NCBI GenBank assembly: GCA_041641295.1
Contig: JBEPYO010000001.1
Coordinates: 640,001 to 704,000 of the forward strand
Reading direction: 5' to 3'
Origin: Nitrososphaerota archaeon
GTDB taxonomy: Archaea > Thermoproteota > Nitrososphaeria_A > Caldarchaeales > Calditenuaceae
Length of the DNA stretch: 64,000 nucleotides
Shown here: piece after piece, positions 1 through 64,000 of the stretch
How the letters are laid out: every line of letters begins with the position of its first letter
How positions within the stretch are numbered: the first letter of the stretch is position 1
Position numbers and translations under genes: made by a program
The notes under the pieces: model-generated
The model's database searches: none
What the model saw: the letters and a program-made list of their open reading frames with translations, nothing else
Told to the model about the DNA's origin: nothing

Positions 1-797
1 AGGGCTGCTGCTGCGACTATAAACATCCTCGCCCTATTCAGGTTCATCCCCATACTCCTCGCATAATCCTCACCCAAGAGAAGGGCGTTCAGAGGCTTGC
101 AGAGAAATATCGTCGCAAATAGGAAGACAAGAAGGAGGGGTAGGCCTGGGCTTAAGATGCTCCACCTAGCGCCTGAGAAGCTCCCCATGATCCAGTATGT
201 GAAGGCCCTGAGTCTCTCGATGTCGGCGAAGATCTGGAGGATGCTGGTTATGGCGTATGCGAGATATGAGAACATTATGCCCGCAATAAGTATTGTCGTG
301 GTGGTGCGCACGACTCCGGAGAGGGCGACCATGACTATTACCACTGTGAGGGCTCCTATGAAGGCGGCGGTGTAGAGGGAGTATGGACTTGTTGGCGTCC
401 AGAGGCCGAGTGTCGCTCCCGTGAAGATTGAGATGGCGAGAAAGAGGCTTGAGCCTGCCGAGACACCCAGTATGTAGGGGTCGGCCAGCGGATTTCTGAA
501 AAGGGCCTGAAGTATGGCCCCGGCTACTCCTAGGGAAGCTCCACCAAGCATCGCAGCCAGAGTCCTAGGAAGCCTGATGGATTGGACTATGAGCGACTCC
601 TCGGCTCCGCCACCACCAGCCAAAGCCATCAACGCATCCCACGGATGGATTGCGTAGCCGCCGAGAACTATCGAGGCGATAAATAGTGGTGCGAGGGGGA
701 GGCAGAGGAGAAGCAGCACCCGCCCTCTCCGCTTGGGCTTAAACTCGGCCGCGACACCCAACTCTGTCAAAACCTTCCGGCTCAATAGTCTCACCAC
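1..797 (-). CDS. FecCD/BtuC-family iron-siderophore or cobalamin ABC permease (3' end runs off the window)
   Basis: Not in the ORF track. Manual minus-strand translation from GTG at 797 gives ...RLPRTLAAMLGGASLGVAGAILQALFRNPLADPYILGVSAGSS..., the FecCD signature. Lies directly downstream of the binding-protein gene. Confidence 0.9.
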   Translation of the reverse strand, partial: MVRLLSRKVLTELGVAAEFKPKRRGRVLLLLCLPLAPLFIASIVLGGYAIHPWDALMALAGGGGAEESLIVQSIRLPRTLAAMLGGASLGVAGAILQALFRNPLADPYILGVSAGSSLFLAISIFTGATLGLWTPTSPYSLYTAAFIGALTVVIVMVALSGVVRTTTTILIAGIMFSYLAYAITSILQIFADIERLRAFTYWIMGSFSGARWSILSPGLPLLLVFLFATIFLCKPLNALLLGEDYARSMGMNLNRARMFIVAAAA

Positions 798-799
798 CC

Positions 800-2062
800 T
801 CAGCCTCCCAGCCTCACGAAGTACCTCGCCTCACCACCCGGGTATAGGTTTGGGTAGAGTATGATTGCCAGGCTCCTAACCCAGCCCTCGGTGTCGTAGT
901 ATCCCAGCTGGTATACAGTGGGAGAGTAGGCGTATACTCGCCCCTCCCTGAATGCCTTGATCTCCTTTAATTCGGGCGCCTCGGACAGGATGTCTGAGAG
1001 AGAGGAGACGAAACTGGTCGGATAGACTACGACATCCGCGTCCCTACACCTTGACAGCACCTCTTCGATGTTGACCGTGACGCTGCCAGTCGACCTAATA
1101 TCGGAGAAGGCATACCTAGCACCAAGCATCCTCAGAGCATTGGCTGGGAAGGACTCTCCACCTGCAACATACACGGTCCCCCTGTAGACCATGAGCCAGC
1201 ACACGAGCGGGGCACCGAGCCCAGACCTCTGAATATCGTTGACGACGCCACCAACCTCCCTCTCAGCCTCCGCGAATACTTTGTATGCCTCCTCGTCTAA
1301 GTCGAAGAATGTTGCTATCAGTTTGATCCATTCGAAGCGGCCTAGAGGGCTAGTCTCTAGGTATTCGTTGTCTACCACGTATGGTATTTTGAGCTCGTCC
1401 AGCCGCTGGGGCAGGTCTGAGCCGGGGAAGGTGTAGATGATGACTAGGTCGGGCTTGAGGGCTATGAGCTCCTCGAAGTTGGGAGAGTAGTCTGGCCCAA
1501 CATCCTTTATCACGCCCCTCGAGAGCCGCTCCGCCACCTCCTCAAAATACCATTCATACTGCCCACCCCACATGATGCCCACAACCTTGTCAAGTATCCA
1601 CGGCGCAAACTCTCTGAGCCGCTCAACCAGTGCCACATGCGTGGCAGACATGAGGACAACCCTCTCTACAGGAGTGTAGACGACCACACCGCTTATGTCC
1701 GCGGGCGGCTCGCGGCCACGGGGCACCAGTATTAGCGTCCTATTCAGAGCGTCCCGGACAACCTTATACCCCTCAAACAGCTTTATCTCAAAAAGCTTAG
1801 AGTACTTGACCTCTAGCTCGAGTGGGAGGCGCGGTAGTTGACGAGTCGTTTCAGTCAGCCTGAGAGTAGTTGTTGCGGTCCACGTGGTCGTCCTTTCTAT
1901 GGGGACTGTGGTGGTGTAGGCCTCTGTTCTGGTCTGAGTGATGGTGAGAGTGCTGGTGCGTGGGGGAATTATCGGTGTGGAGGCGGCGACCACTAGACCT
2001 GCTATGAACCCTATGACGAGCAAGGCTGTGATTATCGGTATGGTTCTTCGCTCCAGAGACAT
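800..2062 (-). CDS. ABC transporter substrate-binding protein (BtuF/Fe-siderophore class), membrane-anchored with Thr-rich linker
   Basis: N-terminal TM helix, Thr-rich stalk, PVERVVLMS, NFEELIALKPDLVI and ETSPLGRFEWIK; adjacent to a FecCD permease. Confidence 0.85.
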   Translation of the reverse strand: MSLERRTIPIITALLVIGFIAGLVVAASTPIIPPRTSTLTITQTRTEAYTTTVPIERTTTWTATTTLRLTETTRQLPRLPLELEVKYSKLFEIKLFEGYKVVRDALNRTLILVPRGREPPADISGVVVYTPVERVVLMSATHVALVERLREFAPWILDKVVGIMWGGQYEWYFEEVAERLSRGVIKDVGPDYSPNFEELIALKPDLVIIYTFPGSDLPQRLDELKIPYVVDNEYLETSPLGRFEWIKLIATFFDLDEEAYKVFAEAEREVGGVVNDIQRSGLGAPLVCWLMVYRGTVYVAGGESFPANALRMLGARYAFSDIRSTGSVTVNIEEVLSRCRDADVVVYPTSFVSSLSDILSEAPELKEIKAFREGRVYAYSPTVYQLGYYDTEGWVRSLAIILYPNLYPGGEARYFVRLGG

Positions 2063-2112
2063 TGGATGGATATTCCATCCAACGGTATTTAAATCTACCC
2101 TCTCAAATACCC

Positions 2113-2325
2113 CTACGACCCACTCCCAAGCCGCTCCCTAAGCCGGCCAATCTCCCTACGAACCCTATCAAGCCTAGCCTCCAATCGTGAAACCCTGTCA
2201 CCCTCCGAGAACTCGCCAAGAATCCTCTCAGCATACATGAGATCCTCCGGGGTAACGGCTATACGCCTCGGGGGGCGACCAGTCCTAAGCAGTCGTAAAA
2301 GCCATCTCAGCACCATCGAGACCAC
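2113..2325 (-). CDS. small hypothetical protein with C-terminal coiled coil
   Basis: 70-aa ORF filling an intergenic gap, with heptad-like RLEARLDRVRREIGRLRERL. Start could be the second Met. Confidence 0.45.
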   Translation of the reverse strand: MVSMVLRWLLRLLRTGRPPRRIAVTPEDLMYAERILGEFSEGDRVSRLEARLDRVRREIGRLRERLGSGS

Positions 2326-2451
2326 GCCTCTGATGCAGGTTATGATGGTTCTCCAGCCCTATTAAAACTGGGCTTGAAGCCTAGGGACCCGGCTATCCTT
2401 AGGGAATACCTAGAGTCTGATGGTCTAAGCCTTAGGTAACACACTTATGGG

Positions 2452-3168
2452 ATGGCTAGGCAGCGGGCTTGTGGGAGGATGTTGGAGGGTAGTAGGGATC
2501 TCGAGGCTGTTGTCAGGGTGGCTGTTGAGAGGGTTACTGGCCTTGGCCGTGGAGTCGTCCTAGGGCTTGGAAGCGGGAGGACAGCGGCAGCCTTCATCAA
2601 GTCGCTGGCCGCATCTGGAGGGGCTCGGACAGTTGAGGCCGTGATTCCGACCTCACTTCAGGCGGAGGCGGCGGCATCGGAGAACGGCTTCAGGATTGGA
2701 AGCCTCTACAACTACGAGGACCTAGACATCTACGTCGACAGTTTCGACCAATGCAGTCTCGCAGGCGACCTAGTTAAGGGGATGGGTGGAGCCTTGGCCA
2801 GGGAGAAGCTGCTGATGAGGCTGGCTAGGTTCGTCCTCTTGATAGGGACTGAGGAGAAGCTGGCCGAGAAGCTTTCTGCACCGATACCGCTTGAGACCAT
2901 ACCATACGCTGCACCCACACTGCCGAGGCTGCTGCGAGGTAAGGGGTGGAGTGTGAGGGCCAAGATCTCCGAAGGAAAGGCCGGCCCGGTCGTGACTGAT
3001 AATGGAAACGTCTTAATGCTTGTTGAGGTTGGCGTGGTGGATGACCCGCCCCTCCTTGAGAGGGAGTTGAAGATGATTCCCGGAGTTGTAGAGGTTGGTG
3101 TCTTCCCAAACAGGGGGTATAAGGTCATTATAGGGATGAGAGACGGCACAATTAGGGAAATAACATAG
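2452..3168 (+). CDS. rpiA: ribose-5-phosphate isomerase A
   Basis: GLGSGRTA, D-x-x-D (DSFDQ), KGMGGALAREK, GPVVTDNGN, IPGVVEVGVF. Start may be the second Met. Confidence 0.9.
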   Translation: MARQRACGRMLEGSRDLEAVVRVAVERVTGLGRGVVLGLGSGRTAAAFIKSLAASGGARTVEAVIPTSLQAEAAASENGFRIGSLYNYEDLDIYVDSFDQCSLAGDLVKGMGGALAREKLLMRLARFVLLIGTEEKLAEKLSAPIPLETIPYAAPTLPRLLRGKGWSVRAKISEGKAGPVVTDNGNVLMLVEVGVVDDPPLLERELKMIPGVVEVGVFPNRGYKVIIGMRDGTIREIT

Positions 3169-3316
3169 GAGGACCTGCCCGCCGCAGCCAGCCACTCCCA
3201 ACAACCCCCTACCCGGCACCCCCAGAGACTGTTAAAACGGTCAGAAACAGTCATGAACCACGATACGCAGGATTCTAATTTAGGAAGGCTTTTACCCCCC
3301 ACAGCAGTCGTTCACA

Positions 3317-4165
3317 GTGATGATCAGCCACAAGATCCAGCTTCCCGCCACACTCCTCACCCTCATGCTCCTAATCGCCACGGGGGTGTTTTCCCATGTG
3401 GCAGCCGCACAGGAGGAGCAGGAGGAGACGGAAGATCTGCCGCTCGGACTCCAGCTAACCGAGACACTACACACGATAATAGAGGAGCACAAGCAGGCAA
3501 TTCAGAACGTGATACTGGAGTTCAAGCTGGAGCATGAGGAGTTGATAGAGAATAAGACAGAGCTGATCAGGAGCTTTATCGAGGCGAGGTTTAACAGGAC
3601 CTTAGAGATAAAGGAGGCCATACGGGAGCTTAACATGCTATACGCGGCGGGGAACATTACGCGGGAGGAATACTTGGCGAGGCTCAGCATGTTGAGGAGC
3701 GAGTTAAAGGCATTGGCAAAGTCATCGGAGAAGCTCGGCAAACTCCTCCACGAATTTGCGTCGGAGATGAAGGAGATTGTTAAGGAGAAGGTCGAGAGGC
3801 TGAGGGAGATTAACAGGGAGTTTGGGAAGAGGGTCTCGGAGGAGGCGAGAGAGATAGGGAAACGAATGAGAGATGAGCTGAGAAGAGGAGAGGAGTCAAA
3901 CACAACAACTACCACAACAACCCCCCAACCCCCGAGTAGTGAGAATAGAGGGCGGGGTAGGGGCGGCCCCCACTCCTCTAATACAACAGCCACACAGACA
4001 GAAGAGGTCGAGGGGCAGCATAGAGGTAATGGGCATGAAAACCGGGGAAGAGGCCATGCATCAACTTCGACATACACCACCGCCGTAGACGTTGATGAAG
4101 AGGAGGGTAGGGGTAGAGGAGAGGGGCGGGGACGATCCTCCAGCGAGAGGATGGGAGGAAGATAG
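3317..4165 (+). CDS. secreted alpha-helical/coiled-coil protein with low-complexity T/E/RG tail
   Basis: Signal peptide (hydrophobic core then VAAAQ), charged helical core including GNITREEYLARL, then poly-Thr and RGRG repeats. Confidence 0.75.
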   Translation: MMISHKIQLPATLLTLMLLIATGVFSHVAAAQEEQEETEDLPLGLQLTETLHTIIEEHKQAIQNVILEFKLEHEELIENKTELIRSFIEARFNRTLEIKEAIRELNMLYAAGNITREEYLARLSMLRSELKALAKSSEKLGKLLHEFASEMKEIVKEKVERLREINREFGKRVSEEAREIGKRMRDELRRGEESNTTTTTTTPQPPSSENRGRGRGGPHSSNTTATQTEEVEGQHRGNGHENRGRGHASTSTYTTAVDVDEEEGRGRGEGRGRSSSERMGGR

Positions 4166-4253
4166 TCGGAATACAGAAACGCGGCGGCACGAAACAATTA
4201 TGTGATGCCGATAGGATGGATAGTCATCGCCAGCCAAACTGCAGGGGATAGGA

Positions 4254-5123
4254 ATGCTGTGGATTATTGCGCTTGCAATGGCCTTAGCGCTGCCCTCCTA
4301 CACCGTGTATCACATAACCATTCTCCCCGACGGCTCCGCCGTCTGGGTTATCGAGCACAGATTCCCCCTCTCTACGGCTGATGAGATTGAGATATTCAAG
4401 AATATGGTGTCCCACCCCGAGAACCTCACCGCCGACTACGAATCGAGAATCGAAGCCATAGTCGCTGACACCTCTCGGGTTCTTGGACGTGGCATGTCAA
4501 TTGAAGGCTTCAGGGTGGGAGTGGATACAGTTGAGACCGTGAGCGGTAGGATGGGGCTTATCAGGATTGAATTTACTTGGCGGGGCTTCGGGAAAACAAC
4601 ACCCACAGGCGCGGTTGAGCTGGGAGACGTCTTCATAGGCGGCTTCTACCTATCCGAGGGCGAGACCCTCAGAGTCAAGATTCCTGCATCATTCGAAGTG
4701 GCTGAGGCCAGACCAGCGCCAGATAGCCGGGGGGCCGACTATGTCGAGTGGCGGGGAAAGATAGTCTTCACAGACGGAGAGCCCCGACTCGTGATAAAGC
4801 CCACCACCGCTCAGCCTCCAGCCCCAACCCTGCTATGGGGCGAGCCTACCTTACTCTATGTGGCAGGCGGGGCAGCAGCCTCGATCCCAGTACTATATGC
4901 GGCCTATAGGTTGAGGGGTAGGAGGAGGCCGAGGGAGAGCGAGCTGGACATGGTGATCAGAATCATTAAGAAGCATGGTGGCGTGGTTTACCAGTCCCAG
5001 ATTGTGCGGGAGAGCGGCCTGTCAAAATCCACTGTCAGCACAATTCTCAAGATGTTGGAGTCTGAGGGCAGGGTTACGCGGGTGAGGGAGGGCAGGGAAA
5101 ACATAGTCAGGCTTATGCGGTAA
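4254..5123 (+). CDS. membrane-anchored HTH transcriptional regulator with extracellular domain (COG2512-like)
   Basis: Signal peptide, beta-rich ectodomain, TM helix (LLYVAGGAAASIPVLYAAY), C-terminal winged HTH (GGVVYQSQIVRESGLSKSTVSTILKMLESEGRVTRVREGRENIV). Confidence 0.8.
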   Translation: MLWIIALAMALALPSYTVYHITILPDGSAVWVIEHRFPLSTADEIEIFKNMVSHPENLTADYESRIEAIVADTSRVLGRGMSIEGFRVGVDTVETVSGRMGLIRIEFTWRGFGKTTPTGAVELGDVFIGGFYLSEGETLRVKIPASFEVAEARPAPDSRGADYVEWRGKIVFTDGEPRLVIKPTTAQPPAPTLLWGEPTLLYVAGGAAASIPVLYAAYRLRGRRRPRESELDMVIRIIKKHGGVVYQSQIVRESGLSKSTVSTILKMLESEGRVTRVREGRENIVRLMR

Positions 5124-5189
5124 GAGAGAAGATGCTTCGGCGCTAGCATTTATTCTAGAACTCCCTGCTCTGATGAGAGTGATTGAGGT

Positions 5190-6629
5190 ATGGCTTTCCG
5201 ACTCGGCAGGCTTAGGGGCGAGATGCCGCGGGATGTCGCCGAGTACACATCGTCTCTCAAATTTGACCGAGAGATTTACGGCGAAGTTATTGTGATAAAT
5301 GCCGTTCATCTCAAGTTGCTGGCGAGGCTCGGCCACCTCAGCGGCGACGCACTGACAAGGGGGCTCGCAGCCCTCAGGGAGGCTTATGACAACCCGTTGG
5401 AGATGGAGGATCCGAGCCTCGAAGATGTCCACATGGTTGTCGAGGACTATCTCGTCAAGACTGTACCTGAGGCCGGCGAGAACCTCGCCCTCGGCAAGAG
5501 CAGGAATGACTCGGTTGCAACAGCCATTAGGATGAGGGCTAAGTCTTGGGCTTTGACTTTGATGGAGTCGTCGCTAGGGCTTGTTGAGGCCCTTCTGGTG
5601 AGGGCGTATGGCGAGGCAGAGACAGTCTACCCGGCAACAACTCACCAGCAGACGGCAGCACCCGCAACCTTCGGCTTCACACTCACACACTATGCCTCTA
5701 GGCTATTATCAGCCCTCGGAAGCCTAGCTAAGGCCTACGAGGAGCTGGACCAATGCCCCCAAGGCGCGGCAGCCTGCTGCGGCTCCACCCTACCAATAGA
5801 CAGAAGGTGGCTTGCGGAGCAGCTAGGCTTTAAGCGGGTTCTGGAGCACGCACTCGACGCGTCCTCTAGCCGCGACTTCGCCGTCGACATTCTCTCGGCA
5901 GTGCTGAAGCTCCTCGTAGTTGTATCAGATATGGCCGAGTGGCTGATACACGACTTCACGCTGGGGTTGCTGGACATGGGAGACGAGTTTTGCTCGACCA
6001 GTAGCATAATGCCCCAGAAGAGGAATCCAGTTGTCCTCGAGGTTGCGCGAACTAAGGTGTCTGAGGCGCTGGGTGAGGTTGTCAGGGTCTCTTCAATGAT
6101 TCAGAGGAGGGTGGGGGGCTATGTCCTCGACCTGCAGCAGGTTACTCCCTCAATCTGGAGGCTGCTCGGGGAGGCGGAGAGCACCATGAGGGTGCTGTCC
6201 AAGCTTGTGGGGACGCTGAGTGTCGACGCGGAGGCCGCTCTTAAGAGGTGTGGGATGGAGGCGGGGATGGTGGAGCTCGCAAACTACTTGACCTTGAAGT
6301 ATGGCGTCGGCTTTAGGCGGGCCCACAGGGTCTGTGGCAGGATTGCGCGGATGCTCGCAGAGGGAAGCCTCACAGAGGAGGCTCTATGGCGAGTGTTTGA
6401 AGAAGAGGGGATACCTGCTAAGCTCACCCTAGAGGAGGTTTCCAAGATCCTTGACCCGCGCACGATTGTATCCAACTACGCCACCCTCGGGTCTGCTAAC
6501 CCCAGCGAGGTTAGGAGGATGGTTGAGGAGATGGGGCGTAGAGTGGAAGAACTTAGGACATGGGTCTCGGAGAAAAGGAGAGTGCTCGAGGCTGTGGTGG
6601 AGAAGACCTTTAACGCTCAGGCCCTTTAG
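5190..6629 (+). CDS. argH: argininosuccinate lyase
   Basis: EDVH, GKSRND and fumarase-superfamily signature STSSIMPQKRNP; adjacent to the LysW Arg/Lys cluster. Confidence 0.92.
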   Translation: MAFRLGRLRGEMPRDVAEYTSSLKFDREIYGEVIVINAVHLKLLARLGHLSGDALTRGLAALREAYDNPLEMEDPSLEDVHMVVEDYLVKTVPEAGENLALGKSRNDSVATAIRMRAKSWALTLMESSLGLVEALLVRAYGEAETVYPATTHQQTAAPATFGFTLTHYASRLLSALGSLAKAYEELDQCPQGAAACCGSTLPIDRRWLAEQLGFKRVLEHALDASSSRDFAVDILSAVLKLLVVVSDMAEWLIHDFTLGLLDMGDEFCSTSSIMPQKRNPVVLEVARTKVSEALGEVVRVSSMIQRRVGGYVLDLQQVTPSIWRLLGEAESTMRVLSKLVGTLSVDAEAALKRCGMEAGMVELANYLTLKYGVGFRRAHRVCGRIARMLAEGSLTEEALWRVFEEEGIPAKLTLEEVSKILDPRTIVSNYATLGSANPSEVRRMVEEMGRRVEELRTWVSEKRRVLEAVVEKTFNAQAL

Positions 6630-7677
6630 AGGTTGTACCGAGGAACTCTTCCACGGCCCCAGCTATTACTTTGGCGGCGAATTCAAGCTCCGATATGCTT
6701 ACCGCCTCCTCAGACGTGTGTGCTAGGAGGGAGTTTCCGGGACCGTAGGCAGCTATGTTTCGCGTAAGCCTGTATAGTATGTTCATGTCGCTTGCACCCG
6801 TCTTCTTCAGTATTCGCGGCTTTCCACCCTGCCTTAGGATTGAGCGGGTGAGCGCCCTGACGATTGGTGAGGAGAGCCGGGTCTCGACTGGCTCCGTCAG
6901 GTCCAGCACCTCCATCCTGCAGCGGTGAAGAGTGACGGCAGCCTCAACTCTCTCCAGTATCGCGGAGGCCTCGACGCCAGGCGGGTATCGGACGTTTACT
7001 ACTGCCTCAGCGGCCTCGGGGAGCTTGGTAGGCCAATCACCTGCGCGTATCATTGTTACGGCGGATGTGGGGTTTTCGTAGCTTTTCCCCGCGAAGCTCA
7101 TTCTGATGTCTTGTATCGCGTCGAGTAGCTTGTCCAGTGCCGATTCGCCCATGTATGGGGCTGAGCTGTGGCCGCCCCTTGCGGTGGCATAGATTTTTAC
7201 GGTTAGGCTGCCCCTGTAGCTCACCGCTATTCCGTTGCCGCCTGTAGGCTCTCCTATGATGACGCCATCCGGTCTCAACCCTCTGCCCAGCATCTCCTGC
7301 GCCCCTCTACCCTCACCCTCCTCATCAACCAGCCCCGCAACAATCACCGTCGCGGCGTCGGGGTCAATCCTAGCTTTGGACGCGCCCACGAGCATGGCCG
7401 CAAGCGGGCCCTTAGCATCCACAGCACCCCTGCCATAGACCTCCGAGCCCCTCAGACCATACTCCAACTCCCCTGGAACCGTGTCTACGTGGCCAGCCAG
7501 CAATAGCAACCTCGGACCACTCCCCCTCCTAAAAATATAGTTCCCTGCATTGTCTATCTCGAGCGAGTCATAGCCAAGCCTGCGGGCCAGTACATCCATG
7601 GTCTCGGCGAGCCTCCGCTCCATACCGGTCGGAGTGTATTTGCTGAGAAGTTCTAGGAGTACCTCTTCAACCCTCAA
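6610..7677 (-). CDS. lysK: [LysW]-lysine/[LysW]-ornithine hydrolase (M20 family)
   Basis: GHVDTVPG, GRGAVDAKG, DEEG, GEP, YGPGNSLLAHT; in the lysW operon. Confidence 0.9.
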   Translation of the reverse strand: MRVEEVLLELLSKYTPTGMERRLAETMDVLARRLGYDSLEIDNAGNYIFRRGSGPRLLLLAGHVDTVPGELEYGLRGSEVYGRGAVDAKGPLAAMLVGASKARIDPDAATVIVAGLVDEEGEGRGAQEMLGRGLRPDGVIIGEPTGGNGIAVSYRGSLTVKIYATARGGHSSAPYMGESALDKLLDAIQDIRMSFAGKSYENPTSAVTMIRAGDWPTKLPEAAEAVVNVRYPPGVEASAILERVEAAVTLHRCRMEVLDLTEPVETRLSSPIVRALTRSILRQGGKPRILKKTGASDMNILYRLTRNIAAYGPGNSLLAHTSEEAVSISELEFAAKVIAGAVEEFLGTTSKGPER

Positions 7678-8840
7678 CCAGCGCCACCCCTAGCAGACTG
7701 CTGAAGGACCTTTTCCAAGGCAGAGATAGCCACACTAACATCTTCTTCGTTTATCAGGTATGGAGGTAGGAATCTCACAACAATGAGCCCGGCCCTGAGA
7801 GCTAGGACACCCTCCTCCTGGAGACCGGTGATCACGGAGGAGGCCTTCACCTTGAGCTCGACCCCAATCATCAACCCCTTACACCTAACCTCCCTCACAA
7901 CGCCTGAAAACTCAGAGGCCACTTCTCCCAGACGTGAGGCGATAATCCCTCCCATCCTGACAGCCGCCTCCGGAACATTCTCACGCTCAAGCGCCTCGAC
8001 GCCACCGACGACCGCAGCCAACGCTAATGGATTTCCCCCATGCGTCGAGCCATGCTCACCCTCCTCCACCCTCGCCGCCACCTCTTCCGAGACCGCAACA
8101 ACGCTGACTGGAAACCCACCGCCAATCGACTTCCCAGCCACCAAGATGTCGGGCCTGACGCCGTGCTCCGTGTGGCTCCACACGCGACCAGTCCTGCCGA
8201 ATCCTGCCTGAACCTCGTCAACTATGAGGTAGGCGCCCACCTCCCGACACCTCTCCTCCAAAGCCCTCATGAACTCGCGCGTGGCTATGTGTATCCCACC
8301 CTCGCCTTGGACAGGCTCAACTATCACGGCCGAAACCCTCTCATCAATGGCCCTGAGGGCGTCGACGTTGTTGAAGGGTAGGAAGAGTGTCTCGCCTGGG
8401 AATGGGTCGTAGCCCTGCCTGTATCTCGGGTTGTGCGTTACGCTGAGGGCGGCCATCGTCCTGCCATGGAAGGCTCCGGTAAAGGAGACGTAGACCTTCC
8501 TGCCACTCCGCTTCCTCGCAAGCTTTAAGGCGAGCTCCACCGCTTCGCTGCCACTGTTCATGAAGAATAAGTGTCCGAGATGGCTTGGCAGTATCCTACC
8601 CATACTCTTCAAAGCCTCCTCAAGTATATCAGTATCAAAGATGGGGGGCAGACAGGTTATCGACTCTAGCTGACTTCTAAGCCTGGCGACAACGTATCTG
8701 TTTCTGTGGCCTAGGAACGCGGCTCCATGCCCAGTATGGAGGTCTAGGTATCTCCTCCCCGAAGCATCCCATACATACTGCCCCTCAGCCCTAGAGACCT
8801 TCAGGCCCCTGGGGGCAGAGAATCTCAGGAGGGCCGGCAT
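7674..8840 (-). CDS. lysJ: [LysW]-aminoadipate/glutamate semialdehyde aminotransferase (class III PLP)
   Basis: NSGSEAVE, FHGRT, EPVQGEGG, DEVQAGFGRTG, GKSIGGG, HGSTHGGNP. Confidence 0.92.
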   Translation of the reverse strand: MPALLRFSAPRGLKVSRAEGQYVWDASGRRYLDLHTGHGAAFLGHRNRYVVARLRSQLESITCLPPIFDTDILEEALKSMGRILPSHLGHLFFMNSGSEAVELALKLARKRSGRKVYVSFTGAFHGRTMAALSVTHNPRYRQGYDPFPGETLFLPFNNVDALRAIDERVSAVIVEPVQGEGGIHIATREFMRALEERCREVGAYLIVDEVQAGFGRTGRVWSHTEHGVRPDILVAGKSIGGGFPVSVVAVSEEVAARVEEGEHGSTHGGNPLALAAVVGGVEALERENVPEAAVRMGGIIASRLGEVASEFSGVVREVRCKGLMIGVELKVKASSVITGLQEEGVLALRAGLIVVRFLPPYLINEEDVSVAISALEKVLQQSARGGAG

Positions 8841-8848
8841 AGGGCACT

Positions 8849-9697
8849 CTAGCTCCTCAGCACGCGGATGGTCTCCTCGACAATCTTCCCAGCCAAGTCG
8901 TAGCCGGTCACCTGCACCGTGTTCCTAAACTCGACGACCGCGTTAACCTCGCTGACAAGGGTCTCACCCTCACGAGTCTCTAAGAGGTCTATTCCTAGGA
9001 CCCCTCCACCCATAGCCTCTCCCGCCCGAATAACCAGGTCTACCTGTTCCTCCGTGAGGTTGGCGGGTGCTGCCTTGCCTCCCAGGGCTGTGTTTGTCTT
9101 CCAGCGCTGGCTAATCCTGTAGATGGCTGTGGGGACCTCGCCCCACACGTAGAAGGCCCTGATGTCGCGGCCCGGCTTCTCCACATACTGCTGGATGTAG
9201 TGTATCTTGAAGTGGGGGGAGCTCATAGCTTCTCTGAAGTCCATTATGTCGAGGAGGTCGTCCTCACTCTTGGCTCGCGCTATCATCCGCCCCCAGCTTC
9301 CCATGATTGGCTTGACCACGACAGGGTAGCCGATCTCGCGCGCAGCCATGAGCGCACCCTCCCTGCTGTACGCTATCGCTGTCCTCGGAACCTTCACGCC
9401 TCTACTCACAAGCCTAGCCGTTGTGACGAGCTTGTCCCCACTATCCCTGATCGTCTCGTAAGAGTTTACGACCCTTATCCCCCGCGACTCGAGTATCGCG
9501 GTGGTGGCCAGGGCCCTGTAGTGGCTCACACACCTCTGGAAGACGAAGTCGACGTCATCGCCCTTACTGTCAGCACCTAGGAAGTCTATCTTCTCAGGTA
9601 TGAAGACTAGCCTCAGTCCTAGGCCACGGCTCCTGATAGCCTCTATAAGCATCCTCTCCTCGTGCCGCAGCAGGTCGTAGACTAGGCCAATTATCAC
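8849..9697 (-). CDS. lysX: alpha-aminoadipate--LysW ligase (RimK/ATP-grasp)
   Basis: GSWGR, AIYR, TNTALGG and LysX-type EVNAVVEFRNT; directly downstream of lysW. Confidence 0.85.
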   Translation of the reverse strand: MIIGLVYDLLRHEERMLIEAIRSRGLGLRLVFIPEKIDFLGADSKGDDVDFVFQRCVSHYRALATTAILESRGIRVVNSYETIRDSGDKLVTTARLVSRGVKVPRTAIAYSREGALMAAREIGYPVVVKPIMGSWGRMIARAKSEDDLLDIMDFREAMSSPHFKIHYIQQYVEKPGRDIRAFYVWGEVPTAIYRISQRWKTNTALGGKAAPANLTEEQVDLVIRAGEAMGGGVLGIDLLETREGETLVSEVNAVVEFRNTVQVTGYDLAGKIVEETIRVLRS

Positions 9698-9701
9698 TAC
9701 C

Positions 9702-9884
9702 CTACTCTCCCCAGTCCTCCCCCACTTCCTCGGCCAGCCTCAGAGTCCTAGAACCGTTGCTTGTGACTAGTTCGAGTTGGGCTCCACACTCTTCATGCTC
9801 GAAAAGCTCGCCGTCAAGGGCGTCGTCGGGGATTTTGACGGCGCCGAAGCAGACGGGACACTTGAGTTCCGGCAATAGGCTCAC
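9702..9884 (-). CDS. lysW: amino-group carrier protein LysW
   Basis: Zn-ribbon CPVC...HEEC and the diagnostic C-terminal EDWGE. Confidence 0.97.
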   Translation of the reverse strand: MSLLPELKCPVCFGAVKIPDDALDGELFEHEECGAQLELVTSNGSRTLRLAEEVGEDWGE

Positions 9885-9936
9885 CTATTCCGTACCTAAG
9901 ACACCTGAATTCTTATTGATAAACGTATCTCGACTG

Positions 9937-9961
9937 CCGTAACTCGTATTTCCGGTTACGG
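9937..9961. promoter_or_regulatory. inverted repeat CCGTAAC-N11-GTTACGG upstream of the lysW TATA-like box; candidate Lrp/LysM-type site
   Basis: Perfect 7-bp arms. Minus-strand TTTATCAA at 9916-9923 lies about 32 nt before the lysW start. Confidence 0.45.
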
Positions 9962-9991
9962 GTATAGTATCCTCAAATCCTCTATGCGGCG

Positions 9992-10816
9992 TCAAGTGCT
10001 GACCACCGTCCCTCTGCCCGATAAGGCCACTGAGATGGGGTCGTCGCCGAGCCCGCTAGCTATCAACACCCTCTTTACGCCACCCAGTGCCGCTTCAGAG
10101 GCAAGTGCAAGCTTCCTGTTCATACCGGGGCCAATCTTCTTAGCCAGCTCAGACGCCTCGCCGGGAGAGAGCCTCTCCACAACCTTCCCATCCACAATTA
10201 CGCCCTCCACGTCGCTGAGAAAGACAAGCATCTCGGCGCCGATCCCTCGAGCTATCCATGAGGCAGCCTGGTCCCCATCGACATTCAGAATCTCCCCCTC
10301 TGTTCCGAGGGCTAGAGGGGCTATTACTGGGAGATACCCTGCCTGCAGTATCTGGGCTATCAGGGATGCATTAACCGACCTTATGCTTCCAGTATATCCA
10401 CCGGGAATTATCCTCTTCCTACCCCGCTCATCCACGATGATTATCTTCTTTTTTCTTTCAGCAACTAGTAGTCCGCCGTCGACGCCCGAGAGCCCGACCG
10501 CCCTGCCACCATACCGCTGAACCGCCGAGACTATCTCCTTGTTTATCTTCCCGGCCATCGCCATCACGTAGACCTCCAGCTCCCTCTCATCCGTGTATCT
10601 GCTCCGGATTCCCGAGGGTGACGTGACTATGGTGGGCGTCACTCCAAGCCTCTTAGAATATTCGGTCACTATGTCTCCGCCCCCGTGGACGAAGACTATC
10701 CCTTCACCACTGCTGCGGGCCAAGCTCTTCGCGATGTTCTCCATATTGCTCTGAAGAGCCCGACCACCTGCCTTAACAACAATCACCATACCACGCCCTT
10801 CACCCCATCCACTCAC
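9992..10816 (-). CDS. lysZ: [LysW]-aminoadipate/glutamate kinase
   Basis: VVKAGG, VHGGG, SRYTD, NVDGD, GMNRKL. Likely start is ATG at 10789. Confidence 0.92.
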   Translation of the reverse strand: MSGWGEGRGMVIVVKAGGRALQSNMENIAKSLARSSGEGIVFVHGGGDIVTEYSKRLGVTPTIVTSPSGIRSRYTDERELEVYVMAMAGKINKEIVSAVQRYGGRAVGLSGVDGGLLVAERKKKIIIVDERGRKRIIPGGYTGSIRSVNASLIAQILQAGYLPVIAPLALGTEGEILNVDGDQAASWIARGIGAEMLVFLSDVEGVIVDGKVVERLSPGEASELAKKIGPGMNRKLALASEAALGGVKRVLIASGLGDDPISVALSGRGTVVST

Positions 10817-11868
10817 ACAGGGCTTATGGGCAGCATGTTCAGCCCCTCCCTCTCATCAAGCCCGAGCATAATGTTCATGCACTGGACCGCCTGGCCTGCA
10901 GCCCCCTTCATCAGGTTATCTATGGCAGCGAATAAGGCTGCCCTCCTCCTAGAAGGCTCAACCGCGAACCCCACATCGCAGAAGTTGCTTCCAATCACGT
11001 ATTTCGGGTCCGGATACTTTACTGGGCCGGAGCGGACTATACGTATGAAGGGTTCCTTACCGTAGTGTCTTGCATAGGCCCTCCATATGGTGGTCTCGTC
11101 TAGAGAGTCTGCGAGCCAGACGTGGGCGGTTGCCAGGGCGCCCCTAACGTTGCCGACCGCGTGGGGGACCATGGCTATCTGAAGCCTTCTGCCGCAGAGG
11201 AGTGAGAGCTCCTGCTCAACCTCCGCCACATGCCTATGCCCTTCCGCCTCGTAAGGTCTGATTACGTTGGCTCTCTCGGGGTGGTGGGTTCCTTGACTGG
11301 GCTGCCGCCCAGCCTCGCTGCTCCCCACTTTAACGTCCACGGCAATGTGCTCTACTTCTATAAGCCCCTCCCTCACCGCTGGGGCTAGAGCGAGTATAGC
11401 TGCTGTCGCGTTACACCCCGGACAAGCCACTACCCGCGCATTCCTTATCTCGTCCCTGTGAATCTCGGGCAGCCCATAAACACTCTCCGACAGCAGTTCA
11501 GGGTCTCCGTGCGTAAACCCATACCACTCCTCGTAGAGCCGAGGGTCTCTAAGCCTGAAGTCTGGGCTTAAGTCCACAACCCTTAAACCGGCCTCAACCA
11601 GCCGCCGAGCCATCGTGTGAGATACGCCCGAAGGGACGCTCAGGAAGACCAGCTCGGCCTCGGAGACTATCTTCTCCAAGTTGAGTTCGGAGAACTTCAT
11701 CGTGCCCAATACTGAGCGGAGATTTAGGTGAACAGCTGCTACAGGTTTTCCGGCATACTCGCGTGAGGTAGCTGCGACGATCTCGACGCGTGGGTGGGTC
11801 GCTAGGAGTCTTAAGGCCTCGCCGCCAGTATAGCCGCTCGCACCTATTATCGCAACCCTTGTGGTCAT
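10813..11868 (-). CDS. lysY: [LysW]-aminoadipyl/glutamyl-phosphate reductase (ArgC family)
   Basis: IIGASGYTGGE, DLSPDFRL, YGLPE, catalytic PGCNAT, DNLMKGAAGQAVQ. Confidence 0.93.
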   Translation of the reverse strand: MTTRVAIIGASGYTGGEALRLLATHPRVEIVAATSREYAGKPVAAVHLNLRSVLGTMKFSELNLEKIVSEAELVFLSVPSGVSHTMARRLVEAGLRVVDLSPDFRLRDPRLYEEWYGFTHGDPELLSESVYGLPEIHRDEIRNARVVACPGCNATAAILALAPAVREGLIEVEHIAVDVKVGSSEAGRQPSQGTHHPERANVIRPYEAEGHRHVAEVEQELSLLCGRRLQIAMVPHAVGNVRGALATAHVWLADSLDETTIWRAYARHYGKEPFIRIVRSGPVKYPDPKYVIGSNFCDVGFAVEPSRRRAALFAAIDNLMKGAAGQAVQCMNIMLGLDEREGLNMLPISPV

Positions 11869-12710
11869 CGCTTCATCACCGAGACCACATACTTTGCGAG
11901 CTCGTCAGCAACACTTATCCCAGTCGCCTCCATGAACCCCTTAAACTCCGGCACACCATTCACTTCATTCAGATAGAGTTGCCCGCTGCTCTTATCCTCA
12001 AGGATGTCAATTGATATGAACTCGCCGCCGACTGTCTTGGCAGCCTTGATGCTTAGCTCGGCTATCTCGCCATTAACCTTGATCGGCTCAGTCTTACCTC
12101 CGAGCGCTACATTAGTCCTCCACTCGTCCCCTACGCTCTTCCTAACCACAGCGCCAATCACCTCTCCGCCTATTACTATTGTCCTAATATCCCTCCCCCC
12201 ACTCTCTATGTATTCTTGGACGATGTGTGTTCGCAGCTGCTGGCTCTGCATCATCTGCCTGTGCTCTAGGACGCTTCTCCAAGTGTTCTTATCCTTCACG
12301 AGGGTTACGAGCCTGCCCCAGCTCCCGATGGGGGGCTTATCGACGAAGGGTTTGGGGAAACGCCTATACGCTACTTCCGCAGACTCCGCTCCCAATACAA
12401 CCATGCTTCGAGGTATCTTGAGGCCTTGAGCCTTCAGCTTGCTCAGTGTTAGTATTTTATCGCCGCAGAGCATGAGTGTTGTGGAGCTGTTTATCGCTAT
12501 TGCGCCTGCCGCCTCCCTGATGGCGGCGGAGTAGAGGGCCTTCTGCATCGAGACAACCCTGACTAGAGCAACCCCTGCGGCCAGCTCTCCTATCAGCAAT
12601 GGCATGGTGTTGACGTTGGTTAGCTTGACCTCTACCCCCCTCTGCCTAAAGCTCTCTATCATCAGCTTCTCCTCAAGCCTCGGCATATCGTAGAGCAGCT
12701 CAACCTCCAT
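11865..12710 (-). CDS. argX: glutamate--LysW ligase (RimK/ATP-grasp)
   Basis: GSWGR, WRTNVALGG and ArgX-type EVNGVPEFKGF. Confidence 0.82.
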   Translation of the reverse strand: MEVELLYDMPRLEEKLMIESFRQRGVEVKLTNVNTMPLLIGELAAGVALVRVVSMQKALYSAAIREAAGAIAINSSTTLMLCGDKILTLSKLKAQGLKIPRSMVVLGAESAEVAYRRFPKPFVDKPPIGSWGRLVTLVKDKNTWRSVLEHRQMMQSQQLRTHIVQEYIESGGRDIRTIVIGGEVIGAVVRKSVGDEWRTNVALGGKTEPIKVNGEIAELSIKAAKTVGGEFISIDILEDKSSGQLYLNEVNGVPEFKGFMEATGISVADELAKYVVSVMKR

Positions 12711-12812
12711 CCCCTTTTCTACACCCTCCCCGCCACGACCATTCCAGCGCTACTGCATGATGATAAGCCTAAATAAAAACCCATTCCAAAACTAAAGAAA
12801 ATTAAGAATAAA

Positions 12813-12847
12813 TGGCCTGTTTCTAAAGAATCTACAGGCACACAGGC
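12813..12847. promoter_or_regulatory. GCCTGT-N13-ACAGGC palindrome plus extra ACAGGC half-site upstream of argX
   Basis: GCCTGT 12815-12820, ACAGGC 12834-12839 and 12842-12847. The same hexamer is clustered at 18284-18352. Confidence 0.4.
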
Positions 12848-13540
12848 TCACCTAATCAGCGGGAAAATACTAGTGACTATGTAGTCGATGAACTCGGACT
12901 CGGGCATCTTTGTGAAAGCGGTTACAACAGCATTCCTTGTCAAGCCTATGATCTTCCCACCGGTCCGCGTCGTGTAGACGATGTACCATATCTTCCCGTG
13001 GCTGAGGTATTCTTGGTATAGAGCCGTGTCCATGAGCGAGGGGCCGGCAAGCGCTAGCTTGTCCACACCCGGTATGTCGACCTGGTCGAACCAGATCAGC
13101 TTTGTCCCCTCTGGGTTGGACTCGTGTATCTGCTGCATGTTCTCTGGGGGGATATAGGCCTCGACGATGCTCTTATAGTTGAGGAAGAGGGCGTTTGAGA
13201 GTGTGGTTGCTGCAGAGTTTGCGAAGTGCTTCTCCTGGGCTATTGTTAGAAGTATCTTATCACCTCTGTTCCGAAACTCCACATAGGCCTCGATCGTCTT
13301 CACAATTGGCAGCTGTTTTCCCCTCTGCTTGATTCTGACGAGCTTATCCCTGCTGAATATCCCGGAGATGTAGTCCTTTCCCGCATGAATGTCCCGAACA
13401 TCTGTTAGGAGCTCAATCTCCCTATCCTCCTCCTTAACCAGCTGCCTCTCCTTAAACTCGCCCAGCTTGGCCGCTATCGTGGCTAGAGAGACCTCCTCCC
13501 TAACCTCGAAGATCTTCGCAGTAAGTACCATCGACTCCAT
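12848..13540 (-). CDS. hypothetical soluble protein
   Basis: Well-formed ORF. ATG at 13540 lies about 25 nt from a minus-strand TTAAAT box. No family recognised. Confidence 0.7.
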   Translation of the reverse strand: MESMVLTAKIFEVREEVSLATIAAKLGEFKERQLVKEEDREIELLTDVRDIHAGKDYISGIFSRDKLVRIKQRGKQLPIVKTIEAYVEFRNRGDKILLTIAQEKHFANSAATTLSNALFLNYKSIVEAYIPPENMQQIHESNPEGTKLIWFDQVDIPGVDKLALAGPSLMDTALYQEYLSHGKIWYIVYTTRTGGKIIGLTRNAVVTAFTKMPESEFIDYIVTSIFPLIR

Positions 13541-13700
13541 GACAGACGGGTTATGGCCGTATTTAAGAGATGATGAGCACACATGCTCTGCCGCGTTGTC
13601 TAGTTGGTTGGATTGTAGGGTAGATATTGAAGTCTATGGGATTGTTTTCGTAGTAGGGTAGGCATCTGTATGAGTCGAGGCTCCGACCCGGTGCAGCGGG

Positions 13701-15494
13701 GTGGCTGACATCATGCTACGAGTTGCAGTCATAGATCTTGACCACTGCCAGCCAACAAAGTGTGGGACACCGTGCATAGCCTTCTGCCCGCCAGTCAGGA
13801 ATAAGATAGAGGCCATCAAGATGGGTGAGAACGGGTTTCCAATAATCAATGAGGAGCTCTGCATCGGCTGCGGCATATGTGTTGCTAAGTGCCCCTTCGA
13901 GGCGATAGCCATAGTCAACCTGCCATCGGAGCTCGGAGGCGACCTCATACACCAGTATGGCGTTAACTCGTTTAGGCTCTATAGGCTGCCCTACGCCGAG
14001 CCAGGGACGGTCACAGGGCTTCTCGGGAGAAACGGTATAGGGAAATCCACGGCCCTATCGATTCTGGCTGGGCAGCTCAAACCCAACCTAGGAAAACTTG
14101 AAGACGGGTATGGTTGGGAGGAGGTTGCGAAGAGGTTCCGAGGAACACTGATTCAGGACTACTTCAAAAAGATGTCAGCCGGTATGCTCCGAGTGACCTA
14201 CAAGCCGCAGAACATTACTCAAATCCCCCGAGCAGTGAAGGGGAGGGTCCGCGAGGTTCTAACCCGAGTCGCAGGCTCCAAGCCGATAGACGATGTCGTC
14301 AAGAGGCTTGAGTTAGAACACCTCTTGGATAGGGAGGTCTCCGCTCTGAGTGGTGGCGAGCTCCAGCGTCTAGCAATCGCGGCGGCCATATTGAGGGGCG
14401 GGGACTGCTATATTTTCGACGAGCCCTCCAGCTTCCTAGACGTCAGGCAGAGGGTGAGGGCGGCATCGGCCATTCGAAGCCTGGTAGGAGAGGGGGCTCG
14501 GGTCTTCGTCGCAGACCATGACCTCTCATTCCTAGACTATGTCTCCGACACCATATTCATCTTTTACGGCGAGCCAGGAGTCTATGGAATAGTCTCAGGC
14601 CCCTACAGTCTAAGCGAGGGTGTCAATACTTATCTCGAGGGCTATGCACCGCTTGAGAACGTTAGGTTCAGGAGATATGAGATAGCCTTCTCAGCACATA
14701 GCCCCCCAGCACCTGACTCTGCCGGAGGGCCGTCCATCTACTGGTATCGGATGACGAAGACGTATGGGTCTTTTAGACTGGTAGTTGAGGAGGGTAGCGC
14801 CAAGATGGGGGAGGTGGTGGGCATAGTGGGGCCGAATGGCATAGGCAAATCCACATTCATCAAGCTTCTAGCAGGAATCGAGTCGGACGACTCTGGCAAC
14901 AGGATAGAGTATAGGTCGCTCAGCTACAAGCCCCAGCACCCGGAGCCGAGAGACGAGATAGTAGCCGACGCCTTGAGGAGGGCGGCTGGAAAGGACTTCG
15001 ACACAGAGCTCTACCGGTCGGAGCTGCTGAAACCCCTCGGCCTCGACAGGCTCCTAGACAGAAACATGATGGACCTCAGTGGTGGAGAGCTACAGCGCGT
15101 AGCTATTGCTGAGGCACTGTCAAAAGAGGCCGAGATCTATCTCTTAGACGAGCCGAGCGCCTTCCTAGACGTAGAGGAGAGATACGTTGTTGCGCGGCTC
15201 CTCAAGAGGCTGGCCAGGGAGAAGGGCGCCTACATATTCCTGGTGGAGCATGACTTGATGCTGATTGACTTCGCCGCTACTAGGCTGATGGTTTTCACAG
15301 GCCAGCCTGGGATAGAGGGGCATGCCCTACCGCCGATGGGTATGAGGGAGGGGTTCAACAGATTCCTCTCGGAGCTAGGCATAACATTTAGGCGCGACAG
15401 GAAAAGCAATAGGCCCCGCGTAAACAAGCCAGACTCGAGGCTTGACCGCATCCAGAAGGAGATGGGAGAGTACTACTATGTTGAGGCGGGGTAG
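13701..15494 (+). CDS. rli1: ribosome recycling ATPase ABCE1/Rli1
   Basis: N-terminal Fe-S domain (CQPTKCGTPC...CIGCGICVAKCP), two ABC domains (GRNGIGKS, GPNGIGKS, LSGGELQR twice), C-terminal RPRVNKPDSRLD. Confidence 0.97.
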   Translation: MADIMLRVAVIDLDHCQPTKCGTPCIAFCPPVRNKIEAIKMGENGFPIINEELCIGCGICVAKCPFEAIAIVNLPSELGGDLIHQYGVNSFRLYRLPYAEPGTVTGLLGRNGIGKSTALSILAGQLKPNLGKLEDGYGWEEVAKRFRGTLIQDYFKKMSAGMLRVTYKPQNITQIPRAVKGRVREVLTRVAGSKPIDDVVKRLELEHLLDREVSALSGGELQRLAIAAAILRGGDCYIFDEPSSFLDVRQRVRAASAIRSLVGEGARVFVADHDLSFLDYVSDTIFIFYGEPGVYGIVSGPYSLSEGVNTYLEGYAPLENVRFRRYEIAFSAHSPPAPDSAGGPSIYWYRMTKTYGSFRLVVEEGSAKMGEVVGIVGPNGIGKSTFIKLLAGIESDDSGNRIEYRSLSYKPQHPEPRDEIVADALRRAAGKDFDTELYRSELLKPLGLDRLLDRNMMDLSGGELQRVAIAEALSKEAEIYLLDEPSAFLDVEERYVVARLLKRLAREKGAYIFLVEHDLMLIDFAATRLMVFTGQPGIEGHALPPMGMREGFNRFLSELGITFRRDRKSNRPRVNKPDSRLDRIQKEMGEYYYVEAG

Positions 15495-15502
15495 GGGCAT
15501 CC

Positions 15503-15919
15503 TTATCTCTTCAACATTATCTCGTGCCGATTTTCCCAGCTATGCCTGACAGCGGCAGCCACCTCATTACATGCAACCAACATTAGGGCTTTCTCAAACT
15601 TCCGAAACATCTTAGCAACTTCTCTCTGCTTCATCTTCAAGACCTTCGCAGCCTTATCCAAATCATATCCAATAGGTGTGGAAAACTGGGATAGGTCGAA
15701 GGGCGGCCGCGGCTTGTAGTCTCTGACGCGGTAACATGCCTCAAGCCAAGTGGAAGCCTCCTCCTTCGACGCAACATGCCTATCGCTCCAGAGCCTCAAG
15801 ACACCGCTCTTCTCCGGCATTAGCTCGCAGACCAGCTCTGTTAAAGCTTCCCAGACTATGAAGCTCCGCCTATCAGAGAAAGCCACACCCTCATCGATAC
15901 AGACAATATAGCTCGTCAT
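15503..15919 (-). CDS. hypothetical protein
   Basis: 138-aa ORF with GGAGG SD-like sequence upstream; no family recognised. Confidence 0.6.
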   Translation of the reverse strand: MTSYIVCIDEGVAFSDRRSFIVWEALTELVCELMPEKSGVLRLWSDRHVASKEEASTWLEACYRVRDYKPRPPFDLSQFSTPIGYDLDKAAKVLKMKQREVAKMFRKFEKALMLVACNEVAAAVRHSWENRHEIMLKR

Positions 15920-15989
15920 ACCTCCTAGGCCCTAAGCCCTATCCATCCTTAGTTTTTACTTATAGTGTTTCCCACTTAACACCAATCTC

Positions 15990-16754
15990 TCAGTTAGTGG
16001 ACGGTGATTCTCCCAGCCTGCTCCTAAGCCGTCTCAGAAACCGCTCCGTTCTCTCCCTCCTCGGCCGCTCTAGGACTTGACGGGCATCACCCTCCTCAAC
16101 GATCTGACCCTCATCTATGAAGACGACACGGTCTGCCGCCGCCTCGGCAAAGTCCAACTCATGTGTGACGATGAGCATTGACCTGCCCTGCTTCGCGACT
16201 TGGTATAGGGTCTCGACAACCTCGTATCTCAGCTCGGGGTCCAGTGCAGAGGTAGGCTCATCTAGTAGGAGTAGTTTGGGGTCAATCGCTAGAGCCCTCG
16301 CTATAGCGGCTCTCTGCTGCTGGCCACCCGAGAGCTCCAGAGGATACTTTCCGGCTAATTCTCCGAGGCCGAGCATGTCAAGAACGGACTTAGCCGTCTC
16401 CTCTGCCTCTCGTCTACTCATCCCCTTACTAAGCTCTAGTGGAAGGGCCACATTCCTGATAATGGTCATGTGGGGAAAAAGGTTGTATTGCTGGAAGACA
16501 AACCCTGTATTCGCTCTTATTCTTCTGAGGACCGCCGGGTCAGGGCTCACAGTGAGCCCGTCTATGCGAATCTCCCCACTCCAAGGCCTCACCAAGTATG
16601 GAATACATTTCAGGAGCGTGCTCTTGCCCGAGCCACTCGGGCCGAGAATAACGACTTTCTCGCCCCTCTTGACGCGCAGGTCTATGCCCCTCAAGACCTC
16701 AACCTTCCCATAGCCAGCCCTTAACCCGTTAATTTGCAGCAGCTCCTCGCTCAA
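15990..16754 (-). CDS. polar amino acid ABC transporter ATP-binding protein (GlnQ-like)
   Basis: GPSGSGKST, FQQYNLFPH, LSGGQQQR, DEPTSALDPE. Confidence 0.93.
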   Translation of the reverse strand: MSEELLQINGLRAGYGKVEVLRGIDLRVKRGEKVVILGPSGSGKSTLLKCIPYLVRPWSGEIRIDGLTVSPDPAVLRRIRANTGFVFQQYNLFPHMTIIRNVALPLELSKGMSRREAEETAKSVLDMLGLGELAGKYPLELSGGQQQRAAIARALAIDPKLLLLDEPTSALDPELRYEVVETLYQVAKQGRSMLIVTHELDFAEAAADRVVFIDEGQIVEEGDARQVLERPRRERTERFLRRLRSRLGESPSTN

Positions 16755-17419
16755 ACTAGAGCCCTCTTATAACCGGGAATAGCATATCGCGTCTCCAGCA
16801 TCTTAGAAAACTGCGACGTGGGCAGACAGATGGCGAGATAAATCGCAGCGGCCAGCAAGTATATCTCGGGCATAAACGTGTAGGAGACCATATACTCGGT
16901 CCTTCTAAACAGCTCGGCAACACCAATAATCGAGGCGAGCGACGTATACTTGATGAGGGCTACAAACTCGTTGACTAGCGCGGGGGTGGCAACCCGGATT
17001 GCCTGCGGAAATATGATGAACCGGTAGGTCTGGACAGTCGTCATCCCAAGCGACTCCGCGGCAAGATACTGCTCCTCAGGAATACCCTTAATCGCAGAGC
17101 GGAGGATCTCGGCCTGATAAGCCGCGCTATTGAGGCCGATCGCTATCACAGAGGCTGTGAAAGCGTCCAGCCTAATACCAACCGTGGGAAGACCAAAGTA
17201 GATAAAGAATATCTGCACGAGTAGCGGTGTTCCGCGGAAGAACTCGATGTACGAGCGGGAAATAATCGAAAGTGGCTTAGAGCCAAAAACTCTTGCCGCG
17301 GCTAAGACGGCCCCCAGTGCTAAGCCGAGAGCGAAGGAGAGAAGTGTCAGCTGCATCGTTACGGGTATGCCCTCCAGCAAGTAGGGGAGGATCTGGAACA
17401 AAAAACGACTAATGTCCAA
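16751..17419 (-). CDS. polar amino acid ABC transporter permease (HisM/GlnP-like)
   Basis: FRGTPLLVQ, SAAYQAEILRSAI, IIFPQA. Confidence 0.93.
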   Translation of the reverse strand: MDISRFLFQILPYLLEGIPVTMQLTLLSFALGLALGAVLAAARVFGSKPLSIISRSYIEFFRGTPLLVQIFFIYFGLPTVGIRLDAFTASVIAIGLNSAAYQAEILRSAIKGIPEEQYLAAESLGMTTVQTYRFIIFPQAIRVATPALVNEFVALIKYTSLASIIGVAELFRRTEYMVSYTFMPEIYLLAAAIYLAICLPTSQFSKMLETRYAIPGYKRALV

Positions 17420-17432
17420 CTCCTAAAACCGT

Positions 17433-18263
17433 TTATTGCCCAAGCCACTTATTAATTTCTTCCTCGAAGATCCGGCTCATCTCGCCGCTTGACGTAAGAT
17501 CTTCTATCACCTTGTTGACGATGTATTTCAGCTCCTCTTCACCCTGTGGGATTCCTATAGCAGCACCGCTTAGACTCCCAATCTTCAGGACTACAGCCAG
17601 CTCAGGGTCGCGGGATGCAAGCACGGTAGCGATTATGTCTCCCACGATTATCGCGTCGAGGTCTCCCCTCTTTAGCGTCATGACCATCTCGGGGTAGACC
17701 CGGTCATAAGAGACTATGTTAGCCTTTCCCCCCAGGTTCTCCTTGGCCCACTCCTCCTGTATCGTGCCCTGCTGGACACCTATGTTTTTGCCGACCAGCG
17801 CTGACTCTGAGGTGATTTGAGACGCCTTACTCTTAAGCACCACGACCGCGGCGTCGTATGCCACATAGTATCCCTTAGAGAAGTCGATCTCTCTTTCACG
17901 CTCCGCCGTGTGGTGGAGATCTGCCAAGATAAGGTCGATCTGCCCAGCCTTCAAGGCCTGAATCAAAGCACCAAACTTCATGTCGCGGATCTCAAGTTTG
18001 ACACCGATCTCCCGCGCAATCCTATCAGCAATCACGATGTCTATGCCAGCGAAGTTGCCCTGCGCGTCTATGTATTCGAAGGGCGGCCAGTCTGCGCTCG
18101 TACCAACTATTAGCACACCTCGACTCTTAATTGTGTCGAGAAGAGACGGCTTGGCCGGTGGAGTCATAAGTGAGGAGGCTGCATAAAACCCACCGGCACC
18201 AATAACAACACCTACAACCAATGCGACTGCAATCCAAACGGCACCAACACTTTTAGCCGCCAT
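17433..18263 (-). CDS. polar/basic amino acid ABC transporter substrate-binding protein (SBP family 3)
   Basis: N-terminal TM anchor, GTSADWPPFE, ERE-x-x-IDFS, GVQQGTIQE. Confidence 0.9.
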   Translation of the reverse strand: MAAKSVGAVWIAVALVVGVVIGAGGFYAASSLMTPPAKPSLLDTIKSRGVLIVGTSADWPPFEYIDAQGNFAGIDIVIADRIAREIGVKLEIRDMKFGALIQALKAGQIDLILADLHHTAEREREIDFSKGYYVAYDAAVVVLKSKASQITSESALVGKNIGVQQGTIQEEWAKENLGGKANIVSYDRVYPEMVMTLKRGDLDAIIVGDIIATVLASRDPELAVVLKIGSLSGAAIGIPQGEEELKYIVNKVIEDLTSSGEMSRIFEEEINKWLGQ

Positions 18264-18283
18264 GTTCGGTCAAAGTAAGGAAG

Positions 18284-18352
18284 TGGCCTGTTTAAAGACT
18301 TTTTTATAACACCGCAATACAGGCAGTTTTTACAACTTAAGACAGGCCATTT
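18284..18352. promoter_or_regulatory. cluster of TGGCCTGT/ACAGGC motifs around the TATA region of the amino acid ABC operon
   Basis: TGGCCTGT 18284-18291, ACAGGC 18319-18324, ACAGGCCATTT 18342-18352; TTTAAA/TTATAA boxes at 18291-18309. Confidence 0.4.
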
Positions 18353-18449
18353 GGTTGAATTCTTTAAGTGGGGTGCTGTAGACAATATCTGCGACTCATA
18401 TTTTTCTACGATAAGAAGATATATATTGAGGGGAAAGGCTGGAATAAGC

Positions 18450-18788
18450 ATGACACGTTATAAGGCCCCCGATCTTCCAGCCGAGAAGGTTACCCCGGAG
18501 CTGGTTAGAGATGAGCTACTGAAGTGTTTTGAGAGCGCCAACAAAGAGTTCATGGAGATCCTCGGCCAGCCCTATCAGGACGAGGTCTTAAAGCAGCAGG
18601 TCCGCCAATTCCTCGAGGGCGTGTTTAAACAGTGTGGGGTAAGCATCGAGAGGCCGACTAAGGAGGGGCTCTTGATGGCGATAGAGGCCTGTAAGGCCAA
18701 TGCTGAAAAGATGATGGGAGAGAAGGGCGCAGCAGTTATCAGACACCACTATGAAGAAATGATGAAGCTGATTAGCAAGCTCCGCTAA
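18450..18788 (+). CDS. small helical hypothetical protein
   Basis: ATG at 18450 about 25 nt after an ATATAT box; motifs VTPELVRDELLKCF, PTKEGL, IRHHYEEMMKLI. Confidence 0.7.
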   Translation: MTRYKAPDLPAEKVTPELVRDELLKCFESANKEFMEILGQPYQDEVLKQQVRQFLEGVFKQCGVSIERPTKEGLLMAIEACKANAEKMMGEKGAAVIRHHYEEMMKLISKLR

Positions 18789-18856
18789 GACACGCCCTAC
18801 CTACAAAATAACTAAAAAATTACTGGGTCTTAGGAGACTATCTCTCTTAAACTCTT

Positions 18857-19114
18857 TTAAGCCAAGAGTTCAGCCTTAACCAACGCATCTACAAGCTCTT
18901 TTATAGGCTCTCGAAGCTCATCTGGGTTTATCTCTGATATGTCTGCAACCTCCTGTATTACCTCCTCAACAGTCTTCTCCTCAAACCTATCCCAGATGGC
19001 TACAATCGACTCGTTCACAAGATACGCAACTCCTTTCTCGTTGACTAGGAGGAGCTCACCCTCCCCGGTCTGCGTGAGATATCCCTTCTTGTTTAGACGC
19101 TTTTCCTCAGCCAA
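18857..19114 (-). CDS. PqqD-family (RiPP recognition element-like) protein
   Basis: ELLLV...YLVNESIVAIWDRFEEKTVEEVIQEVA...IKELVDALVKAELL fits the PqqD pattern LNxxxxxIWxxxDGxxTVxEI...LxxxGLI. Confidence 0.7.
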   Translation of the reverse strand: MAEEKRLNKKGYLTQTGEGELLLVNEKGVAYLVNESIVAIWDRFEEKTVEEVIQEVADISEINPDELREPIKELVDALVKAELLA

Positions 19115-19234
19115 TTCAGCTATAGACTGGACCGCGCCTTATAACCCTTTACTGACTATTTCAAGCGAACTCGAAATAAAAACTGGCAACGAGGGGCATT
19201 AATGACATATATCGGCGATGCGCTGTTTTTCTCG

Positions 19235-20050
19235 ATGGTCCCGGCCGGGCAGAACACGTCTTGGGGGTTGAGGAACAGGCTCTCGAGGATAATTAAGCCG
19301 AAGGATGGCAGGACACTTATGCTTGCTGTAGACCACGGATATTTTCTGGGCCCTATCCGCGGCCTCGAGAACCCAAGGAGGACGATAACACCACTCCTTC
19401 CATACGTGGATGCGGTGATGCTTACGCGCGGTGTTCTAAGAACCTCGATAGACCCGGAGTATGATGTTCCCGTGGTCTTGAGGGTTTCAGGAGGGAATAC
19501 GATTGATGGCCCCGCACTTGGTGATGAGGAGATTGTAACGTCGATGGAGGATGCTATCAGGCTTAACGCCTCCGCCCTCGCATTCTCAATATACGTAGGT
19601 ACACAGTTCGAGCATCAGACACTCAAGTCGCTAGCTAGGCTTGTGGACGCTGGTGAGAGGTATGGGATACCTATTCTAGCGGTCACGGCTGTGGGGCGTG
19701 AGCTGGAGAAGAGGACTGCAAAATACATCGGGCTCGCATGCAGGGTCGCAGCTGAGCTGGGAGCGCACTTCATCAAGACATACTATACAGAGGACTTCCA
19801 CAGGGTTGTGGACTCTGTCCCTGTACCGCTCGTGATTGCGGGCGGGCCTAAACTAGAGTCGGACCTAGATGTCTTACAGCTCGCATACAACGCTGTATCA
19901 GAGGGCGCGGCGGGCATAGACTTCGGCCGCAACGTCTTCCAGAACCCCAACCCAATAGGCATGATCAAGGCGCTACGGGGAATAATCCACGAAAACATGA
20001 CACCGCAAGAGGCTGCAGAACTACTAAAGCCGGAGAAGATAAAAGCATAG
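19235..20050 (+). CDS. lsrF: DhnA-family class I aldolase, LsrF-like thiolase
   Basis: WGLRNRLSRII, MLAVDHGYFLGP, LRVSGG, ELGAHFIKTYY, IAGGPK, GRNVFQ. ATG at 19235 follows a CATATAT box. Confidence 0.75.
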   Translation: MVPAGQNTSWGLRNRLSRIIKPKDGRTLMLAVDHGYFLGPIRGLENPRRTITPLLPYVDAVMLTRGVLRTSIDPEYDVPVVLRVSGGNTIDGPALGDEEIVTSMEDAIRLNASALAFSIYVGTQFEHQTLKSLARLVDAGERYGIPILAVTAVGRELEKRTAKYIGLACRVAAELGAHFIKTYYTEDFHRVVDSVPVPLVIAGGPKLESDLDVLQLAYNAVSEGAAGIDFGRNVFQNPNPIGMIKALRGIIHENMTPQEAAELLKPEKIKA

Positions 20051-20262
20051 AGAATTTTGTAATCGGTATCGCGGTAGCAATCCTCTATCCTTTTTCTGTG
20101 ATACTCGACGCTACGCTAAAAAGCATAGGTGTTGAGATAGCTACTTCTAGCTGGAGGTGAGACTTGTTTACCCTGCGCAGCCCTGTCATATACGCGACCT
20201 ATTCTTTTATGCGTTAATCTATATAAAAAGCATATTAACCTGTTCATTTCCGTTAAGAAGCA

Positions 20263-22617
20263 ATGACGTTAACTAAGCTGTTCGGCGCTAAGGTTCGGCG
20301 TAAAGAGGACCCACGGCTCTTGACCGGCCGTGGAAAATTTACGGCCGACATACATCTTCCCGGGACTTGCTATGCCGTTTTTGTTAGAAGCATGCGCGCC
20401 CATGCCCGGATCAAATCTGTTGACGTCTCGGATGCGCTTAGAATGGAGGGCGTGATAGCTGCCTTGACAGGTCAGGATATTAAAGATGCGTTAGGGGCAG
20501 TGCCTACTGCTTGGCTGCTACCCGGAGCCGAGCTCAAAGTGCCTAGGTATATGCCGTTGGCGGTGGACCGGGTAAGGTATGTTGGAGACCCTTATGCTGT
20601 GGTTGTAGCCAGTTCGCCCTACATAGCGGTCGATGCTGCTGAGCGTGTCAAGGCTGAGTTTGAACCCCTTCCTTCAGTAACCAATCCTGAGAGGGCGGTC
20701 CAGCCCGGTGCGCCACAGCTCTATGACGATGTCCCAAATAATACTGCGCTTGTCTGGAGGGCCTCTGGCGGAGATGTTGATGAAGTGTTTTCACGCGCAG
20801 ATGTTATAGTCAAGCAGAAGATGTTTATTAATAGACTTCAGCCTACGCCGATAGAGACTAGGGGCGTTTTAGCCGTCTATGACAGGTATGCCGAGAAGGC
20901 CACCGTCTATATAACCAGCCAGTTTCCACACGTCCACAGGCTTCTTCTATCGGAGATTACAGGCATACCCGAACACCGGCTCCGCGTGGTCTCCTACGAC
21001 GTGGGAGGGGGATTCGGTTCAAAGGGTCACTGTTACGGAACAGAGGCAGTGGTCCTGTATTTGGCTATGAGGCTGGGAATTCCAATCAAGTGGATTGAGA
21101 CGAGGGAGGAGAACTTTAAGTCGACTATCCATGCGAGGGAACGTGTCGTATATGCAGAGGCTGCGGCGGCTAGGGACTGCAGGGTTCTGGGTCTTCGGGT
21201 GAAGTGTTACGCCAACTTGGGCGCCTATCTCTCTACATTTGCCCCCGGCATAGCTTCCTTAGTGTTTGGGGGCACGTTCCCGGGCCCCTACAACATCCAA
21301 GCCGTCTCGGTCGAAGTAGTTGGGGCTTTGACCAATACAGCACCGGTTGATGCGTACAGGGGGGCTGGCATGCCTGAGGGCACATATGTTCTCGAACGCT
21401 TGATTGACTTGATTGCTAAGGAACTCAACATGGACCCTGCAGATGTTAGGGCGCGCAACTTTATTCCTAGAGATGCATTCCCATACCGCACACCCATGGG
21501 GCTTACCTATGATAGCGGTGACTATGAGAAGGCTTTCAGAAAGGCTCTCGAACTTGCAGAGTATTGGCGCTGGCGCGAAGAGCAAGAGCGCGGCAGGGCT
21601 GCAGGGCGGCTGATCGGAGTCGGTATCTCGAGCTTCGTGGAGCTCAGTGGGCTGGGGCCGTCGGCGGCTATGAGGGCTGTGGGGTTAAGCTTGGGATTCT
21701 GGGAGAGCGCAGTTGTGAGGGTTCACCCGACTGGAAAGGTTACAGTCTTCACCGGTGGTCATCCGCATGGGCAGGGTGAGGAGACCACCTTCGCCCAAAT
21801 AGTTGCCGATAAGCTGGGAGTGTCTATCGAGGATGTTGATGTCGTCCACGGGGATACGGAACTCACCCCGTTTGGGCTGGGCACGTACGGTAGCAGGACA
21901 GCAACGGTCGGAGGCGGAGCCATAGCACTAGCATGTGACAGAATAATCGAGAAGGGAAGGAAGATCGCGGCCCACTTGCTAGAGGTGCGTGAGGAGGACG
22001 TTGCATTTGAGGCGGGCAGATACTACGTGAAGGAGCTACCCGAGAGGCAGAAGAGTATACAGGAGGTGGCCCGCGCAGCCTACGCAGCCGGCGTCAACGA
22101 ACTCCCACAAGGAGTAGAGCCAAGCCTAGAGGCCACGGCCTTCTACGACCCATCAAACTTCACGTTCCCATTCGGCACACACGTCTGCGTAGTCGAGGTC
22201 GACCCGGAGACCGGCCAAGTCAAGATTCTGAAATACGTGGCTGTAGATGATTGTGGAAACCAGATAAACCCGATGATTGTTGAGGGACAGATTCATGGAG
22301 GAGTGTTGCAAGGGCTTGCTCAGGCGCTCTACGAGGAGGCGGTTTATGATGAGAGCGGCAACCTGCTGACCTCAACGCTCGCCGACTACTTGGTGCCAAC
22401 GACCGTAGAAGCACCTGACATCATCACAGATTTCACAGTCACTCCCTCCCCCCACAATCCACTGGGCGTTAAGGGTGTAGGTGAGGCCGGAACCATAGCC
22501 TCCACATCGGCAGTAGCCAATGCTGTTCTAGACGCCCTCACACACCTCGGGGTCAGACACATAGACATTCCACTCACACCCGAGAAGATTTTGAGAGCGC
22601 TAGGAAAGATTCAATAA
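20263..22617 (+). CDS. xanthine dehydrogenase-family molybdopterin large subunit (CoxL/CutA-like)
   Basis: [51 protein letters not shown]. Confidence 0.92.
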
Positions 22618-22688
22618 TGTGCTAGGACTCCCGCTAGTCAGCCGACGTATTTACTGGTATGGAGAGGCTGACAACTTAGAACCCGTGT

Positions 22689-23513
22689 TTAATCTCCGAC
22701 GATTATCCTTCCTTCCATACCTTGCTCGCGGTGCCCAGGGATGGAGCAGTAGAACGTATAGGTGCCTACCTGATCGAATGTAAGCACTCCCAAGGATGTG
22801 GACCGCTGAGGATTGTTTAGCTTGAAGCCAAGCTCGTCTATTGTGATGTCGTGCAGTTGGTTGTCAAAGTTCTTCACCACTAGTACAATGTTATCTCCCC
22901 TGTCGACGGTGAACTCTTTAGTAGTTTTGTAGTTAACGCTCTCCTCCTCGATGTACAGCGTCGCGCCGGGTGAACCACTAGCTAGGGGCCAGCCCGAGCC
23001 GCCTGGTGAGGCTGATGATAGGTAGGCAGTGAAGAGTGATCCCACCATCACGCCGAAGACTATCAGAGAAACTGCGTTAAGCTTGGAGACTTTAAGTGGT
23101 GTGATAGGTATCCTGCCCCTAATTTCTCGGAAGCCCTGTATAGCAAAGACGACTGAGAGGGGCGCGCCTAAAAGAAATGTAAGCGCAATTATGAATGAGT
23201 CTGGCTGGCTGCTAGGCCGTGAAAGTATTCCCAATATCTCTGTCACAAAGAGTGCTAGCGTGACCATCAGGCTTGCTGACCCCGCTAGAAAGCCCCACAA
23301 CCTACCACGCAGTACCGCTATGAGCGAGGCTATGTAGGCTAGTATGAAGACGATGAAGGGTATTGCTGGAAACGGAAATCCAAAGCCGCCGAAAGCGATA
23401 AGGAAATAGGCGAAATATACTGAGCCGAGTGCCAGAATAACCGACATCGATATTTTGTTTATCGACCACCTGTGCATAGTCTTAGAATGCTCTTCTGACA
23501 TGATATTTTCCAT
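22689..23513 (-). CDS. multi-pass membrane protein with C-terminal cupredoxin domain
   Basis: About 5 TM helices, then HDITI...YCSIPGHREQGMEG (type-1 copper ligands H, C, H, M). Confidence 0.85.
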   Translation of the reverse strand: MENIMSEEHSKTMHRWSINKISMSVILALGSVYFAYFLIAFGGFGFPFPAIPFIVFILAYIASLIAVLRGRLWGFLAGSASLMVTLALFVTEILGILSRPSSQPDSFIIALTFLLGAPLSVVFAIQGFREIRGRIPITPLKVSKLNAVSLIVFGVMVGSLFTAYLSSASPGGSGWPLASGSPGATLYIEEESVNYKTTKEFTVDRGDNIVLVVKNFDNQLHDITIDELGFKLNNPQRSTSLGVLTFDQVGTYTFYCSIPGHREQGMEGRIIVGD

Positions 23514-23587
23514 GAGGGTAATATAAAATAGTTATGTGAATAACATAGTTCTGGTTGTCTCACATAGACTTATTAAGGTCATCTCCT

Positions 23588-24028
23588 ATGAGTGTGGTCA
23601 TGACAGCTGAACAGAACAAGACTGTCGTCAGAAAAATAATTGAAGAGGTGAATCGCGACCACAGCATTAGTAACATAGACAACATACTAAGAAAATTCTA
23701 TAATGATGAAATGGTTTACCATGGCACTGGCACAGGCGAGACACTTGATAAGAATGGTATGAAAGAGTTTTTCAGCATCTATTTTGCAGCTTTCCCCGAC
23801 ATGAAATTTGAGATCCAAGACCTCGTCGCAGAGGGCGACAAAGTGGTATACCGCATGACTGCAAAGGGCACGCATAAAGGAGAATTGATGGGAATACCTG
23901 CTACAGGCAGAACTTTCTCGGTCAGGACGATTGGAATAATGCGGTTTAAGGATGGTAAGGTTGTGGAAGAGTGGGAAAACTTTGACGAGCTTGGTGTATT
24001 TCGACAGTTGGGCCTAGTCAAAGAATAG
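23588..24028 (+). CDS. SnoaL-like ester cyclase / NTF2-fold protein
   Basis: AFPDMKFEIQDLVAEGDKVV, GTHKGELMGIPATGR, RFKDGKVVEEW. Start at 23588 or 23600. Confidence 0.9.
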   Translation: MSVVMTAEQNKTVVRKIIEEVNRDHSISNIDNILRKFYNDEMVYHGTGTGETLDKNGMKEFFSIYFAAFPDMKFEIQDLVAEGDKVVYRMTAKGTHKGELMGIPATGRTFSVRTIGIMRFKDGKVVEEWENFDELGVFRQLGLVKE

Positions 24029-24335
24029 AATAATGAAGTCAATATATTGACCTCACTTTAGCCCTGTAACACCGAGCATACGCTAGTATATTTGGCCGGC
24101 TCAAAAGTTATCCGCCATCTTTTTTACCAACATTTACTCTTGCATACGACCTAGTACAACTTGACAGTCACTGCCTCGCCCTGATAAAGGTTCTAAGAGC
24201 GCCTAGGGAGATTTGATGGGTTGTTAGGACCGTCGCGTATTCCGCTTTGAGTGTTAAAGTTCTTTAATAGAGGCACCCTCAGGATTTATTGTTGGGGTAG
24301 TCCGTAGGCTTTTGTGGGGAGGGGTTTAGGGGCCA

Positions 24336-25469
24336 TTGAGGTTCTTCGCAACCACTGTGACTGGGCTTGAGGATGTAGCGGCTGCGGAGATCTCGAGGCT
24401 TCTTGGCGTAGATGTGGTTACCGATGTCTCGAAGGTCTTCTTCGATGCGTCGCCTGAGGGGTGTGCCCTCCTCAACTACTCGGCCAAGAGTGTGAACAAG
24501 GTCTATCTGCTTGTGGCGCGGGGTGAGGCTACGGGTCTAGCCGAGATAGAAGGACTCGCGGCTGCGCCGAGCCTAGTTGAGCTTATCGATAGGGGGCAGA
24601 GTTTTGCGGTGAGAGCGGAGAGGCATGGTGAGCATGACTTCACCAGCTTGGACATAGCGGCGGCTGTGGGGGAGGCTATAATAGAGTCATACAAGAGTGC
24701 GACCGGCGTTAGGTTGAGGGTTGACCTCAACGACCCTGATGTCGAGTTTCTAGCCATCCTGAGGGATAGCGACTTTATCCTAGGTCTCAACACTACCGGC
24801 CTATCACTCCACCACAGATACTACAGGGTCCGACACCATAGGGCCGGCCTCTCCCCAACCGTCGCGTACTCGATGTTGATGATTGCTGGCTGGCAGCCAA
24901 GCGAATCCTTGCTAGACCCGTTCTGCGGCTCAGGAACAATCCCGATAGAGGCGGCAATACATGCCCTCAACATCCACCCGGGAATAAGGATGGAAAACCT
25001 CGCGATGACGAGGCTTAGGATCTTCAGCCCCGCTATGCTTCGCCAGCTTAAGGAGAGGCTGATGAGTGAGGAGGAGTCTCCCAAGCCTCTGGATATAGCT
25101 GGGATAGATGCATCACCAAAAGCTCTCGCAGACGCGGAGACGAATCTAGAGATGGCCGGCTTAAAGGGGTGTGTAAATCTATCATTGGGAGACGCTCTGA
25201 ATCTCGAGAAGTTCATCAAGAAGCCCTTCAGCAAGATCGTCTGCAACCCTCCATTCGGAGTGAGGATGGGGCTCCGCGACCCCTACAGCTTCTACACCAA
25301 GGCATTCTCATCTATGAGACGTGCCTCGCCGGGCGCGAGTCTCACACTTATTGCGAGTAAGCCTGTAGTTGTTGCCCGGGCCCTAGAAGATGTGGGCTGG
25401 ACCGTGACGGGGGAGAGGAGGATAATGCTCGGCTCGATAGCCGCCCATATAATAAAAGCAGAGCAGTAA
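24336..25469 (+). CDS. trm14: THUMP-domain tRNA m2G6 methyltransferase (Trm14/TrmN-like)
   Basis: TVTGLED, THUMP domain (SFAVRAERHGEHDFTS), SLHHRYYR, DPFCGSGTIPIEAA, NPPFG. Confidence 0.85.
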   Translation: MRFFATTVTGLEDVAAAEISRLLGVDVVTDVSKVFFDASPEGCALLNYSAKSVNKVYLLVARGEATGLAEIEGLAAAPSLVELIDRGQSFAVRAERHGEHDFTSLDIAAAVGEAIIESYKSATGVRLRVDLNDPDVEFLAILRDSDFILGLNTTGLSLHHRYYRVRHHRAGLSPTVAYSMLMIAGWQPSESLLDPFCGSGTIPIEAAIHALNIHPGIRMENLAMTRLRIFSPAMLRQLKERLMSEEESPKPLDIAGIDASPKALADAETNLEMAGLKGCVNLSLGDALNLEKFIKKPFSKIVCNPPFGVRMGLRDPYSFYTKAFSSMRRASPGASLTLIASKPVVVARALEDVGWTVTGERRIMLGSIAAHIIKAEQ

Positions 25470-25475
25470 ACCCTG

Positions 25476-26120
25476 CTAAACTATCTGCTGATATTCCTCG
25501 CCTGGGACGGGCTGGGCGGTGAATTGCTCGATGGTCAGGGATGATAGGAGTTCAGGGGTGGCCTCTCCCCGCTCAATCAGGTATCTTCGCGCGAGATACC
25601 AGAAGGCGAATGGGAGGGAGGTTCTGCCCCTATTATTCATGGGGATTATGAGGTCTATATTGTTGCAAACGTTGTCGGTGCTGCACATAGCTATTACCGG
25701 CTTCCTAGCGATCGAGGCCTCAACCACTGCCTGCAAGTCGTAGCGAGGGTCGGAAACCAGCACGACCTCTGGCTCGACATAGTATTTTAGTGTCCTATTT
25801 GTCAGGATTCCGGCCGGTATCTTGCCGGCGACGGGGATGCAGCCAGTAACCTCGCAGAACCTCTGAACAGCCCTTATCCCATAGACGTGTGTTGAGACGA
25901 CCAAGATTTTTGAGGGTTCGAACAGGGCCATGAACCGGGCCGCTATGTTCAGCCGCTCTAGGAGCTTCCTAGCCTCGAATAGGTATACCCCGTCCGGCCT
26001 CATCCTATATATGAAGCGCTCCATGTGGGCAACCTTTACCTTGGCTCCAAGATGCACTCCACTCTTAACGAGGAGCTCCTGAAGCTCCACGTCAGGTGAG
26101 AGATAGTCCCTAGCCTCCAA
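25476..26120 (-). CDS. rps2: 30S ribosomal protein uS2
   Basis: GVHLG, RPDGVY, DPRYDLQAVVEA, IPMNNRGRTSL; follows eno as in the conserved archaeal order. Confidence 0.95.
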   Translation of the reverse strand: MEARDYLSPDVELQELLVKSGVHLGAKVKVAHMERFIYRMRPDGVYLFEARKLLERLNIAARFMALFEPSKILVVSTHVYGIRAVQRFCEVTGCIPVAGKIPAGILTNRTLKYYVEPEVVLVSDPRYDLQAVVEASIARKPVIAMCSTDNVCNNIDLIIPMNNRGRTSLPFAFWYLARRYLIERGEATPELLSSLTIEQFTAQPVPGEEYQQIV

Positions 26121-26226
26121 GCATCATCACCGGGATAGCCACCCTCAAGCCTACCTCGCACAAGATATGGACAATTCTGTATTCATATACCTTTACAGAG
26201 CCCTCCCCACACGCATCGAGAAGGGT

Positions 26227-27474
26227 TTAGGCAATCCTCCTGACCCTTGAGGCCCCAACTTCTTCGCTGATCCTGACCAGCTCGTTGGCCTTGGCAATCC
26301 TTTCACCTCCCAGAACACCAGCCTTAATCACCTTACACCCCATTCCAACCGCAAGGTGCGAGAGATAGGCGTCGGTTGTCTCGCCTGACCTGTGGGAAGC
26401 GACAGGCACGGCACCACCCTTTAGGCAGGCCTCTACGGCGCCCCAAGTCTGGTATAGGCTCCCAACCTGGTTGGGCTTGATGATGGCCGCGTTGATAGCT
26501 CCCTTCTTGAGGCAGTCCTCGATCAGTTCTCGCCGCGTAACAACTAGGTCGTCGCCGCAGATTAGAGTGTTGGGTAGGCGTTTTCTCAGTTCGGCGAAGG
26601 CGTCTGGGTCATCCTCCAAGAATGGATCCTCTATGTATACTAGGTTTGCCTTTCCCGCCAACTCTTCGATGTAGTTTATGAATCCTTCACGGTCCAAGTA
26701 GAGGCCCTGGCTCTTCAAGACATATCTCCGCGAGGACTCATCATATATGCTCCCAGCAGCAACATCTAAGCCCACGCCTATCCTAATACCCATCTCGTCA
26801 CCGACCCTCTGGGCAGCCTCCTTAACAGCTTCAAGGGCAGCCTCTACAGAGATAGGCGGGGCATAGCCGCCCTCATCGCCTTTCCCAAGTGGGAACCCGC
26901 TCACCCGCTTCGACAGTATTTCTCCAAGCCTCCTATGCACCCTGATGTTGGCCTCCACCGCCTCGTGGATTGTCTTCGGGTTCAGCGGTATGACGAGATA
27001 CTCTTGGATCTCTGGCGCGCCTTGGCCGGCGTGTTTCCCACCTCCTAACACGTTGCCTAGTGGTAGCGGAAGTGCAGGCTCCTGCCCTGTCTCACGGGCG
27101 ATGAGTTTGTAGAGTGGCTCGCCTCGTAGAGCTGCGTAAGCAGATAGCACTGCGACCGAGACCGCGAGTGCTGTGTTCCCTCCAATGCCTGAGTAGTTGG
27201 GGGTACCGTCAATCTCTTGCAGCAGCTTATCAAACTCGATGAAGCCGGTGTATTCGTGTCCAACCAGCCTCGGGGCAACCCTCTCCCTCAATACCTTGAC
27301 GGCAGCCTCGGGGCCTCCTACCGGATAAGGCTCCACCTCCCTCTTACCCCTGCTCTTACCTGCGGGTGCCGCCGCGCGTCCTTTCACCCCGTCTACAACC
27401 GCCTCTACCTCTATCGTCTTATCTCCTCGAGAGTCGAAGACCACCCTACCAGACAGGCCTGTTATCCGCCCCAA
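26227..27474 (-). CDS. eno: enolase
   Basis: DSRGDKTIEVE, GGKHA, GDEGG, EDPF, GDDL, IKPNQVG, SHRSGET. Start taken as TTG at 27474, overlapping the rpoN end; the longer ORF-track N-terminus is not homologous. Confidence 0.93.
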   Translation of the reverse strand: MGRITGLSGRVVFDSRGDKTIEVEAVVDGVKGRAAAPAGKSRGKREVEPYPVGGPEAAVKVLRERVAPRLVGHEYTGFIEFDKLLQEIDGTPNYSGIGGNTALAVSVAVLSAYAALRGEPLYKLIARETGQEPALPLPLGNVLGGGKHAGQGAPEIQEYLVIPLNPKTIHEAVEANIRVHRRLGEILSKRVSGFPLGKGDEGGYAPPISVEAALEAVKEAAQRVGDEMGIRIGVGLDVAAGSIYDESSRRYVLKSQGLYLDREGFINYIEELAGKANLVYIEDPFLEDDPDAFAELRKRLPNTLICGDDLVVTRRELIEDCLKKGAINAAIIKPNQVGSLYQTWGAVEACLKGGAVPVASHRSGETTDAYLSHLAVGMGCKVIKAGVLGGERIAKANELVRISEEVGASRVRRIA

Positions 27475-27689
27475 CCACTTCCTCCCCCGCCAGATGCTAC
27501 GGAGAACTCTAAGAAGCTGTCTATGACCTCCACGTGGGAAAGGAACATCCTCCTGCAGCAGTACCTCTTGACTCCCAGAGAATCGAGAGCTTCTGCGGGC
27601 TTCATGCCAGACTTGACAAGCTTGTTGTACCGCTCCCATAGATGCCCTATAGGCGCTCCACAGCTAAAACACCTGATGGGGAACAACAT
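27462..27689 (-). CDS. rpoN: RNA polymerase subunit Rpo10 (N)
   Basis: MLFPIRCFSCG...LDSLGVKRYCCRRMFLSH; ATG at 27689. Confidence 0.96.
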   Translation of the reverse strand: MLFPIRCFSCGAPIGHLWERYNKLVKSGMKPAEALDSLGVKRYCCRRMFLSHVEVIDSFLEFSVASGGGGSGWGG

Positions 27690-27789
27690 GTTCACTCGAC
27701 TAGTCCTAAGTGGCAGGATAAAAATTAGGGCCCAAGGGCGGGTCCCTCCCCAACCCATATTTATATGGGCGGGAGACATTGAAGGGTGA

Positions 27790-28611
27790 ATGTCCTCAAC
27801 CCGCGTCTCGACAGGCATCCCAACCCTCGACAGGATAACTGGAGGTGGGCTGATACCCGGCAAGACATACCTTGTCACAGGAGAGACGGGCGTGGGGAAG
27901 ACCATCCTCTCCCTCCACTTTTTGATGGAGGGGCTTAGGAGGGGTGAGAAGGTGTCCTATGTCTCGCTTGATGAAAGGATTAACGGCGTGCTTGACGGCG
28001 CCCTGACGCTTGGCTGGGACTTCTGGACCCCATACAGGGAGGGCAGGTTCTTCCCATTCGAGATACGCATCTACTCGGAGGACCTTGGCCGCTACAGGAA
28101 GGATAGCAGGGCGTATATCGACACCATAATCAAGATGACGCGGGGAGGAGAGGTCTCGCGGATAGTCCTCGACCCCATATCCGCAATGGCCTTCGGAGCA
28201 GCCGACGAATATGCAGTCCGCGAATATATCCGCGAAATCATAGTCTACTTGGAGGAGAAGATAGGTGCAACCACCATACTGACGTGTGACATCCCCTCAG
28301 GCTCTACACAGCTCAGCAGGTTCGGATACGAGGAGTACCTCTCATCGGGTGTAATCGTCCTCGGCCTAGTCAACCTAGATGGCCGCCTGGTGCGGACCCT
28401 GCTGGTGAGGAAGATGCGCTGGTCTCCTGCAGACCACTCTATCTACACCTTCGAGATAGTTAGGGGCCGGGGGATAATCATCGGACCCACGCTTAGGGCT
28501 CTTCAGCAGAGGATGGCAGTGCCTGGGGCAGCCAACTCGCCGACCACTAGGGCTCAAGGTGTTCAGGCAGGCTCGTCTGAGGGGGCTACGAGAGACTCCT
28601 CCCCAATATAG
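27790..28611 (+). CDS. single-domain KaiC/RAD55-family ATPase
   Basis: STGIPTLD, Walker A GETGVGKT, SLDE, RIVLDPIS, VRKMR. Confidence 0.88.
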   Translation: MSSTRVSTGIPTLDRITGGGLIPGKTYLVTGETGVGKTILSLHFLMEGLRRGEKVSYVSLDERINGVLDGALTLGWDFWTPYREGRFFPFEIRIYSEDLGRYRKDSRAYIDTIIKMTRGGEVSRIVLDPISAMAFGAADEYAVREYIREIIVYLEEKIGATTILTCDIPSGSTQLSRFGYEEYLSSGVIVLGLVNLDGRLVRTLLVRKMRWSPADHSIYTFEIVRGRGIIIGPTLRALQQRMAVPGAANSPTTRAQGVQAGSSEGATRDSSPI

Positions 28612-29888
28612 ACCTCACGCTCACCCCAAGGATTCTTTACAACCCTGACGAAGTGTAGAACTACCTGCTCCCCCTCCCGGACCTCCTCCAACATCTTTAC
28701 AGCCTCACCCCACGCCTTACAGAATATCGATCCAGACATATCCTTGAGCCAGAAGCTTGAGAAATCAGTCTCACCCTTCTTGGTCTTCATGCGGGTGGTG
28801 GGCGACTTGGAGAAAACCTCACCTTGGACGGAAGCGTCAACCATACCTGCGCGCAAATCCCCTATTGCCTGTATCTTGGGCCGAGGCTCAGCCTCAACAT
28901 GGGCCGGCTCATACTCTAGGGGAATGATTGCCCAGCCCTTACCGACCCGTGTGTAACGCATCTCCCTAACAGATATGAGCTGGCCGGGGCTGATGTCCTC
29001 TGAATAAACCCTCTCAACCCCGTCTTGGGTTATGCCTAGTAGCATTCCCTGTTGTGGGAGCCTGCGTTCGATTTTGAGTAGCACCGGCTCCTGTGGGGGT
29101 AGAGGTGGTATGAATATGCTGGAGCGCGATGTTGTTGATAGAGTTCCGCCTGGAGACCATTTTGCCCCGGCGACATATGCTATCTTACCGATACTAGATT
29201 CGTCTAGGAGGCCCACATGATCCCTCCACAGACTGAGTTCAGCCTTAACGCCACGCCATCCAATGAGCAAGTCTCTAACACCCACAGCCTCACCCTTCAC
29301 AGAGACACTCCTCGCCTCAGAGAACCCGAGAATAACGGCCTTAAAGTCTACGGTCCCACGCGCCTCAAAAACCTCGGGCAACTCGGCGAAGAAATGCTCA
29401 AGGGGAGGAAGACCCGGCCCAGCCTCGGATATCTCGGCATGCTCGCCGAGATGTACCTCAACCGCGCCATCGGGCCTCTCACGGGTATAAGCTCCTCTCA
29501 CCAAGATGCTCTTACCAATGGCCACGTTAGCAGCCTCAAGCCTACTTACCGCATCACCCCACGCAACGGCGTCTACAACCCCCGAGTCGTCTCCGAGCCT
29601 GAGGTAAACGACTGGGGGCTCGCGCCTAGGCCTAGACACCCCTATCACTCTGGCCTCAATATTCACCGACCCAAGCCCGCCCACAAGCTTAGACAAAGCA
29701 ACGGTAGAAGAGCCCTGCCTAAGGCCCTCAAACAACCCAAGCTCGCCGGCCACAATATAGAGGGCTCCGAGGCGAGTCAGCCTCGGGTCCTCAGAAACCC
29801 TCCTCTCAACCTCCACCTCGATCTCCTCCCGCTTATCCTCCCCCACGAGGCTCAGAACACGCCTCAAAAGCGCCTCATAATCACTCAT
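28563..29888 (-). CDS. replication protein A-like multi-OB-fold ssDNA-binding protein
   Basis: N-terminal helical domain (ALYIVAGELG) and repeated OB motifs LGDDSGVVDAVAWGD, AELSLWRD, LKDMSGSIFCKAWGE. Confidence 0.8.
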   Translation of the reverse strand: MSDYEALLRRVLSLVGEDKREEIEVEVERRVSEDPRLTRLGALYIVAGELGLFEGLRQGSSTVALSKLVGGLGSVNIEARVIGVSRPRREPPVVYLRLGDDSGVVDAVAWGDAVSRLEAANVAIGKSILVRGAYTRERPDGAVEVHLGEHAEISEAGPGLPPLEHFFAELPEVFEARGTVDFKAVILGFSEARSVSVKGEAVGVRDLLIGWRGVKAELSLWRDHVGLLDESSIGKIAYVAGAKWSPGGTLSTTSRSSIFIPPLPPQEPVLLKIERRLPQQGMLLGITQDGVERVYSEDISPGQLISVREMRYTRVGKGWAIIPLEYEPAHVEAEPRPKIQAIGDLRAGMVDASVQGEVFSKSPTTRMKTKKGETDFSSFWLKDMSGSIFCKAWGEAVKMLEEVREGEQVVLHFVRVVKNPWGEREVYIGEESLVAPSDEPA

Positions 29889-30019
29889 CCCACATACCAG
29901 TCCCGAACCCGGCATTTATACCCTGAAGACCCATGTCTCGATGTAGGGGCTAAGGAATCGATGACCGCACGGTCCCCTAGAATAGAAAAGCATATAATCA
30001 TGTACAATTAAAAAGGTAC

Positions 30020-30424
30020 GTGGCAGTCAGAACTAGGCCTACAGGTGTAACAATTCTAGCGATTCTGGAGATAATAGGTGCGATATTGTCTCTGCTGGGT
30101 GCCGTGTTTTTCTTTACTATTGGAGCATTAGCAGGAGTGGCCCCAGCGGCAGGTCCTTTGGGCGGCTTATTCGCGGTGATCGGGGTCGCCTTTGGCGGGC
30201 TGCTTTTAATCTTGGCCCTAATAGGGTTTGTGCTTGCCTATGGTTTCTGGACGGGGAAGGGTTGGGCGTGGATTCTTGGAATAATATTCTCGATAATCGG
30301 GATAATAATTGGTCTGGCCTCTATTATCGGTAACCCCGCTAGCATAGTAGGCATAATAATAAACGTCTTGATAATATACTATTTGACTAGGCCGCATGTA
30401 AAGGCGTGGTTTGGAAAAGCATAG
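30020..30424 (+). CDS. small 4-TM membrane protein
   Basis: RPTGVTILAIL...GKGWAW...YYLTRPHVKAWF; fully hydrophobic. Confidence 0.8.
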   Translation: MAVRTRPTGVTILAILEIIGAILSLLGAVFFFTIGALAGVAPAAGPLGGLFAVIGVAFGGLLLILALIGFVLAYGFWTGKGWAWILGIIFSIIGIIIGLASIIGNPASIVGIIINVLIIYYLTRPHVKAWFGKA

Positions 30425-30452
30425 TAGGTATACTAGCACACCACTCCTTTTT

Positions 30453-32558
30453 TTAGCTTGGTTTTTCAAAGTATAATATGTCAAGCGGGTGAAATACCTT
30501 CATATGTGCACCATCCTCTATGTGGATTGCGCAGACACTGCTCTCGGTGACTATGGCCTCGACACCTCTTGAGGCGAAGAGTTCGAAGAGCCTAACACCC
30601 ATGGTCTTGGAGAGCCCTCTTCCGATTGGGCCGTGCTTCATTCCAAACGTCCCAGCCATACCACAGCACATGCCATCCTCGATGACCTCTGCCTCCAATC
30701 CTGCAGCGCGCATGAGGGCCACAATATTCTCAGCGCCTGATAGAGGCCTCTGGTGGCACGGCACATGGATGCCGTAGCGCTTCTCGGAGCGGGCTTTCAC
30801 CGCCAACACACCCTCACCAACCAGTCTCCTAAGGACTTGGAGGGCCTCTACAGTGTTTCTCGAAAGGGCCTCAGCCCTCTCATCACCCTTCAGCAGGTAG
30901 GGGTATATGTGTTTCAGTGTGTAGGTCGCGGTGGGCTCGATCGAGACGATACTGTACCCCTGCTCGACATAGCTTGAGAGAAGCTCCACATTCTTGACCG
31001 CGTATTTCTTGGCGCCATCCCAGTCCCCGTAGGCTATTAGTGGATACCCTGAGGTGAGCTGAGGGGGTAGCTCAACCTTCACTCCGGCGAGCTGGAGAGC
31101 TATGACAAGGCTCTCAGCAATCTCCGGCCTACAATAGTTCGGGAAAAAGTCCAAGAAAAGTGCAACGCGGGCCCGTGGGATAGGAACCTCCTGCCTAATA
31201 CGGTTGAATCTCTTGACAAATGTCTCTCTCCTAAACTCTGGGAGTGGTGCTGTGCGGTCGAGGCCGACCAGCTTTTCGAGCAGGAAGCGCGAGGCGCGGG
31301 ATTTTAAGACCCAGTTGCTCACTGGGGCAAGCTGGGATGCAAGCTTTCCGAGGGCCTCGTACCTCATCATCGACCTGTCAGCCTTGGGATAGCCATACCT
31401 CGATGCCAAGAGATTCTTAACCCTCGAGATCATGAGCGGTATGTTGATGGAGATGGGGCAGACCTCTTTGCAGAGCCCGCATGATATGCAGAGATGGGCG
31501 AAGGATGCCTCCCCCAGCCCGTGGATGTTGGCGGTCCAAGGTATGCCGATAGGCCCAGGATATATGTGGCCGAAGATGTGGCCGCCTGTAACGCTGTAGG
31601 GTGCGCATACGTTCATACAGGCGCCGCACCTTATGCAGTATAGAGCCTCCCTGAAGACGTCGTCACCCACCATCCTGCTTCTTCCATTGTCTAGTATGAC
31701 TATGTGCATCTCGCGGGAGCCGTTACCAGCCATAGGAGACCTCCCAGCCATGATGGAGACATATGTAGTGAGTCTCTGCCCCGTCGCAGCGACGGCATGC
31801 GCCCTAGCAAGTATGAGAGCTTCTTCGACCGTCTCAACTATCTTCTCCATGCCGACTAGGACTATCTGGACACGGGGGAGGCTGGAGGTTAGCCTACCGT
31901 TACCCTCGTTCGTTTCTAGGACCACCGCACCCATCTCGGCAATGGCCACGTTGGCTCCGTTGAGGCCTATATCGGCCGTGAGAAAGACTTCGCGGAGTCT
32001 CTGGCGGACATACCTCATAATCTCTTGAATGTCGCTGCTCACTTCTCCGCGAGCTTCTTCTGAGAAGAGCTGGCTCACATCCTCGATGGTCTTGTGTATC
32101 GCTGGGAAGACTAGGTGGCTTGGCTTCTCGCGGGCAAGCTGTATTATCCTCTCGCCCAAGTCTGTCTCGACGACATTGAGGCCTTGGGCCTCAAGCCCCT
32201 CGTTGAGTAGAATCTCCTCACTGGTCAGAGATTTAGACTTGGCTACTAGTCTTGCGCGGGCATCCCTTGCTATCCCCGCTATTATTTTGACCGCCTCATC
32301 TCCGTCGCGGGCGAAATAGACCCTCACCCCCCGCTCCTCAGCATTTCTGGAAAAGACGTCTACCAGCTCGGAGAGCCTCTCGATACTTCTCTCCTTTATC
32401 CTCCTCGCCTCACTCCTGAAGGCCTCATAGTCCCCCATCTCGGCAATGGCTTTCGCCCTGCCCCTGAGGCCTCTAAGCATCGCGGCGTACAGGCCTCTTA
32501 CTGGCCCCTGCCTGAGCCTCCGCCTCACCCTCTCCTCCAGAGCACCGTAAGGTGTCAA
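30453..32558 (-). CDS. LutB-like LUD/4Fe-4S protein fused to C-terminal CCG domains (LutA/GlcF-like)
   Basis: KSKSLTSEEI, ETDLGE, PSHLVFPAIH, TNEGNG, CIRCGACMNVC, CISCGLCKEVCP, HVPCH, CCGMAG. Confidence 0.88.
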   Translation of the reverse strand: MTPYGALEERVRRRLRQGPVRGLYAAMLRGLRGRAKAIAEMGDYEAFRSEARRIKERSIERLSELVDVFSRNAEERGVRVYFARDGDEAVKIIAGIARDARARLVAKSKSLTSEEILLNEGLEAQGLNVVETDLGERIIQLAREKPSHLVFPAIHKTIEDVSQLFSEEARGEVSSDIQEIMRYVRQRLREVFLTADIGLNGANVAIAEMGAVVLETNEGNGRLTSSLPRVQIVLVGMEKIVETVEEALILARAHAVAATGQRLTTYVSIMAGRSPMAGNGSREMHIVILDNGRSRMVGDDVFREALYCIRCGACMNVCAPYSVTGGHIFGHIYPGPIGIPWTANIHGLGEASFAHLCISCGLCKEVCPISINIPLMISRVKNLLASRYGYPKADRSMMRYEALGKLASQLAPVSNWVLKSRASRFLLEKLVGLDRTAPLPEFRRETFVKRFNRIRQEVPIPRARVALFLDFFPNYCRPEIAESLVIALQLAGVKVELPPQLTSGYPLIAYGDWDGAKKYAVKNVELLSSYVEQGYSIVSIEPTATYTLKHIYPYLLKGDERAEALSRNTVEALQVLRRLVGEGVLAVKARSEKRYGIHVPCHQRPLSGAENIVALMRAAGLEAEVIEDGMCCGMAGTFGMKHGPIGRGLSKTMGVRLFELFASRGVEAIVTESSVCAIHIEDGAHMKVFHPLDILYFEKPS

Positions 32559-32564
32559 CTCAGC

Positions 32565-33107
32565 CTACACCTCGAGTATGACCTTGACGATGTGCGGTCC
32601 ATGGACTCCTATAACCTGTCTTAGCTCGATATCGGCGGTCCTACTTGGCCCTGATATTATTGTGGCTGCGAAGGCTTTTTGCTTAGATGCCCGTCTTATG
32701 AGTGGGGCAGCATCCAGCAGTCCTTCCAAGATTTTTGAAGACTCTAGGTATGCGATGTGGGTTGGGGGCAGGGTTGAGACCAGTCTGTCGGAGTCGTCGT
32801 AGCAGATCTCCAGGATTGAGCCTGTCTCGGCTATTCCAGCCTCTGGGAAGGATATGCCTAGGCTGCAGTTAGCTATCTCGGTGGGTTGGGCATGGGGTCC
32901 AACAAGCCTAGATACCCCGTCCAGACTATTCCTGATGCTTTCGAGACGTTTTTCATCGCATGTGGCTATTGCTTCTGGGCCGGAAGAGGCCCTCGCCTCC
33001 CTCACGATGAAGTCTAGGACCTCGTCCCAGCTCTGCACAAGCTCCACCACACCCCCCTGCTCCCTAAACCTCTCGATGAAGAGGCCCACTCTCTCGCTTA
33101 TGCGCAT
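32565..33107 (-). CDS. LutC/YkgG LUD-domain protein
   Basis: GIAETGS, STLPPTHI, ISGPSRTADIE, GVHGP. Confidence 0.9.
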   Translation of the reverse strand: MRISERVGLFIERFREQGGVVELVQSWDEVLDFIVREARASSGPEAIATCDEKRLESIRNSLDGVSRLVGPHAQPTEIANCSLGISFPEAGIAETGSILEICYDDSDRLVSTLPPTHIAYLESSKILEGLLDAAPLIRRASKQKAFAATIISGPSRTADIELRQVIGVHGPHIVKVILEV

Positions 33108-33229
33108 ATGACCATCAAGGCTAAAATTCCTCTATATATGAGCGTTACCATCTCACGGAACTCTAGCAGACCATGCATCTAAACTGTGTGAGAGAACCTT
33201 TAAAACGCCTCAAAGTGCAGATATCTGGT

Positions 33230-35722
33230 GTGCGCCTGTTCATCAAGGTTTTGGAGGACTATCCCGAACTCTTCGGCGTAAAGGAGGTTAATGGTCGGAG
33301 GGTCTCTGTGGAGGAGTTGATTGAGAAGATCGCTCTCGAGCTTGGGCCCGAGATTGACAGGGTTCTTGAGGAGAGGAGAAGGTGGCTTGAGGATGATCGG
33401 CCCCTCTCGGCGAAGGGTGCATTCCCCGACTGGGGAGAAGTGTTCATGGATGCGGATGGGAACAGGAGAACCTTCCGAGAGATAGTCCAAGGAATGATCG
33501 ACAACTTTCTCGGACGAGACACGTCGCTTAGGTGGAGGCTCAACGAGAACGTCCCGATACCTGACGATGCGCATCCGCTCAAGAATCCTGGCCTGGAGAT
33601 CACTGGGCCTTGGCATCCGCTTAGCAGGGCGATAAACCAGATCAATTCTGACGTCGCGGTGGCTTTCGAGGATGAGGAGGACGCTTCTCCCGCCATGTAT
33701 ATTCCCTACGGCTCCAAGGATAAGTGTGCTGCTGTCTGGGAGGCTAGGAGGAATGTTAAGAGGGTTCTAGCGGGTGAGCTGCCCTCCGAGTATGTTGAGC
33801 GTGGGAAAATATACAGGGTGGAGAAGCCGCGGCATAGGTGGCCGACAGTCTTCCACAGGCTGCCGGGAATACATCTGCTGGACTTTGACGTCCTCTTGGA
33901 CGGGAAGCCTATACCATCCATTATTACCTCGGCGGTCATCTACACTCTGAACAACTACGAGTCTCTGAAGAGAGCGGGCTCCGGTGTCTACTTCTACATC
34001 CCCAAGATTCAGACGCCAAGTGAGGCACTGGTTGTAGAGAAGCTCCTGAGGATGATAGAGGGCGCAATAGGTGTCCAGTATGGCACCATCAAGATCGCCA
34101 TGCTCTATGAGGAGGGGCAGGCAGGCCGGTATCTTCCAGCAATACTCTGGGTCTGGAGGGAGAGGCTCATCAAGTCGAGTAATGGTAGGTGGGACTACCT
34201 CGGCAGCCTGATAGAGATGTGGAAGGAGGAGAGGGTCTTCCCTGATCCGCAGAACATTACGATGAGCTCGCCGAACATGATAGTATACCAGAGGTATAAT
34301 GCGCTCATGATGCTAATGGCTGGTCTGAGGAACGGCGAGGCAGATTCGGCTCCTGTGGGCGGTATGGCGGCAGTCATGCTCTACCCAGCCACAGACCCCT
34401 ACCGCCGCAACAAATACAACCTCAAAGCCCTCAGGGACATAAAGCTCGACAAACTCCGCGAGCGCCTACTCGGCCTGATATTTGTCCCAGAGGAGCCGTT
34501 GCTTGAGGGCCGCAAAGTCACCCTCGAGGACGTCCTCTCAGGCAGGGTCAGGGGAAAGCTCTACGACGTGTTCAGGCAGAGCTGGGTTGCAACTAAGGAG
34601 GAGTCCTACGTCGCCGCGGGAAATGAGCCGCTGCGAGCAGACGTGTCTATGCTCCAGCGGATAATAGACGCCGAGGTCAGGCTTGAGAATGTTGAGGGGA
34701 TGGTGCTACCCACGGTGGACAGCGGGCTGACAGAGGGTGAGAGGAAGAGGTTTCAGATGCTTGGACTGCTGGACTCTGATGGAAGGATTATGCCATGGGT
34801 CATTCCTAGGGAGGAGGTGGAGACGCCTGAGAAGCTCTTCTCAAGCCGTATCTGGGGAGATAAGGACCTGTGGCACGGCCTATACGACCCACCAAGCGGA
34901 GACATAACAGTCGAGCATATCCAGCACGCATTCTACATGGCAGCCAACTACGGCTTCCAAGTCCTAAACGGAAACCTCGCAGCAGCCATCGACGACTACG
35001 AGCTCAGGCAGAGATTCATGAACGACCTCGCAACCTACAGAATCTTCGTCTCTTGGCTCTGGACTCTGATACGCCACCGCGCAAAGATCACCAAGCCAGG
35101 GAGTCTTAAGGCCCCTAGCCTCACGGAGATTGGCGTCATACCCGCGATTGATAAGGTTAGGGTCGAGGATGGGACTGTCTTTTCTGAAGAGCTCTTCAAC
35201 ACTCTCTGGGAGCTTCACAACGAGTGGGTTAAGGCCTTCTACGAGGAGCAAGACAGGTTGGCCGCCACTAGGATTGTGTCTGGGGTTCTTGGGGCGGGAG
35301 CAGTGCGTAGCGAGCTTGTGGAGCTGATACTCCCGGTTATTAGGCGGGCCTATGGGGTAGGCCCCTTCAGAGACCTATCACTGGAAGAGGCTGCGAAGGC
35401 GGTAGCCGCGATGCTCAACGTCGATTCCCGCACTGCTCAGAGAGAAGTTGAGCTTAACGCACCCCGCTTCGACAGGTCTAAGGCGCCCATCATAATGGAG
35501 GTTCTCAGGAGGCAGCTAACCTCGCCCCGCTATATACAGCACAGCGCCAGACTCCTCTTCACCATGGCCAGCATGAGTGATGAAGAGGGAAAGCACCTCC
35601 TCGAGGCGGTCTTCGCTCCATCGAGAAGCGAAGTCGTTGATAAGGTTAGGCGCGGCCTGCTCGATAAGAGATACCTCGAGTTACACGACTACATCTACGA
35701 CTACAGGCCGATTGGAGTCTAA
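33230..35722 (+). CDS. malate synthase (large archaeal type)
   Basis: EITGP, DEEDAS, FYIPK, NGRWDYLGSLI, VGGMAA, MNDLATYRI. GTG at 33230 lies about 25 nt after TTTAAAA. Confidence 0.82.
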   Translation: MRLFIKVLEDYPELFGVKEVNGRRVSVEELIEKIALELGPEIDRVLEERRRWLEDDRPLSAKGAFPDWGEVFMDADGNRRTFREIVQGMIDNFLGRDTSLRWRLNENVPIPDDAHPLKNPGLEITGPWHPLSRAINQINSDVAVAFEDEEDASPAMYIPYGSKDKCAAVWEARRNVKRVLAGELPSEYVERGKIYRVEKPRHRWPTVFHRLPGIHLLDFDVLLDGKPIPSIITSAVIYTLNNYESLKRAGSGVYFYIPKIQTPSEALVVEKLLRMIEGAIGVQYGTIKIAMLYEEGQAGRYLPAILWVWRERLIKSSNGRWDYLGSLIEMWKEERVFPDPQNITMSSPNMIVYQRYNALMMLMAGLRNGEADSAPVGGMAAVMLYPATDPYRRNKYNLKALRDIKLDKLRERLLGLIFVPEEPLLEGRKVTLEDVLSGRVRGKLYDVFRQSWVATKEESYVAAGNEPLRADVSMLQRIIDAEVRLENVEGMVLPTVDSGLTEGERKRFQMLGLLDSDGRIMPWVIPREEVETPEKLFSSRIWGDKDLWHGLYDPPSGDITVEHIQHAFYMAANYGFQVLNGNLAAAIDDYELRQRFMNDLATYRIFVSWLWTLIRHRAKITKPGSLKAPSLTEIGVIPAIDKVRVEDGTVFSEELFNTLWELHNEWVKAFYEEQDRLAATRIVSGVLGAGAVRSELVELILPVIRRAYGVGPFRDLSLEEAAKAVAAMLNVDSRTAQREVELNAPRFDRSKAPIIMEVLRRQLTSPRYIQHSARLLFTMASMSDEEGKHLLEAVFAPSRSEVVDKVRRGLLDKRYLELHDYIYDYRPIGV

Positions 35723-37669
35723 CTATCTACCGGATTTCTTAGGTGGCGCTCGCTTCCAGTAGTCTATGAGGGGGAGCCAGACGGTCATAACCGAGTCACC
35801 CCTATTCGCCCACGCATAGTAGGGGATAGCGTTCACCCTAGTCTTTCTCCTACCCAGCATAGGGGCTTCGACGCTCCTGTAGAGCCGCCCAGACCAGCCC
35901 GCAGAGTCTGCCACCCAAGCATCAAAGGAGAGCGTGGCTACCCCTCCGAGCAACTCTCTCCGAAACCTCTCCCGGAAGACTGTGCCCCTCTCCAACGCCA
36001 CCAGCCTCGGGTCTACCCTATTGTCAACACTCTCAAGGCAGTAGACAGTAGGGCCCCGCGCCAGCGCTACATGTCCTACATTATTCCGCACGTAGGGGTG
36101 TGAGGCAATCTTTCTAACCTTCATAGGGAAGCTGGCTTTGACTGTAGTCCTACCCCTCCACTTCCTCCTAAGCTCGAAGTATGTCGAAGGCCTCGGCCGG
36201 TAGACCCGGCCATCCACATTTACACGCGGCTCATCACACCAGCCCGGAACCCTGAGGAGGAGTGAGAAGGTTGCAGGCTCTTCACACTCGACCGTCATCT
36301 TAACCTCACCCCGCCAAGGATAGTCGGTCTCCTGCCTAAACACCACCCCAACGCCATCCAGATTCACGGTGGCTTTGCTCGAGCCATAGAGGTGTACCCA
36401 TAAACCCCTCTCAGAGGTTGAGTAGAAGTAGCCTGGAAGAGAGGTAAGCAGCCTCGCGATGTTTGGAGGGCAGCAAGCACATGGGAACCAAGGCGACCTA
36501 GAGTATCCTCCGCTCGAGGCCAAGGGGTTCATGTAGAAGTACCTTGTTCCGTCCAAGGATATGCCGGATAGGATAGAGTTGTAGAGAGCTAGCTCCATTA
36601 TGTCCGCAAACCTAGCCTCGCCCATCGCGAGAAGCATCCGCCAGTTCCACATGAAGCTCGCTATGGAGGCGCATGTCTCGGCATAGGCCCTCTCATTCGG
36701 GAGTTCATAATCATCGCCGAATGCCTCTGAGACATATCTGGACCCAGCCGCCCCCGTGATGTACATCTTTCTCTCTACGAAGTTGCGCCAGAGCCGCTCC
36801 ATCGCATCTAAGAGACTCCTCTCGCCCGTCTCCATGTAGAGGTCAGTGACTCCACAGTTTAGGTAGAGTGCCCTAACGGCGTGGCCGACGATCTCGCTGA
36901 GTTCGCGGACGGGAGCGTGGTCGACAAAATATGACGCGCCACCAAATATCCTGTAGAGGGCGTTGCTTAACCGGTCCTCCGGCGGAGGCCTCAGACTGTC
37001 TCTACCCCTCTCGTTTATGAAGAACTCGGCCGTCTCGAGGTATCTTTTCTCGCCCGTCTCTCTGTAGAGCTCTATTAGCGCCATCTCAATCTCTGGGTGT
37101 CCGCACACACCCCTTATCCCATCAGGGTTGAAGGTCTCGGCTATCAGGTTGGCAAACTTGACTGCAGCCCAGAAGAGCTTCTCCTCACCGACAGACCTGT
37201 GAAGCGCTATTGCCCCCTGAATCAGGTGGCCTGCACAGTAAAGCTCATGGTCAAATGTCAGGTTCTGCCAGCGACGCTCAGGCGCGCCGTGGTGCTCGGT
37301 GAAGAGGTAGCCATCCTCCTCCTGTGCGGCTACGATGTCGTCTATAACACTCTCTACAACCCCTTTTAGCTCGTCCTCCTTTCTTTTGGCGAGGTAGTAG
37401 CCGCACGCCTCCAACCACTTGTAAACGTCCGAGTCATCGAAGACGAAGAGTGAGCGTAGAGGCCTCTCAGAAGTCCTTCCAGCCGCCCACCTAAACCTCT
37501 TAAGCCTGTCACTCTCCTCCAGCATCCTATACTGGTGCCAGATCGCTTCTCTGGCAGTCTCTCCCACCCATCTCCCCCAGAACCCACCAACAATATCGAC
37601 ATTGTCTATAGGTACAGGCCTTAAACAGGCGTGAGGGCTCCTCGAAACATTAACCACGTTGACTGGCAT
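35723..37669 (-). CDS. glycoside hydrolase family 127 (beta-L-arabinofuranosidase-like)
   Basis: DSDVYKWLEA, HELYCAGH, GHPEIE, GHAVRA, YAETCA, CACCPPN, IPYYAWANRG. Confidence 0.93.
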   Translation of the reverse strand: MPVNVVNVSRSPHACLRPVPIDNVDIVGGFWGRWVGETAREAIWHQYRMLEESDRLKRFRWAAGRTSERPLRSLFVFDDSDVYKWLEACGYYLAKRKEDELKGVVESVIDDIVAAQEEDGYLFTEHHGAPERRWQNLTFDHELYCAGHLIQGAIALHRSVGEEKLFWAAVKFANLIAETFNPDGIRGVCGHPEIEMALIELYRETGEKRYLETAEFFINERGRDSLRPPPEDRLSNALYRIFGGASYFVDHAPVRELSEIVGHAVRALYLNCGVTDLYMETGERSLLDAMERLWRNFVERKMYITGAAGSRYVSEAFGDDYELPNERAYAETCASIASFMWNWRMLLAMGEARFADIMELALYNSILSGISLDGTRYFYMNPLASSGGYSRSPWFPCACCPPNIARLLTSLPGYFYSTSERGLWVHLYGSSKATVNLDGVGVVFRQETDYPWRGEVKMTVECEEPATFSLLLRVPGWCDEPRVNVDGRVYRPRPSTYFELRRKWRGRTTVKASFPMKVRKIASHPYVRNNVGHVALARGPTVYCLESVDNRVDPRLVALERGTVFRERFRRELLGGVATLSFDAWVADSAGWSGRLYRSVEAPMLGRRKTRVNAIPYYAWANRGDSVMTVWLPLIDYWKRAPPKKSGR

Positions 37670-37757
37670 TCGAAAATTCCTTGAACCCTACTCCAAAATA
37701 TGTCTTTAATCGATGACCCAGTGTGGCTGAGACACACGAACAATCCGCGACGCATAG

Positions 37758-39147
<1,390 letters not shown>

Positions 39148-39240
39148 GCATCTGGTGAACGTGTTATGCCGAATTTATACTGGTGGTTGAAATTTTGTCT
39201 TTTATGCTGTAAAATTATTGTTAAAGGCGTAAAGTTAAAT

Positions 39241-39253
39241 ATAACGGCGTTAT
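39241..39253. promoter_or_regulatory. palindrome ATAACG-G-CGTTAT between TATA box and phnD start; candidate operator
   Basis: Perfect 6-bp arms directly after TTAAAT (39235-39240), 13 nt before the ATG. Confidence 0.35.
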
Positions 39254-39266
39254 CAGAAGCCATGCG

Positions 39267-40205
39267 ATGGAGAAAAAGAAGGTAATTGCTCTAACTATCG
39301 CAGCAGCTGTAATATTCGTCGCGGCTGCTCTTCTAAGCCTTCAAACCCTCACACCGAGACCTGGAATTACAAAGATAATACTGGCTATACAGCCGACACA
39401 AAACCCCCTAGACATAGCCGAGTCGTCCAAGAATCTTAAGGAGTTTCTCGAGAAGAGGCTGGGACTCCGGGTAGAAGTGTATATACCGACCGACTATGCA
39501 GGCGTCATAGAGGGGCTTAGGTTCAAAAATGTCCACGTCGCCCTTATGGGGTCCTGGCCCGCATACCTAGCAGTCAAGAATGCGGGCGCCGAGCTCCTAC
39601 TCGCAGAGGTTAGGACTGTCGCGGTGGGGGATCAAAAAGTCAACGCGACCTACTATTACTCGTACTGGATTGTTCTAAAGGATAGCCCATACAAGTCGAT
39701 CGAGGAGCTAAAAGGGAAGCGCGCCTGCTTCCCCAGCCCCATATCCTCTTCAGGCTTCCTAGCCCCTATGGCGCGGCTGGTTGAGCTTGGCCTTCTCAAG
39801 CGTGGAAGCGGAGAGCCTGTAAACCCGCGCGAATTCTTCGGCGAAGTCATCTTCGGTGGAGGGTATGGCCAGTGTTGGGAGGCACTTCGCGCGGGGCAGG
39901 TTGACGTAACAGTAATGGCGGGCGACGTGTCATACGAGCTCTACACCAAGGCCATGGGCTCGTCAAGAGTTCTAGAGACTCAAGGCCCCCTGCCTTCACA
40001 TGGTGTAGTAGTCTCATCGGACCTGCCCGACAGCCTCAAACAGAGGATAAAGGAGGCGTTCCTAGAGCTTTCAAAGCCCGAGTACAGGGATTTGATGAAA
40101 CGGCTAGTCTCGGCCCTGTTTGTAGGATTTGAGCCTAAGACCACCAGCGACCACCTCGGCACTCTTGAGAAATACATTGAGGAGACGGGGTTACAGTATA
40201 CTTGA
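39267..40205 (+). CDS. phnD: phosphate/phosphite/phosphonate ABC substrate-binding protein
   Basis: DYAGVIEGLR, YYYSYWIV, SPISSSGFLAP, GGYGQ; in operon with phnC and phnE homologues. Confidence 0.85.
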   Translation: MEKKKVIALTIAAAVIFVAAALLSLQTLTPRPGITKIILAIQPTQNPLDIAESSKNLKEFLEKRLGLRVEVYIPTDYAGVIEGLRFKNVHVALMGSWPAYLAVKNAGAELLLAEVRTVAVGDQKVNATYYYSYWIVLKDSPYKSIEELKGKRACFPSPISSSGFLAPMARLVELGLLKRGSGEPVNPREFFGEVIFGGGYGQCWEALRAGQVDVTVMAGDVSYELYTKAMGSSRVLETQGPLPSHGVVVSSDLPDSLKQRIKEAFLELSKPEYRDLMKRLVSALFVGFEPKTTSDHLGTLEKYIEETGLQYT

Positions 40206-40936
40206 GTAGCATCTTAGAAGCGAAGAATGTATGGTTCACGTACGATTCTAGAAACTATACACTCAAGGATATTTCGCTATCCATCGAGGCTGGTAAAATA
40301 TACATGGTGTTTGGTAGAAGCGGTGCAGGTAAGTCAACACTCCTAAAGATACTGAAAGGAATACTCAAACCATCACGCGGTGAAGTACTCTTTATGGGGC
40401 GGCCCACAACTTCAATCGATACAGCCAAGAGAGCATATAGCGTCATAGGATATATTCCCCAGGGATTCGGCATAGTCTCCAACATCTCCGTGCTTGACAA
40501 CGTCTTAGTAGGTGCTCTCGCCAGGGTTCCTCTACTCCACTCCATCTTAGGGCAATTCCCCAAGGAAGAGAGAGATAGGGCTGAGGAGATATTGGAAATG
40601 ATGGGGCTCGCCCAGTTTAAGTACCAGAAAGTCTCCCAGCTGAGCGGGGGTCAGAGGCAGCGAGTAGCTATTGCGAGAGCTTTGATGCAGAAGCCCCAGG
40701 TCATACTGGCTGACGAGTTTGTGAGCCAGCTTGACCCACTGACTGCCCTAGAGGTGCTAGACGTTTTCCGCGAACTCGCTGACAAGAGGGGAATAGCCAC
40801 AGTCATAACAAGCCACGACATCCACCTCGCCTCAAGGTATGCGGACAAAGTATTGGTCCTGAGGGATGGTCAATTTAAGCTCTGTAAGGATGGGCGAAGC
40901 GTCTCCGAGTCAGACTTAATCGCAGCCATGAGGTGA
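40202..40936 (+). CDS. phnC: phosphonate-type ABC ATP-binding protein
   Basis: GRSGAGKST, VLDNVLVGAL, LSGGQRQRVAIARALMQ, LADEFVSQLD. Confidence 0.87.
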   Translation: MSSILEAKNVWFTYDSRNYTLKDISLSIEAGKIYMVFGRSGAGKSTLLKILKGILKPSRGEVLFMGRPTTSIDTAKRAYSVIGYIPQGFGIVSNISVLDNVLVGALARVPLLHSILGQFPKEERDRAEEILEMMGLAQFKYQKVSQLSGGQRQRVAIARALMQKPQVILADEFVSQLDPLTALEVLDVFRELADKRGIATVITSHDIHLASRYADKVLVLRDGQFKLCKDGRSVSESDLIAAMR

Positions 40937-41694
40937 GGCTCTTCTTGAAAATCAAATATAGCGGGCGAATAATCATACTAGTGCTATTCTTTTTCTCGCT
41001 GTGGCAGACAGGATTTTTCGACCCAGACCGCGTCGCGAGGATACAGAATATTGGGCCATTCTTAGCTGGAATGCTTCCACCAGACCTCACGATTATCCCA
41101 CAAGTCCTCTCCGCAGTTTACGAGACAGTCGTCATGGCTTTCGCTGGAACACTAATGGGTGGCGCGCTTGCCCTGGCCCTAGCAATATTCAGTACGAGGC
41201 TTCTATTTCCCCCGCCTATCATGGCTCTTTTCCGGACAATACTCGCCCTGATAAGGACTATACCAGCGATACTATGGGCCTTGATATTCGTAGTCATAGC
41301 TGGCTTCGGCCCTTTCGCTGGAGTGCTAGCCATAACATTCTACACTACGGGCTATCTTGGAAAACTCTTCTACGAAGCCTTCGACTCTGTGAGTAGTGAA
41401 GTCTTGGAGGCGGTTAGGGGGGTTGGAGCCTCGAGACTCCAGCAGCTAAGATTCGCAATCCTCCCGGAGTCAGCGAACTACATCCTTAGCCAGCTACTCT
41501 TCATCTTCGAATACAATGTCAGAGCCTCCACTATCGTCGGCCTAGTAGGTGCAGGAGGGGTAGGATACCTGATACTAGCCCTAGTCCAGTCGCTGAGATA
41601 CAGCGGCCTCCTAACAACCATACTGATACTGCTAGCATTTGTACTCGCGATAGATTTTATCAGCTCGAAGGTTAGGTCGAGATACTTCACCTGA
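40933..41694 (+). CDS. phnE: phosphonate-type ABC permease
   Basis: RTIPAILWALIFV, GYLGKLFYE, FEYNVRASTIVGLVGAGGVG. Confidence 0.9.
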   Translation: MRLFLKIKYSGRIIILVLFFFSLWQTGFFDPDRVARIQNIGPFLAGMLPPDLTIIPQVLSAVYETVVMAFAGTLMGGALALALAIFSTRLLFPPPIMALFRTILALIRTIPAILWALIFVVIAGFGPFAGVLAITFYTTGYLGKLFYEAFDSVSSEVLEAVRGVGASRLQQLRFAILPESANYILSQLLFIFEYNVRASTIVGLVGAGGVGYLILALVQSLRYSGLLTTILILLAFVLAIDFISSKVRSRYFT

Positions 41695-41837
41695 GCGATC
41701 TAAGCCGTGAGACATAGTTCTAGGCATGACCTTCCTCTGGACCCTGTATGACACGCCTTACAGGCTCACACCCCGACAACACTCCCATCCCTGCTAAGCG
41801 TCTCCACGCTCTTTTACATCCCTGAACCACTGATACT

Positions 41838-41909
41838 TGGGGCCGGTGGGAATCGAACCCACGACCTCCGCCGCGTCAGGGCGGCGTCATACCGCTAGAC
41901 CACGGCCCC
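41838..41909 (-). tRNA. tRNA-Val (GAC), intronless, CCA not encoded
   Basis: Reverse complement GGGGCCGTGGTCTAGCGGTATGACGCCGCCCTGACGCGGCGGAGGTCGTGGGTTCGATTCCCACCGGCCCCA folds as a cloverleaf with anticodon arm CCGCC-CT GAC GC-GGCGG and T-loop TTCGATT. Confidence 0.97.
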
Positions 41910-41976
41910 AACTGCATCAGACCGATTCAGCACTCTTTATTTTTAGTCTTTTGCTTTTCTGCGGGGGGTAAACTTG

Positions 41977-42867
41977 TTAAAGCGTCTTGGCGTGGCAGTC
42001 TATCCTAATTTTGGGCAGTTGTGTGAGGCTTGTCTTCCTTGCGTAGCTGATTTCTGAGAGGGCCCAGAACCTATCATTCACATCGCAAAGCCAAACCTGA
42101 GACAGCCCTATTGTTTTCCTCCTAACCGCAAGACCCTTTGGATGGATGGGGTAGGCTACGGCTTGGTGAGCACCCTCTTCACGGGCGGCGAGCGGCTCAC
42201 GGCCTATAAACACCTTATATTTTTCGAGTAGCTTTGAGTGGAATTTCTTGAGCCACTGTGTCATCTCGAGTCCGAGGGCGGCTGCGGGCCCCGCCCTTTC
42301 TATCACCACCACATTATTCTCATCTTCTAGGACCAGGGAGAACATGCCTGTAGTAGAGTTTATGGCGCTTATCCAGAGCGTGGAGGGGGCGAGTATTTGG
42401 AACTCGTAGAGACTTAGGAGCATCATGCCATCGCTCCGGTGGCATTTAAGACTTCTGAAGATGGCTGCCCAGTCTTCACTTTCCTGCTGGAGGTTCAGCT
42501 TGAAAAATTTCAACACCCCCGAGCACGCCCACGCATAGGCTATAAAACGACCTGCCTCTACGCGGCCAGTAATCTTCAGAGCCCTGTGCCCAAATATCTC
42601 GCCCTCGTATTTTTCGACATCTGCCCACTTCTCAGCCTGTCTACTCTTGATGAGCCTCTCAACCCACTGGGCGAGCCCTACGGCATCGTAGTTCTTAGAC
42701 CTGTCAACTATAATCTCCACTCTAGGATAACCTTTGTCAGAGAATACTGAGTAGGAGCTGTGCGGCCCTATCCTCTCCGCGGCTAGCCTTAATGTCTCGG
42801 GTGCGAGAAACTCTATGCCACGCCAACCGATGAGTGTCTGATTAGCTATATCCGATGTGTTAGACAA
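41977..42867 (-). CDS. hypothetical protein made of two tandem repeats, each with H, WxC and CH motifs
   Basis: Halves align by eye: FLAP/ILAP, GHRA/AHQA, WAC/WLC, LKCH/IDCH. Overlaps the upstream gene by 8 nt. Confidence 0.75.
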   Translation of the reverse strand: MSNTSDIANQTLIGWRGIEFLAPETLRLAAERIGPHSSYSVFSDKGYPRVEIIVDRSKNYDAVGLAQWVERLIKSRQAEKWADVEKYEGEIFGHRALKITGRVEAGRFIAYAWACSGVLKFFKLNLQQESEDWAAIFRSLKCHRSDGMMLLSLYEFQILAPSTLWISAINSTTGMFSLVLEDENNVVVIERAGPAAALGLEMTQWLKKFHSKLLEKYKVFIGREPLAAREEGAHQAVAYPIHPKGLAVRRKTIGLSQVWLCDVNDRFWALSEISYARKTSLTQLPKIRIDCHAKTL

Positions 42868-43879
42868 GACCCATCAATGTCATTAGCGAGAAGGCTGCGG
42901 CCCACGCAGCGCCAGCCCTAAACCTCCCCAACCCATACACCACGTTAAGTGCATATGCCCCTAGGCCCGAAATCCAGAGCCAAGCAACCGGGGAGAGCGC
43001 CCTTCTAATATAGGTCAAGGCGAGCTCATCGCTTGACATCTCTGACAGCCCCATTATCGTCGCATCAATATATCTGTACGTCTCAACCTCGGCGGAACTC
43101 CAGTTCAAATATAGCGGAGTAACTTGAGAAATGTTGAAGGGGACAGCTATTCTGTCCACACCATTAACTACTGCCTCACTGAGCATCAGCCCTTCAATGG
43201 TTATCCTTTGACGACCTCCCTCCAAGGCCCTCCTTTTTTCAGCATCGCTCAAACCTGTGAGGTTTACCCTTAACCCCGAGGAGTCTAAGACCTCCGCCTT
43301 CAGAGTCAAGGCACGCGCCAGAGGAGCATAAATAGCTGAGCCGTTGGACAATATGTCCTCTCTAACACCCGCCGGGACTTCGACACCCTCATAGATCCCA
43401 GTGACTGAAAGGTCGCGAAAACCAACACCATTTGCCTCATATCCATAAACGATGATGGTGGATGGTGGGAGAAGGAGGCTAATTAGTGAGCCGACGGCAA
43501 TGAAGATGAAGAGTATCAGGAATCCGTTCAGTATGGATGAAAGGATAGATAACAGGTTTCCATTCTTCTTTTTGAGGAAGAACGAGAAGACCCACAGTAC
43601 TCCGAACAACACTCCTATGGCTAGGAAGAAGTAGGCAATCTGCCGAGCAATGACAAACCTTATGTCTACGGTGGGTGTCGGAATCTTCTCATCAAAAACA
43701 TTGATTATCTCGAGCCTAGGCAAGGACACTAACGTATCTAAGGTGATGCTGGATGCCACTACGAGGAAGAAGATGAGCATTGCTACTCCAGTACCTGGTC
43801 TCTCAGAGATCTCTGAAATCACCTTTCCCGGGCTGTGTATTATCCTGATGGGGCGTGTGAGCAGGGATGTGAAAGACAT
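42860..43879 (-). CDS. Yip1-like membrane protein with large extramembrane insertion
   Basis: N-terminal IIHSPGKVISEISERP followed by 3 TM helices, an approximately 150-aa insert, and 2 more TM helices. Confidence 0.65.
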   Translation of the reverse strand: MSFTSLLTRPIRIIHSPGKVISEISERPGTGVAMLIFFLVVASSITLDTLVSLPRLEIINVFDEKIPTPTVDIRFVIARQIAYFFLAIGVLFGVLWVFSFFLKKKNGNLLSILSSILNGFLILFIFIAVGSLISLLLPPSTIIVYGYEANGVGFRDLSVTGIYEGVEVPAGVREDILSNGSAIYAPLARALTLKAEVLDSSGLRVNLTGLSDAEKRRALEGGRQRITIEGLMLSEAVVNGVDRIAVPFNISQVTPLYLNWSSAEVETYRYIDATIMGLSEMSSDELALTYIRRALSPVAWLWISGLGAYALNVVYGLGRFRAGAAWAAAFSLMTLMGLV

Positions 43880-43892
43880 GGCAGCGTTACAC

Positions 43893-46800
43893 TTAATCTA
43901 TCTGCTCCTTGATAAGTCCTTTCGAGAACTCTAAGTACCTGTTCCTCTCCTCGACGGTTATTGCCCTCCAGATTAGGACCTGCTTTCTGAGGTCGTCTGC
44001 AAAGAAGTATGCCTGGGTAGCCCACATCGCGTCTGCTCCGCTGATCTTTGTCATGATTAGCTCGAACGAGTATCTCTTGGCAGACTCCTCGTAGATGGAG
44101 GCTATCTCTACGTGCTGGTTTATGCCCTGTTCGTAGGGGGCCAGCGAGACATCCAGCCGCAGCCTCATTTCGCCCCTATTGTTTAATACTGGTGGCATGA
44201 CCTCTCTCACGGTGTAGCTGGGCTTCTGCGCACCAGCTCCGACATAATACTCGTATAGGAAGGCCATGAATGCCGCTGCCTCGTCCCTGTTGTCGATGCT
44301 TAGTGGGAGTGGGAGGCGCCATACCCCCTGCTTGGGCTTTGTGGGTGGCTTCCACTTCCTCTCGAGGGAGGGTGTGACCAGCATGGCGGCAATTCTTGAT
44401 GGGTATACTGAGGCAAGCATGGCGGCTAATATCACGATGCCGAGGGAGAGCATTATGAAGATGGAGGCATAGTTGAGAGTGTAGACTCTTGGCAGGAGCC
44501 CGAATTCTATGAAGGCCCTGTTCAACACGAATCCATTTAGATACCCGATGAGAGCGCCTAGCGAGGCGTAGACGGCAGATTCTACGAAGAAGAGGAAGCT
44601 GGAGCCTAGAGGCGGCAAGCCTAACACAGAGTAGACCGATATCTCCCGCCTCCTCTCCTCCACACTGCCCATGAGGTTAATTACCGTATTTAGTGCGCCG
44701 ATGACAATCAGCGCCGGCACAATCTCCCACCCAACGGTCTTAAAGCTCGTGACACGGGAGCCCCTATATGTCGAGCCGCCCTCACCCACGTATACCGCGA
44801 GGTCTGTAACCATGCTCAAGTCTCTGGCGAGCTGGCGCATACTCTCGCCGGCCCCACCTTCCGCGGGATAAATGTTGTAGGACGCCGTGTATCCGCCGAG
44901 GCTGGTAACTAGTCCGTATGGAGCGATAATCAGCCTGTCCCACGAGAGGGGAGGCGGAATCTGCTGTGCGGGCACAGTTGCGCCAAAGGCTATGGATCCT
45001 ACATAGTATGGATTTATAGGCGCCATTGAGAAGCCGCTGATCTCGAACAGTTTTTCAGCTTCGGCAGCAGAGTATATGCCTACTACTTTTAAGGGGAGGC
45101 CCATGGCATAGAGCCTGTCACCGACCTGAACTCCAAGCATCTCTGCCAACGTATCAGGGACAAGTATCTCGTAGGCGTATTCACTACTGAAGATGCTGCT
45201 GGGGCCCTTTGATTGAATTATGCAGCAGGCTCCTAGTTGTACGACTGAGCTATTCTCATTCCCTACTAGCTGCGCAACTGTTCGCTCAAGGTCAGGTCCT
45301 GTGAGGCCTAGTATTGCATGGATGTTGTAGAAATTTCCTGAGAGCGGGTCCTTGCTGAGCTGGAGTATTGGGCCCACCGCAGGGTAGATTGAGACTGGGT
45401 AGTACCATGCCCTAGGTGCCACCACCATGCCCTGCGCCTCGTAAGCCTTCAGCACCTCACGCCCCTCATCACCCATGACGCCTCCAACTGGGATACCATA
45501 GCCAATCCTCACCGAGACCCCATCTGTTGGTGCACTCTGTGGTAGCGACGGGAATGCAACATCAACCGAGGGAGCGACTGAGGTGAAGATTGAGAGTCCG
45601 AGTGTCACACCTATGATTGAGCCGATTATCAGCGTAGTCCTCAACCTCCTTCTCCTCATGTTTTCTACGGCTGTGTTATATGCGACAGCCATTATCCCCA
45701 CGCGGCCAATCTCAAGAACGTGAGACCCAAGCATCCTGTAGGATATGCTACGCCTTACGCGCTCAACTTCGTTACCCAAGACCGAGAGAACAATCATGTA
45801 CAGCACTATTGTGAGGAGGCCGAAGACTGCCATTAGAGCTGTGCTCATAACACTGAATGCGGGGTGAACCTCGGTGAAGATTAGGAAGAGGACAGCGCCC
45901 ACAGATATTATCGATAGAAGCCTCTTCTTCCCTTCAGCATGTATGACCAGACGCTCTACGAAGACGCTGCTCAAGACTATTAAGCCTATAAAGAATAGGC
46001 TTGTGTTTGAGGAGTCGTTTATAAGACCCATAACCTCGTTGTACGCCCTGTATGCCCAGCCCCACGCAAGCATTGAGTAGGACTGGAAGAGGGAGTACTT
46101 TCTATTGGAGTAGGCCTCCTCGGCCAGACGTAGATACTTCTCAACCTGCTCCAGCTTCTGCTCGATGCTAATGGTCTTAACATTCTTGGAGCTCAGCGCA
46201 TCATACCTGCCCTTGGTTATTCTGTACATATCGAGCGCAATTCTGTAGGCTGTGTTGTGAACCACCAGCTCGTGTTCAGACTTGAAGCCTACACCCTCCG
46301 TCTCCCTCTCAGTCGAGTTTACGAGGGCTATGTATGGCACACGGGAGAGGGCTACTCCAGCCCCACCAAGCCTGCCAAGAACCATGAAGACTTCGCCGGG
46401 CTGAGTGAAGACTACACCCACAGGCTCATACATGTTAAAGTAAACTCCATAGAAGAGCAGATCGCCTCTGATTCGGAAGTTGAGGGGGACTATCTGGGCG
46501 CCGGCTGTATGATACCACCCACCTCCGAGCCCAGCTTGCCCGCCTGTCGTCGGCGCTGCCCACCCCGCCAGGTGCGGGTCAGGCATTAGTGCCGGCCTGA
46601 AGTTGGTGAGGTCTATGACGTCGAAGATGTAGGTTGGCACAGCCCTGAAGACGACTACTGAGACCTCGTCATAGGGTGAGAGGGGAGAAATTGTCGGCGG
46701 AATTGACCTAGCACCATAGATGCCGAGGTCGGGGGCGTATATTATCTCCCCAGTCTCATCATCGAATCCCCATGCCTCGACGAAATATCTGCTGCCCGGG

Positions 46801-48638
46801 ACGAATGGATAAGGCACAAGACCCTTAATAGTGAACATTCCATTCTCATCGGCGAAGGTCATCATCTTGTTGAAGGGATATGGTAGTGGCCAGTAGCCTG
46901 CGCTGAGGCCGCCTCCCACCGCCGTCCCACCTCCAGGTCCATAGACAACTGAGGCGGTGGGTGTGAAGCCTACATAGACCCTGACTAGGAGCTTGGGAAC
47001 CGGCCTATACCATCCAACCGATGCGTTATAGGTGATAACCTTCCCCCTAAGCTCGATGAAGCCTGCATATTCTGCAAAGCCTCCGGGCTGTATGAATAGG
47101 CGAGAGGGTGAGACGCTCTGCCAGCTAATTCCAAGGCTTTTCTCATTCAGGAATGAGTCGATGATGTGGGCTATTGTGTAGAGCTGGGGACGGAGGCGCT
47201 CCAAATCCACTAGAGAGAGGTCGCTAACAGGAGTTCCTATCCAAGACAGTGATGTCTGGGAGGATTGTATTGTGAAGGCTATGCCCCTCGTCTGCTCTGC
47301 AGGCTCTGTATCAAGCATGCTTGGATACTGCTGAGAACCCCAGTACATCGTGTTGGTGAAGAACTCCTTTACAAAAGAGTCGGATTTTATACCAGTCATC
47401 TTTTGAAGATTCGAGACAAAGTCTTCATCATGAATATAGCTGGTGAATATCTGTCTCCTTATCCAAGAGTATCTCACAGTTATTCCTCCAGCGTTGCCTG
47501 TCGTCGCGTAAAGGTTAAGCGCGCTCCCTCTCAGCAGGTCAAGCCCTATTCCATAGGGGTCTAGTTCTCCGATTCCTATCATGAGGATCGGTCTGAACCT
47601 GCCCTCCGCAACCTCCCGGGAGAAGTAGAAATTATCCACGAAGTTCCTCGGACCGGCTAGCCCCTGCCAATGCCCGCTAAAGAAGACGAACCAGGCATTC
47701 CAGTACGGCTTATTCTCTGAATAGTATCTTGCAAGCTCTAGGAGGAATGCTGGGGGAACTGCCTCCATTGCTGCCGGGGAGAGTGCGGGGACGGCTGACC
47801 AGCTATCAAACCGCGCGGTGAAGATCATGGTTGTCGGATCGGCACTATTCGTGCCGTTTAGCGCGCCGATCACATTATAGGCCGTGGTCTCGATGTATCT
47901 CATTCTAACGAAGACAGTTACCCTCGCACCTTTTTCAGCAGCTTCTTTCAGTCTTTCTCCTGTTTCACTTGTGACGTAGAGTCGGGGAAAGTTAAGTGGG
48001 GCGTCGATGAACTTTTTTAGAGAGTCTAGGTAGTGTGGGACTGCTGGTGGCTCGATAAAGATTACAGCGCGTGCTCCAAGCTTCGCAGCGTTTAGCCAGT
48101 TGGAGCCGCTAGTATAATCCATGAGAACAATGCTTCCGACAACATCTTTCCCGTCAAAATCCTCCAGCTCTCCACGCCCCACATATATTAAGTGTCCACG
48201 TACCCCCTCTTTCCTTGTCATGGAGGTGTGGGGCCCGTTTGGCCAGACGGCATATGCTTCAAGCCTCGTCCTCTCTCCTCTTGATTCAAGCTCGATGTAT
48301 GAGCCCTCGTCGATCGGTACTACAACACTGTAATTCTGAATAATCACTTTGAGGCCCATCTCCCTAAGCCTGTCAGCGATATATTGTGCGGCCTTGTAGT
48401 GTCCGGGATAACCCGTCACGCGGCTTCCAAGGCTACTTAGATACTCTATATGCTGGGCCATTAGGGAAGTGTTTATGTCGTTAGGCGAGACTTTCTTTAG
48501 AGGTGTTTCCTGGGCCTCTGCTATTGGGACGTGGGTAAGAGAGAATGTTGACACAAGTAGCAATAGGGTTAGAGCTATTGTGATGCTGTGTCTGAGGTGC
48601 CTCGGACGAGTGCAGGAAAGCATTTCTTTCGGGTACAT
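43893..48638 (-). CDS. giant FtsX/MacB-family permease with N-terminal M28-like/PA ectodomain
   Basis: Signal peptide; LSSLGSRVTGYPGHYKAAQYI; PA domain (IYVGRGELEDFDGKDVVGSIVL, AAKLGARAVIF); ARFDS; extra TM bundle; NMRRRRLRTTL; LAEMLGVQVGDRL; SVEERRREISVYSVLG. Confidence 0.85.
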   Translation of the reverse strand: MYPKEMLSCTRPRHLRHSITIALTLLLLVSTFSLTHVPIAEAQETPLKKVSPNDINTSLMAQHIEYLSSLGSRVTGYPGHYKAAQYIADRLREMGLKVIIQNYSVVVPIDEGSYIELESRGERTRLEAYAVWPNGPHTSMTRKEGVRGHLIYVGRGELEDFDGKDVVGSIVLMDYTSGSNWLNAAKLGARAVIFIEPPAVPHYLDSLKKFIDAPLNFPRLYVTSETGERLKEAAEKGARVTVFVRMRYIETTAYNVIGALNGTNSADPTTMIFTARFDSWSAVPALSPAAMEAVPPAFLLELARYYSENKPYWNAWFVFFSGHWQGLAGPRNFVDNFYFSREVAEGRFRPILMIGIGELDPYGIGLDLLRGSALNLYATTGNAGGITVRYSWIRRQIFTSYIHDEDFVSNLQKMTGIKSDSFVKEFFTNTMYWGSQQYPSMLDTEPAEQTRGIAFTIQSSQTSLSWIGTPVSDLSLVDLERLRPQLYTIAHIIDSFLNEKSLGISWQSVSPSRLFIQPGGFAEYAGFIELRGKVITYNASVGWYRPVPKLLVRVYVGFTPTASVVYGPGGGTAVGGGLSAGYWPLPYPFNKMMTFADENGMFTIKGLVPYPFVPGSRYFVEAWGFDDETGEIIYAPDLGIYGARSIPPTISPLSPYDEVSVVVFRAVPTYIFDVIDLTNFRPALMPDPHLAGWAAPTTGGQAGLGGGWYHTAGAQIVPLNFRIRGDLLFYGVYFNMYEPVGVVFTQPGEVFMVLGRLGGAGVALSRVPYIALVNSTERETEGVGFKSEHELVVHNTAYRIALDMYRITKGRYDALSSKNVKTISIEQKLEQVEKYLRLAEEAYSNRKYSLFQSYSMLAWGWAYRAYNEVMGLINDSSNTSLFFIGLIVLSSVFVERLVIHAEGKKRLLSIISVGAVLFLIFTEVHPAFSVMSTALMAVFGLLTIVLYMIVLSVLGNEVERVRRSISYRMLGSHVLEIGRVGIMAVAYNTAVENMRRRRLRTTLIIGSIIGVTLGLSIFTSVAPSVDVAFPSLPQSAPTDGVSVRIGYGIPVGGVMGDEGREVLKAYEAQGMVVAPRAWYYPVSIYPAVGPILQLSKDPLSGNFYNIHAILGLTGPDLERTVAQLVGNENSSVVQLGACCIIQSKGPSSIFSSEYAYEILVPDTLAEMLGVQVGDRLYAMGLPLKVVGIYSAAEAEKLFEISGFSMAPINPYYVGSIAFGATVPAQQIPPPLSWDRLIIAPYGLVTSLGGYTASYNIYPAEGGAGESMRQLARDLSMVTDLAVYVGEGGSTYRGSRVTSFKTVGWEIVPALIVIGALNTVINLMGSVEERRREISVYSVLGLPPLGSSFLFFVESAVYASLGALIGYLNGFVLNRAFIEFGLLPRVYTLNYASIFIMLSLGIVILAAMLASVYPSRIAAMLVTPSLERKWKPPTKPKQGVWRLPLPLSIDNRDEAAAFMAFLYEYYVGAGAQKPSYTVREVMPPVLNNRGEMRLRLDVSLAPYEQGINQHVEIASIYEESAKRYSFELIMTKISGADAMWATQAYFFADDLRKQVLIWRAITVEERNRYLEFSKGLIKEQID

Positions 48639-48758
48639 TCACGCTAAACGTGTTTATCAACCTTTCCATCAAAAGCTATTTAACAGCATCTACACTCTCT
48701 TTGGCTCGCACAGGTTGAAGATTTTTTAATAACATTTAGATGGCTATATTCGCGCCTG

Positions 48759-49835
48759 GTGAGGGAGTTGGGGGAAATTAAGGTCGGGATTATAGGTTGT
48801 GGGGGTATTGCGCAAAATGCTCACATTCCGGGCTATCAGCGTCTCGCGAATGTGAAGGTCGTGGCTTGCTGTGATGTTGTGGAGTCTGTCGCAAGGACGG
48901 TTGCTGAGAAGTTCAGTATTCCGCGTTACTTTACTGACTATGAAAAGATGCTTAAGAGTGTGGAGTTGGATGCCGTCAGTGTCTGCACACCTAACGCCCT
49001 CCATAAGGAGCCGACAATAATGGCACTTGAGCGCGGCGTACATGTCCTAGTAGAGAAGCCCATTGCCACGAGTGCAGAGGATGGGGCCGCGATGGTTCGT
49101 GCCGCTAGGAAGGCTGGTAGGATACTGATTGTTGGCTTTCAGGAGCGCTTCAACCCTTACGGGATGGTGGTTAAGAAATTTGTGGAGCGTGGGGACTTGG
49201 GGTGGGTTTACTATAACAGGGCAGTTTATCTGAGGAGGAGGGGAGTGCCGACTTGGGGAGCCTTCCTGAACAGGGAGCTGCAGGGAGGTGGAGCCCTGAT
49301 AGATATCGGCGTCCACGCCCTTGACCTAGCGATGTATCTTCAGGGGTTCAAAAAGCCTGTTAGCGTGCTGGGCAGAGCCTACACCCTCTTCGGAAAGGAC
49401 AGGGAGGCTGCTGAAGCAAATATTTGGGGCGCATGGGATACTGAGAAGTTTGAGGTAGACGATAACGCATTCGCTGTAGTGACCATGGAGGATGGCTCAT
49501 TCCTAGTACTTGAGACTTCTTGGGCCAGCCACATCAAGTCGCAGGGCCTCTTCAACGTCTATCTCCGAGGGACGAGGGGTGGTGCACAGCTTGACCCTCC
49601 AGAAATATATATGGATAGGAATGGAGTTGCCTTTGATATGACACCTGTTATTAACACTAAGCCGGATTGGAGGGAGCAGTCCTACATTAAGATAAAGAAA
49701 TTTATCGAGTCGATTGAGGTTGGGAAGCCTCTCTACGCGCCGGGCGAGGAGGGAGTGGTTGTGCAGAGCGTCATCGACGCCATCTATAGGTCGACTGAGA
49801 CGGGCAAGGTCGAGCCAGTACACATACCCCTATAG
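48759..49835 (+). CDS. Gfo/Idh/MocA-family NAD(P) oxidoreductase
   Basis: GIIGCGGIA, CTPNALH, VEKP, GGGALIDIGVHALD. Confidence 0.93.
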   Translation: MRELGEIKVGIIGCGGIAQNAHIPGYQRLANVKVVACCDVVESVARTVAEKFSIPRYFTDYEKMLKSVELDAVSVCTPNALHKEPTIMALERGVHVLVEKPIATSAEDGAAMVRAARKAGRILIVGFQERFNPYGMVVKKFVERGDLGWVYYNRAVYLRRRGVPTWGAFLNRELQGGGALIDIGVHALDLAMYLQGFKKPVSVLGRAYTLFGKDREAAEANIWGAWDTEKFEVDDNAFAVVTMEDGSFLVLETSWASHIKSQGLFNVYLRGTRGGAQLDPPEIYMDRNGVAFDMTPVINTKPDWREQSYIKIKKFIESIEVGKPLYAPGEEGVVVQSVIDAIYRSTETGKVEPVHIPL

Positions 49836-49858
49836 CCTCGTGGCGGAGGTGCCCCCGT

Positions 49859-50842
49859 ATGGAGTACGTTAATCTGGGCAGGGCAGGGGTCAAGGTCTCT
49901 AGAATCTGTCTAGGATGCCTCAACTTTGGCAATGCCCGTGAATGGATGGTTGAGTATGATGGCGCGAAGAAGGTCTTTGAGAAGGCGTGGGATTTGGGCA
50001 TCAACTTCTTCGATACCGCTAATGTCTATTCGCGGGGAAGGTCTGAGGAGATTCTCGGGATGCTGCTGGAGGGGAGGAGGGATGACGCCGTGGTGGCCAC
50101 TAAGGTGTTTGGCAGAATGGGTGAGGGCCCGAACCAGGCAGGATTGTCAAGAAAGCATATCATGTGGCAGGTCCGCGAGTCTCTTAGGAGGCTTAGGACA
50201 GACTACATAGACCTATACCAGATACATAGATGGGACTATGAGACGCCGATTGAAGAGACGTTAGCGACACTTAACGACTTAGTCAGGGCAGGTAAGGTCC
50301 ACTACATCGGCGCCTCGAGCATGTGGGCTTGGCAGTTCACCAAGGCAATATACATCAGCAGGATGAAGGGCTACGCCGAGTTCGTCAGCATGCAGAACGT
50401 CTACAACCTGTTATACAGGGAGGAGGAGAGGGAGATGATCCCATTCTGTAAGAGTGAGGGCATAGCGATAATCCCATGGAGCCCCCTAGCGGTAGGAGTC
50501 CTAAGCGGGAAATACTATGTGAACGGCAGGCTGGTAGTGACGGAGAAGGATTTTGAGCGTATAAGGCCCGGCACGAATGACTATAACGCGTACATCGCGC
50601 CACCTGAGAATGCCGAGATTGTAAGGAGGGTGATTGAGGTGGCGCAGAATAAGGGTGTGAAGCCATCCCAGATAGCCTTGGCTTGGTTGTTTAAGAAGGG
50701 TGTGACAGCGCCCATCATAGGGACGAATAATCCGGCCCATGTGGAGGAGGCTGTTGAGGCTCTCAAGATAAATCTCAGCGACGATGAGGTCAAGTATCTG
50801 GAGGAGCCCTACAGACCTAAGCCTGTCTTCGGGCACAGGTAA
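49859..50842 (+). CDS. aldo/keto reductase (YajO/Tas-like)
   Basis: GINFFDTANVYSRG, VATK, DYIDLYQIHRWD, GKVHYIGAS, PWSPLA. Confidence 0.93.
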   Translation: MEYVNLGRAGVKVSRICLGCLNFGNAREWMVEYDGAKKVFEKAWDLGINFFDTANVYSRGRSEEILGMLLEGRRDDAVVATKVFGRMGEGPNQAGLSRKHIMWQVRESLRRLRTDYIDLYQIHRWDYETPIEETLATLNDLVRAGKVHYIGASSMWAWQFTKAIYISRMKGYAEFVSMQNVYNLLYREEEREMIPFCKSEGIAIIPWSPLAVGVLSGKYYVNGRLVVTEKDFERIRPGTNDYNAYIAPPENAEIVRRVIEVAQNKGVKPSQIALAWLFKKGVTAPIIGTNNPAHVEEAVEALKINLSDDEVKYLEEPYRPKPVFGHR

Positions 50843-50844
50843 TA

Positions 50845-52242
50845 TTACAGCATAATACCAGGGTTCAGGATATTGTTGGGGTCGAAGAGTTCTTTAAGCC
50901 TCTTCATGAGGTCTAGCACTTCGCGGTGCTGCTCCAACATGAATTCCTTCTTCTCCACGCCTACTCCGTGCTCCGCCGAGAGAGCTCCGCCAACCTCTAT
51001 GGCGTATCTGGTCAGCTCCGCATTAGCCCGCAGCGCCCTCTCCCACTCATCCCTATTACGCCTGTCCGTCAGCCAGTTGGCGTGGATGTTCCCATCACCC
51101 AAGTGGCCCATTACCCCTACCCTCACTCCATATTTTTTCGCGAGTTCGTAGGCCTTGTTTACGGCGTCGAGGAGGCGTGAGAGTGGAACTATTATGTCGC
51201 CTATGATTGGGGACCTGCAGGCCTTCAGGATTGAGGGATAAGCTCCTCGCCTAGCCTCCCATATCCTCTCAGCCTCCGCCTCGTCTTTAGGGACTATAAT
51301 GCTGACCGCCCCGCCCTCCCTCAGCAGGCTAGTCGCGTCTGCAACCTCCTCCTCCAGCCCAGCCCTCGAGTAGCTATGGAACTCGAGAATGATCATGCAC
51401 TCGTGGTCTGGGAGGCTTAGACCCGACCACTCAGATATGAGCTTCAGATGCGTCCTGTCAAGAAACTCGATGGCGCCCGGCTCTAACCCAGAGAGCCTGA
51501 CCCTCCCTATACACCTTACTCCATCTTCGATCGAGTCAAAGTAGGCCGCTATTGTCTTACGGTGTCTTGGGAGGGGGCGGAGCCTTAGCGTGGCCTCGGT
51601 TATCACCCCCAACGTCCCCTCGGACCCGACAAGCATTCTCGCCAAGTCATACCCTATAGAGTATTTGAAGACGCGAGAGCCTAGACGGAGGTCGAGGCCC
51701 ACTGGGAAGACGACCCTCAGGGCCAGAACATAGTCTCTCGTCGCCCCGTATCTCACAGCTTTGAGCCCTGAGGCATTGTTAGCGATCATTCCACCAATGG
51801 TACATGATTTGCCGCTGGCCGGGTCGGGTGGGAAGAAGAGGCCGTAGGGTTCCAGCTCCTTGTTGAGCTGGTCGTAGATTACTCCGGGCTCCACGTCGAC
51901 CTGCATGTCATACTGCCTGACCTCCAAGATCCTGTTCATCTTCATCATGTTCATGACTATGCCCCCAAACCTGGGTGTTGATGCGCCAGTGAGCCCTGTC
52001 CCTCCACCCCTAACAGTCACTGGTATCCGCCGCCTCGAAGCATACTTGAGGACCTCCAAGACCTCTGAGCTGTTCTCGGGCCAGACAACTGCCTCGGGCA
52101 GCACCGACTCACCGGCGAAAGCGTCCAAAGCGTTGGTAACTAGGTCGTAGTCCTCGTTGGAGACGTCTGAGGCGCCTACGATGGAGGCGAGCGCCGCAAG
52201 GTCTTCAGGTCTAACCCTGTTATACTCCATCCGCCCTATCAT
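50845..52242 (-). CDS. FAD-linked 2-hydroxyacid oxidoreductase (GlcD/D-lactate dehydrogenase-like)
   Basis: RGGGTGLTG, FPPDPAS, GGMIANNASG, GSEGTLG, GHLGDGNIH, SAEHGVG, DPNNILNPG. Start likely 52242 or 52230. Confidence 0.9.
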   Translation of the reverse strand: MIGRMEYNRVRPEDLAALASIVGASDVSNEDYDLVTNALDAFAGESVLPEAVVWPENSSEVLEVLKYASRRRIPVTVRGGGTGLTGASTPRFGGIVMNMMKMNRILEVRQYDMQVDVEPGVIYDQLNKELEPYGLFFPPDPASGKSCTIGGMIANNASGLKAVRYGATRDYVLALRVVFPVGLDLRLGSRVFKYSIGYDLARMLVGSEGTLGVITEATLRLRPLPRHRKTIAAYFDSIEDGVRCIGRVRLSGLEPGAIEFLDRTHLKLISEWSGLSLPDHECMIILEFHSYSRAGLEEEVADATSLLREGGAVSIIVPKDEAEAERIWEARRGAYPSILKACRSPIIGDIIVPLSRLLDAVNKAYELAKKYGVRVGVMGHLGDGNIHANWLTDRRNRDEWERALRANAELTRYAIEVGGALSAEHGVGVEKKEFMLEQHREVLDLMKRLKELFDPNNILNPGIML

Positions 52243-52276
52243 GGTATGACTTGTTAAAAACTGATACGCATCTGAG

Positions 52277-52684
52277 CTAACTGGATTCCCACCTTTCCTC
52301 GAGAGCTTTTCTAAGGTCTTTCGTCTCACCCTTCCTGTGGACCATTACCCTCGACTCCACTTGGACCTTGAGACCCAGTCTCCTGAACAGAATCAATAGG
52401 TCTCCAGCGTCTATAGGAGCTTCAATCTTGCCCTCTTTTAGGGCTTTGAGGAGAGCGGCGGAGACCTTCCGTACTAGGTCCGGATTCTCGGAGAGCGCTG
52501 CGGCTAAGACCTCGTCGCCCCTCTCTGAGACGTGTTTTTTCAGCTCCTCTACCGGGTCAGGCTCCGCCACCTGTTTCTCCTCAGGGGCGGGTGTTTCCCT
52601 CGACTTGGCTAACTGGGCCATTAGGCTTCTCATCTTCTTCATTTTTATGAGTTTGAGGCTGATGTCTTCGTCCTCCAAATCCAT
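52277..52684 (-). CDS. PDCD5-like double-stranded DNA-binding protein
   Basis: Acidic/basic N-terminus (DEDISLKLIKMKKM), ERGDEVL, IDAGDLLILFRRLGL; co-oriented with priL. Confidence 0.6.
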   Translation of the reverse strand: MDLEDEDISLKLIKMKKMRSLMAQLAKSRETPAPEEKQVAEPDPVEELKKHVSERGDEVLAAALSENPDLVRKVSAALLKALKEGKIEAPIDAGDLLILFRRLGLKVQVESRVMVHRKGETKDLRKALEERWESS

Positions 52685-52690
52685 CGCCCT

Positions 52691-53800
52691 CTAGGTTGAT
52701 GTGGCTAAAAAACCTCCTCCGCCCTCACGCCCCTCCTCTCCACCACTCTTCTGTTCTCTCTTTTTTCTAAGGGCCGCCCGCCTAGCCTCCCGGCGATAGT
52801 ATTGTATAGGGTTCTTGATGCCTGGACAAAGTCTTCCATCCTCGACGCAGAGGCCGTGTGTCTTCATTGTGCTGCATGAGGGGGGTGTGTATTTGACCCT
52901 GCTACCCCTCTGCCCCGCTATATGCTCTGTCTGGTAGCGCGCGATTTTTTCGTTGAAGTCGCTTCTCTGAGAGTACATGGCTAGGACCTGCTCTTGGGTG
53001 TATCCTGCCGTGAGCATGAAGGCGGCTAGGGCAAAGTTGGCGAAGTGGCCTACACCAAGCCCTGCGAGGAGTTCTTTCTTTATCTTAGCCATGCAGGGGG
53101 GCCAGTATTCTTCGCTTACCTGCCCCACCTCAGCCTCATAACTCCTCTTCACCGCAAGCATCTCCCTGATCCTCTTCGCAACAGTTGAGAGTGAGTCAGG
53201 AAGCGGGGTTCCTCGGGCATCCTCATAGCGGCTCATAATCCGCTTCTGGATCGCCTCGACGGCAACCCTTGCAAGCTCCTTCGGGGTTACATAGACCCAG
53301 CCCTTCCTCACAACCCTATTCACCAGCTTCCACTCAAGAGAGTCTATCCGCGCGGTCAGGGCTAGATAGTGGGGGACCCAGACCTTGTATGCTCCGAGCT
53401 CAGACTCAGTGGGCGGTGAGGGCTCAACCTTGATGCCTAGCTCTGATTTGAGGAGTTCCGCCACGACCTCGGGGACCTCCTCCTCTAAGAATCTACCGCA
53501 TCTGAGGGACTCGGCCAAGGCCCACCGCCGAGCTAGCCAGTTATCACCGATGGAGGCCACGAGCAGTAGTGCTATGGCGAAGCTGAGAACCTCGACCTCC
53601 TCGTCCTGATGTAGCCCGATCACGGCTTCCTCCCCTCTCTCCAGCGCCTCAGCTATCCTGCTTAGAGCCCTCTCTACGTCGCGCCCAAACCTCTCTGAGC
53701 CCAGCTCGTCAATGGAGATTCCCCTTCTCGCCAAGTAGTCCCTAGCTGCGGCTATGAATGGGTACTTGGCCAGCATCCTCTCAGAGCGTAGCATAGACAA
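52691..53800 (-). CDS. priL: DNA primase large subunit
   Basis: AKYPF, WKLVNR, WPPCM, DFNEKIARYQTEHIAG, YTPPSC, CVEDGRLC, NPIQYY. Confidence 0.95.
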   Translation of the reverse strand: MSMLRSERMLAKYPFIAAARDYLARRGISIDELGSERFGRDVERALSRIAEALERGEEAVIGLHQDEEVEVLSFAIALLLVASIGDNWLARRWALAESLRCGRFLEEEVPEVVAELLKSELGIKVEPSPPTESELGAYKVWVPHYLALTARIDSLEWKLVNRVVRKGWVYVTPKELARVAVEAIQKRIMSRYEDARGTPLPDSLSTVAKRIREMLAVKRSYEAEVGQVSEEYWPPCMAKIKKELLAGLGVGHFANFALAAFMLTAGYTQEQVLAMYSQRSDFNEKIARYQTEHIAGQRGSRVKYTPPSCSTMKTHGLCVEDGRLCPGIKNPIQYYRREARRAALRKKREQKSGGEEGREGGGGFLATST

Positions 53801-53956
53801 GAGGGGCTACCACCCAGCCATCGTGAGTGTGTAGGCACTGCTTAAATAGGCTACACCTCGACAACCTCCTCATGGGATTATCTTTCGGCGAGGTGTGGGT
53901 AAACGTTTTTAGACCACATACCGCGACTTGGGCCCCAGAAAGGGTAGCCCGGCGGG

Positions 53957-54649
53957 ATGCGGTATCTTGGGCCGCTAGACAAGATAGTAGGCCACTTCTG
54001 TGGTGAGGGGTATTCAGTCTCGGTGGGAGACGGGATTGTCTGGCTGAGCAGGGACGGCTTCAAGGGCGCGGTATGGGTCGTACCGATCGGCGGGGGGCTA
54101 GACGAGATTCTCTGGGCCGTAATGGGCGCGACAGAGTACGCTAACAAGTTTGGAAATTCGTATGTCGCCCTACCCGTAAACCTCGCCAAACGAATAGACG
54201 AGAGCCACTTCTGGACCTATGGCATCGGACTAGTCGTCTACGACGAGGAGACGGTTAAGGAGATACTCCAGCCACGCCCAAGAGCCGAGCCCAGAGAACA
54301 GTCCATCACCACCTATTCTGAACAGAGAGATATCAAGACAGATGAGGAGAGTGGTCGCCTAGATAACGCGTTGCTTGAGGAGTTGCTTAGACGAGTCGAA
54401 AGGCTTGAGAGGGAGATTGCTAGGCTCGAGGAGCTGGAATTGCTGATGGCTAGGGTCGAGGCGTTGGAAAGCAGGGCTGAAAACAGAGAGAAAGCATATC
54501 ATAAGCCCTCACCACAAGTCGCGCCAGCCACAATACAATACCAAACCACGACAACACACGCTACAAGTAGTCGGAGCCGCTCAGAGGACAGGCTCCCATC
54601 CTACCTCCAAGACAATCCCTGGATAGAAGTTCTGGCGTCTAAAAGGTAG
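53957..54649 (+). CDS. hypothetical protein: restriction-endonuclease-like N-domain, coiled coil, C-terminal DNPW motif
   Basis: SYVALP...YGIGLVVYD, heptads LLRRVERLEREIARLEEL, terminal LPSYLQDNPWIEVLASKR. Confidence 0.7.
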   Translation: MRYLGPLDKIVGHFCGEGYSVSVGDGIVWLSRDGFKGAVWVVPIGGGLDEILWAVMGATEYANKFGNSYVALPVNLAKRIDESHFWTYGIGLVVYDEETVKEILQPRPRAEPREQSITTYSEQRDIKTDEESGRLDNALLEELLRRVERLEREIARLEELELLMARVEALESRAENREKAYHKPSPQVAPATIQYQTTTTHATSSRSRSEDRLPSYLQDNPWIEVLASKR

Positions 54650-54657
54650 GAGATAGC

Positions 54658-55992
54658 CTATCTTATCTCGATATACTGGTAAGCCTCGGTCAGGTTGCTG
54701 AATGCGTAGTGGACCTTGTTGTAGTCTTTCCTGAACTCGGCGACCTCCTGCCTAATCCTCTTAGGATCCTCACCCCGGACGACTACCCTAGCTATGAACC
54801 GGGCTATCTCCTTCATCTCGCTCGGCCCCATCCCCAGCCTCGTGACCTCCTGCACACCTATCCTGATACCGCTCGGATTCCTATAATCCGTCTTCAACTC
54901 ATAGTCCTTTGGTATGAGGTTTCTGTTCAACACAATCCCCGCCTCCTCCAGCTTTACCTCCGCATCCCTACCACCCATGAACTTGCTCACATCTATCAAG
55001 ACTATGTGCGACTCTGTGTATCCCAGCTCCTCGTACAGTGGGGATAGACCCTCCTCGTGCAGGGCCTCTGCGATGGCTTTTGCATTTCTTACGATGTCGC
55101 GGGCATACTGGTGGTAGAAGGCCAGCGCCTCTGCGAGGGCTATCGTGACTCCGGCTACTGCGTGGAGGTGGTGGTTGCTGTGCAGTGGCGGGAACATTAC
55201 ATTCTTGAGCGGCTCCGCATACTTTTCATTGCTGACAACCATCCCATGCTGCGGGCCAGCCAGCGTCTTGTGCGTACTCATAGTCATCACATCAGCCCCC
55301 TCAGCCAGCGGCTTCTGAAAGACTCCACCCGCGATTAGCCCAGCCACGTGGGCTGCGTCATAGACCACGGCAGCCCCATACTCTGAGGCAAGCTCAGCAA
55401 CCTCCCTTACAGGGTGTGGGAAGAGGAATACGCTTGCGCCGAGCATGAAGATTTTGGGCCTCAACCCGCCCTCCTTCTCGAGACGCCTCCTAGTCCCATC
55501 CACGTCGATATTGAACCTCTCGTAGTCAAACTCGTATCTAACCACCTCTAACCCCCTGACCCTTCCAGCAGTCCCATTCCACGAACGCTTACCATGGCTT
55601 ATGTGGCCTCCATGTGGCACAGCGAGGGCAACCATCACGTCCCCCGGCTCCGCGAGAGCGGTATAGGCCGCAAGATTAGCTACAACTCCCGATATAGGCC
55701 TCAGGTCTGCAAAAGGCGCATCGAAAACTTTCTTCGCAAGCTCAACACCCATAAGTTCCACCTCGTCAATCCACCTACAACCGGCGTAGAGCCTCTCGCC
55801 CGGATACCCCTCCGCATACCGGTTACCAAAATCGCTGGCGAGAGCCTCCCTCACAGCCGGGCTGGGGACATTCTCGCTTGCGACCAGAGGGATAGCGCTC
55901 CTGAAAAACTCGTGATGCGCCCTCAAACACTCTAAGACCCTCCTGAAGTACCTGTATCCTAACTCGTAATTCTCCTTAAACTGCAGCTCCAC
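54658..55992 (-). CDS. glyA: serine hydroxymethyltransferase
   Basis: LVASEN, RYAEGYPG, HGGHISHG, DAAHVAGL, STHKTLAGPQ, SGIRIG. Confidence 0.96.
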   Translation of the reverse strand: MELQFKENYELGYRYFRRVLECLRAHHEFFRSAIPLVASENVPSPAVREALASDFGNRYAEGYPGERLYAGCRWIDEVELMGVELAKKVFDAPFADLRPISGVVANLAAYTALAEPGDVMVALAVPHGGHISHGKRSWNGTAGRVRGLEVVRYEFDYERFNIDVDGTRRRLEKEGGLRPKIFMLGASVFLFPHPVREVAELASEYGAAVVYDAAHVAGLIAGGVFQKPLAEGADVMTMSTHKTLAGPQHGMVVSNEKYAEPLKNVMFPPLHSNHHLHAVAGVTIALAEALAFYHQYARDIVRNAKAIAEALHEEGLSPLYEELGYTESHIVLIDVSKFMGGRDAEVKLEEAGIVLNRNLIPKDYELKTDYRNPSGIRIGVQEVTRLGMGPSEMKEIARFIARVVVRGEDPKRIRQEVAEFRKDYNKVHYAFSNLTEAYQYIEIR

Positions 55993-56093
55993 TCCGTCTC
56001 ACGAAGTGGCGAGTCAAAACCTCTTATTTAAGGGTTCAGAGCCACATAACCCTGTTCGGACCACCGGCTCTTGGCATCCTCAGCCTAGAGACC

Positions 56094-57119
56094 CTATCTA
56101 TGCCTCGCTAATGCCCTTATCCCCTTCCTTATACAGCCATACTTGAAGCTCATAATACTGCTAATAACTAGGTTAGAGACTGATATTGTAAGGAAGAACA
56201 GTATTACAATGCCTGCCGCATTGACGCTGCCAAGCAGCAATATCTGCAGCGGCACGTAGAACGGGAATAACATGCTTGCCAACGGGCCCGCAAAGTACAT
56301 TACGGCAAAGCCTGACGCAGACGCGCTACTCCTCTCCCTATCTATCCGAAGCCCTAAGGCAATAAACAGTATCCTGTACTGCGGGCTTATCTTCAACGCT
56401 CTAACCAAGTTTGATATGCCGATGTAGAAGTTGGAGAATCTTACACCCACTAGCGCACCAACTATGAGATGGGATAGATCGTGTGTAAAGAACCATAGTA
56501 GGAGCCATGAAACTCCACTTGCTATGAACAGCAAGAGCTGGCCGAGATTAAGATACAGAGCGTATATGGGAATAAGTAGACCTAGTATTGTCATTACCAG
56601 GCTTAATGCTATTCCTTTACCGAGGCCTATAACGGTGGGGTCGTCATATCTCACCGTAAGGCTGCTATCCGCCTCCAACAGCTTCCGGATCATCTGGTTT
56701 CTGTATTTCAGTATGCTCGCGATTATCCTCCCAGCGAATCTATCCCCTATAGGCCCGAGGACTGCCCTGAACTCTATCCTATCCTCTATAACGCATCTAT
56801 GCCCGCCCTCATATTCACCACCCGCCTCCCTTACACTATGTGCATGTCTCCAGAGAAGGAAAGGCAAGCCAATGGCCTCATCGGTGAACCCCCTACCCTC
56901 TTCGTAATCCTTAACTATGGAGTACCATTCAAACCTCTGGCCTAGAAGCCTAGCCTCCATCCTTATCTTAGATCCATTAGATATCTTCTCAGGTGCTTCA
57001 AGTACTCTGAACCTAAGAGTCTCAGGATATACGAGTTCTATATTTTTTGGATTTGCTATGAACCTGAATGCCGTGTTAGCGTCTATTCCAACTTCTACAC
57101 GCGCTGAGACAACGCCCAT
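56094..57119 (-). CDS. SRPBCC/START domain fused to an M50-peptidase-like membrane domain (HDxxH)
   Basis: N-terminal FTDEAIGLPFLLWRHAH (SRPBCC), then TM helices with FFTHDLSHLIVG and AGPLAS. Confidence 0.7.
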   Translation of the reverse strand: MGVVSARVEVGIDANTAFRFIANPKNIELVYPETLRFRVLEAPEKISNGSKIRMEARLLGQRFEWYSIVKDYEEGRGFTDEAIGLPFLLWRHAHSVREAGGEYEGGHRCVIEDRIEFRAVLGPIGDRFAGRIIASILKYRNQMIRKLLEADSSLTVRYDDPTVIGLGKGIALSLVMTILGLLIPIYALYLNLGQLLLFIASGVSWLLLWFFTHDLSHLIVGALVGVRFSNFYIGISNLVRALKISPQYRILFIALGLRIDRERSSASASGFAVMYFAGPLASMLFPFYVPLQILLLGSVNAAGIVILFFLTISVSNLVISSIMSFKYGCIRKGIRALARHR

Positions 57120-57277
57120 TCCTTCTCATCTTTATGGATTGGCACTTATAACACTATTATAAATTCAGACTCTTTACAATCTTCGAGTTTATGCTGTAGA
57201 TGCTGCCCACAGCTCAGATTTAAGGCTCTTATACCTAGTGCGGCCTGCCTTATCCTCGGAGCCGGGGGTGAAGGTGT

Positions 57278-57835
57278 CTGGGCAAGAAGTACGGGCGCGG
57301 AGACAGCGGCATGACAGACCTATTCGGCGGGGGAAGGGTTTCTAAGAGCGACCTGAGGGTTGAGTGTTATGGCGAGGTCGACGAGCTATCGTCGATCATA
57401 GGCCTCTGTAGATCGTTGCTGGGTGAAAAGTATCCCGAGATTAGCAAGATGCTGCAAGATGTCCAGACTGCCTTGTTTAGGATGGCGGCTGAGCTGGCGA
57501 GCGGGGATTCGGGAAAGCTTGGGCTGGAGTTGATAGGGGAGCGTGATGTAGCTGTCCTCGATGAGCACGTGGAGAGGATAGAGTCTAGGCTTCCACCTCT
57601 GAGACACTTCATCTATCCGGGCGGATCCCTTCCTGCCAGTATGCTCCACGTTGCTAGGGCCGTCGCGAGGCGGGTTGAGCGGAGAGCTGTAGCATTAAAC
57701 AATAGGGAGGGTATTAACCCCTATATCCTCAGCTATCTCAACAGGCTATCCACGCTTTTCTTCGCATTGGCCAGATATGTGAACATGATGGAGGGTGTCT
57801 CAGAGGATACTTGGCCTGGAAGAGGAATAGAATAG
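57278..57835 (+). CDS. pduO: PduO-type ATP:cob(I)alamin adenosyltransferase
   Basis: GDSGMT, YGEVDELSS, FIYPGG, RAVARRVERR, YLNRLS. N-terminus extended to CTG at 57278 (see finding). Confidence 0.9.
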   Translation: MGKKYGRGDSGMTDLFGGGRVSKSDLRVECYGEVDELSSIIGLCRSLLGEKYPEISKMLQDVQTALFRMAAELASGDSGKLGLELIGERDVAVLDEHVERIESRLPPLRHFIYPGGSLPASMLHVARAVARRVERRAVALNNREGINPYILSYLNRLSTLFFALARYVNMMEGVSEDTWPGRGIE

Positions 57836-57840
57836 CTGCA

Positions 57841-58473
57841 TTATGTTGGCTTCGAGCCCTTCTTCTTCGCCTTGACAAGCTCGGAGACTAGGTACTCGGC
57901 CGAGTCGACCGCCTCCTCTGCGGTGAAGATGCCGAGGTATGAAGAGCTGAACATAATGTTTGCAGTTGGGGACCTGTATATTCTCTCATCACCGACCCAG
58001 AGCTGGAGTAGGAGCTTCACCATGGGGAATAGGTTGAAGGAGTAGCTTAGGCCGCCGAACTTTTCCTTTTCACCGTCAATGGCCCGACAGGCAGCATCGA
58101 ATCCCACCGGATCGTAGCCAAAATGGTCGATTAGGGGTCTATAGACCCGCCTCATCATATTCCCGGCGTATGATTGGCCGTTTGGGAACTTCTCCAGTGG
58201 GATCCACTCTCCCGGCTTGGCCCCCATATACTTGGCCAGATATTTTATGAGTAGATGCGCCAGCTTGGGCTGTGATGGCTTGTGAGTTACAGCATCCGTG
58301 ACTACTCCAGAAGCCAGGTCTAGGACAAATGAGCCGTTAAGGACGTTTACTAGGAACCTGTCCCCTTTCCCCTCTCTTGGAGGGAGGTGGACGACGTGGC
58401 AGAGTTTTACAACCTGCTCGGGTGGGCGCTGTTTAAGCTCGGCTAAAAGGGCGTCCAACTCCTCCCCTTGCAT
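57841..58473 (-). CDS. DUF3786-like protein
   Basis: LLIKYL, GEWIPLEKFPNGQSY, LFPMVKLLLQLWVGDE, TANIMF. Confidence 0.7.
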   Translation of the reverse strand: MQGEELDALLAELKQRPPEQVVKLCHVVHLPPREGKGDRFLVNVLNGSFVLDLASGVVTDAVTHKPSQPKLAHLLIKYLAKYMGAKPGEWIPLEKFPNGQSYAGNMMRRVYRPLIDHFGYDPVGFDAACRAIDGEKEKFGGLSYSFNLFPMVKLLLQLWVGDERIYRSPTANIMFSSSYLGIFTAEEAVDSAEYLVSELVKAKKKGSKPT

Positions 58474-58551
58474 ACATTTTTGGAGGTTTAGCCTGCATAA
58501 AATGATTTTATGACCGGCCGCCTAGATTATTAGCCCCGGCCGACGGCAACC

Positions 58552-59031
58552 CTAATAGTGCCCCATATGCGATTCCTCTGCCGGGGTCTCTAAGTGCTGC
58601 TCCCTCGCCTCGAAATCTATTTCAGCCCCGCTGCCCAGTATCAGTCTAACCCTAACATATTGTACATCCTCAGGTATCTTCCCTATCAGCATGACATGAT
58701 ACCCATCACCCTCGACGCCAAGGGCCCGAACCTCTCCCCCCGGCGGAATACATATCTTCTCAACCCCCTGCATCTTAGCAACGCCATTCTCGATGACCGT
58801 GCGGTGCAGCTCAGCCCTAATTCCTGACGGCTCAAGAGCCTCGACGCCAACAATGCACGCCTCCACCAAACCATGGTTATACGCTATAAAGAACACTCCC
58901 CCACCCATCGCCCCCCTTCTAAAGAAGGCCCCATGCACTTCAACACTCTCACCACTCTGGGATGAGAGTAGGAGAAAGGCGCCAACCACCACAGCCGCAA
59001 CAATCACTACAGAGACAGATACCAGCCACAT
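58552..59031 (-). CDS. PCu(A)C copper chaperone, membrane-anchored
   Basis: TM anchor, ELHRT...KM...GYHVML (H-M-HxM copper ligands). Start likely ATG at 59031. Confidence 0.85.
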   Translation of the reverse strand: MWLVSVSVVIVAAVVVGAFLLLSSQSGESVEVHGAFFRRGAMGGGVFFIAYNHGLVEACIVGVEALEPSGIRAELHRTVIENGVAKMQGVEKICIPPGGEVRALGVEGDGYHVMLIGKIPEDVQYVRVRLILGSGAEIDFEAREQHLETPAEESHMGHY

Positions 59032-59194
59032 CCTCTGGAGACCATCCACGCGGCCAAGCTTGTTGCCACGGGATAAATCAGCCAAAGCTTCCCAGCCCGC
59101 AATAATAACCCCTCCAGTTTAAAAGCATTCTACACTTCACGACAAACGGGTTCCACAAACATGTTAAAATGCTATTCATATAGTATCGGTTAGA

Positions 59195-60283
59195 ATGCCT
59201 CTCCGAGTTGTCGGAATAGATCCCGGTACCAAGAGTTTTGATGTCTTTGGACTGGAAGATGAGCATGTGATTGTTGATGTCTCCATTCCATCTGGAGAGG
59301 TTGCTTTAAATCCGAAGATCCTCGTAGACCTGCTCCACGGACTGGAGCCCCTTGACCTAGTGGTTGGTCCCTCAGGCTATGGGGTCCCACTCAAACACAT
59401 CTCGGAGATTAGTAGCGAGGACCTCTTCTTCATGACACTTGTCAGACCAGATGATAAAGACATACCGGTTCTAGTCGGGCTGAGCAAGGTCGTACAAGAG
59501 CTGAAGAAACATGCCTTCAACATCTACTTCATACCGGGGGTGATACATCTCCCCACAGTCCCACCCCACAGAAAGGTTAACTCCATAGACCTCGGGACTG
59601 CTGACAAACTCTGTGTTGCGGCCCTCGCAGTTTACGACTACTCTAGAAGGCATGGTGTGCCGCTAGGAGACGTGTCTATACTGGTTGTGGAGGTTGGTTA
59701 TGGCTACAACGCCGTAATGGCGGTTGACGGTGGAGTGGTAGTTGATGGGGTTGGGGGTACGAAGGCGGGTCCAGGATTTCTTACGGCGGGCGGGCTCGAC
59801 GGCGAGGTCGCATATCTCTTAGGCACTCTGAGGAAGGAGATGCTCTTCAAGGGTGGTGTAAAGAGTATAGCGGGTATAGACGTAGAGCCCGAAAACTTCT
59901 ATGGGCTGGCCCAAAGGAGCAGGTCTGTGAAGATCGCGTGGGATGCTTTCATCGAGGGTATAGAGAAGACGGCCTGGTCCCTAACTCCTGTTCTCAGCAA
60001 GGTTGACGCGGTACTAGTCTCTGGGAGGCTGAGTAGAGTCGAGCCAATATACAGTGAGTTATCGAGACGCCTGAAACGTATAGCCCCAGTCGAGAGGGTT
60101 AGTGGCTTCGGGGCTAGGTCAAAAGAGGCTGCACAGGGCGCTGCACTAATAGCAAATGGATTGGCGGGCGGCTTCGCAAAAGAGTTAGTCGAGCGACTGA
60201 GGATCAGGGAGTCGGGGGGGACGGTGCTGGACTATGTATATATCGAGAATTTGAAAGAAAAGATGACTACTTACCATGTTTGA
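59195..60283 (+). CDS. DUF1464-family ASKHA-fold protein (predicted butyrate kinase-like)
   Basis: GIDPGTKSFD, GPSGYG, PGVIHLPTVP, DLGTADK, DGEVAY, KEAAQGAA. Confidence 0.85.
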   Translation: MPLRVVGIDPGTKSFDVFGLEDEHVIVDVSIPSGEVALNPKILVDLLHGLEPLDLVVGPSGYGVPLKHISEISSEDLFFMTLVRPDDKDIPVLVGLSKVVQELKKHAFNIYFIPGVIHLPTVPPHRKVNSIDLGTADKLCVAALAVYDYSRRHGVPLGDVSILVVEVGYGYNAVMAVDGGVVVDGVGGTKAGPGFLTAGGLDGEVAYLLGTLRKEMLFKGGVKSIAGIDVEPENFYGLAQRSRSVKIAWDAFIEGIEKTAWSLTPVLSKVDAVLVSGRLSRVEPIYSELSRRLKRIAPVERVSGFGARSKEAAQGAALIANGLAGGFAKELVERLRIRESGGTVLDYVYIENLKEKMTTYHV

Positions 60284-60394
60284 CTGTATAATGTTTAATT
60301 CAAGTTACGTTAAATGTTTAGATTACTAAGCCGAGACGACGCGTCATCTTCACATATATATCGTGGCTGGTCTGCCTAAACCACGAGGACAGGA

Positions 60395-63049
60395 TTGAGC
60401 AGGGTTTATCTCTTCCACGAGGCCAAAGGTTTGACGCGGTTCGAGCTAGGAGGCAAGGGCTACGGCCTCGTTGAAATGACTGCTGCGGGTTTACCAGTAC
60501 CTCCGGGATTCACGATACTTACATCAGCGTGTAAGGAATACTACTCGAATGGAGGGAAGATTCCCAGCGGGCTGCTGGATGAGGTCCGCGAGAAGCTGAA
60601 GAAGCTGGAGGAGATGACTGGGAAGAGGTTTAACGACCCTGAGAGGCCTTTGCTCGTCTCTGTGAGATCTGGTGCACCCTACTCTATGCCCGGAATGATG
60701 GACACGATACTCAACCTCGGACTGAACGACAGGGTTGTGGAGGGGCTTGCGAAGCTGACGGGAGACCGCCGATTCGCATACGACGCTTACCGCCGATTCA
60801 TCCAGATGTTTGCAAGGATAGCTATGGGTGTTAAGGGCGAGCTATTCGAGCAGGCTCTAGAGAGAACGAAACACAGGCTGGGCGTGAAACACGACTATGA
60901 GATCCCAGCCTCAGAGCTTGAGAAGCTTGTGAGCGAGTTTAAGGAAATTGTGAGGAGGGAGACGGGGAGGGATTTCCCACAGGACCCCTGGGACCAGCTC
61001 GTCATGGCTATCGAGGCCGTCTTCAAGTCCTGGAATAATCCACGCGCAATAGAGTATAGACGCTACTATAAGATTCCGGACGACCTCGGCACTGCCGTCA
61101 ACGTACAGATGATGGTTTTCGGCAACATGGGCATGGACTCGGGCTCGGGCGTCGGATTCACTAGGAACCCATCGACTGGCGAGGCGAAGCTCTACGGCGA
61201 ATACCTCCCCAACTCTCAGGGTGAGGACGTAGTTGCGGGGATAAGGACCCCCATCCCAATTGACAAGGTTGATCCAGTAATCTATAAGCAGCTGGTCGAG
61301 ATTGCGGGGAAGCTTGAAAGATACTTCAAGGATATGCAGGATTTCGAGTTTACGGTGGAGCGCGGGAAGCTCTACATGCTCCAGACGAGGAATGGTAAGC
61401 GCACAGCCCAGGCGGCTGTGAAGATTGCTGTAGACATGGTGAGGGAGGGGCTCATAACCAAGGAGGAGGCGTTGTCCAGGATTGAGCCCAACGATCTAAA
61501 CCAGCTGCTACACCGCAGGCTTGACCCGAAGGCCAAGGTTGACCCGATAGCGAAGGGGCTGAATGCGTCCCCCGGAGTAGCCACTGGAAAGGTAATCTTC
61601 GACACGGACGAGGCCGCTGAACTCGGCGGGAAGGGTGAGAAGATAATACTCGTCAGGCCTGAGACGACGCCGGAGGACATTAAGGGTGTTATCGCTGCTC
61701 AGGGGGTTCTCACTAGCAGGGGCGGTATGACCAGTCATGCGGCTGTCGTCGCGAGGGGTATGGGGAAGCCCGCGGTTGTCGGCTGTGAGAGCATTAAGAT
61801 AAACATGGAGGAGGGCTACTTCGTAACAGATAAGGGAGTCCGCGTCAACAAGGGCGACATAATAACGATAGACGGAACCTCCGGCTACGTTATCCTCGGA
61901 GAGGCTCCGACAATCGAGCCTGAGCTGACAGAAGAGTTCAGGCTCCTGCTCTCATGGGCTAACGAGGTCAAGAGGCTGGGTGTTAGGGCTAACGCTGACA
62001 CACCTGAGGCGGCTGCAAAGGCTCGCGAATTCGGCGCTGAGGGTATTGGCCTCTGCAGGACGGAGAGGATGTTCAACGCTCCAGACAGGCTCCCGATTGT
62101 GAGGGAGATGATCATGGCTGAGACAGAAGAGGAGAGGAGGAGGGCACTTGAGAAGCTCTTCCCACTCCAGCTGGGCGACTTCATCGAGATATTCAAGATA
62201 ATGAAGGGCCTGCCAGTGACTGTTAGGCTCCTCGACCTCCCGCTCCACGAGTTCCTACCATCCGAAGCACAGCTACTCACAGAGATCTATGAGCTAAGGT
62301 CCAAGGGCGCGCCCCAGAAGGAGATAGACGAGAAGATGAAGATACTCCAGAAGGTCCGCCAGCTCCAAGAGCACAACCCCATGATCGGGCATAGGGGCTG
62401 CAGACTAGCCATAAGATACCCCGAGATATACGAGATGCAGGTCAGGGCGATACTCACAGCGGCGATAAAGGTGTTAAAGTCTGAGGGAGAGACTGTTCAT
62501 GTCCAGATAATGATTCCACTCGTCTCGGAGGCCTCTGAGCTAGCATACCTCAGGGAGATAATCGATAAGACGGCTGAGAAGGTCTTCCAGGAGCAGGGGA
62601 TCAGGATACCGTACAAGGTGGGCACCATGATAGAGACTCCGAGAGCCGCGCTGACAGCCGCAAAGATAGCTCAGGTGGCAGACTTCTTCTCATTCGGGAC
62701 AAACGACCTGACACAGACGACTTTCGGGTTTAGCAGGGATGACGTGGAGGCTAAGTTCATGGCTGATTATCTTGAGAAGAAGATATTGAAGGAGAATCCG
62801 TTCGAGGTGCTCGACACCGATGGTGTTGGAAGGCTTGTGAAGCTCGCGACAGAGGAGGGGAAGAGAGCTAATCCACACTTGGAGGTTGGAATCTGCGGCG
62901 AGCACGGCGGAGAGCCTAACAGCGTGAAATTCTTCCACTCGGCTGGGCTCGACTATGTAAGCTGCTCACCCTACAGGATACCAATAGCGCGGATAGCTGC
63001 AGCCCAGGCGGCGATAGCGGTAAAAGAGAAGGCGCCCATCACAATATAG
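60395..63049 (+). CDS. ppdK: pyruvate, phosphate dikinase
   Basis: LGGKG, SVRSGA...SMPGMMDT, QGEDVVAG, phospho-His GGMTSHAAVVARG, GLCRTE, SFGTNDLTQ, GICGEHGG. Confidence 0.97.
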   Translation: MSRVYLFHEAKGLTRFELGGKGYGLVEMTAAGLPVPPGFTILTSACKEYYSNGGKIPSGLLDEVREKLKKLEEMTGKRFNDPERPLLVSVRSGAPYSMPGMMDTILNLGLNDRVVEGLAKLTGDRRFAYDAYRRFIQMFARIAMGVKGELFEQALERTKHRLGVKHDYEIPASELEKLVSEFKEIVRRETGRDFPQDPWDQLVMAIEAVFKSWNNPRAIEYRRYYKIPDDLGTAVNVQMMVFGNMGMDSGSGVGFTRNPSTGEAKLYGEYLPNSQGEDVVAGIRTPIPIDKVDPVIYKQLVEIAGKLERYFKDMQDFEFTVERGKLYMLQTRNGKRTAQAAVKIAVDMVREGLITKEEALSRIEPNDLNQLLHRRLDPKAKVDPIAKGLNASPGVATGKVIFDTDEAAELGGKGEKIILVRPETTPEDIKGVIAAQGVLTSRGGMTSHAAVVARGMGKPAVVGCESIKINMEEGYFVTDKGVRVNKGDIITIDGTSGYVILGEAPTIEPELTEEFRLLLSWANEVKRLGVRANADTPEAAAKAREFGAEGIGLCRTERMFNAPDRLPIVREMIMAETEEERRRALEKLFPLQLGDFIEIFKIMKGLPVTVRLLDLPLHEFLPSEAQLLTEIYELRSKGAPQKEIDEKMKILQKVRQLQEHNPMIGHRGCRLAIRYPEIYEMQVRAILTAAIKVLKSEGETVHVQIMIPLVSEASELAYLREIIDKTAEKVFQEQGIRIPYKVGTMIETPRAALTAAKIAQVADFFSFGTNDLTQTTFGFSRDDVEAKFMADYLEKKILKENPFEVLDTDGVGRLVKLATEEGKRANPHLEVGICGEHGGEPNSVKFFHSAGLDYVSCSPYRIPIARIAAAQAAIAVKEKAPITI

Positions 63050-63190
63050 AAAATATTTCCGCTCCCACTAGTAGCTTTTCTAGAGTTTTACAGTTTATTA
63101 TAGCTAGGTGTGCAAGCTCAGAGTCTAGTGATGCGCCATGCCAGTTCCACTCTTAACGATGAGCATCGAAACCAAATAGGCGCAAACCCT

Positions 63191-63640
63191 TTAATCTAAA
63201 TTTTTTCCATCGCTCCTTTTTGCCCACATGCTGGCTATGTCGCTCTCACCGACTTTCTCTTCTCCAGTTATAAGATTGGGGCTCATATTGTTCTCTCTGC
63301 GTATAGCCCACTTCTCACCCCAGTCTCTAAGATACTCCAAGAGCGGTCTGAGGTCCATCGCTATCTCCGTCAACGAGTACCTTACGGTGAAGGGCTGGGT
63401 GCTCACAATTTCCCTAGACACTAGCCCTGTCTGTTGCAGCGATTTCAGCGTTCTTGAGAGGGTTTTTGAATTTATTCCGGGTACTGTCCTCAACAGCTCG
63501 TTAAAGCTTTTCGGACCATCTAGGAGGTAGCTGATAATTACGAGGGACCACATGCTCCTCAATAGTTTGGAGGCGGCTAGGACAGGGCAGATCCTCTCCC
63601 CGTCTTTTCTGAGAACCCACCCGCATCGCGGCTTAGCCAT
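63191..63640 (-). CDS. HxlR/DUF24-family winged-HTH regulator
   Basis: CPV, WSLVII, FNELLRTVPGINSKTLSRTLKSL, VRYSLTE, DWG. Start likely ATG at 63640. Confidence 0.9.
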   Translation of the reverse strand: MAKPRCGWVLRKDGERICPVLAASKLLRSMWSLVIISYLLDGPKSFNELLRTVPGINSKTLSRTLKSLQQTGLVSREIVSTQPFTVRYSLTEIAMDLRPLLEYLRDWGEKWAIRRENNMSPNLITGEEKVGESDIASMWAKRSDGKNLD

Positions 63641-63715
63641 CTGGTGGCATATATGCCGCCTACTATTTAAAATAATAGCATCTCGCCATCTAGTAGCGCT
63701 AGGTGAGTAGTAGGG

Positions 63716-64000
63716 ATGGTATTGCCCTATTTCCTCGCCCAATACGACGACGCCGCGCTACTGATAGTCAGGATAGCGCTGGGCTTCACGATGGTTGTCC
63801 ACGGATTCCCGAAGCTGGTCGGACCTGCGAGGCCTCATATGAGGTCTGGCATGGCCCAGTTGGGGATTCCGCCGCTCCTCTTCGACTTAGTCGGGCTACT
63901 GGAGCTTCTCGGAGGAATATTCCTGATAGCGGGATTCCTAACTAGGATAGTCGCAATACTCTTCGCCCTGCAGATGGTTGGCACAATAGCCCTCTACCTC
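63716..64000 (+). CDS. DoxX-family membrane protein (truncated by window end)
   Basis: Not in the ORF track. ATG at 63716 gives MVLPYFLAQYDDAALLIVRIALGFTMVVHGFPKL...ELLGGIFLIAGFLTR; GGTGA SD-like sequence upstream. Confidence 0.88.
   Translation, partial: MVLPYFLAQYDDAALLIVRIALGFTMVVHGFPKLVGPARPHMRSGMAQLGIPPLLFDLVGLLELLGGIFLIAGFLTRIVAILFALQMVGTIALYL

Follow-up and report, generated by a model that had tools for sequence, protein, structure and literature searches.

A giant type VII ABC permease with an inactive M28/PA head, encoded in a three-gene operon of a hot-spring archaeon

Does a three-gene operon from a hot-spring archaeon of the Caldarchaeales type encode a complete surface machine, or only a part of one? 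The operon lies within a window of 64,000 nucleotides, the whole stretch of DNA analysed here, and comprises ORFs of 1581, 339 and 296 aa, all on the minus strand. An earlier note on this DNA had described three co-oriented genes and inferred from them an envelope system that captures or remodels peptides or glycoproteins. We compared the encoded proteins with sequence and structure databases, and their homologues and neighbours across the phylum Thermoproteota.

Architecture of the operon and its proteins

Gene 1 (the giant; positions 43893-48638, 1581 aa) starts with ATG and ends with TAA; after a 13-nt gap it is followed by the ATG of gene 2 (42860-43879, 339 aa), and gene 3 (P3; 41977-42867, 296 aa) starts at a TTG within the final codons of gene 2, so that the two overlap by 8 nt. 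The trio is flanked on both sides by opposite-strand genes: upstream lies a gene of the GFO/IDH/MocA family, downstream an ABC importer of the phosphonate type. ORFs and junctions agree with the earlier description of the three genes, which form an operon-like unit. The architecture proposed for all three proteins was borne out as well, in gene 1 by hydropathy, Pfam, profile and model evidence for a signal or anchor, an M28 fold with PA insert, extra TMs, an FtsX module and a tail.

The giant begins with an N-terminal signal peptide or anchor (residues 1-42; 48513..48638, minus strand), assigned from hydropathy and sequence, with a hydrophobic core at 19-37 and a presumed cleavage site at the AEA/QE that follows. 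Next comes an M28 aminopeptidase-like domain with a PA insert (residues ~44-508; 47115..48509, minus; model pLDDT 87.8). The giant family profile matched the M28 and PA protein 2ek8 in the PDB (E 1.1e-24), to which the head model was also matched by Foldseek (1.4e-27) and VIA (Z 27.6); the VIA comparison, which took in positions 8-471 of the model only, further matched 1rtq (Z 27.0, rmsd 2.7 over 267 residues). The protease-associated insert itself (residues 157-230; 47949..48170, minus) was assigned by Foldseek and by Pfam PF02225, the latter under the threshold of 23.9 bits (19.8 bits, E 8.6e-4), and the top Foldseek matches of the head are PA-bearing M28 proteins, namely 2ek8, PaAP, TfR and GCPII. 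Pfam M28 gave no match in the window protein.

This head is catalytically degenerate. Its site residues are R276, D278, E292, H323, W324, E358 and G468, and we compared these positions across 40 giants, i.e. the window protein and 39 full-length proteins from 40 loci (excluding the truncated L066). The first ligand His is retained in 24 of the 40 and replaced by Arg in all five proteins of the window's genus. His occupies the general-base Glu position in 37/40 and Trp or Tyr the ligand Glu position in 37/40, with Glu in none of the giants at either site; the last ligand His is absent throughout (0/40). The resulting Gly-His-Trp in place of Glu-Glu is a pattern specific to the giant family. A partial metal-site remnant persists, with D278 in 40/40, an acidic residue at 292 in 38/40 and His at 323 in 37/40. 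With Glu-Glu and the final zinc-binding His lost in all 40 giants, and with Arg for the first His in this genus, the remodelling of peptides that had been suggested for this protein is unlikely to proceed by M28 chemistry.

The head is followed by a beta-rich region (residues ~514-793; 46260..47099, minus; strands in the model), three long helices toward the membrane (residues ~796-874; 46014..46253, minus), which correspond to model helices 759-779, 786-807 and 811-837, and an extra three-TM bundle (residues 881-953; 45780..45998, minus) seen as model helices and as hydropathy peaks at 881-899, 907-925 and 935-953. The MacB/FtsX-type module (residues ~977-1424; 44367..45710, minus) was recognised by Pfam, profile, Foldseek and VIA, and runs in the order pre-TM1 helix, TM1, extracytoplasmic domain, TM2, coupling-helix motif ERRREI, TM3 and TM4. 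TM1 (1003-1021) is preceded by NMRRRRLRTTL, the extracytoplasmic domain spans 1022-1300, and TM2-4 occupy 1302-1411, with SVEERRREISVYSVLG. The motif between TM2 and TM3 is kept family-wide, E1328 being invariant and R1329 nearly so. Pfam FtsX matched above threshold (1310-1417, E 2e-9), the giant profile matched MacB 5lil (5.6e-15) and the module matched MacB 5gko by Foldseek (4.9e-11); VIA gave YtrF (Z 15.3), FtsX 8tzj (Z 12.5, rmsd 3.1 over 166) and the MacB periplasmic domain 3ftj (Z 12.0).

The cytoplasmic region after TM4 (1420-1581) carries a conserved alpha+beta domain (residues 1431-1581; 43896..44348, minus), with R1427, W1440, P1501, G1534, W1539, R1551 and W1557 invariant in 37 sequences. 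Its VIA matches, 5iri_B (Z 9.7, rmsd 2.6 over 99) and 1ul7 (Z 9.2), barely exceed the middling range reachable by unrelated folds; on the model, this is a predicted KA1/TBP-like domain and not a nucleotide-binding domain. No ATPase domain was found in gene 1. Altogether, gene 1 is a giant type VII ABC (MacB/FtsX-type) permease with an inactive M28/PA head, and PDB and Pfam matches cover the head and the MacB module only, so that the giant, as anticipated, does not correspond end-to-end to a characterised transporter.

Gene 2 encodes a protein with three clear N-terminal TMs, a hydrophobic C-terminus and a loop of ~155 aa with four N-X-S/T sequons. Its family is represented by only six clusters among 1.84 billion representatives. 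The Yip1-like assignment made earlier holds through relatives, since four of five distant homologues match PF04893 (two above threshold), although the protein itself has no Pfam match; against operon-linked Yip1 proteins, hhalign gave a probability of 38%. By this transitive route only, gene 2 is a putative divergent Yip1-like membrane protein. The product of gene 3 is cytoplasmic and has one His-Cys-Cys-His set per half (H94/C115/C142-H143 and H234/C261/C291-H292), whose positions are invariant in 9/9 close homologues. The internal duplication reported for it was not detected by BLASTP of one half against the other (E 3.2) and was confirmed by hhalign of the half-profiles (probability 97.5%, E 6.5e-12).

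Distribution of the giants and of their conserved partners

Altogether 148 giant homologues of ~1450-1600 aa were collected, with matches in 87 of 401 Thermoproteota genomes. A single 2.1-Mb genome (G174) has at least eight such ORFs of 1355-1524 aa, and another (G334) has six of 1482-1547 aa. The order of the trio is conserved at all four loci with flanks in the window's genus, where P3 in three other genomes shares a contig with the giant and lies 1.0-1.9 kb below it, but no homologues of genes 2 or 3 follow the giant at 16 loci of other genera searched with phmmer. The synteny expected of a three-gene system is therefore a property of one genus.

Outside this genus the constant neighbours are permeases: at 36/36 loci the giant has a DUF6785- or OPT-like gene no more than 7.5 kb away, and at 28/36 it has both types. 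In the window's own genome (G000), such a permease pair is found ~690 kb from the window (C1:1.381-1.386 Mb), adjoining a 1072-aa FtsX paralogue at a locus that also encodes a PqqD-type protein, a small FtsX and a LolD-type ATPase. Of the partners that the earlier note had suggested for a neighbourhood survey, OPT-like transporters were thus recovered beside the giants, whereas no ABC ATPase is conserved there: ABC ORFs occur within 7.5 kb at five of the 20 loci examined first, invariably on the opposite strand, and ABC_tran in only four of 133 giant neighbours. By Pfam, these 133 neighbours are a mixed set that points to no clear substrate, with five GFO/IDH/MocA and four radical SAM proteins, and sugar-linked and peptidase families at two each.

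P3 and the PqqD-type protein are restricted almost exactly to giant-bearing genomes, an observation that is new here. Among the 401 genomes (69 giant-bearing in this comparison), P3 and the giant occur together in 64, the giant only in five, P3 only in two and neither in 330, while the corresponding numbers for the PqqD-type protein are 66, three, three and 329, all of these counts being inflated by shared ancestry. The proposal that genes 2 and 3 are partners of the giant thus finds support in the phylum-wide co-occurrence of P3, but not in synteny outside the genus. Both P3 and PqqD are mostly not adjacent to any giant. PqqD adjoins P3 or sits one gene off at 15 of 28 P3 loci, a Pfam-confirmed Yip1 lies downstream at five of the 28, and in other lineages the genes for P3, PqqD and bona fide Yip1 proteins often cluster. 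In two genomes of family f7 (G046 and G198), one strand carries, in this order, PqqD, P3, a further two genes, the giant and two permeases, and a convergent small-FtsX/ATPase operon abuts this giant operon; P3 was identified there at E 2e-26 and 8e-28 by a profile built without those proteins.

The small FtsX, which has no extracytoplasmic domain, is present in 6/6 giant-bearing genomes versus 0/5 giant-less relatives, and is followed by an ABC ATPase in 5/5 genomes. The best PDB matches of this ATPase are MJ0796 (1e-75), the MacB NBD and LolD. Its identity across families is 66-87%. An orthologue at 70-87% identity was found in 11/11 giant-bearing genomes, a count that takes in the window's genome (C1:1390413-1391165) and the genome that supplied the query, while the best match in five giant-less relatives reached 40-53%. 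As no conserved ATPase adjoins the giants, the giant-ATPase link is drawn from their co-occurrence in 16 genomes and from their proximity in a single genus. For the many giant paralogues of a genome there is apparently one ATPase (two copies in some genomes) and one small FtsX.

Possible functions of the giant system

With trio synteny confined to its own genus and other conserved partners ~690 kb away, we read the operon not as an autonomous three-gene machine, but as part of a machine whose other components are spread over several loci. It is moderately probable that the operon is the local gene cluster of a type VII ABC system with several loci, found across Thermoproteota, with nutrient capture as the probable role. 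The shared ATPase, acting on the small FtsX and/or on the giant's membrane module, would power movements of the head by mechanotransmission, as in MacB, LolCDE and FtsEX. The inactive head would bind an extracellular oligomer without cutting it and pass it on for import by the OPT-fold permeases; we infer that this oligomer is a peptide or glycan. The Yip1-like protein may aid assembly of the membrane complex, as YknW reportedly does for YknXYZ, and P3 and PqqD may work at the cytoplasmic face in assembly or regulation. To our knowledge, those type VII ABC systems that are known act in export or extraction, with no importer among them. The PqqD-type peptide-binding fold and the Yip1 partner would suit an exporter at least equally.

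An export or extraction machine, in which a peptide or an anchored surface protein is expelled or extracted by FtsX modules working with the shared ATPase, is a possibility that we regard as unlikely. The role of the PqqD-type protein would be to recognise, in the cytoplasm, a ribosomal peptide and that of the Yip1-like protein to assemble the pump, with the head holding the product or a surface partner. MacB acts on peptide toxins, YknWXYZ on the SDP peptide and LolCDE on lipoproteins, and all characterised relatives by sequence or fold (MacB, LolC/E, HrtB, YtrF, BceB, FtsX) are exporters, extractors or activators. Consistent with this role, genes for the PqqD fold (PF05402) accompany those of P3 and Yip1, and in this genome that of the small FtsX, and a Yip1 protein has a precedent in a MacB-type peptide pump (PMC4887032). 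Speaking against export are the OPT-fold permeases at 36/36 giant loci outside the genus, and the eight or more giant copies of one genome beside varied catabolic genes, a pattern of nutrient-acquisition loci.

Still less probable is a surface receptor, scaffold or sensor that works without ATP, with the FtsX-like module as an anchor and dimerisation unit only, the head binding a ligand, the KA1-like tail signalling to or tethering P3 and PqqD, and the ATPase serving the small FtsX alone. The lack of a conserved ATPase in cis and the conserved non-ATPase domain after TM4 fit this arrangement, as do the inactive M28 heads of transferrin receptor, nicalin and GPAA1, all among the matches, which are receptors or substrate recruiters. 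Against it stand the coupling-helix motif kept across the giants, the presence of the ATPase orthologue and small FtsX in the checked giant-bearing genomes and their absence from giant-less relatives, and the abutting operons of G046 and G198. Active trimming of peptides or S-layer glycoproteins by a self-sufficient trio is highly improbable, since the tight gene coupling, the genuine M28/PA fold and the metal-site remnant are outweighed by the loss of Glu-Glu and of the last His ligand, the Arg in place of the first His within the genus, the missing Pfam M28 match, the confinement of the trio to one genus and the distant loci of other conserved parts.

Comparison with known systems

The giant-based membrane machine has apparently never been studied before; our literature searches gave no paper on it, in agreement with the earlier note, which knew of no characterised system in archaea with this architecture. 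Like the type VII ABC systems MacB of MacAB-TolC, LolCDE, FtsEX, YtrEF, HrtBA, YbbAP and BceAB, the giant has an ER.REI coupling-helix motif and an FtsX module of four TMs, the first two of which enclose a large extracytoplasmic domain; its fold matches YtrF and MacB at the scores given above, and a LolD/MJ0796-type ATPase is encoded in the genome. In contrast to these systems, it carries ~940 extra N-terminal residues (inactive M28/PA head, beta-rich region, helical stalk and three TMs) and a KA1/TBP-like cytoplasmic tail, its locus has no ATPase gene, its relatives outside the window's genus have constant OPT-fold permease neighbours, and many giant paralogues occur per genome.

The OPT transporters (PF03169) and DUF6785/DUF6784 are the families matched by the constant neighbours of giants in other genera and by the permease pair ~690 kb from the window, whereas the window's operon includes no such gene. 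We know of no OPT protein that acts with an FtsX-type partner, and neither DUF6785 nor DUF6784 was found in the papers searched.

The Yip1-family protein YknW of Bacillus is encoded with the MacB-type YknXYZ and reportedly modulates its assembly (PMC4887032). The window operon likewise pairs a Yip1-like membrane protein with an FtsX/MacB-type permease, but it has neither a membrane-fusion protein nor an adjacent ATPase, and gene 2 differs from YknW in its ~155-aa extracytoplasmic insert and in matching Pfam Yip1 only through relatives.

With transferrin receptor 1, nicalin and GPAA1 of the GPI transamidase, the giant shares an M28 fold that has lost zinc ligands, and these inactive ectodomains serve as binding or recruiting domains of membrane complexes. 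Nicastrin is a further catalytically inactive M28-fold ectodomain. The three former proteins are eukaryotic and single-pass or part of unrelated complexes, whereas the head of the giant is fused to an ABC-type permease.

Layout of the operon and architecture of gene 1

Three adjacent open reading frames lie on the minus strand of the window: gene 1 (43893-48638, 1581 aa, ATG start), gene 2 (42860-43879, 339 aa, ATG start) and gene 3 (41977-42867, 296 aa, TTG start). The TAA stop codon of gene 1 is followed after 13 nt by the ATG of gene 2, and the TTG of gene 3 is located inside the final codons of gene 2, so the ORF coordinates and junctions confirm the three co-oriented genes with a 13-nt gap and an 8-nt overlap that an earlier note on this DNA had described. 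The start column of gene 3 is the same in its close homologues, two of which have Met at this position. Because both flanking genes, a GFO/IDH/MocA oxidoreductase upstream (48759-49835, plus strand, divergent from gene 1) and a phosphonate-type ABC importer downstream (39267-41694, plus strand, convergent with the operon), lie on the other strand, the trio is, judged from its layout, a self-contained transcription unit. The importer is complete, with binding protein, ATPase and permease. Members of the GFO/IDH/MocA BLAST cluster occur near gene 1 homologues, hereafter giants, in 11 of 40 loci, other genera included, and may reflect a weak link to sugar metabolism or chance. The window also encodes a GH127 beta-L-arabinofuranosidase-like protein (35723-37669, minus strand), a triosephosphate isomerase (37788-38486, plus strand) and a primase large subunit, the last of which identifies the host as archaeal. 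A search of sequencing runs for this stretch found no RNA run among the matches; three hot-spring DNA runs contain it, perhaps as the source of the sequence, and two freshwater runs share 0.08-0.10 of its words.

By hydropathy, gene 1 has an N-terminal hydrophobic segment (residues 19-37), a long outside region extending to about residue 875, three extra TMs (881-953), TM1 (1003-1021), TM2 (1302-1324), TM3 (1349-1367), TM4 (1393-1411) and a cytoplasmic tail (1420-1581). A basic cytoplasmic stretch, NMRRRRLRTTL, precedes TM1, and a second outside domain (1022-1300) separates TM1 and TM2. The Pfam FtsX family PF02687 matches residues 1310-1417 with 38 bits, above its cut-off of 25.5 (E 2e-9), while the Pfam match of the PA domain is under its threshold. 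A family profile built from 26 members matches M28 aminopeptidases with a PA domain (2ek8, E 1.1e-24; YwaD, 1.2e-18) and also MacB, YtrF, LolC/E/F, the transferrin receptor, nicalin and GCPII.

Gene 1 was modelled as two halves, each with an alignment of 37 sequences. The N-terminal half (residues 38-875; pLDDT 87.8, pTM 0.88) has the M28 alpha/beta fold, as indicated by its matches to 2ek8 (Foldseek 1.4e-27; VIA Z 27.6) and to 1rtq, an aminopeptidase from Aeromonas (Z 27.0, rmsd 2.7 over 267 residues), and it also resembles the transferrin receptor (Z 24.8), glutaminyl cyclases and GPAA1. A beta-rich region occupies residues ~514-793 of this half. For the C-terminal half (residues 860-1581; pLDDT 81.4), Foldseek returned MacB (4.9e-11) as well as LolC/E, HrtB, YbbP, YtrF and BceB, and VIA returned YtrF (Z 15.3) and FtsX 8tzj (Z 12.5, rmsd 3.1 over 166 residues). 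The outside domain between TM1 and TM2 aligns with the periplasmic domain of MacB (3ftj, Z 12.0, rmsd 3.5 over 181) and with YknZ (5f9q, Z 11.7). Gene 1 therefore has the organization of a type VII ABC permease, that is, four TMs with a large Porter/Sabre-type extracytoplasmic domain between TM1 and TM2. Hydropathy, profiles and models together bear out the proposed series of an M28-like fold with PA insert, TM bundle, MacB-type TM1 and FtsX C-terminal TMs. A putative coupling helix between TM2 and TM3 has the sequence SVEERRREISVYSVLG, in which E1328 is invariant and R1329 is conserved in at least 90% of 26 sequences, and the C-terminal model has a helix there, at model positions 471-479. For the tail (about 1431-1563), structural alignment points to KA1 domains (Z 9.7 to 5iri_B, rmsd 2.6 over 99 residues) and to alpha+beta folds of the TBP/START type; no match in this fold search is clearly above the middling range, and the KA1 score is only just above it. 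In the model the tail is KA1/TBP-like and is not a nucleotide-binding domain (NBD), and gene 1 has no NBD.

The peptidase site was compared in 40 giants, namely the window protein and 39 full-length proteins from 40 fetched loci (one truncated locus was dropped), using the register of the HMMER alignment to 2ek8. The general-base Glu of M28 is replaced by His in 37 giants (His323 in the window protein) and retained in none. Likewise, the ligand Glu is Trp or Tyr in 37 and Glu in none (Trp in the window protein), and the last ligand His is absent from all 40, with Gly in 24 including the window protein. The first ligand His is found in 24 giants but is Arg in 5/5 of the window's genus, window protein included. 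All 40 retain the Asp of the HxD motif, and an acidic residue stands at or next to the position of the bridging Asp in 38/40. Accordingly, the set of co-catalytic zinc ligands (His, Asp, Glu, Asp/Glu, His) is incomplete in the window protein and throughout the 40 giants, although a remnant of one metal site may survive across the family, less so in the window's genus. Pfam PF04389 (M28) gave no match to the window protein at E up to 1, whereas a precomputed PF04389 assignment exists for most gene 1 homologues of at most 47% identity. That the head remodels peptides by M28 chemistry is made unlikely by the loss of the general base and ligands (Glu 0/40, last His 0/40). Inactive M28 heads occur among its matches, and from the parallel with these we infer that the head is a binding domain. 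Since the catalytic residues are absent from giants, the database names 'M28 family peptidase' and 'FtsX-like permease' are likely misannotations, and estimates of how much protein sediment and hot-spring archaea degrade outside the cell are probably misled by such names.

Distribution of the giants and their partner genes

The giant profile (E 1e-20 or better) matches 87 of the 401 sampled genomes of the phylum, in 41 of 161 genera; the giants thus constitute a large uncharacterised family found in about a fifth of sampled Thermoproteota genomes. They occur in 7/7 genomes of the window's genus and 0/7 from the other genera of its family. Giants are also present in at least one bacterial phylum: the protein matches include a Gemmatimonadota record, and some lie on 5.4-5.6-Mb contigs. 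The 2.1-Mb genome G174 has at least eight ORFs of 1355-1524 aa with an FtsX domain and several shorter ones of 950-1140 aa, and genome G334 has six of 1482-1547 aa. Expansion to at least eight copies of a 4.5-kb gene amounts to a noticeable share of small genomes. The window's genus has a single giant per genome, which, we think, explains how single-copy helper genes can sit in the same operon there.

We compared the giant neighbourhoods of 40 loci with flanks of ~7.5 kb, 36 from other genera and four from the window's genus. All 36 other-genus loci have, within ~7.5 kb of the giant, one to four genes of one cluster of polytopic proteins (620-770 aa) that match DUF6785 and DUF6784 or resemble OPT transporters, and both types, DUF6785-like and OPT-like, stand beside the giant in 28 of these loci. 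In contrast, such permeases were found within 7.5 kb of the giant in none of the four own-genus loci, nor in the window. The remaining neighbours are heterogeneous, and a Pfam tally of 133 neighbours from 29 loci yielded sugar-linked families, peptidases and housekeeping genes with no clear substrate. A survey of conserved partners, as the earlier note had proposed, thus recovered DUF6785- or OPT-like permeases (36/36 other-genus loci), while no ABC ATPase is conserved near giants in the fetched loci.

Close homologues of gene 2 (9 clusters) and gene 3 (11 clusters) share 53-92% identity and all belong to one narrow group; one gene 3 homologue is sourced to 'Candidatus Calditenuaceae archaeon HR02'. 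The order of giant, 339-aa and 296-aa proteins is kept in 4/4 own-genus loci, and phmmer searches with genes 2 and 3 gave no match in 16 other-genus loci. As a syntenic three-gene system, the trio is therefore restricted to the window's genus, and the earlier proposal is not supported in that form.

Gene 2 has three clear TMs (hydropathy peaks at 32-50, 84-102 and 119-137) and a loop of ~155 aa with four N-X-S/T sequons. Its hydrophobic C-terminus (297-339) stays under the hydropathy threshold; the Yip1 core has five TMs. Pfam Yip1 (PF04893) does not match gene 2 (protein P0002) itself, and the gene 2 profile found only 6 clusters among 1.84 billion representatives. However, four of five distant relatives match Pfam Yip1 (E 3.6e-7 to 1.6e-4), two of the five above the 28.6-bit cut-off. 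An hhalign comparison of gene 2 with four Pfam-confirmed Yip1 proteins was weak (probability 38%, E 3.4e-4 over 98 columns), and a Yip1 feature score of 0.81 in the Atlas is a lead only. The proposed Yip1-like nature of gene 2 is thus probable transitively, through these relatives, and finds no direct Pfam match. A 283-aa ORF elsewhere in the window's genome (contig C1:1000977-1001828, plus strand) matches the gene 2 profile weakly (E 4.4e-5) and may be a second Yip1-like protein.

Gene 3, which belongs to a family here termed P3, has no TM segment by hydropathy. BLASTP between its two halves did not detect a duplication (E 3.2), but a profile alignment of the halves did (probability 97.5%, E 6.5e-12), which upholds the internal duplication read from the sequence earlier. 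In register between the halves are His94/His234, Trp-x-Cys115/261 and Cys-His 142-143/291-292; these Cys and His residues are invariant in 9/9 close homologues and invariant or nearly so in a 14-row family alignment. The two His-Cys-Cys-His sets suggest two metal sites. A structure search of the Atlas with gene 3 retrieved unnamed archaeal and bacterial proteins of 290-330 aa (TM 0.70-0.75), while DcrB/PsbP clusters reached only 0.41-0.43; one distant relative matches PsbP_2 weakly (E 0.019). Half-size relatives (~165-210 aa) matching the first repeat only (E 1e-7 to 1e-14) were observed in genomes G096, G136, G212, G224 and G350 and in others of family f12, mostly giant-less; they may reflect the ancestral state of the P3 family before its duplication.

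A narrow P3 profile (A2) matched just 17/401 genomes and a wider one (A7) 66/401. With the latter (full-length, E 1e-30 or better) and a giant threshold of E 1e-100 or better (69 genomes), P3 and giant occur together in 64 genomes, giant only in 5, P3 only in 2 and neither in 330. For a PqqD-type protein (E 1e-10 or better) the corresponding numbers are 66, 3, 3 and 329. Related genomes are not independent, and both sets of counts overstate the statistical weight. Four of the five giant-only genomes of the P3 comparison are just 70-82% complete, and both P3-only genomes have weaker giant matches. The co-occurrence recurs inside single families: giant, P3 and PqqD-type protein are all present in 7/7 genomes of the window's genus and 0/7 others of its family, in 2/16 of family f7 and in 6/12 of family f28.

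In 15 of 28 P3 loci, a PqqD-type gene that belongs to PF05402 and shares a conserved, IPVRNP-like N-terminal part lies beside P3 or one gene from it, and a Pfam-confirmed Yip1 gene then follows PqqD in 5 of the 28. Other P3 neighbours (KaiC-like, NAD synthase, tRNA methyltransferase, ribosomal protein L6) were set aside as housekeeping. At loci L099 and L102 (genomes G017 and G025), the order P3, PqqD, Yip1 continues with a 1053-aa protein weakly matching UPF0182 and an MFS transporter. In the single-contig genomes G046 and G198 of family f7, one same-strand run comprises, in this order, GH57, a glycogen-synthase-like glycosyltransferase, PqqD, P3, a 121-aa protein, a 608-aa surface protein, the giant, two permeases and GH57. 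The 283- and 282-aa proteins of these runs are still recognised as P3 by a profile built without them (E 2e-26 and 8e-28). In G046, the 608-aa protein whose gene immediately precedes the giant (locus L059, 12034-13860, minus strand) carries a signal sequence and a C-terminal TM and shows a weak YidC_periplas-like match. Giant, P3, PqqD-type and Yip1 proteins are therefore linked both phyletically and through operons, which connects helpers of the gene 2 and gene 3 types to giants beyond the window's genus.

Second locus and candidate motor

A second locus in the window's genome, ~690 kb from the window (C1:1369001-1388900, L058, and C1:1385001-1396000, L131), contains a PqqD-type gene and, immediately behind it, a 198-aa FtsX that lacks an outside domain. 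After two unrelated genes come a 1072-aa FtsX/MacB_PCD paralogue, a PMT-like GT-C glycosyltransferase and, at C1:1.381-1.386 Mb, a DUF6785/DUF6784 protein (697 aa) paired with an OPT-like protein (635 aa). In three further genomes of the genus, the PqqD gene is 3-4 kb from the short paralogue. Five other giant-bearing genomes encode one small FtsX each (188-238 aa) with an ABC ATPase gene immediately behind it, and in G046 and G198 the small-FtsX/ATPase pair adjoins the giant operon in convergent orientation, as the next genes after it. Five giant-less relatives have FtsX ORFs of 408-539 aa only.

Across families, the ATPases that accompany small FtsX share 66-87% identity, and their nearest solved relatives are MJ0796 (1e-75), the MacB NBD and LolD. 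None of the 48 ABC-like ORFs of the window's genome is inside the trio operon; a candidate in trans is the LolD/MJ0796-type orthologue at C1:1390413-1391165, ~5 kb beyond the genes of the second locus (70-75% identity to the ATPases linked to small FtsX, with the next paralogue at 45-49%). The phosphonate-type importer was rejected as motor, being convergent to the operon and complete in itself. Five more giant-bearing genomes from five families have an ATPase copy at 79-85% identity, compared with 40-53% for the best ATPase of five giant-less relatives. A further copy at 63-69% identity was noted in G006, G021, G103, G292 and G340; two copies are adjacent at locus L105 of G046, and the window's genome has one only. 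In this census, which covered 16 of 401 genomes, the small-FtsX/ATPase pair was present in every giant-bearing genome checked.

Uptake and export readings of the giants

We infer that the giant, P3, PqqD-type, Yip1, small FtsX and ATPase proteins form one machine. To our knowledge, known type VII ABC systems serve export or extraction as a rule, which makes an export or extraction machine a serious rival to uptake. Export would also suit the peptide-binding fold of the PqqD type together with a Yip1 partner, as in YknWXYZ, a pump whose assembly is reported to be modulated by the Yip1-family protein YknW (PMC4887032). Nevertheless, we lean towards nutrient capture, because of the OPT-fold partners, the many paralogues and the varied catabolic neighbours. 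For nutrient capture, the dead-peptidase head would bind an extracellular oligomer and feed it into the paired OPT-fold permeases, which would import it. One shared motor, consisting of the LolD-type ATPase and the headless small FtsX, would drive many substrate-specific giant receptors, and the cytoplasmic core (His/Cys P3, PqqD-type and Yip1-like) would assemble or gate the complex.

That these parts define a new class of ATP-driven uptake machine, with a shared motor, interchangeable giant receptors, OPT-fold permeases and a P3/PqqD/Yip1 core, is a tentative and still rather doubtful proposal. If true, no earlier type VII ABC system would have worked as an importer, and archaea would have an equivalent of polysaccharide-utilisation-type loci; mechanotransmission, the principle behind MacB, Lol and FtsEX, would extend to nutrient capture, and prokaryotic Yip1 and OPT-fold proteins would gain a testable role. 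Three orphan families (P3, PqqD-type and Yip1-like) and a candidate shared ATPase are now tied to giants, turning an ATPase-less FtsX fusion into a concrete set of parts for co-purification, deletion and imaging.

Literature searches of limited coverage found nothing on DUF6785 or DUF6784, and nothing joining FtsX, 'oligopeptide transporter' and M28, or PqqD and Yip1. In a similarly limited set on MacB, mechanotransmission and archaea, no title or abstract opening concerned the giant family. The earlier view that no archaeal system of this architecture has been characterised agrees with the literature searched, within which the partner set and multi-locus organization of the giants are previously undescribed. 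Compared with known type VII ABC systems, the giants share the MacB/FtsX module but differ in their partner set and in their organization over several loci.

Follow-up and report, generated by a model that had tools for sequence, protein, structure and literature searches.

Is an extracytoplasmic domain encoded by a Calditenuaceae archaeon an inactivated peptidase of the nicastrin/nicalin type, and what might such a domain do on the membrane protein that carries it? The question arises from the window, the whole 64,000-nucleotide stretch of DNA that we analyzed. Its initial annotation placed at 47640-48480 a catalytically dead M28 fold with a role in substrate recognition, possibly a prokaryotic relative of nicastrin and nicalin and in that case relevant to eukaryogenesis. 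That span corresponds to residues ~54 to 333 of a 1581-aa open reading frame (ORF) on the minus strand, and the peptide quoted from it is present in this ORF (43893..48638), with TARFDSW at residue 274, PALSPAAMEAVPPA at 284, and FFSGHWQGLAG at 319. The gene, its parts, and its downstream neighbors are as follows.

43893..48638, minus strand: whole gene (P0001), encoding a multidomain membrane protein of 1581 aa.
48528..48584, minus strand: N-terminal hydrophobic segment, residues 19-37, from a hydropathy scan.
47124..48503, minus strand: putative pseudo-aminopeptidase ectodomain, residues ~46-505, a full M28 fold with an inserted PA domain (structure model, VIA, Foldseek).
47949..48170, minus strand: PA (protease-associated) insert, Pfam match at residues 157-230, below the cut-off and seconded by structural alignment.
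47811..47813, minus strand: R276, at the position of the first zinc-ligand His of the HxD motif, in which D278 is retained.
47766..47768, minus strand: M291, where the GAxDD/N motif has its bridging ligand Asp.
47667..47672, minus strand: H323-W324, in place of the catalytic Glu and the ligand Glu.
47568..47570, minus strand: G357, at the fourth-ligand position (Asp/Glu), where the IN[FM]D strand ends.
47235..47237, minus strand: G468, at the fifth-ligand position (the His of WYHTP in 2ek8).
45999..47003, minus strand: beta-rich middle region and helical stalk, residues 546-880, extracellular, from the secondary structure of a second model.
45780..45998, minus strand: three extra transmembrane (TM) helices, residues 881-953, from the model and a hydropathy scan.
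44382..45632, minus strand: MacB/FtsX-type (type VII ABC) permease module (Pfam FtsX, Foldseek, VIA); by the TM map its parts are TM1 (residues 1003-1021), the extracellular core domain (1022-1301), and TM2-4 (1302-1411).
43896..44381, minus strand: C-terminal cytoplasmic alpha+beta domain, residues 1420-1581, defined by conserved alignment columns.
42860..43879, minus strand: downstream membrane-protein gene, 339 aa, co-oriented and 13 nt past the main gene.
41977..42867, minus strand: second downstream gene, 296 aa, overlapping the 339-aa gene by 8 nt and conserved in the window's close clade.

The ectodomain has the M28 fold, as had been claimed. The structure prediction and structural comparison that the initial annotation suggested gave, for residues ~46-505, a complete M28 fold with a PA insert (pLDDT 90.7, pTM 0.92). 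In VIA structural alignments the model matched the Aeromonas aminopeptidase 1rtq with a Z of 28.0 (rmsd 2.5, 265 aligned), the active enzyme 2ek8 with a Z of 27.5 (390 of 412 residues aligned), SGAP 1cp7 with a Z of 26.3, and the transferrin receptor (TfR) with a Z of 25.9. Foldseek matched it to 2ek8 at 5.6e-28. Sequence comparisons with the PDB led to the same proteins: phmmer found 2ek8 (E 1.4e-12) and YwaD (6hc6; 1.6e-9), and a profile of the family found 2ek8 at 1.6e-27. Pfam Peptidase_M28 (PF04389) scored 24.7 bits (cut-off, 21.3) when residues 40-520 were scanned alone, aligning only profile positions 1-79 of 193, and was unreported when the whole protein was scanned; it was matched in 69 of 73 family members, the best at 6.3e-18. 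Similarly, Pfam PA scored 21.8 bits in the window protein, just below its cut-off of 23.9, and was matched in 48 of the 73 relatives. The PA insert is spanned by the VIA alignments to the PA-bearing structures 2ek8, TfR, and GCPII. The resemblance to M28 proteins is far above chance. The hydrophobic segment at residues 19-37, which would be a signal peptide or an anchor, would put this domain outside the cell.

To place the catalytic residues we used residue-level alignments to 2ek8 and to a YwaD-type relative, P0272, which keeps the H, D, EE, and E. Both alignments put R276 at the His position and H323-W324 at the Glu-Glu positions, which agrees with the changes of H to R and of EE to HW read earlier from the sequence. 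The DN pair was also said to be lost; this is true of the ligand Asp, which has become M291, but the following residue is retained as E292. Two further ligand losses had escaped attention, at the fourth position (G357) and at the fifth (G468, assigned from a weak but collinear stretch of the profile alignment to 2ek8). Thus, none of the five zinc ligands is kept (R276, M291, W324, G357, G468), and the catalytic Glu is replaced by H323. By these alignments the ectodomain has lost its catalytic set, and with all five ligands and the catalytic Glu gone, M28 peptidase function should be impossible for the head. To this extent the description of the domain as an extracytoplasmic M28 fold lacking catalytic apparatus was borne out.

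The ectodomain is nevertheless under purifying selection. Among 15 pairs within the window's clade, 11 were computable, and their dN/dS values were 0.051-0.072, which indicates that the domain is maintained by selection. A reading of the ORF as decaying, or as a pseudogene, was ruled out by the intact 1581-aa frame and a dN/dS of 0.05-0.07. With its catalytic residues replaced and the domain maintained, a non-catalytic role, also proposed in the initial annotation, is the best reading of the ectodomain from its sequence.

The same polypeptide carries a MacB/FtsX-type permease module, and so the gene encodes a fusion of a pseudo-peptidase and a permease. Pfam FtsX (PF02687) matched residues 1310-1417 (E 2e-9, 38 bits against 25.5). 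Foldseek matched the module to MacB (5gko, 7.4e-10) and also to LolCDE, YbbP, HrtB, YtrF, and BceB; VIA gave a Z of 16.0 for YtrF, 14.5 for MacB, and 13.2 for FtsX, and a Z of 12.2 (rmsd 3.5, 184 aligned) for 3ftj. MacB periplasmic domains were likewise matched by the permease part in Foldseek, and all LolC/E matches from NCBIfam were below threshold. The TM map fits the MacB topology, in which TM1 is followed by a large extracytoplasmic core and TM2-4, with both module termini inside. Between the head and the permease, the beta-rich region and stalk (residues 546-880) had only generic helical-bundle structural matches. Beyond the permease, residues 1420-1581 gave weak KA1-like and START-like structural matches (VIA Z 8-9); because these values lie in the range of common arrangements, we name no fold for this C-terminal domain, which had no Pfam match and no usable ESM Atlas match. 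The 339-aa downstream protein had no Pfam match either; its gene is kept only in the window's close clade, the cluster being found in 6 of 80 sources, window included.

What would power the permease is less obvious from its surroundings. No ABC ATPase cluster was conserved near the gene across the 80 sources examined, of the genome's 55 ABC_tran matches none adjoins it, and no nucleotide-binding domain was found fused to the 1581-aa protein. A search for an adjacent ATPase partner thus found none; the window's own ABC ATPases are part of an amino-acid importer operon and, at 40202-40936, of a different transporter. A LolD/MacB-type ATPase is encoded ~700 kb away, at 1390414-1391166 in genome coordinates (TIGR02211, E 4.6e-75, 251.9 bits, below the 307.75 cut-off). 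Because no ATPase is adjacent, the energy source of the permease is assumed.

The head is predicted to dock on the extracellular domain of the permease. When the M28 head and the permease core domain were modeled as a complex, the ipSAE values were 0.73, 0.75, and 0.81 (median 0.75; best of three controls, 0.00). These values come from one structure model of two segments from a single chain, a use for which the tool is not calibrated. Among solved complexes 58 of 80 attain this mark, as do 2 of 110 mismatched pairs, and these counts apply only approximately, custom alignments having been used. The runs shared at least 75% of their contacts, with a partner pLDDT of at least 87. On the permease side the predicted interface is a highly conserved WYYP stretch (W1078 and Y1080, each in 57 of 62). 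The head contributes PA residues 158-205 and two loops, 360-364 and 460-465, which flank the former ligand positions 357 and 468.

The window protein belongs to a family of ~1500-aa proteins in Thermoproteota-type archaea that comprises 556 clusters (50% identity, E ≤ 1e-30). There are up to four paralogues per genome, and the 1.56-Mb genome studied here has a single copy. All 79 related loci are from Thermoproteota-type or unclassified archaea, and none is labeled as coming from an Asgard archaeon. The closest are those of Archaeon HR02 and Calditenuaceae MAGs, in keeping with the TACK setting proposed for the DNA. Two OPT-like membrane-protein genes, an OPT-like/DUF6785 pair, are typical neighbors in the family (59 and 57 of the 80 sources). 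Both are absent at the window locus, so that a peptide-related role inferred from them may not apply here. A literature search of titles and abstract openings found no published description of the family.

We consider it probable that the dead peptidase head serves as a ligand-binding or clamp module on the permease, which moves it, and that it derives from YwaD-like PA-M28 aminopeptidases and not from the nicastrin/nicalin line. The polypeptide would run from the head through the beta-rich region and the helical stalk to the three membrane helices and the MacB/FtsX-type permease. The head would be seated on the extracellular domain of the permease and moved by it, with power from a LolD/MacB-type ATPase encoded elsewhere in the genome, such as that ~700 kb away; both the ATP-driven movement and the binding of a ligand by the head are what we infer from this arrangement. 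The origin from YwaD-like enzymes would lie within the archaeal family. A more specific version is conceivable, if doubtful: the protein would be the first of a kind of archaeal machine whose MacB-type permease has the fused dead aminopeptidase for its extracellular working part. ATP hydrolysis in the cytoplasm would open and close the old cleft, so that extracellular peptides or protein termini could be captured, held, or handed over, and in most lineages they would pass to the two OPT-like membrane proteins of the neighboring genes. If true, peptide-fermenting Thermoproteota would have a new way to acquire peptides or to handle surface proteins.

The strongest competitor, which we regard as unlikely, is that the head is a passive structural cap or spacer for the surface part of the permease, binding no ligand itself and uncoupled from transport. 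The predicted docking is consistent with a head that may merely be held on the permease domain; we found no ligand or partner, and the pocket-forming ligand columns differ between paralogues (D at the position of G357 in 49 of 73 family members and G in 11; at G468, G in 55 and H in 1). However, a dN/dS of 0.05-0.07 indicates stricter constraint than a mere spacer should need, and the center of the old catalytic site is nearly invariant, the column at H323 being H in 72 of 73 members and that at W324 being W or Y in all 73. The PA insert is retained in the fold as well, and in relatives this insert shapes the substrate cleft.

The same conserved columns could be taken to mean that the domain is still an enzyme, working with a remodeled site made of D278, E292, H323, and E445 (plus R276 in the window clade) or, elsewhere in the family, with a residual His/Asp/Asp site for a single metal. 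D278 is kept in 73 of 73 members, E or D at 292 in 72, and H323 in 72; E445 is invariant, and the purifying selection is strong. Moreover, 29 of the 73 members retain His, Asp or Glu, and Asp at three positions that we take to be those binding the second zinc in the Aeromonas aminopeptidase. Against this, Glu was found at neither of the Glu-Glu positions in any of the 73 members or of 120 further relatives, so that both the catalytic Glu and the ligand Glu are missing throughout, and we know of no M28 enzyme that works without this pair. The column of the bridging Asp is also highly variable (D 27, E 13, T 9, M 7, with other residues in the rest). That of R276 holds H in 56 members, Y in 8, R in 7, and S in 2. 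The window clade, with the pattern RMHWGG at the six key positions (6 of 73 members), goes further and lacks the His, the residues of both Asp positions, and the last His. An enzymatic head is, in our judgment, quite improbable.

There remains a reading that builds on the initial annotation, in which the domain would be a prokaryotic representative of the nicastrin/nicalin lineage, or ancestral to it, and a homologous substrate gatekeeper that bears on eukaryogenesis. Nicastrin and nicalin are inactive M28-fold ectodomains attached to multipass membrane machines, and here too an inactive M28-fold ectodomain sits on such a machine. There are traces of the relationship in sequence: hhalign aligned the family with nicalin P0326 over 313 columns (96.0%, score 73.5, E 4.9e-9), nicalin chains appeared in PDB searches at 1.5e-6 with the family profile (0.62 with the single sequence), and Pfam Nicastrin (PF05450) had weak matches in 20 of 73 relatives (best, 6.1e-5). 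By every measure, however, whether sequence, profile, or structure, the active bacterial PA-M28 aminopeptidases are nearer. The family profile found 2ek8 at 1.6e-27 versus 1.5e-6 for nicalin, hhalign gave the YwaD-type P0272 99.2% and a score of 148.5, and YwaD-type proteins are the nearest outsiders (97 bits versus 37 bits for nicalin). Pfam Nicastrin did not match the window protein at E ≤ 10. Neither nicastrin nor nicalin was among the best 50 Foldseek matches listed, nor among the best 50 VIA entries listed (lowest Z, 17.8), which is no evidence of exclusion in either case.

Nicalin P0326 keeps HYDS and GADS, hence the His and the Asp, and has GG at the Glu-Glu position where the family has H-W/Y; no derived state is held in common, so that the catalytic losses look independent. 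A quick maximum-likelihood M28 tree of 37 rows, in which a single long-branched nicalin and no nicastrin were included, favors neither side; in it the family was monophyletic (99). Nicalin joined at a node beside the family and outside the other M28 groups, which makes a deep nicalin link possible, but its branch is 3.26 substitutions/site long and its placement, at a node without resolution that separates the family from 20 other M28 proteins, is unsupported. In a protein search seeded with nicalin, the 120 matches listed were all teleost nicalins, and so the branch could not be shortened. Nor is the window protein single pass, as is nicastrin, a type I glycoprotein and presenilin-complex subunit: with an N-terminal hydrophobic segment, seven predicted TM helices, and an FtsX module, it is an 8-TM permease fusion. 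The relevance to eukaryogenesis is not supported. The 79 loci come without exception from TACK-type or unclassified archaea, none of them labeled Asgard. We therefore think it very unlikely that the domain belongs to the nicastrin/nicalin lineage; it looks like an independent invention and not an ancestor of the eukaryotic proteins. Inactive archaeal M28 ectodomains should not all be taken for nicastrin precursors.

Returning to the preferred reading, a ligand-binding or clamp module derived from YwaD-like enzymes, we compared the protein with known systems. The best matches overall are 2ek8 (Aneurinibacillus sp. AM-1) and YwaD/BSAP (6hc6, Bacillus subtilis), which have the same M28 fold with an inserted PA domain. 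The window domain keeps from them the Asp of HxD, the helix that follows the ligand Asp, and the GxxG beyond the Glu-Glu strand, but it lacks all five zinc ligands and the catalytic Glu. Those proteins are secreted as free enzymes, whereas the window domain forms the N-terminal head of a permease 1581 aa long.

Nicalin (BOS complex, 6w6l/7tm3), nicastrin (gamma-secretase), and transferrin receptor 1 likewise carry, on a membrane machine, an M28-derived extracytoplasmic domain without peptidase chemistry. The homology of nicalin and TfR to the window domain is at the level of the superfamily (TfR Z 25.9; nicalin hhalign 96.0%). By analogy, the window head may act as such ectodomains do, as a binding or gatekeeping module. 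Nicalin differs in scoring far below the active bacterial enzymes, in keeping the His and the Asp, and in having GG in place of HW. In addition, nicalin and nicastrin have a single C-terminal anchor, whereas in the window protein the head and a MacB-type permease share one chain.

The C-terminal half has TM1, the extracellular core, TM2-4, and the FtsX signature in common with MacB, LolCDE, YtrEF, and FtsEX-EnvC, from which it differs in its three extra TM helices, its C-terminal cytoplasmic domain, and the lack of a fused or adjacent nucleotide-binding domain. FtsEX-EnvC (8hd0, Z 11.1) is also alike in having a dead peptidase-like module on the extracellular side: EnvC is a catalytically dead LytM protein, and FtsEX acts through it. 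The dead peptidase of the window protein is, however, of the M28 and not the M23/LytM type and is fused in cis, and its host, an archaeon, is not known to have a murein wall.

Dead peptidase folds were already known as binding modules, among eukaryotes in nicastrin, nicalin, and the transferrin receptor and, from another peptidase family, in bacterial FtsEX-EnvC. The window protein apparently represents a further, independent conversion of a peptidase fold, this one in archaea, fixed across the large family, and wired to a MacB-type mechanotransducing permease. Its family offers a graded natural series of site decay, from the H-D-D paralogues to the fully stripped window clade, and, as a single polypeptide, a tractable system for how such permeases move an extracellular effector.

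The gene under study is a single long open reading frame (ORF), present in one copy in the 1.56-Mb genome. The segment 47640-48480, which the initial annotation had read as a catalytically dead M28 fold of the nicastrin/nicalin type, corresponds to residues ~54-333, and the peptide quoted there was located in the ORF (TARFDSW at residue 274, PALSPAAMEAVPPA at 284, and FFSGHWQGLAG at 319). The gene and the parts of its product, the latter assigned by hydropathy, are as follows.

43893..48638, minus strand: M28-permease gene, single long ORF, 1581 aa
Residues 19-37: N-terminal hydrophobic segment
Residues 881-953: three helices
Residues 1003-1021: TM1
Residues 1022-1301: extracellular core domain
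Residues 1302-1411: TM2-4
43896-44381, minus strand, residues 1420-1581: cytoplasmic tail domain, after the last TM helix

In a scan of the whole protein, the only features were an FtsX signature at E 2e-9, over residues 1310-1417, and a PA domain below threshold. With residues 40-520 alone, Pfam M28 scored 24.7 bits versus a gathering score of 21.3; the match reached no further than position 79 of the 193 in the profile, and PA was seen again. A model of the N-terminal head (residues 40-545), made with an alignment of 73 relatives from genome loci, had a pLDDT of 90.7 and a pTM of 0.92. In a Foldseek search of the PDB its top matches were bacterial PA-domain M28 aminopeptidases (2ek8, 5.6e-28; BSAP of B. 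subtilis, 6hc6; P. aeruginosa PaAP; 3iib), followed by GCPII and the transferrin receptor (TfR). The VIA structure search, which is independent of Foldseek, gave Z values of 28.0 for the Aeromonas aminopeptidase 1rtq (rmsd 2.5, 265 aligned), 27.5 for 2ek8 (390 aligned), 26.4 for LapA, 26.3 for SGAP, 26.0 for PaAP, 25.9 for TfR, 25.1 for GCPII, and ~24 for glutaminyl cyclases. By these matches the head is an M28 fold, as annotated, and the PA insert is part of the domain.

Residues 546-1581, modeled with 62 relatives (pLDDT 82.4, pTM 0.76), matched MacB, LolC/E, YbbP, HrtB, YtrF, and BceB by Foldseek (best 5gko, 7.4e-10). The corresponding VIA Z values were 16.0 for YtrF, 15.1 for 5xu1, 14.5 for MacB, 13.4 for LolC, and 13.2 for FtsX, and 11-12 (rmsd 3.4-5.3) against the isolated MacB and LolE periplasmic domains. 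From hydropathy and fold topology we infer that the M28 head and the permease core domain both lie outside the cell. The conserved tail domain, which opens with a near-invariant TPSLERKW motif, had no Pfam or Atlas match and only weak KA1/START-like structural matches (VIA Z 8-9); it sits where an energy-coupling partner might dock.

We modeled the permease core (residues 1022-1302) in complex with the head (residues 40-509), the two being parts of one chain. The ipSAE values were 0.73, 0.75, and 0.81, and the best of three controls gave 0.00. Among solved complexes, 58 of 80 attain that mark, as do 2 of 110 mismatched pairs; these counts apply only approximately, since the prediction used alignments of our own. 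Contact agreement among runs was at least 75%, and partner pLDDT was at least 87. The permease side of the interface takes in a conserved WYYP stretch (W1078 and Y1080, each in 57/62), and the head side includes PA residues 158-205 and loops 360-364 and 460-465, which flank the former ligand positions 357 and 468. The head is thus predicted to dock onto the permease extracellular domain via the face around the old cleft. A head so placed could be a passive cap, a reading that we consider unlikely.

The catalytic site was mapped by residue-level HMMER alignments to active 2ek8 and by hhalign to P0272, a YwaD-type relative that retains H, D, EE, and E. Because these alignments map all six key positions, they bear out the three substitutions already annotated and add two. 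The first His is R276 in the window protein (the HxD Asp is retained as D278), the bridging Asp is M291, the catalytic Glu is H323, and the ligand Glu is W324; the additions are G357 for the fourth ligand and G468 for the last His, the latter resting on a weak, collinear second stretch of the HMMER alignment. Judged from the alignments, no part of the canonical M28 site is left.

The Glu-Glu pair is absent in all 73 aligned relatives (H in 72 and F in 1; W in 57 and Y in 16), and none of the best 120 database relatives has Glu at either position. The last His persists in 1/73, the first His in 56, and the fourth-ligand Asp in 49; the bridging-Asp column is variable. The pattern of the window's close clade, RMHWGG (6/73), is the most stripped form, and 29/73 paralogues still have His, Asp/Glu, and Asp at three positions. 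That the head is an enzyme with a remodelled active site seems to us distinctly improbable. A decaying domain is ruled out by N-domain dN/dS values of 0.051-0.072 within the window's clade (11 of 15 pairs, dS unsaturated), by the invariance of D278, and by the near-invariance of H323. The head therefore keeps the M28+PA fold in full, has lost every catalytic residue, and is under strong purifying selection.

The specific nicastrin/nicalin assignment was not supported. Searching the PDB with the window protein as a single sequence found nicalin chains at E 0.62-0.78 only; with a profile of the family, nicalin reached 1.5e-6 versus 1.6e-27 for 2ek8, 3e-16 for YwaD, 5e-10 for the enzyme of Aeromonas, and 5e-9 for TfR. 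A further profile search, limited to proteins of 248-895 aa, returned same-family fragments, then YwaD-type aminopeptidases (best 2.4e-22, 97 bits), with one nicalin last (4e-4, 37 bits). By hhalign, the YwaD-type P0272 gave 99.2% (score 148.5) and nicalin 96.0% (score 73.5). Pfam Nicastrin did not match the window protein at E≤10 and matched 20/73 relatives weakly (best 6.1e-5), versus 69/73 for M28 (best 6.3e-18). Nicalin retains the His and Asp and has GG where the family has HW, so the inactivations look, from these replacements, like different and independent events. A quick ML tree was built from 37 rows, with one nicalin and no nicastrin. The family formed a clade with support of 99; the nicalin, on a branch of 3.26, joined at a node left unresolved, with the family on one side and 20 other M28 proteins on the other. 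A nicalin-seeded protein search gave teleost nicalins only, among the matches listed. The nearest relatives outside the family are active YwaD-type aminopeptidases, and the head is related to nicastrin and nicalin only insofar as all are M28-derived; a true nicastrin/nicalin relative is very improbable.

Fusion of an M28+PA head to a MacB-type permease extends across a large archaeal family. At E≤1e-3 a representative library yielded 2180 proteins, and at E≤1e-30 it yielded 556, almost all of ~1450-1580 aa; in a 90% library, 515 of the 7997 candidates scored passed E≤1e-3. A one-genome-per-species scan gave 79 loci, all archaeal (labeled Thermoproteota, Thermoprotei, Bathyarchaeia, Brockarchaeota, or Nitrososphaerota, or unclassified), with up to four per MAG (e.g., L030, L036, L047, and L053). 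Partial family proteins (P0252, P0254, P0261, P0264, and P0266; E 1e-85 to 1e-102) carry the labels of Armatimonadetes, Bacteroidota, Planctomycetota, and Latescibacterota MAGs; either the family has rare members in bacteria, or archaeal contigs were mis-binned. In the titles and abstract openings surveyed, neither an M28-FtsX fusion nor DUF6785 was described, and no such prokaryotic relatives of nicastrin or nicalin were either. We rate the fusion as a variant of what is already known, pseudo-peptidase ectodomains and MacB-type permeases.

Two multi-pass membrane proteins of ~640-690 aa, one OPT-like (Pfam OPT in 1 of 2 scanned) and one DUF6785/DUF6784 (2 of 2 scanned), are encoded within 6 kb of family genes in 59/80 and 57/80 sources, the 80 being the 79 loci and the window. 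The trio is often all on one strand, and titles and abstract openings made no mention of it. The pair is absent from the window locus, which instead has two downstream genes in common with five close loci, one for a membrane protein of 339 aa and one for a protein of 296 aa, neither with a Pfam match. Other genes in the window are as follows.

15990-18263, minus strand: polar amino-acid ABC importer operon (GlnQ-type ATPase, permease, substrate-binding protein), by NCBIfam
20263-22617, plus strand: 784-aa molybdopterin enzyme, best matches below curated cut-offs
39267-41694, plus strand: three-gene ABC transporter, downstream of the M28-permease operon on the opposite strand
48759-49835 and 49859-50842, plus strand: divergent upstream neighbors of the M28-permease gene

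The best matches of the molybdopterin enzyme were the aerobic CO dehydrogenase large subunit (E 3e-229) and glyceraldehyde dehydrogenase alpha (E 1.2e-223). The middle gene of the three-gene transporter (40202-40936) matches ABC_tran, and by eye the whole is a putative phosphonate-type importer. Also by eye, the upstream neighbors encode a putative Gfo/Idh/MocA oxidoreductase (48759-49835), which falls in one cluster with 13 further loci in the neighborhood of family genes, and a putative aldo/keto reductase (49859-50842).

The genome's own DUF6785 and OPT-like pair lies ~700 kb from the M28-permease gene, adjoining a paralogue without an M28 head that is 26% identical over the permease part.

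L082 (G000:C1:1374000-1392000, in the window's own genome), 1990-5208 (minus), 7460-9553 (minus), 9675-11582 (plus), and 16414-17166 (minus): genes at the locus that encodes the 1072-aa MacB_PCD/FtsX paralogue

This arrangement suggests that the OPT-like pair goes with the permease module rather than the M28 head. A PMT-type glycosyltransferase is also encoded beside the headless paralogue, with the DUF6785/DUF6784 and OPT-like proteins. A LolD/MacB-type ATPase lies ~5 kb beyond this cluster. No ABC ATPase is conserved beside family genes in the 80 sources, and of the window genome's 55 ABC_tran matches, none adjoins the M28-permease gene.

We suggest that the head would serve for binding or as a clamp and that the permease would move it, an ATPase being supplied in trans. 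In most lineages its activity might be linked to that of the OPT-like neighbors, which hints at peptides, a link missing at the window locus. The logic would be comparable to that of FtsEX-EnvC, in which a permease acts through a dead peptidase-like protein.
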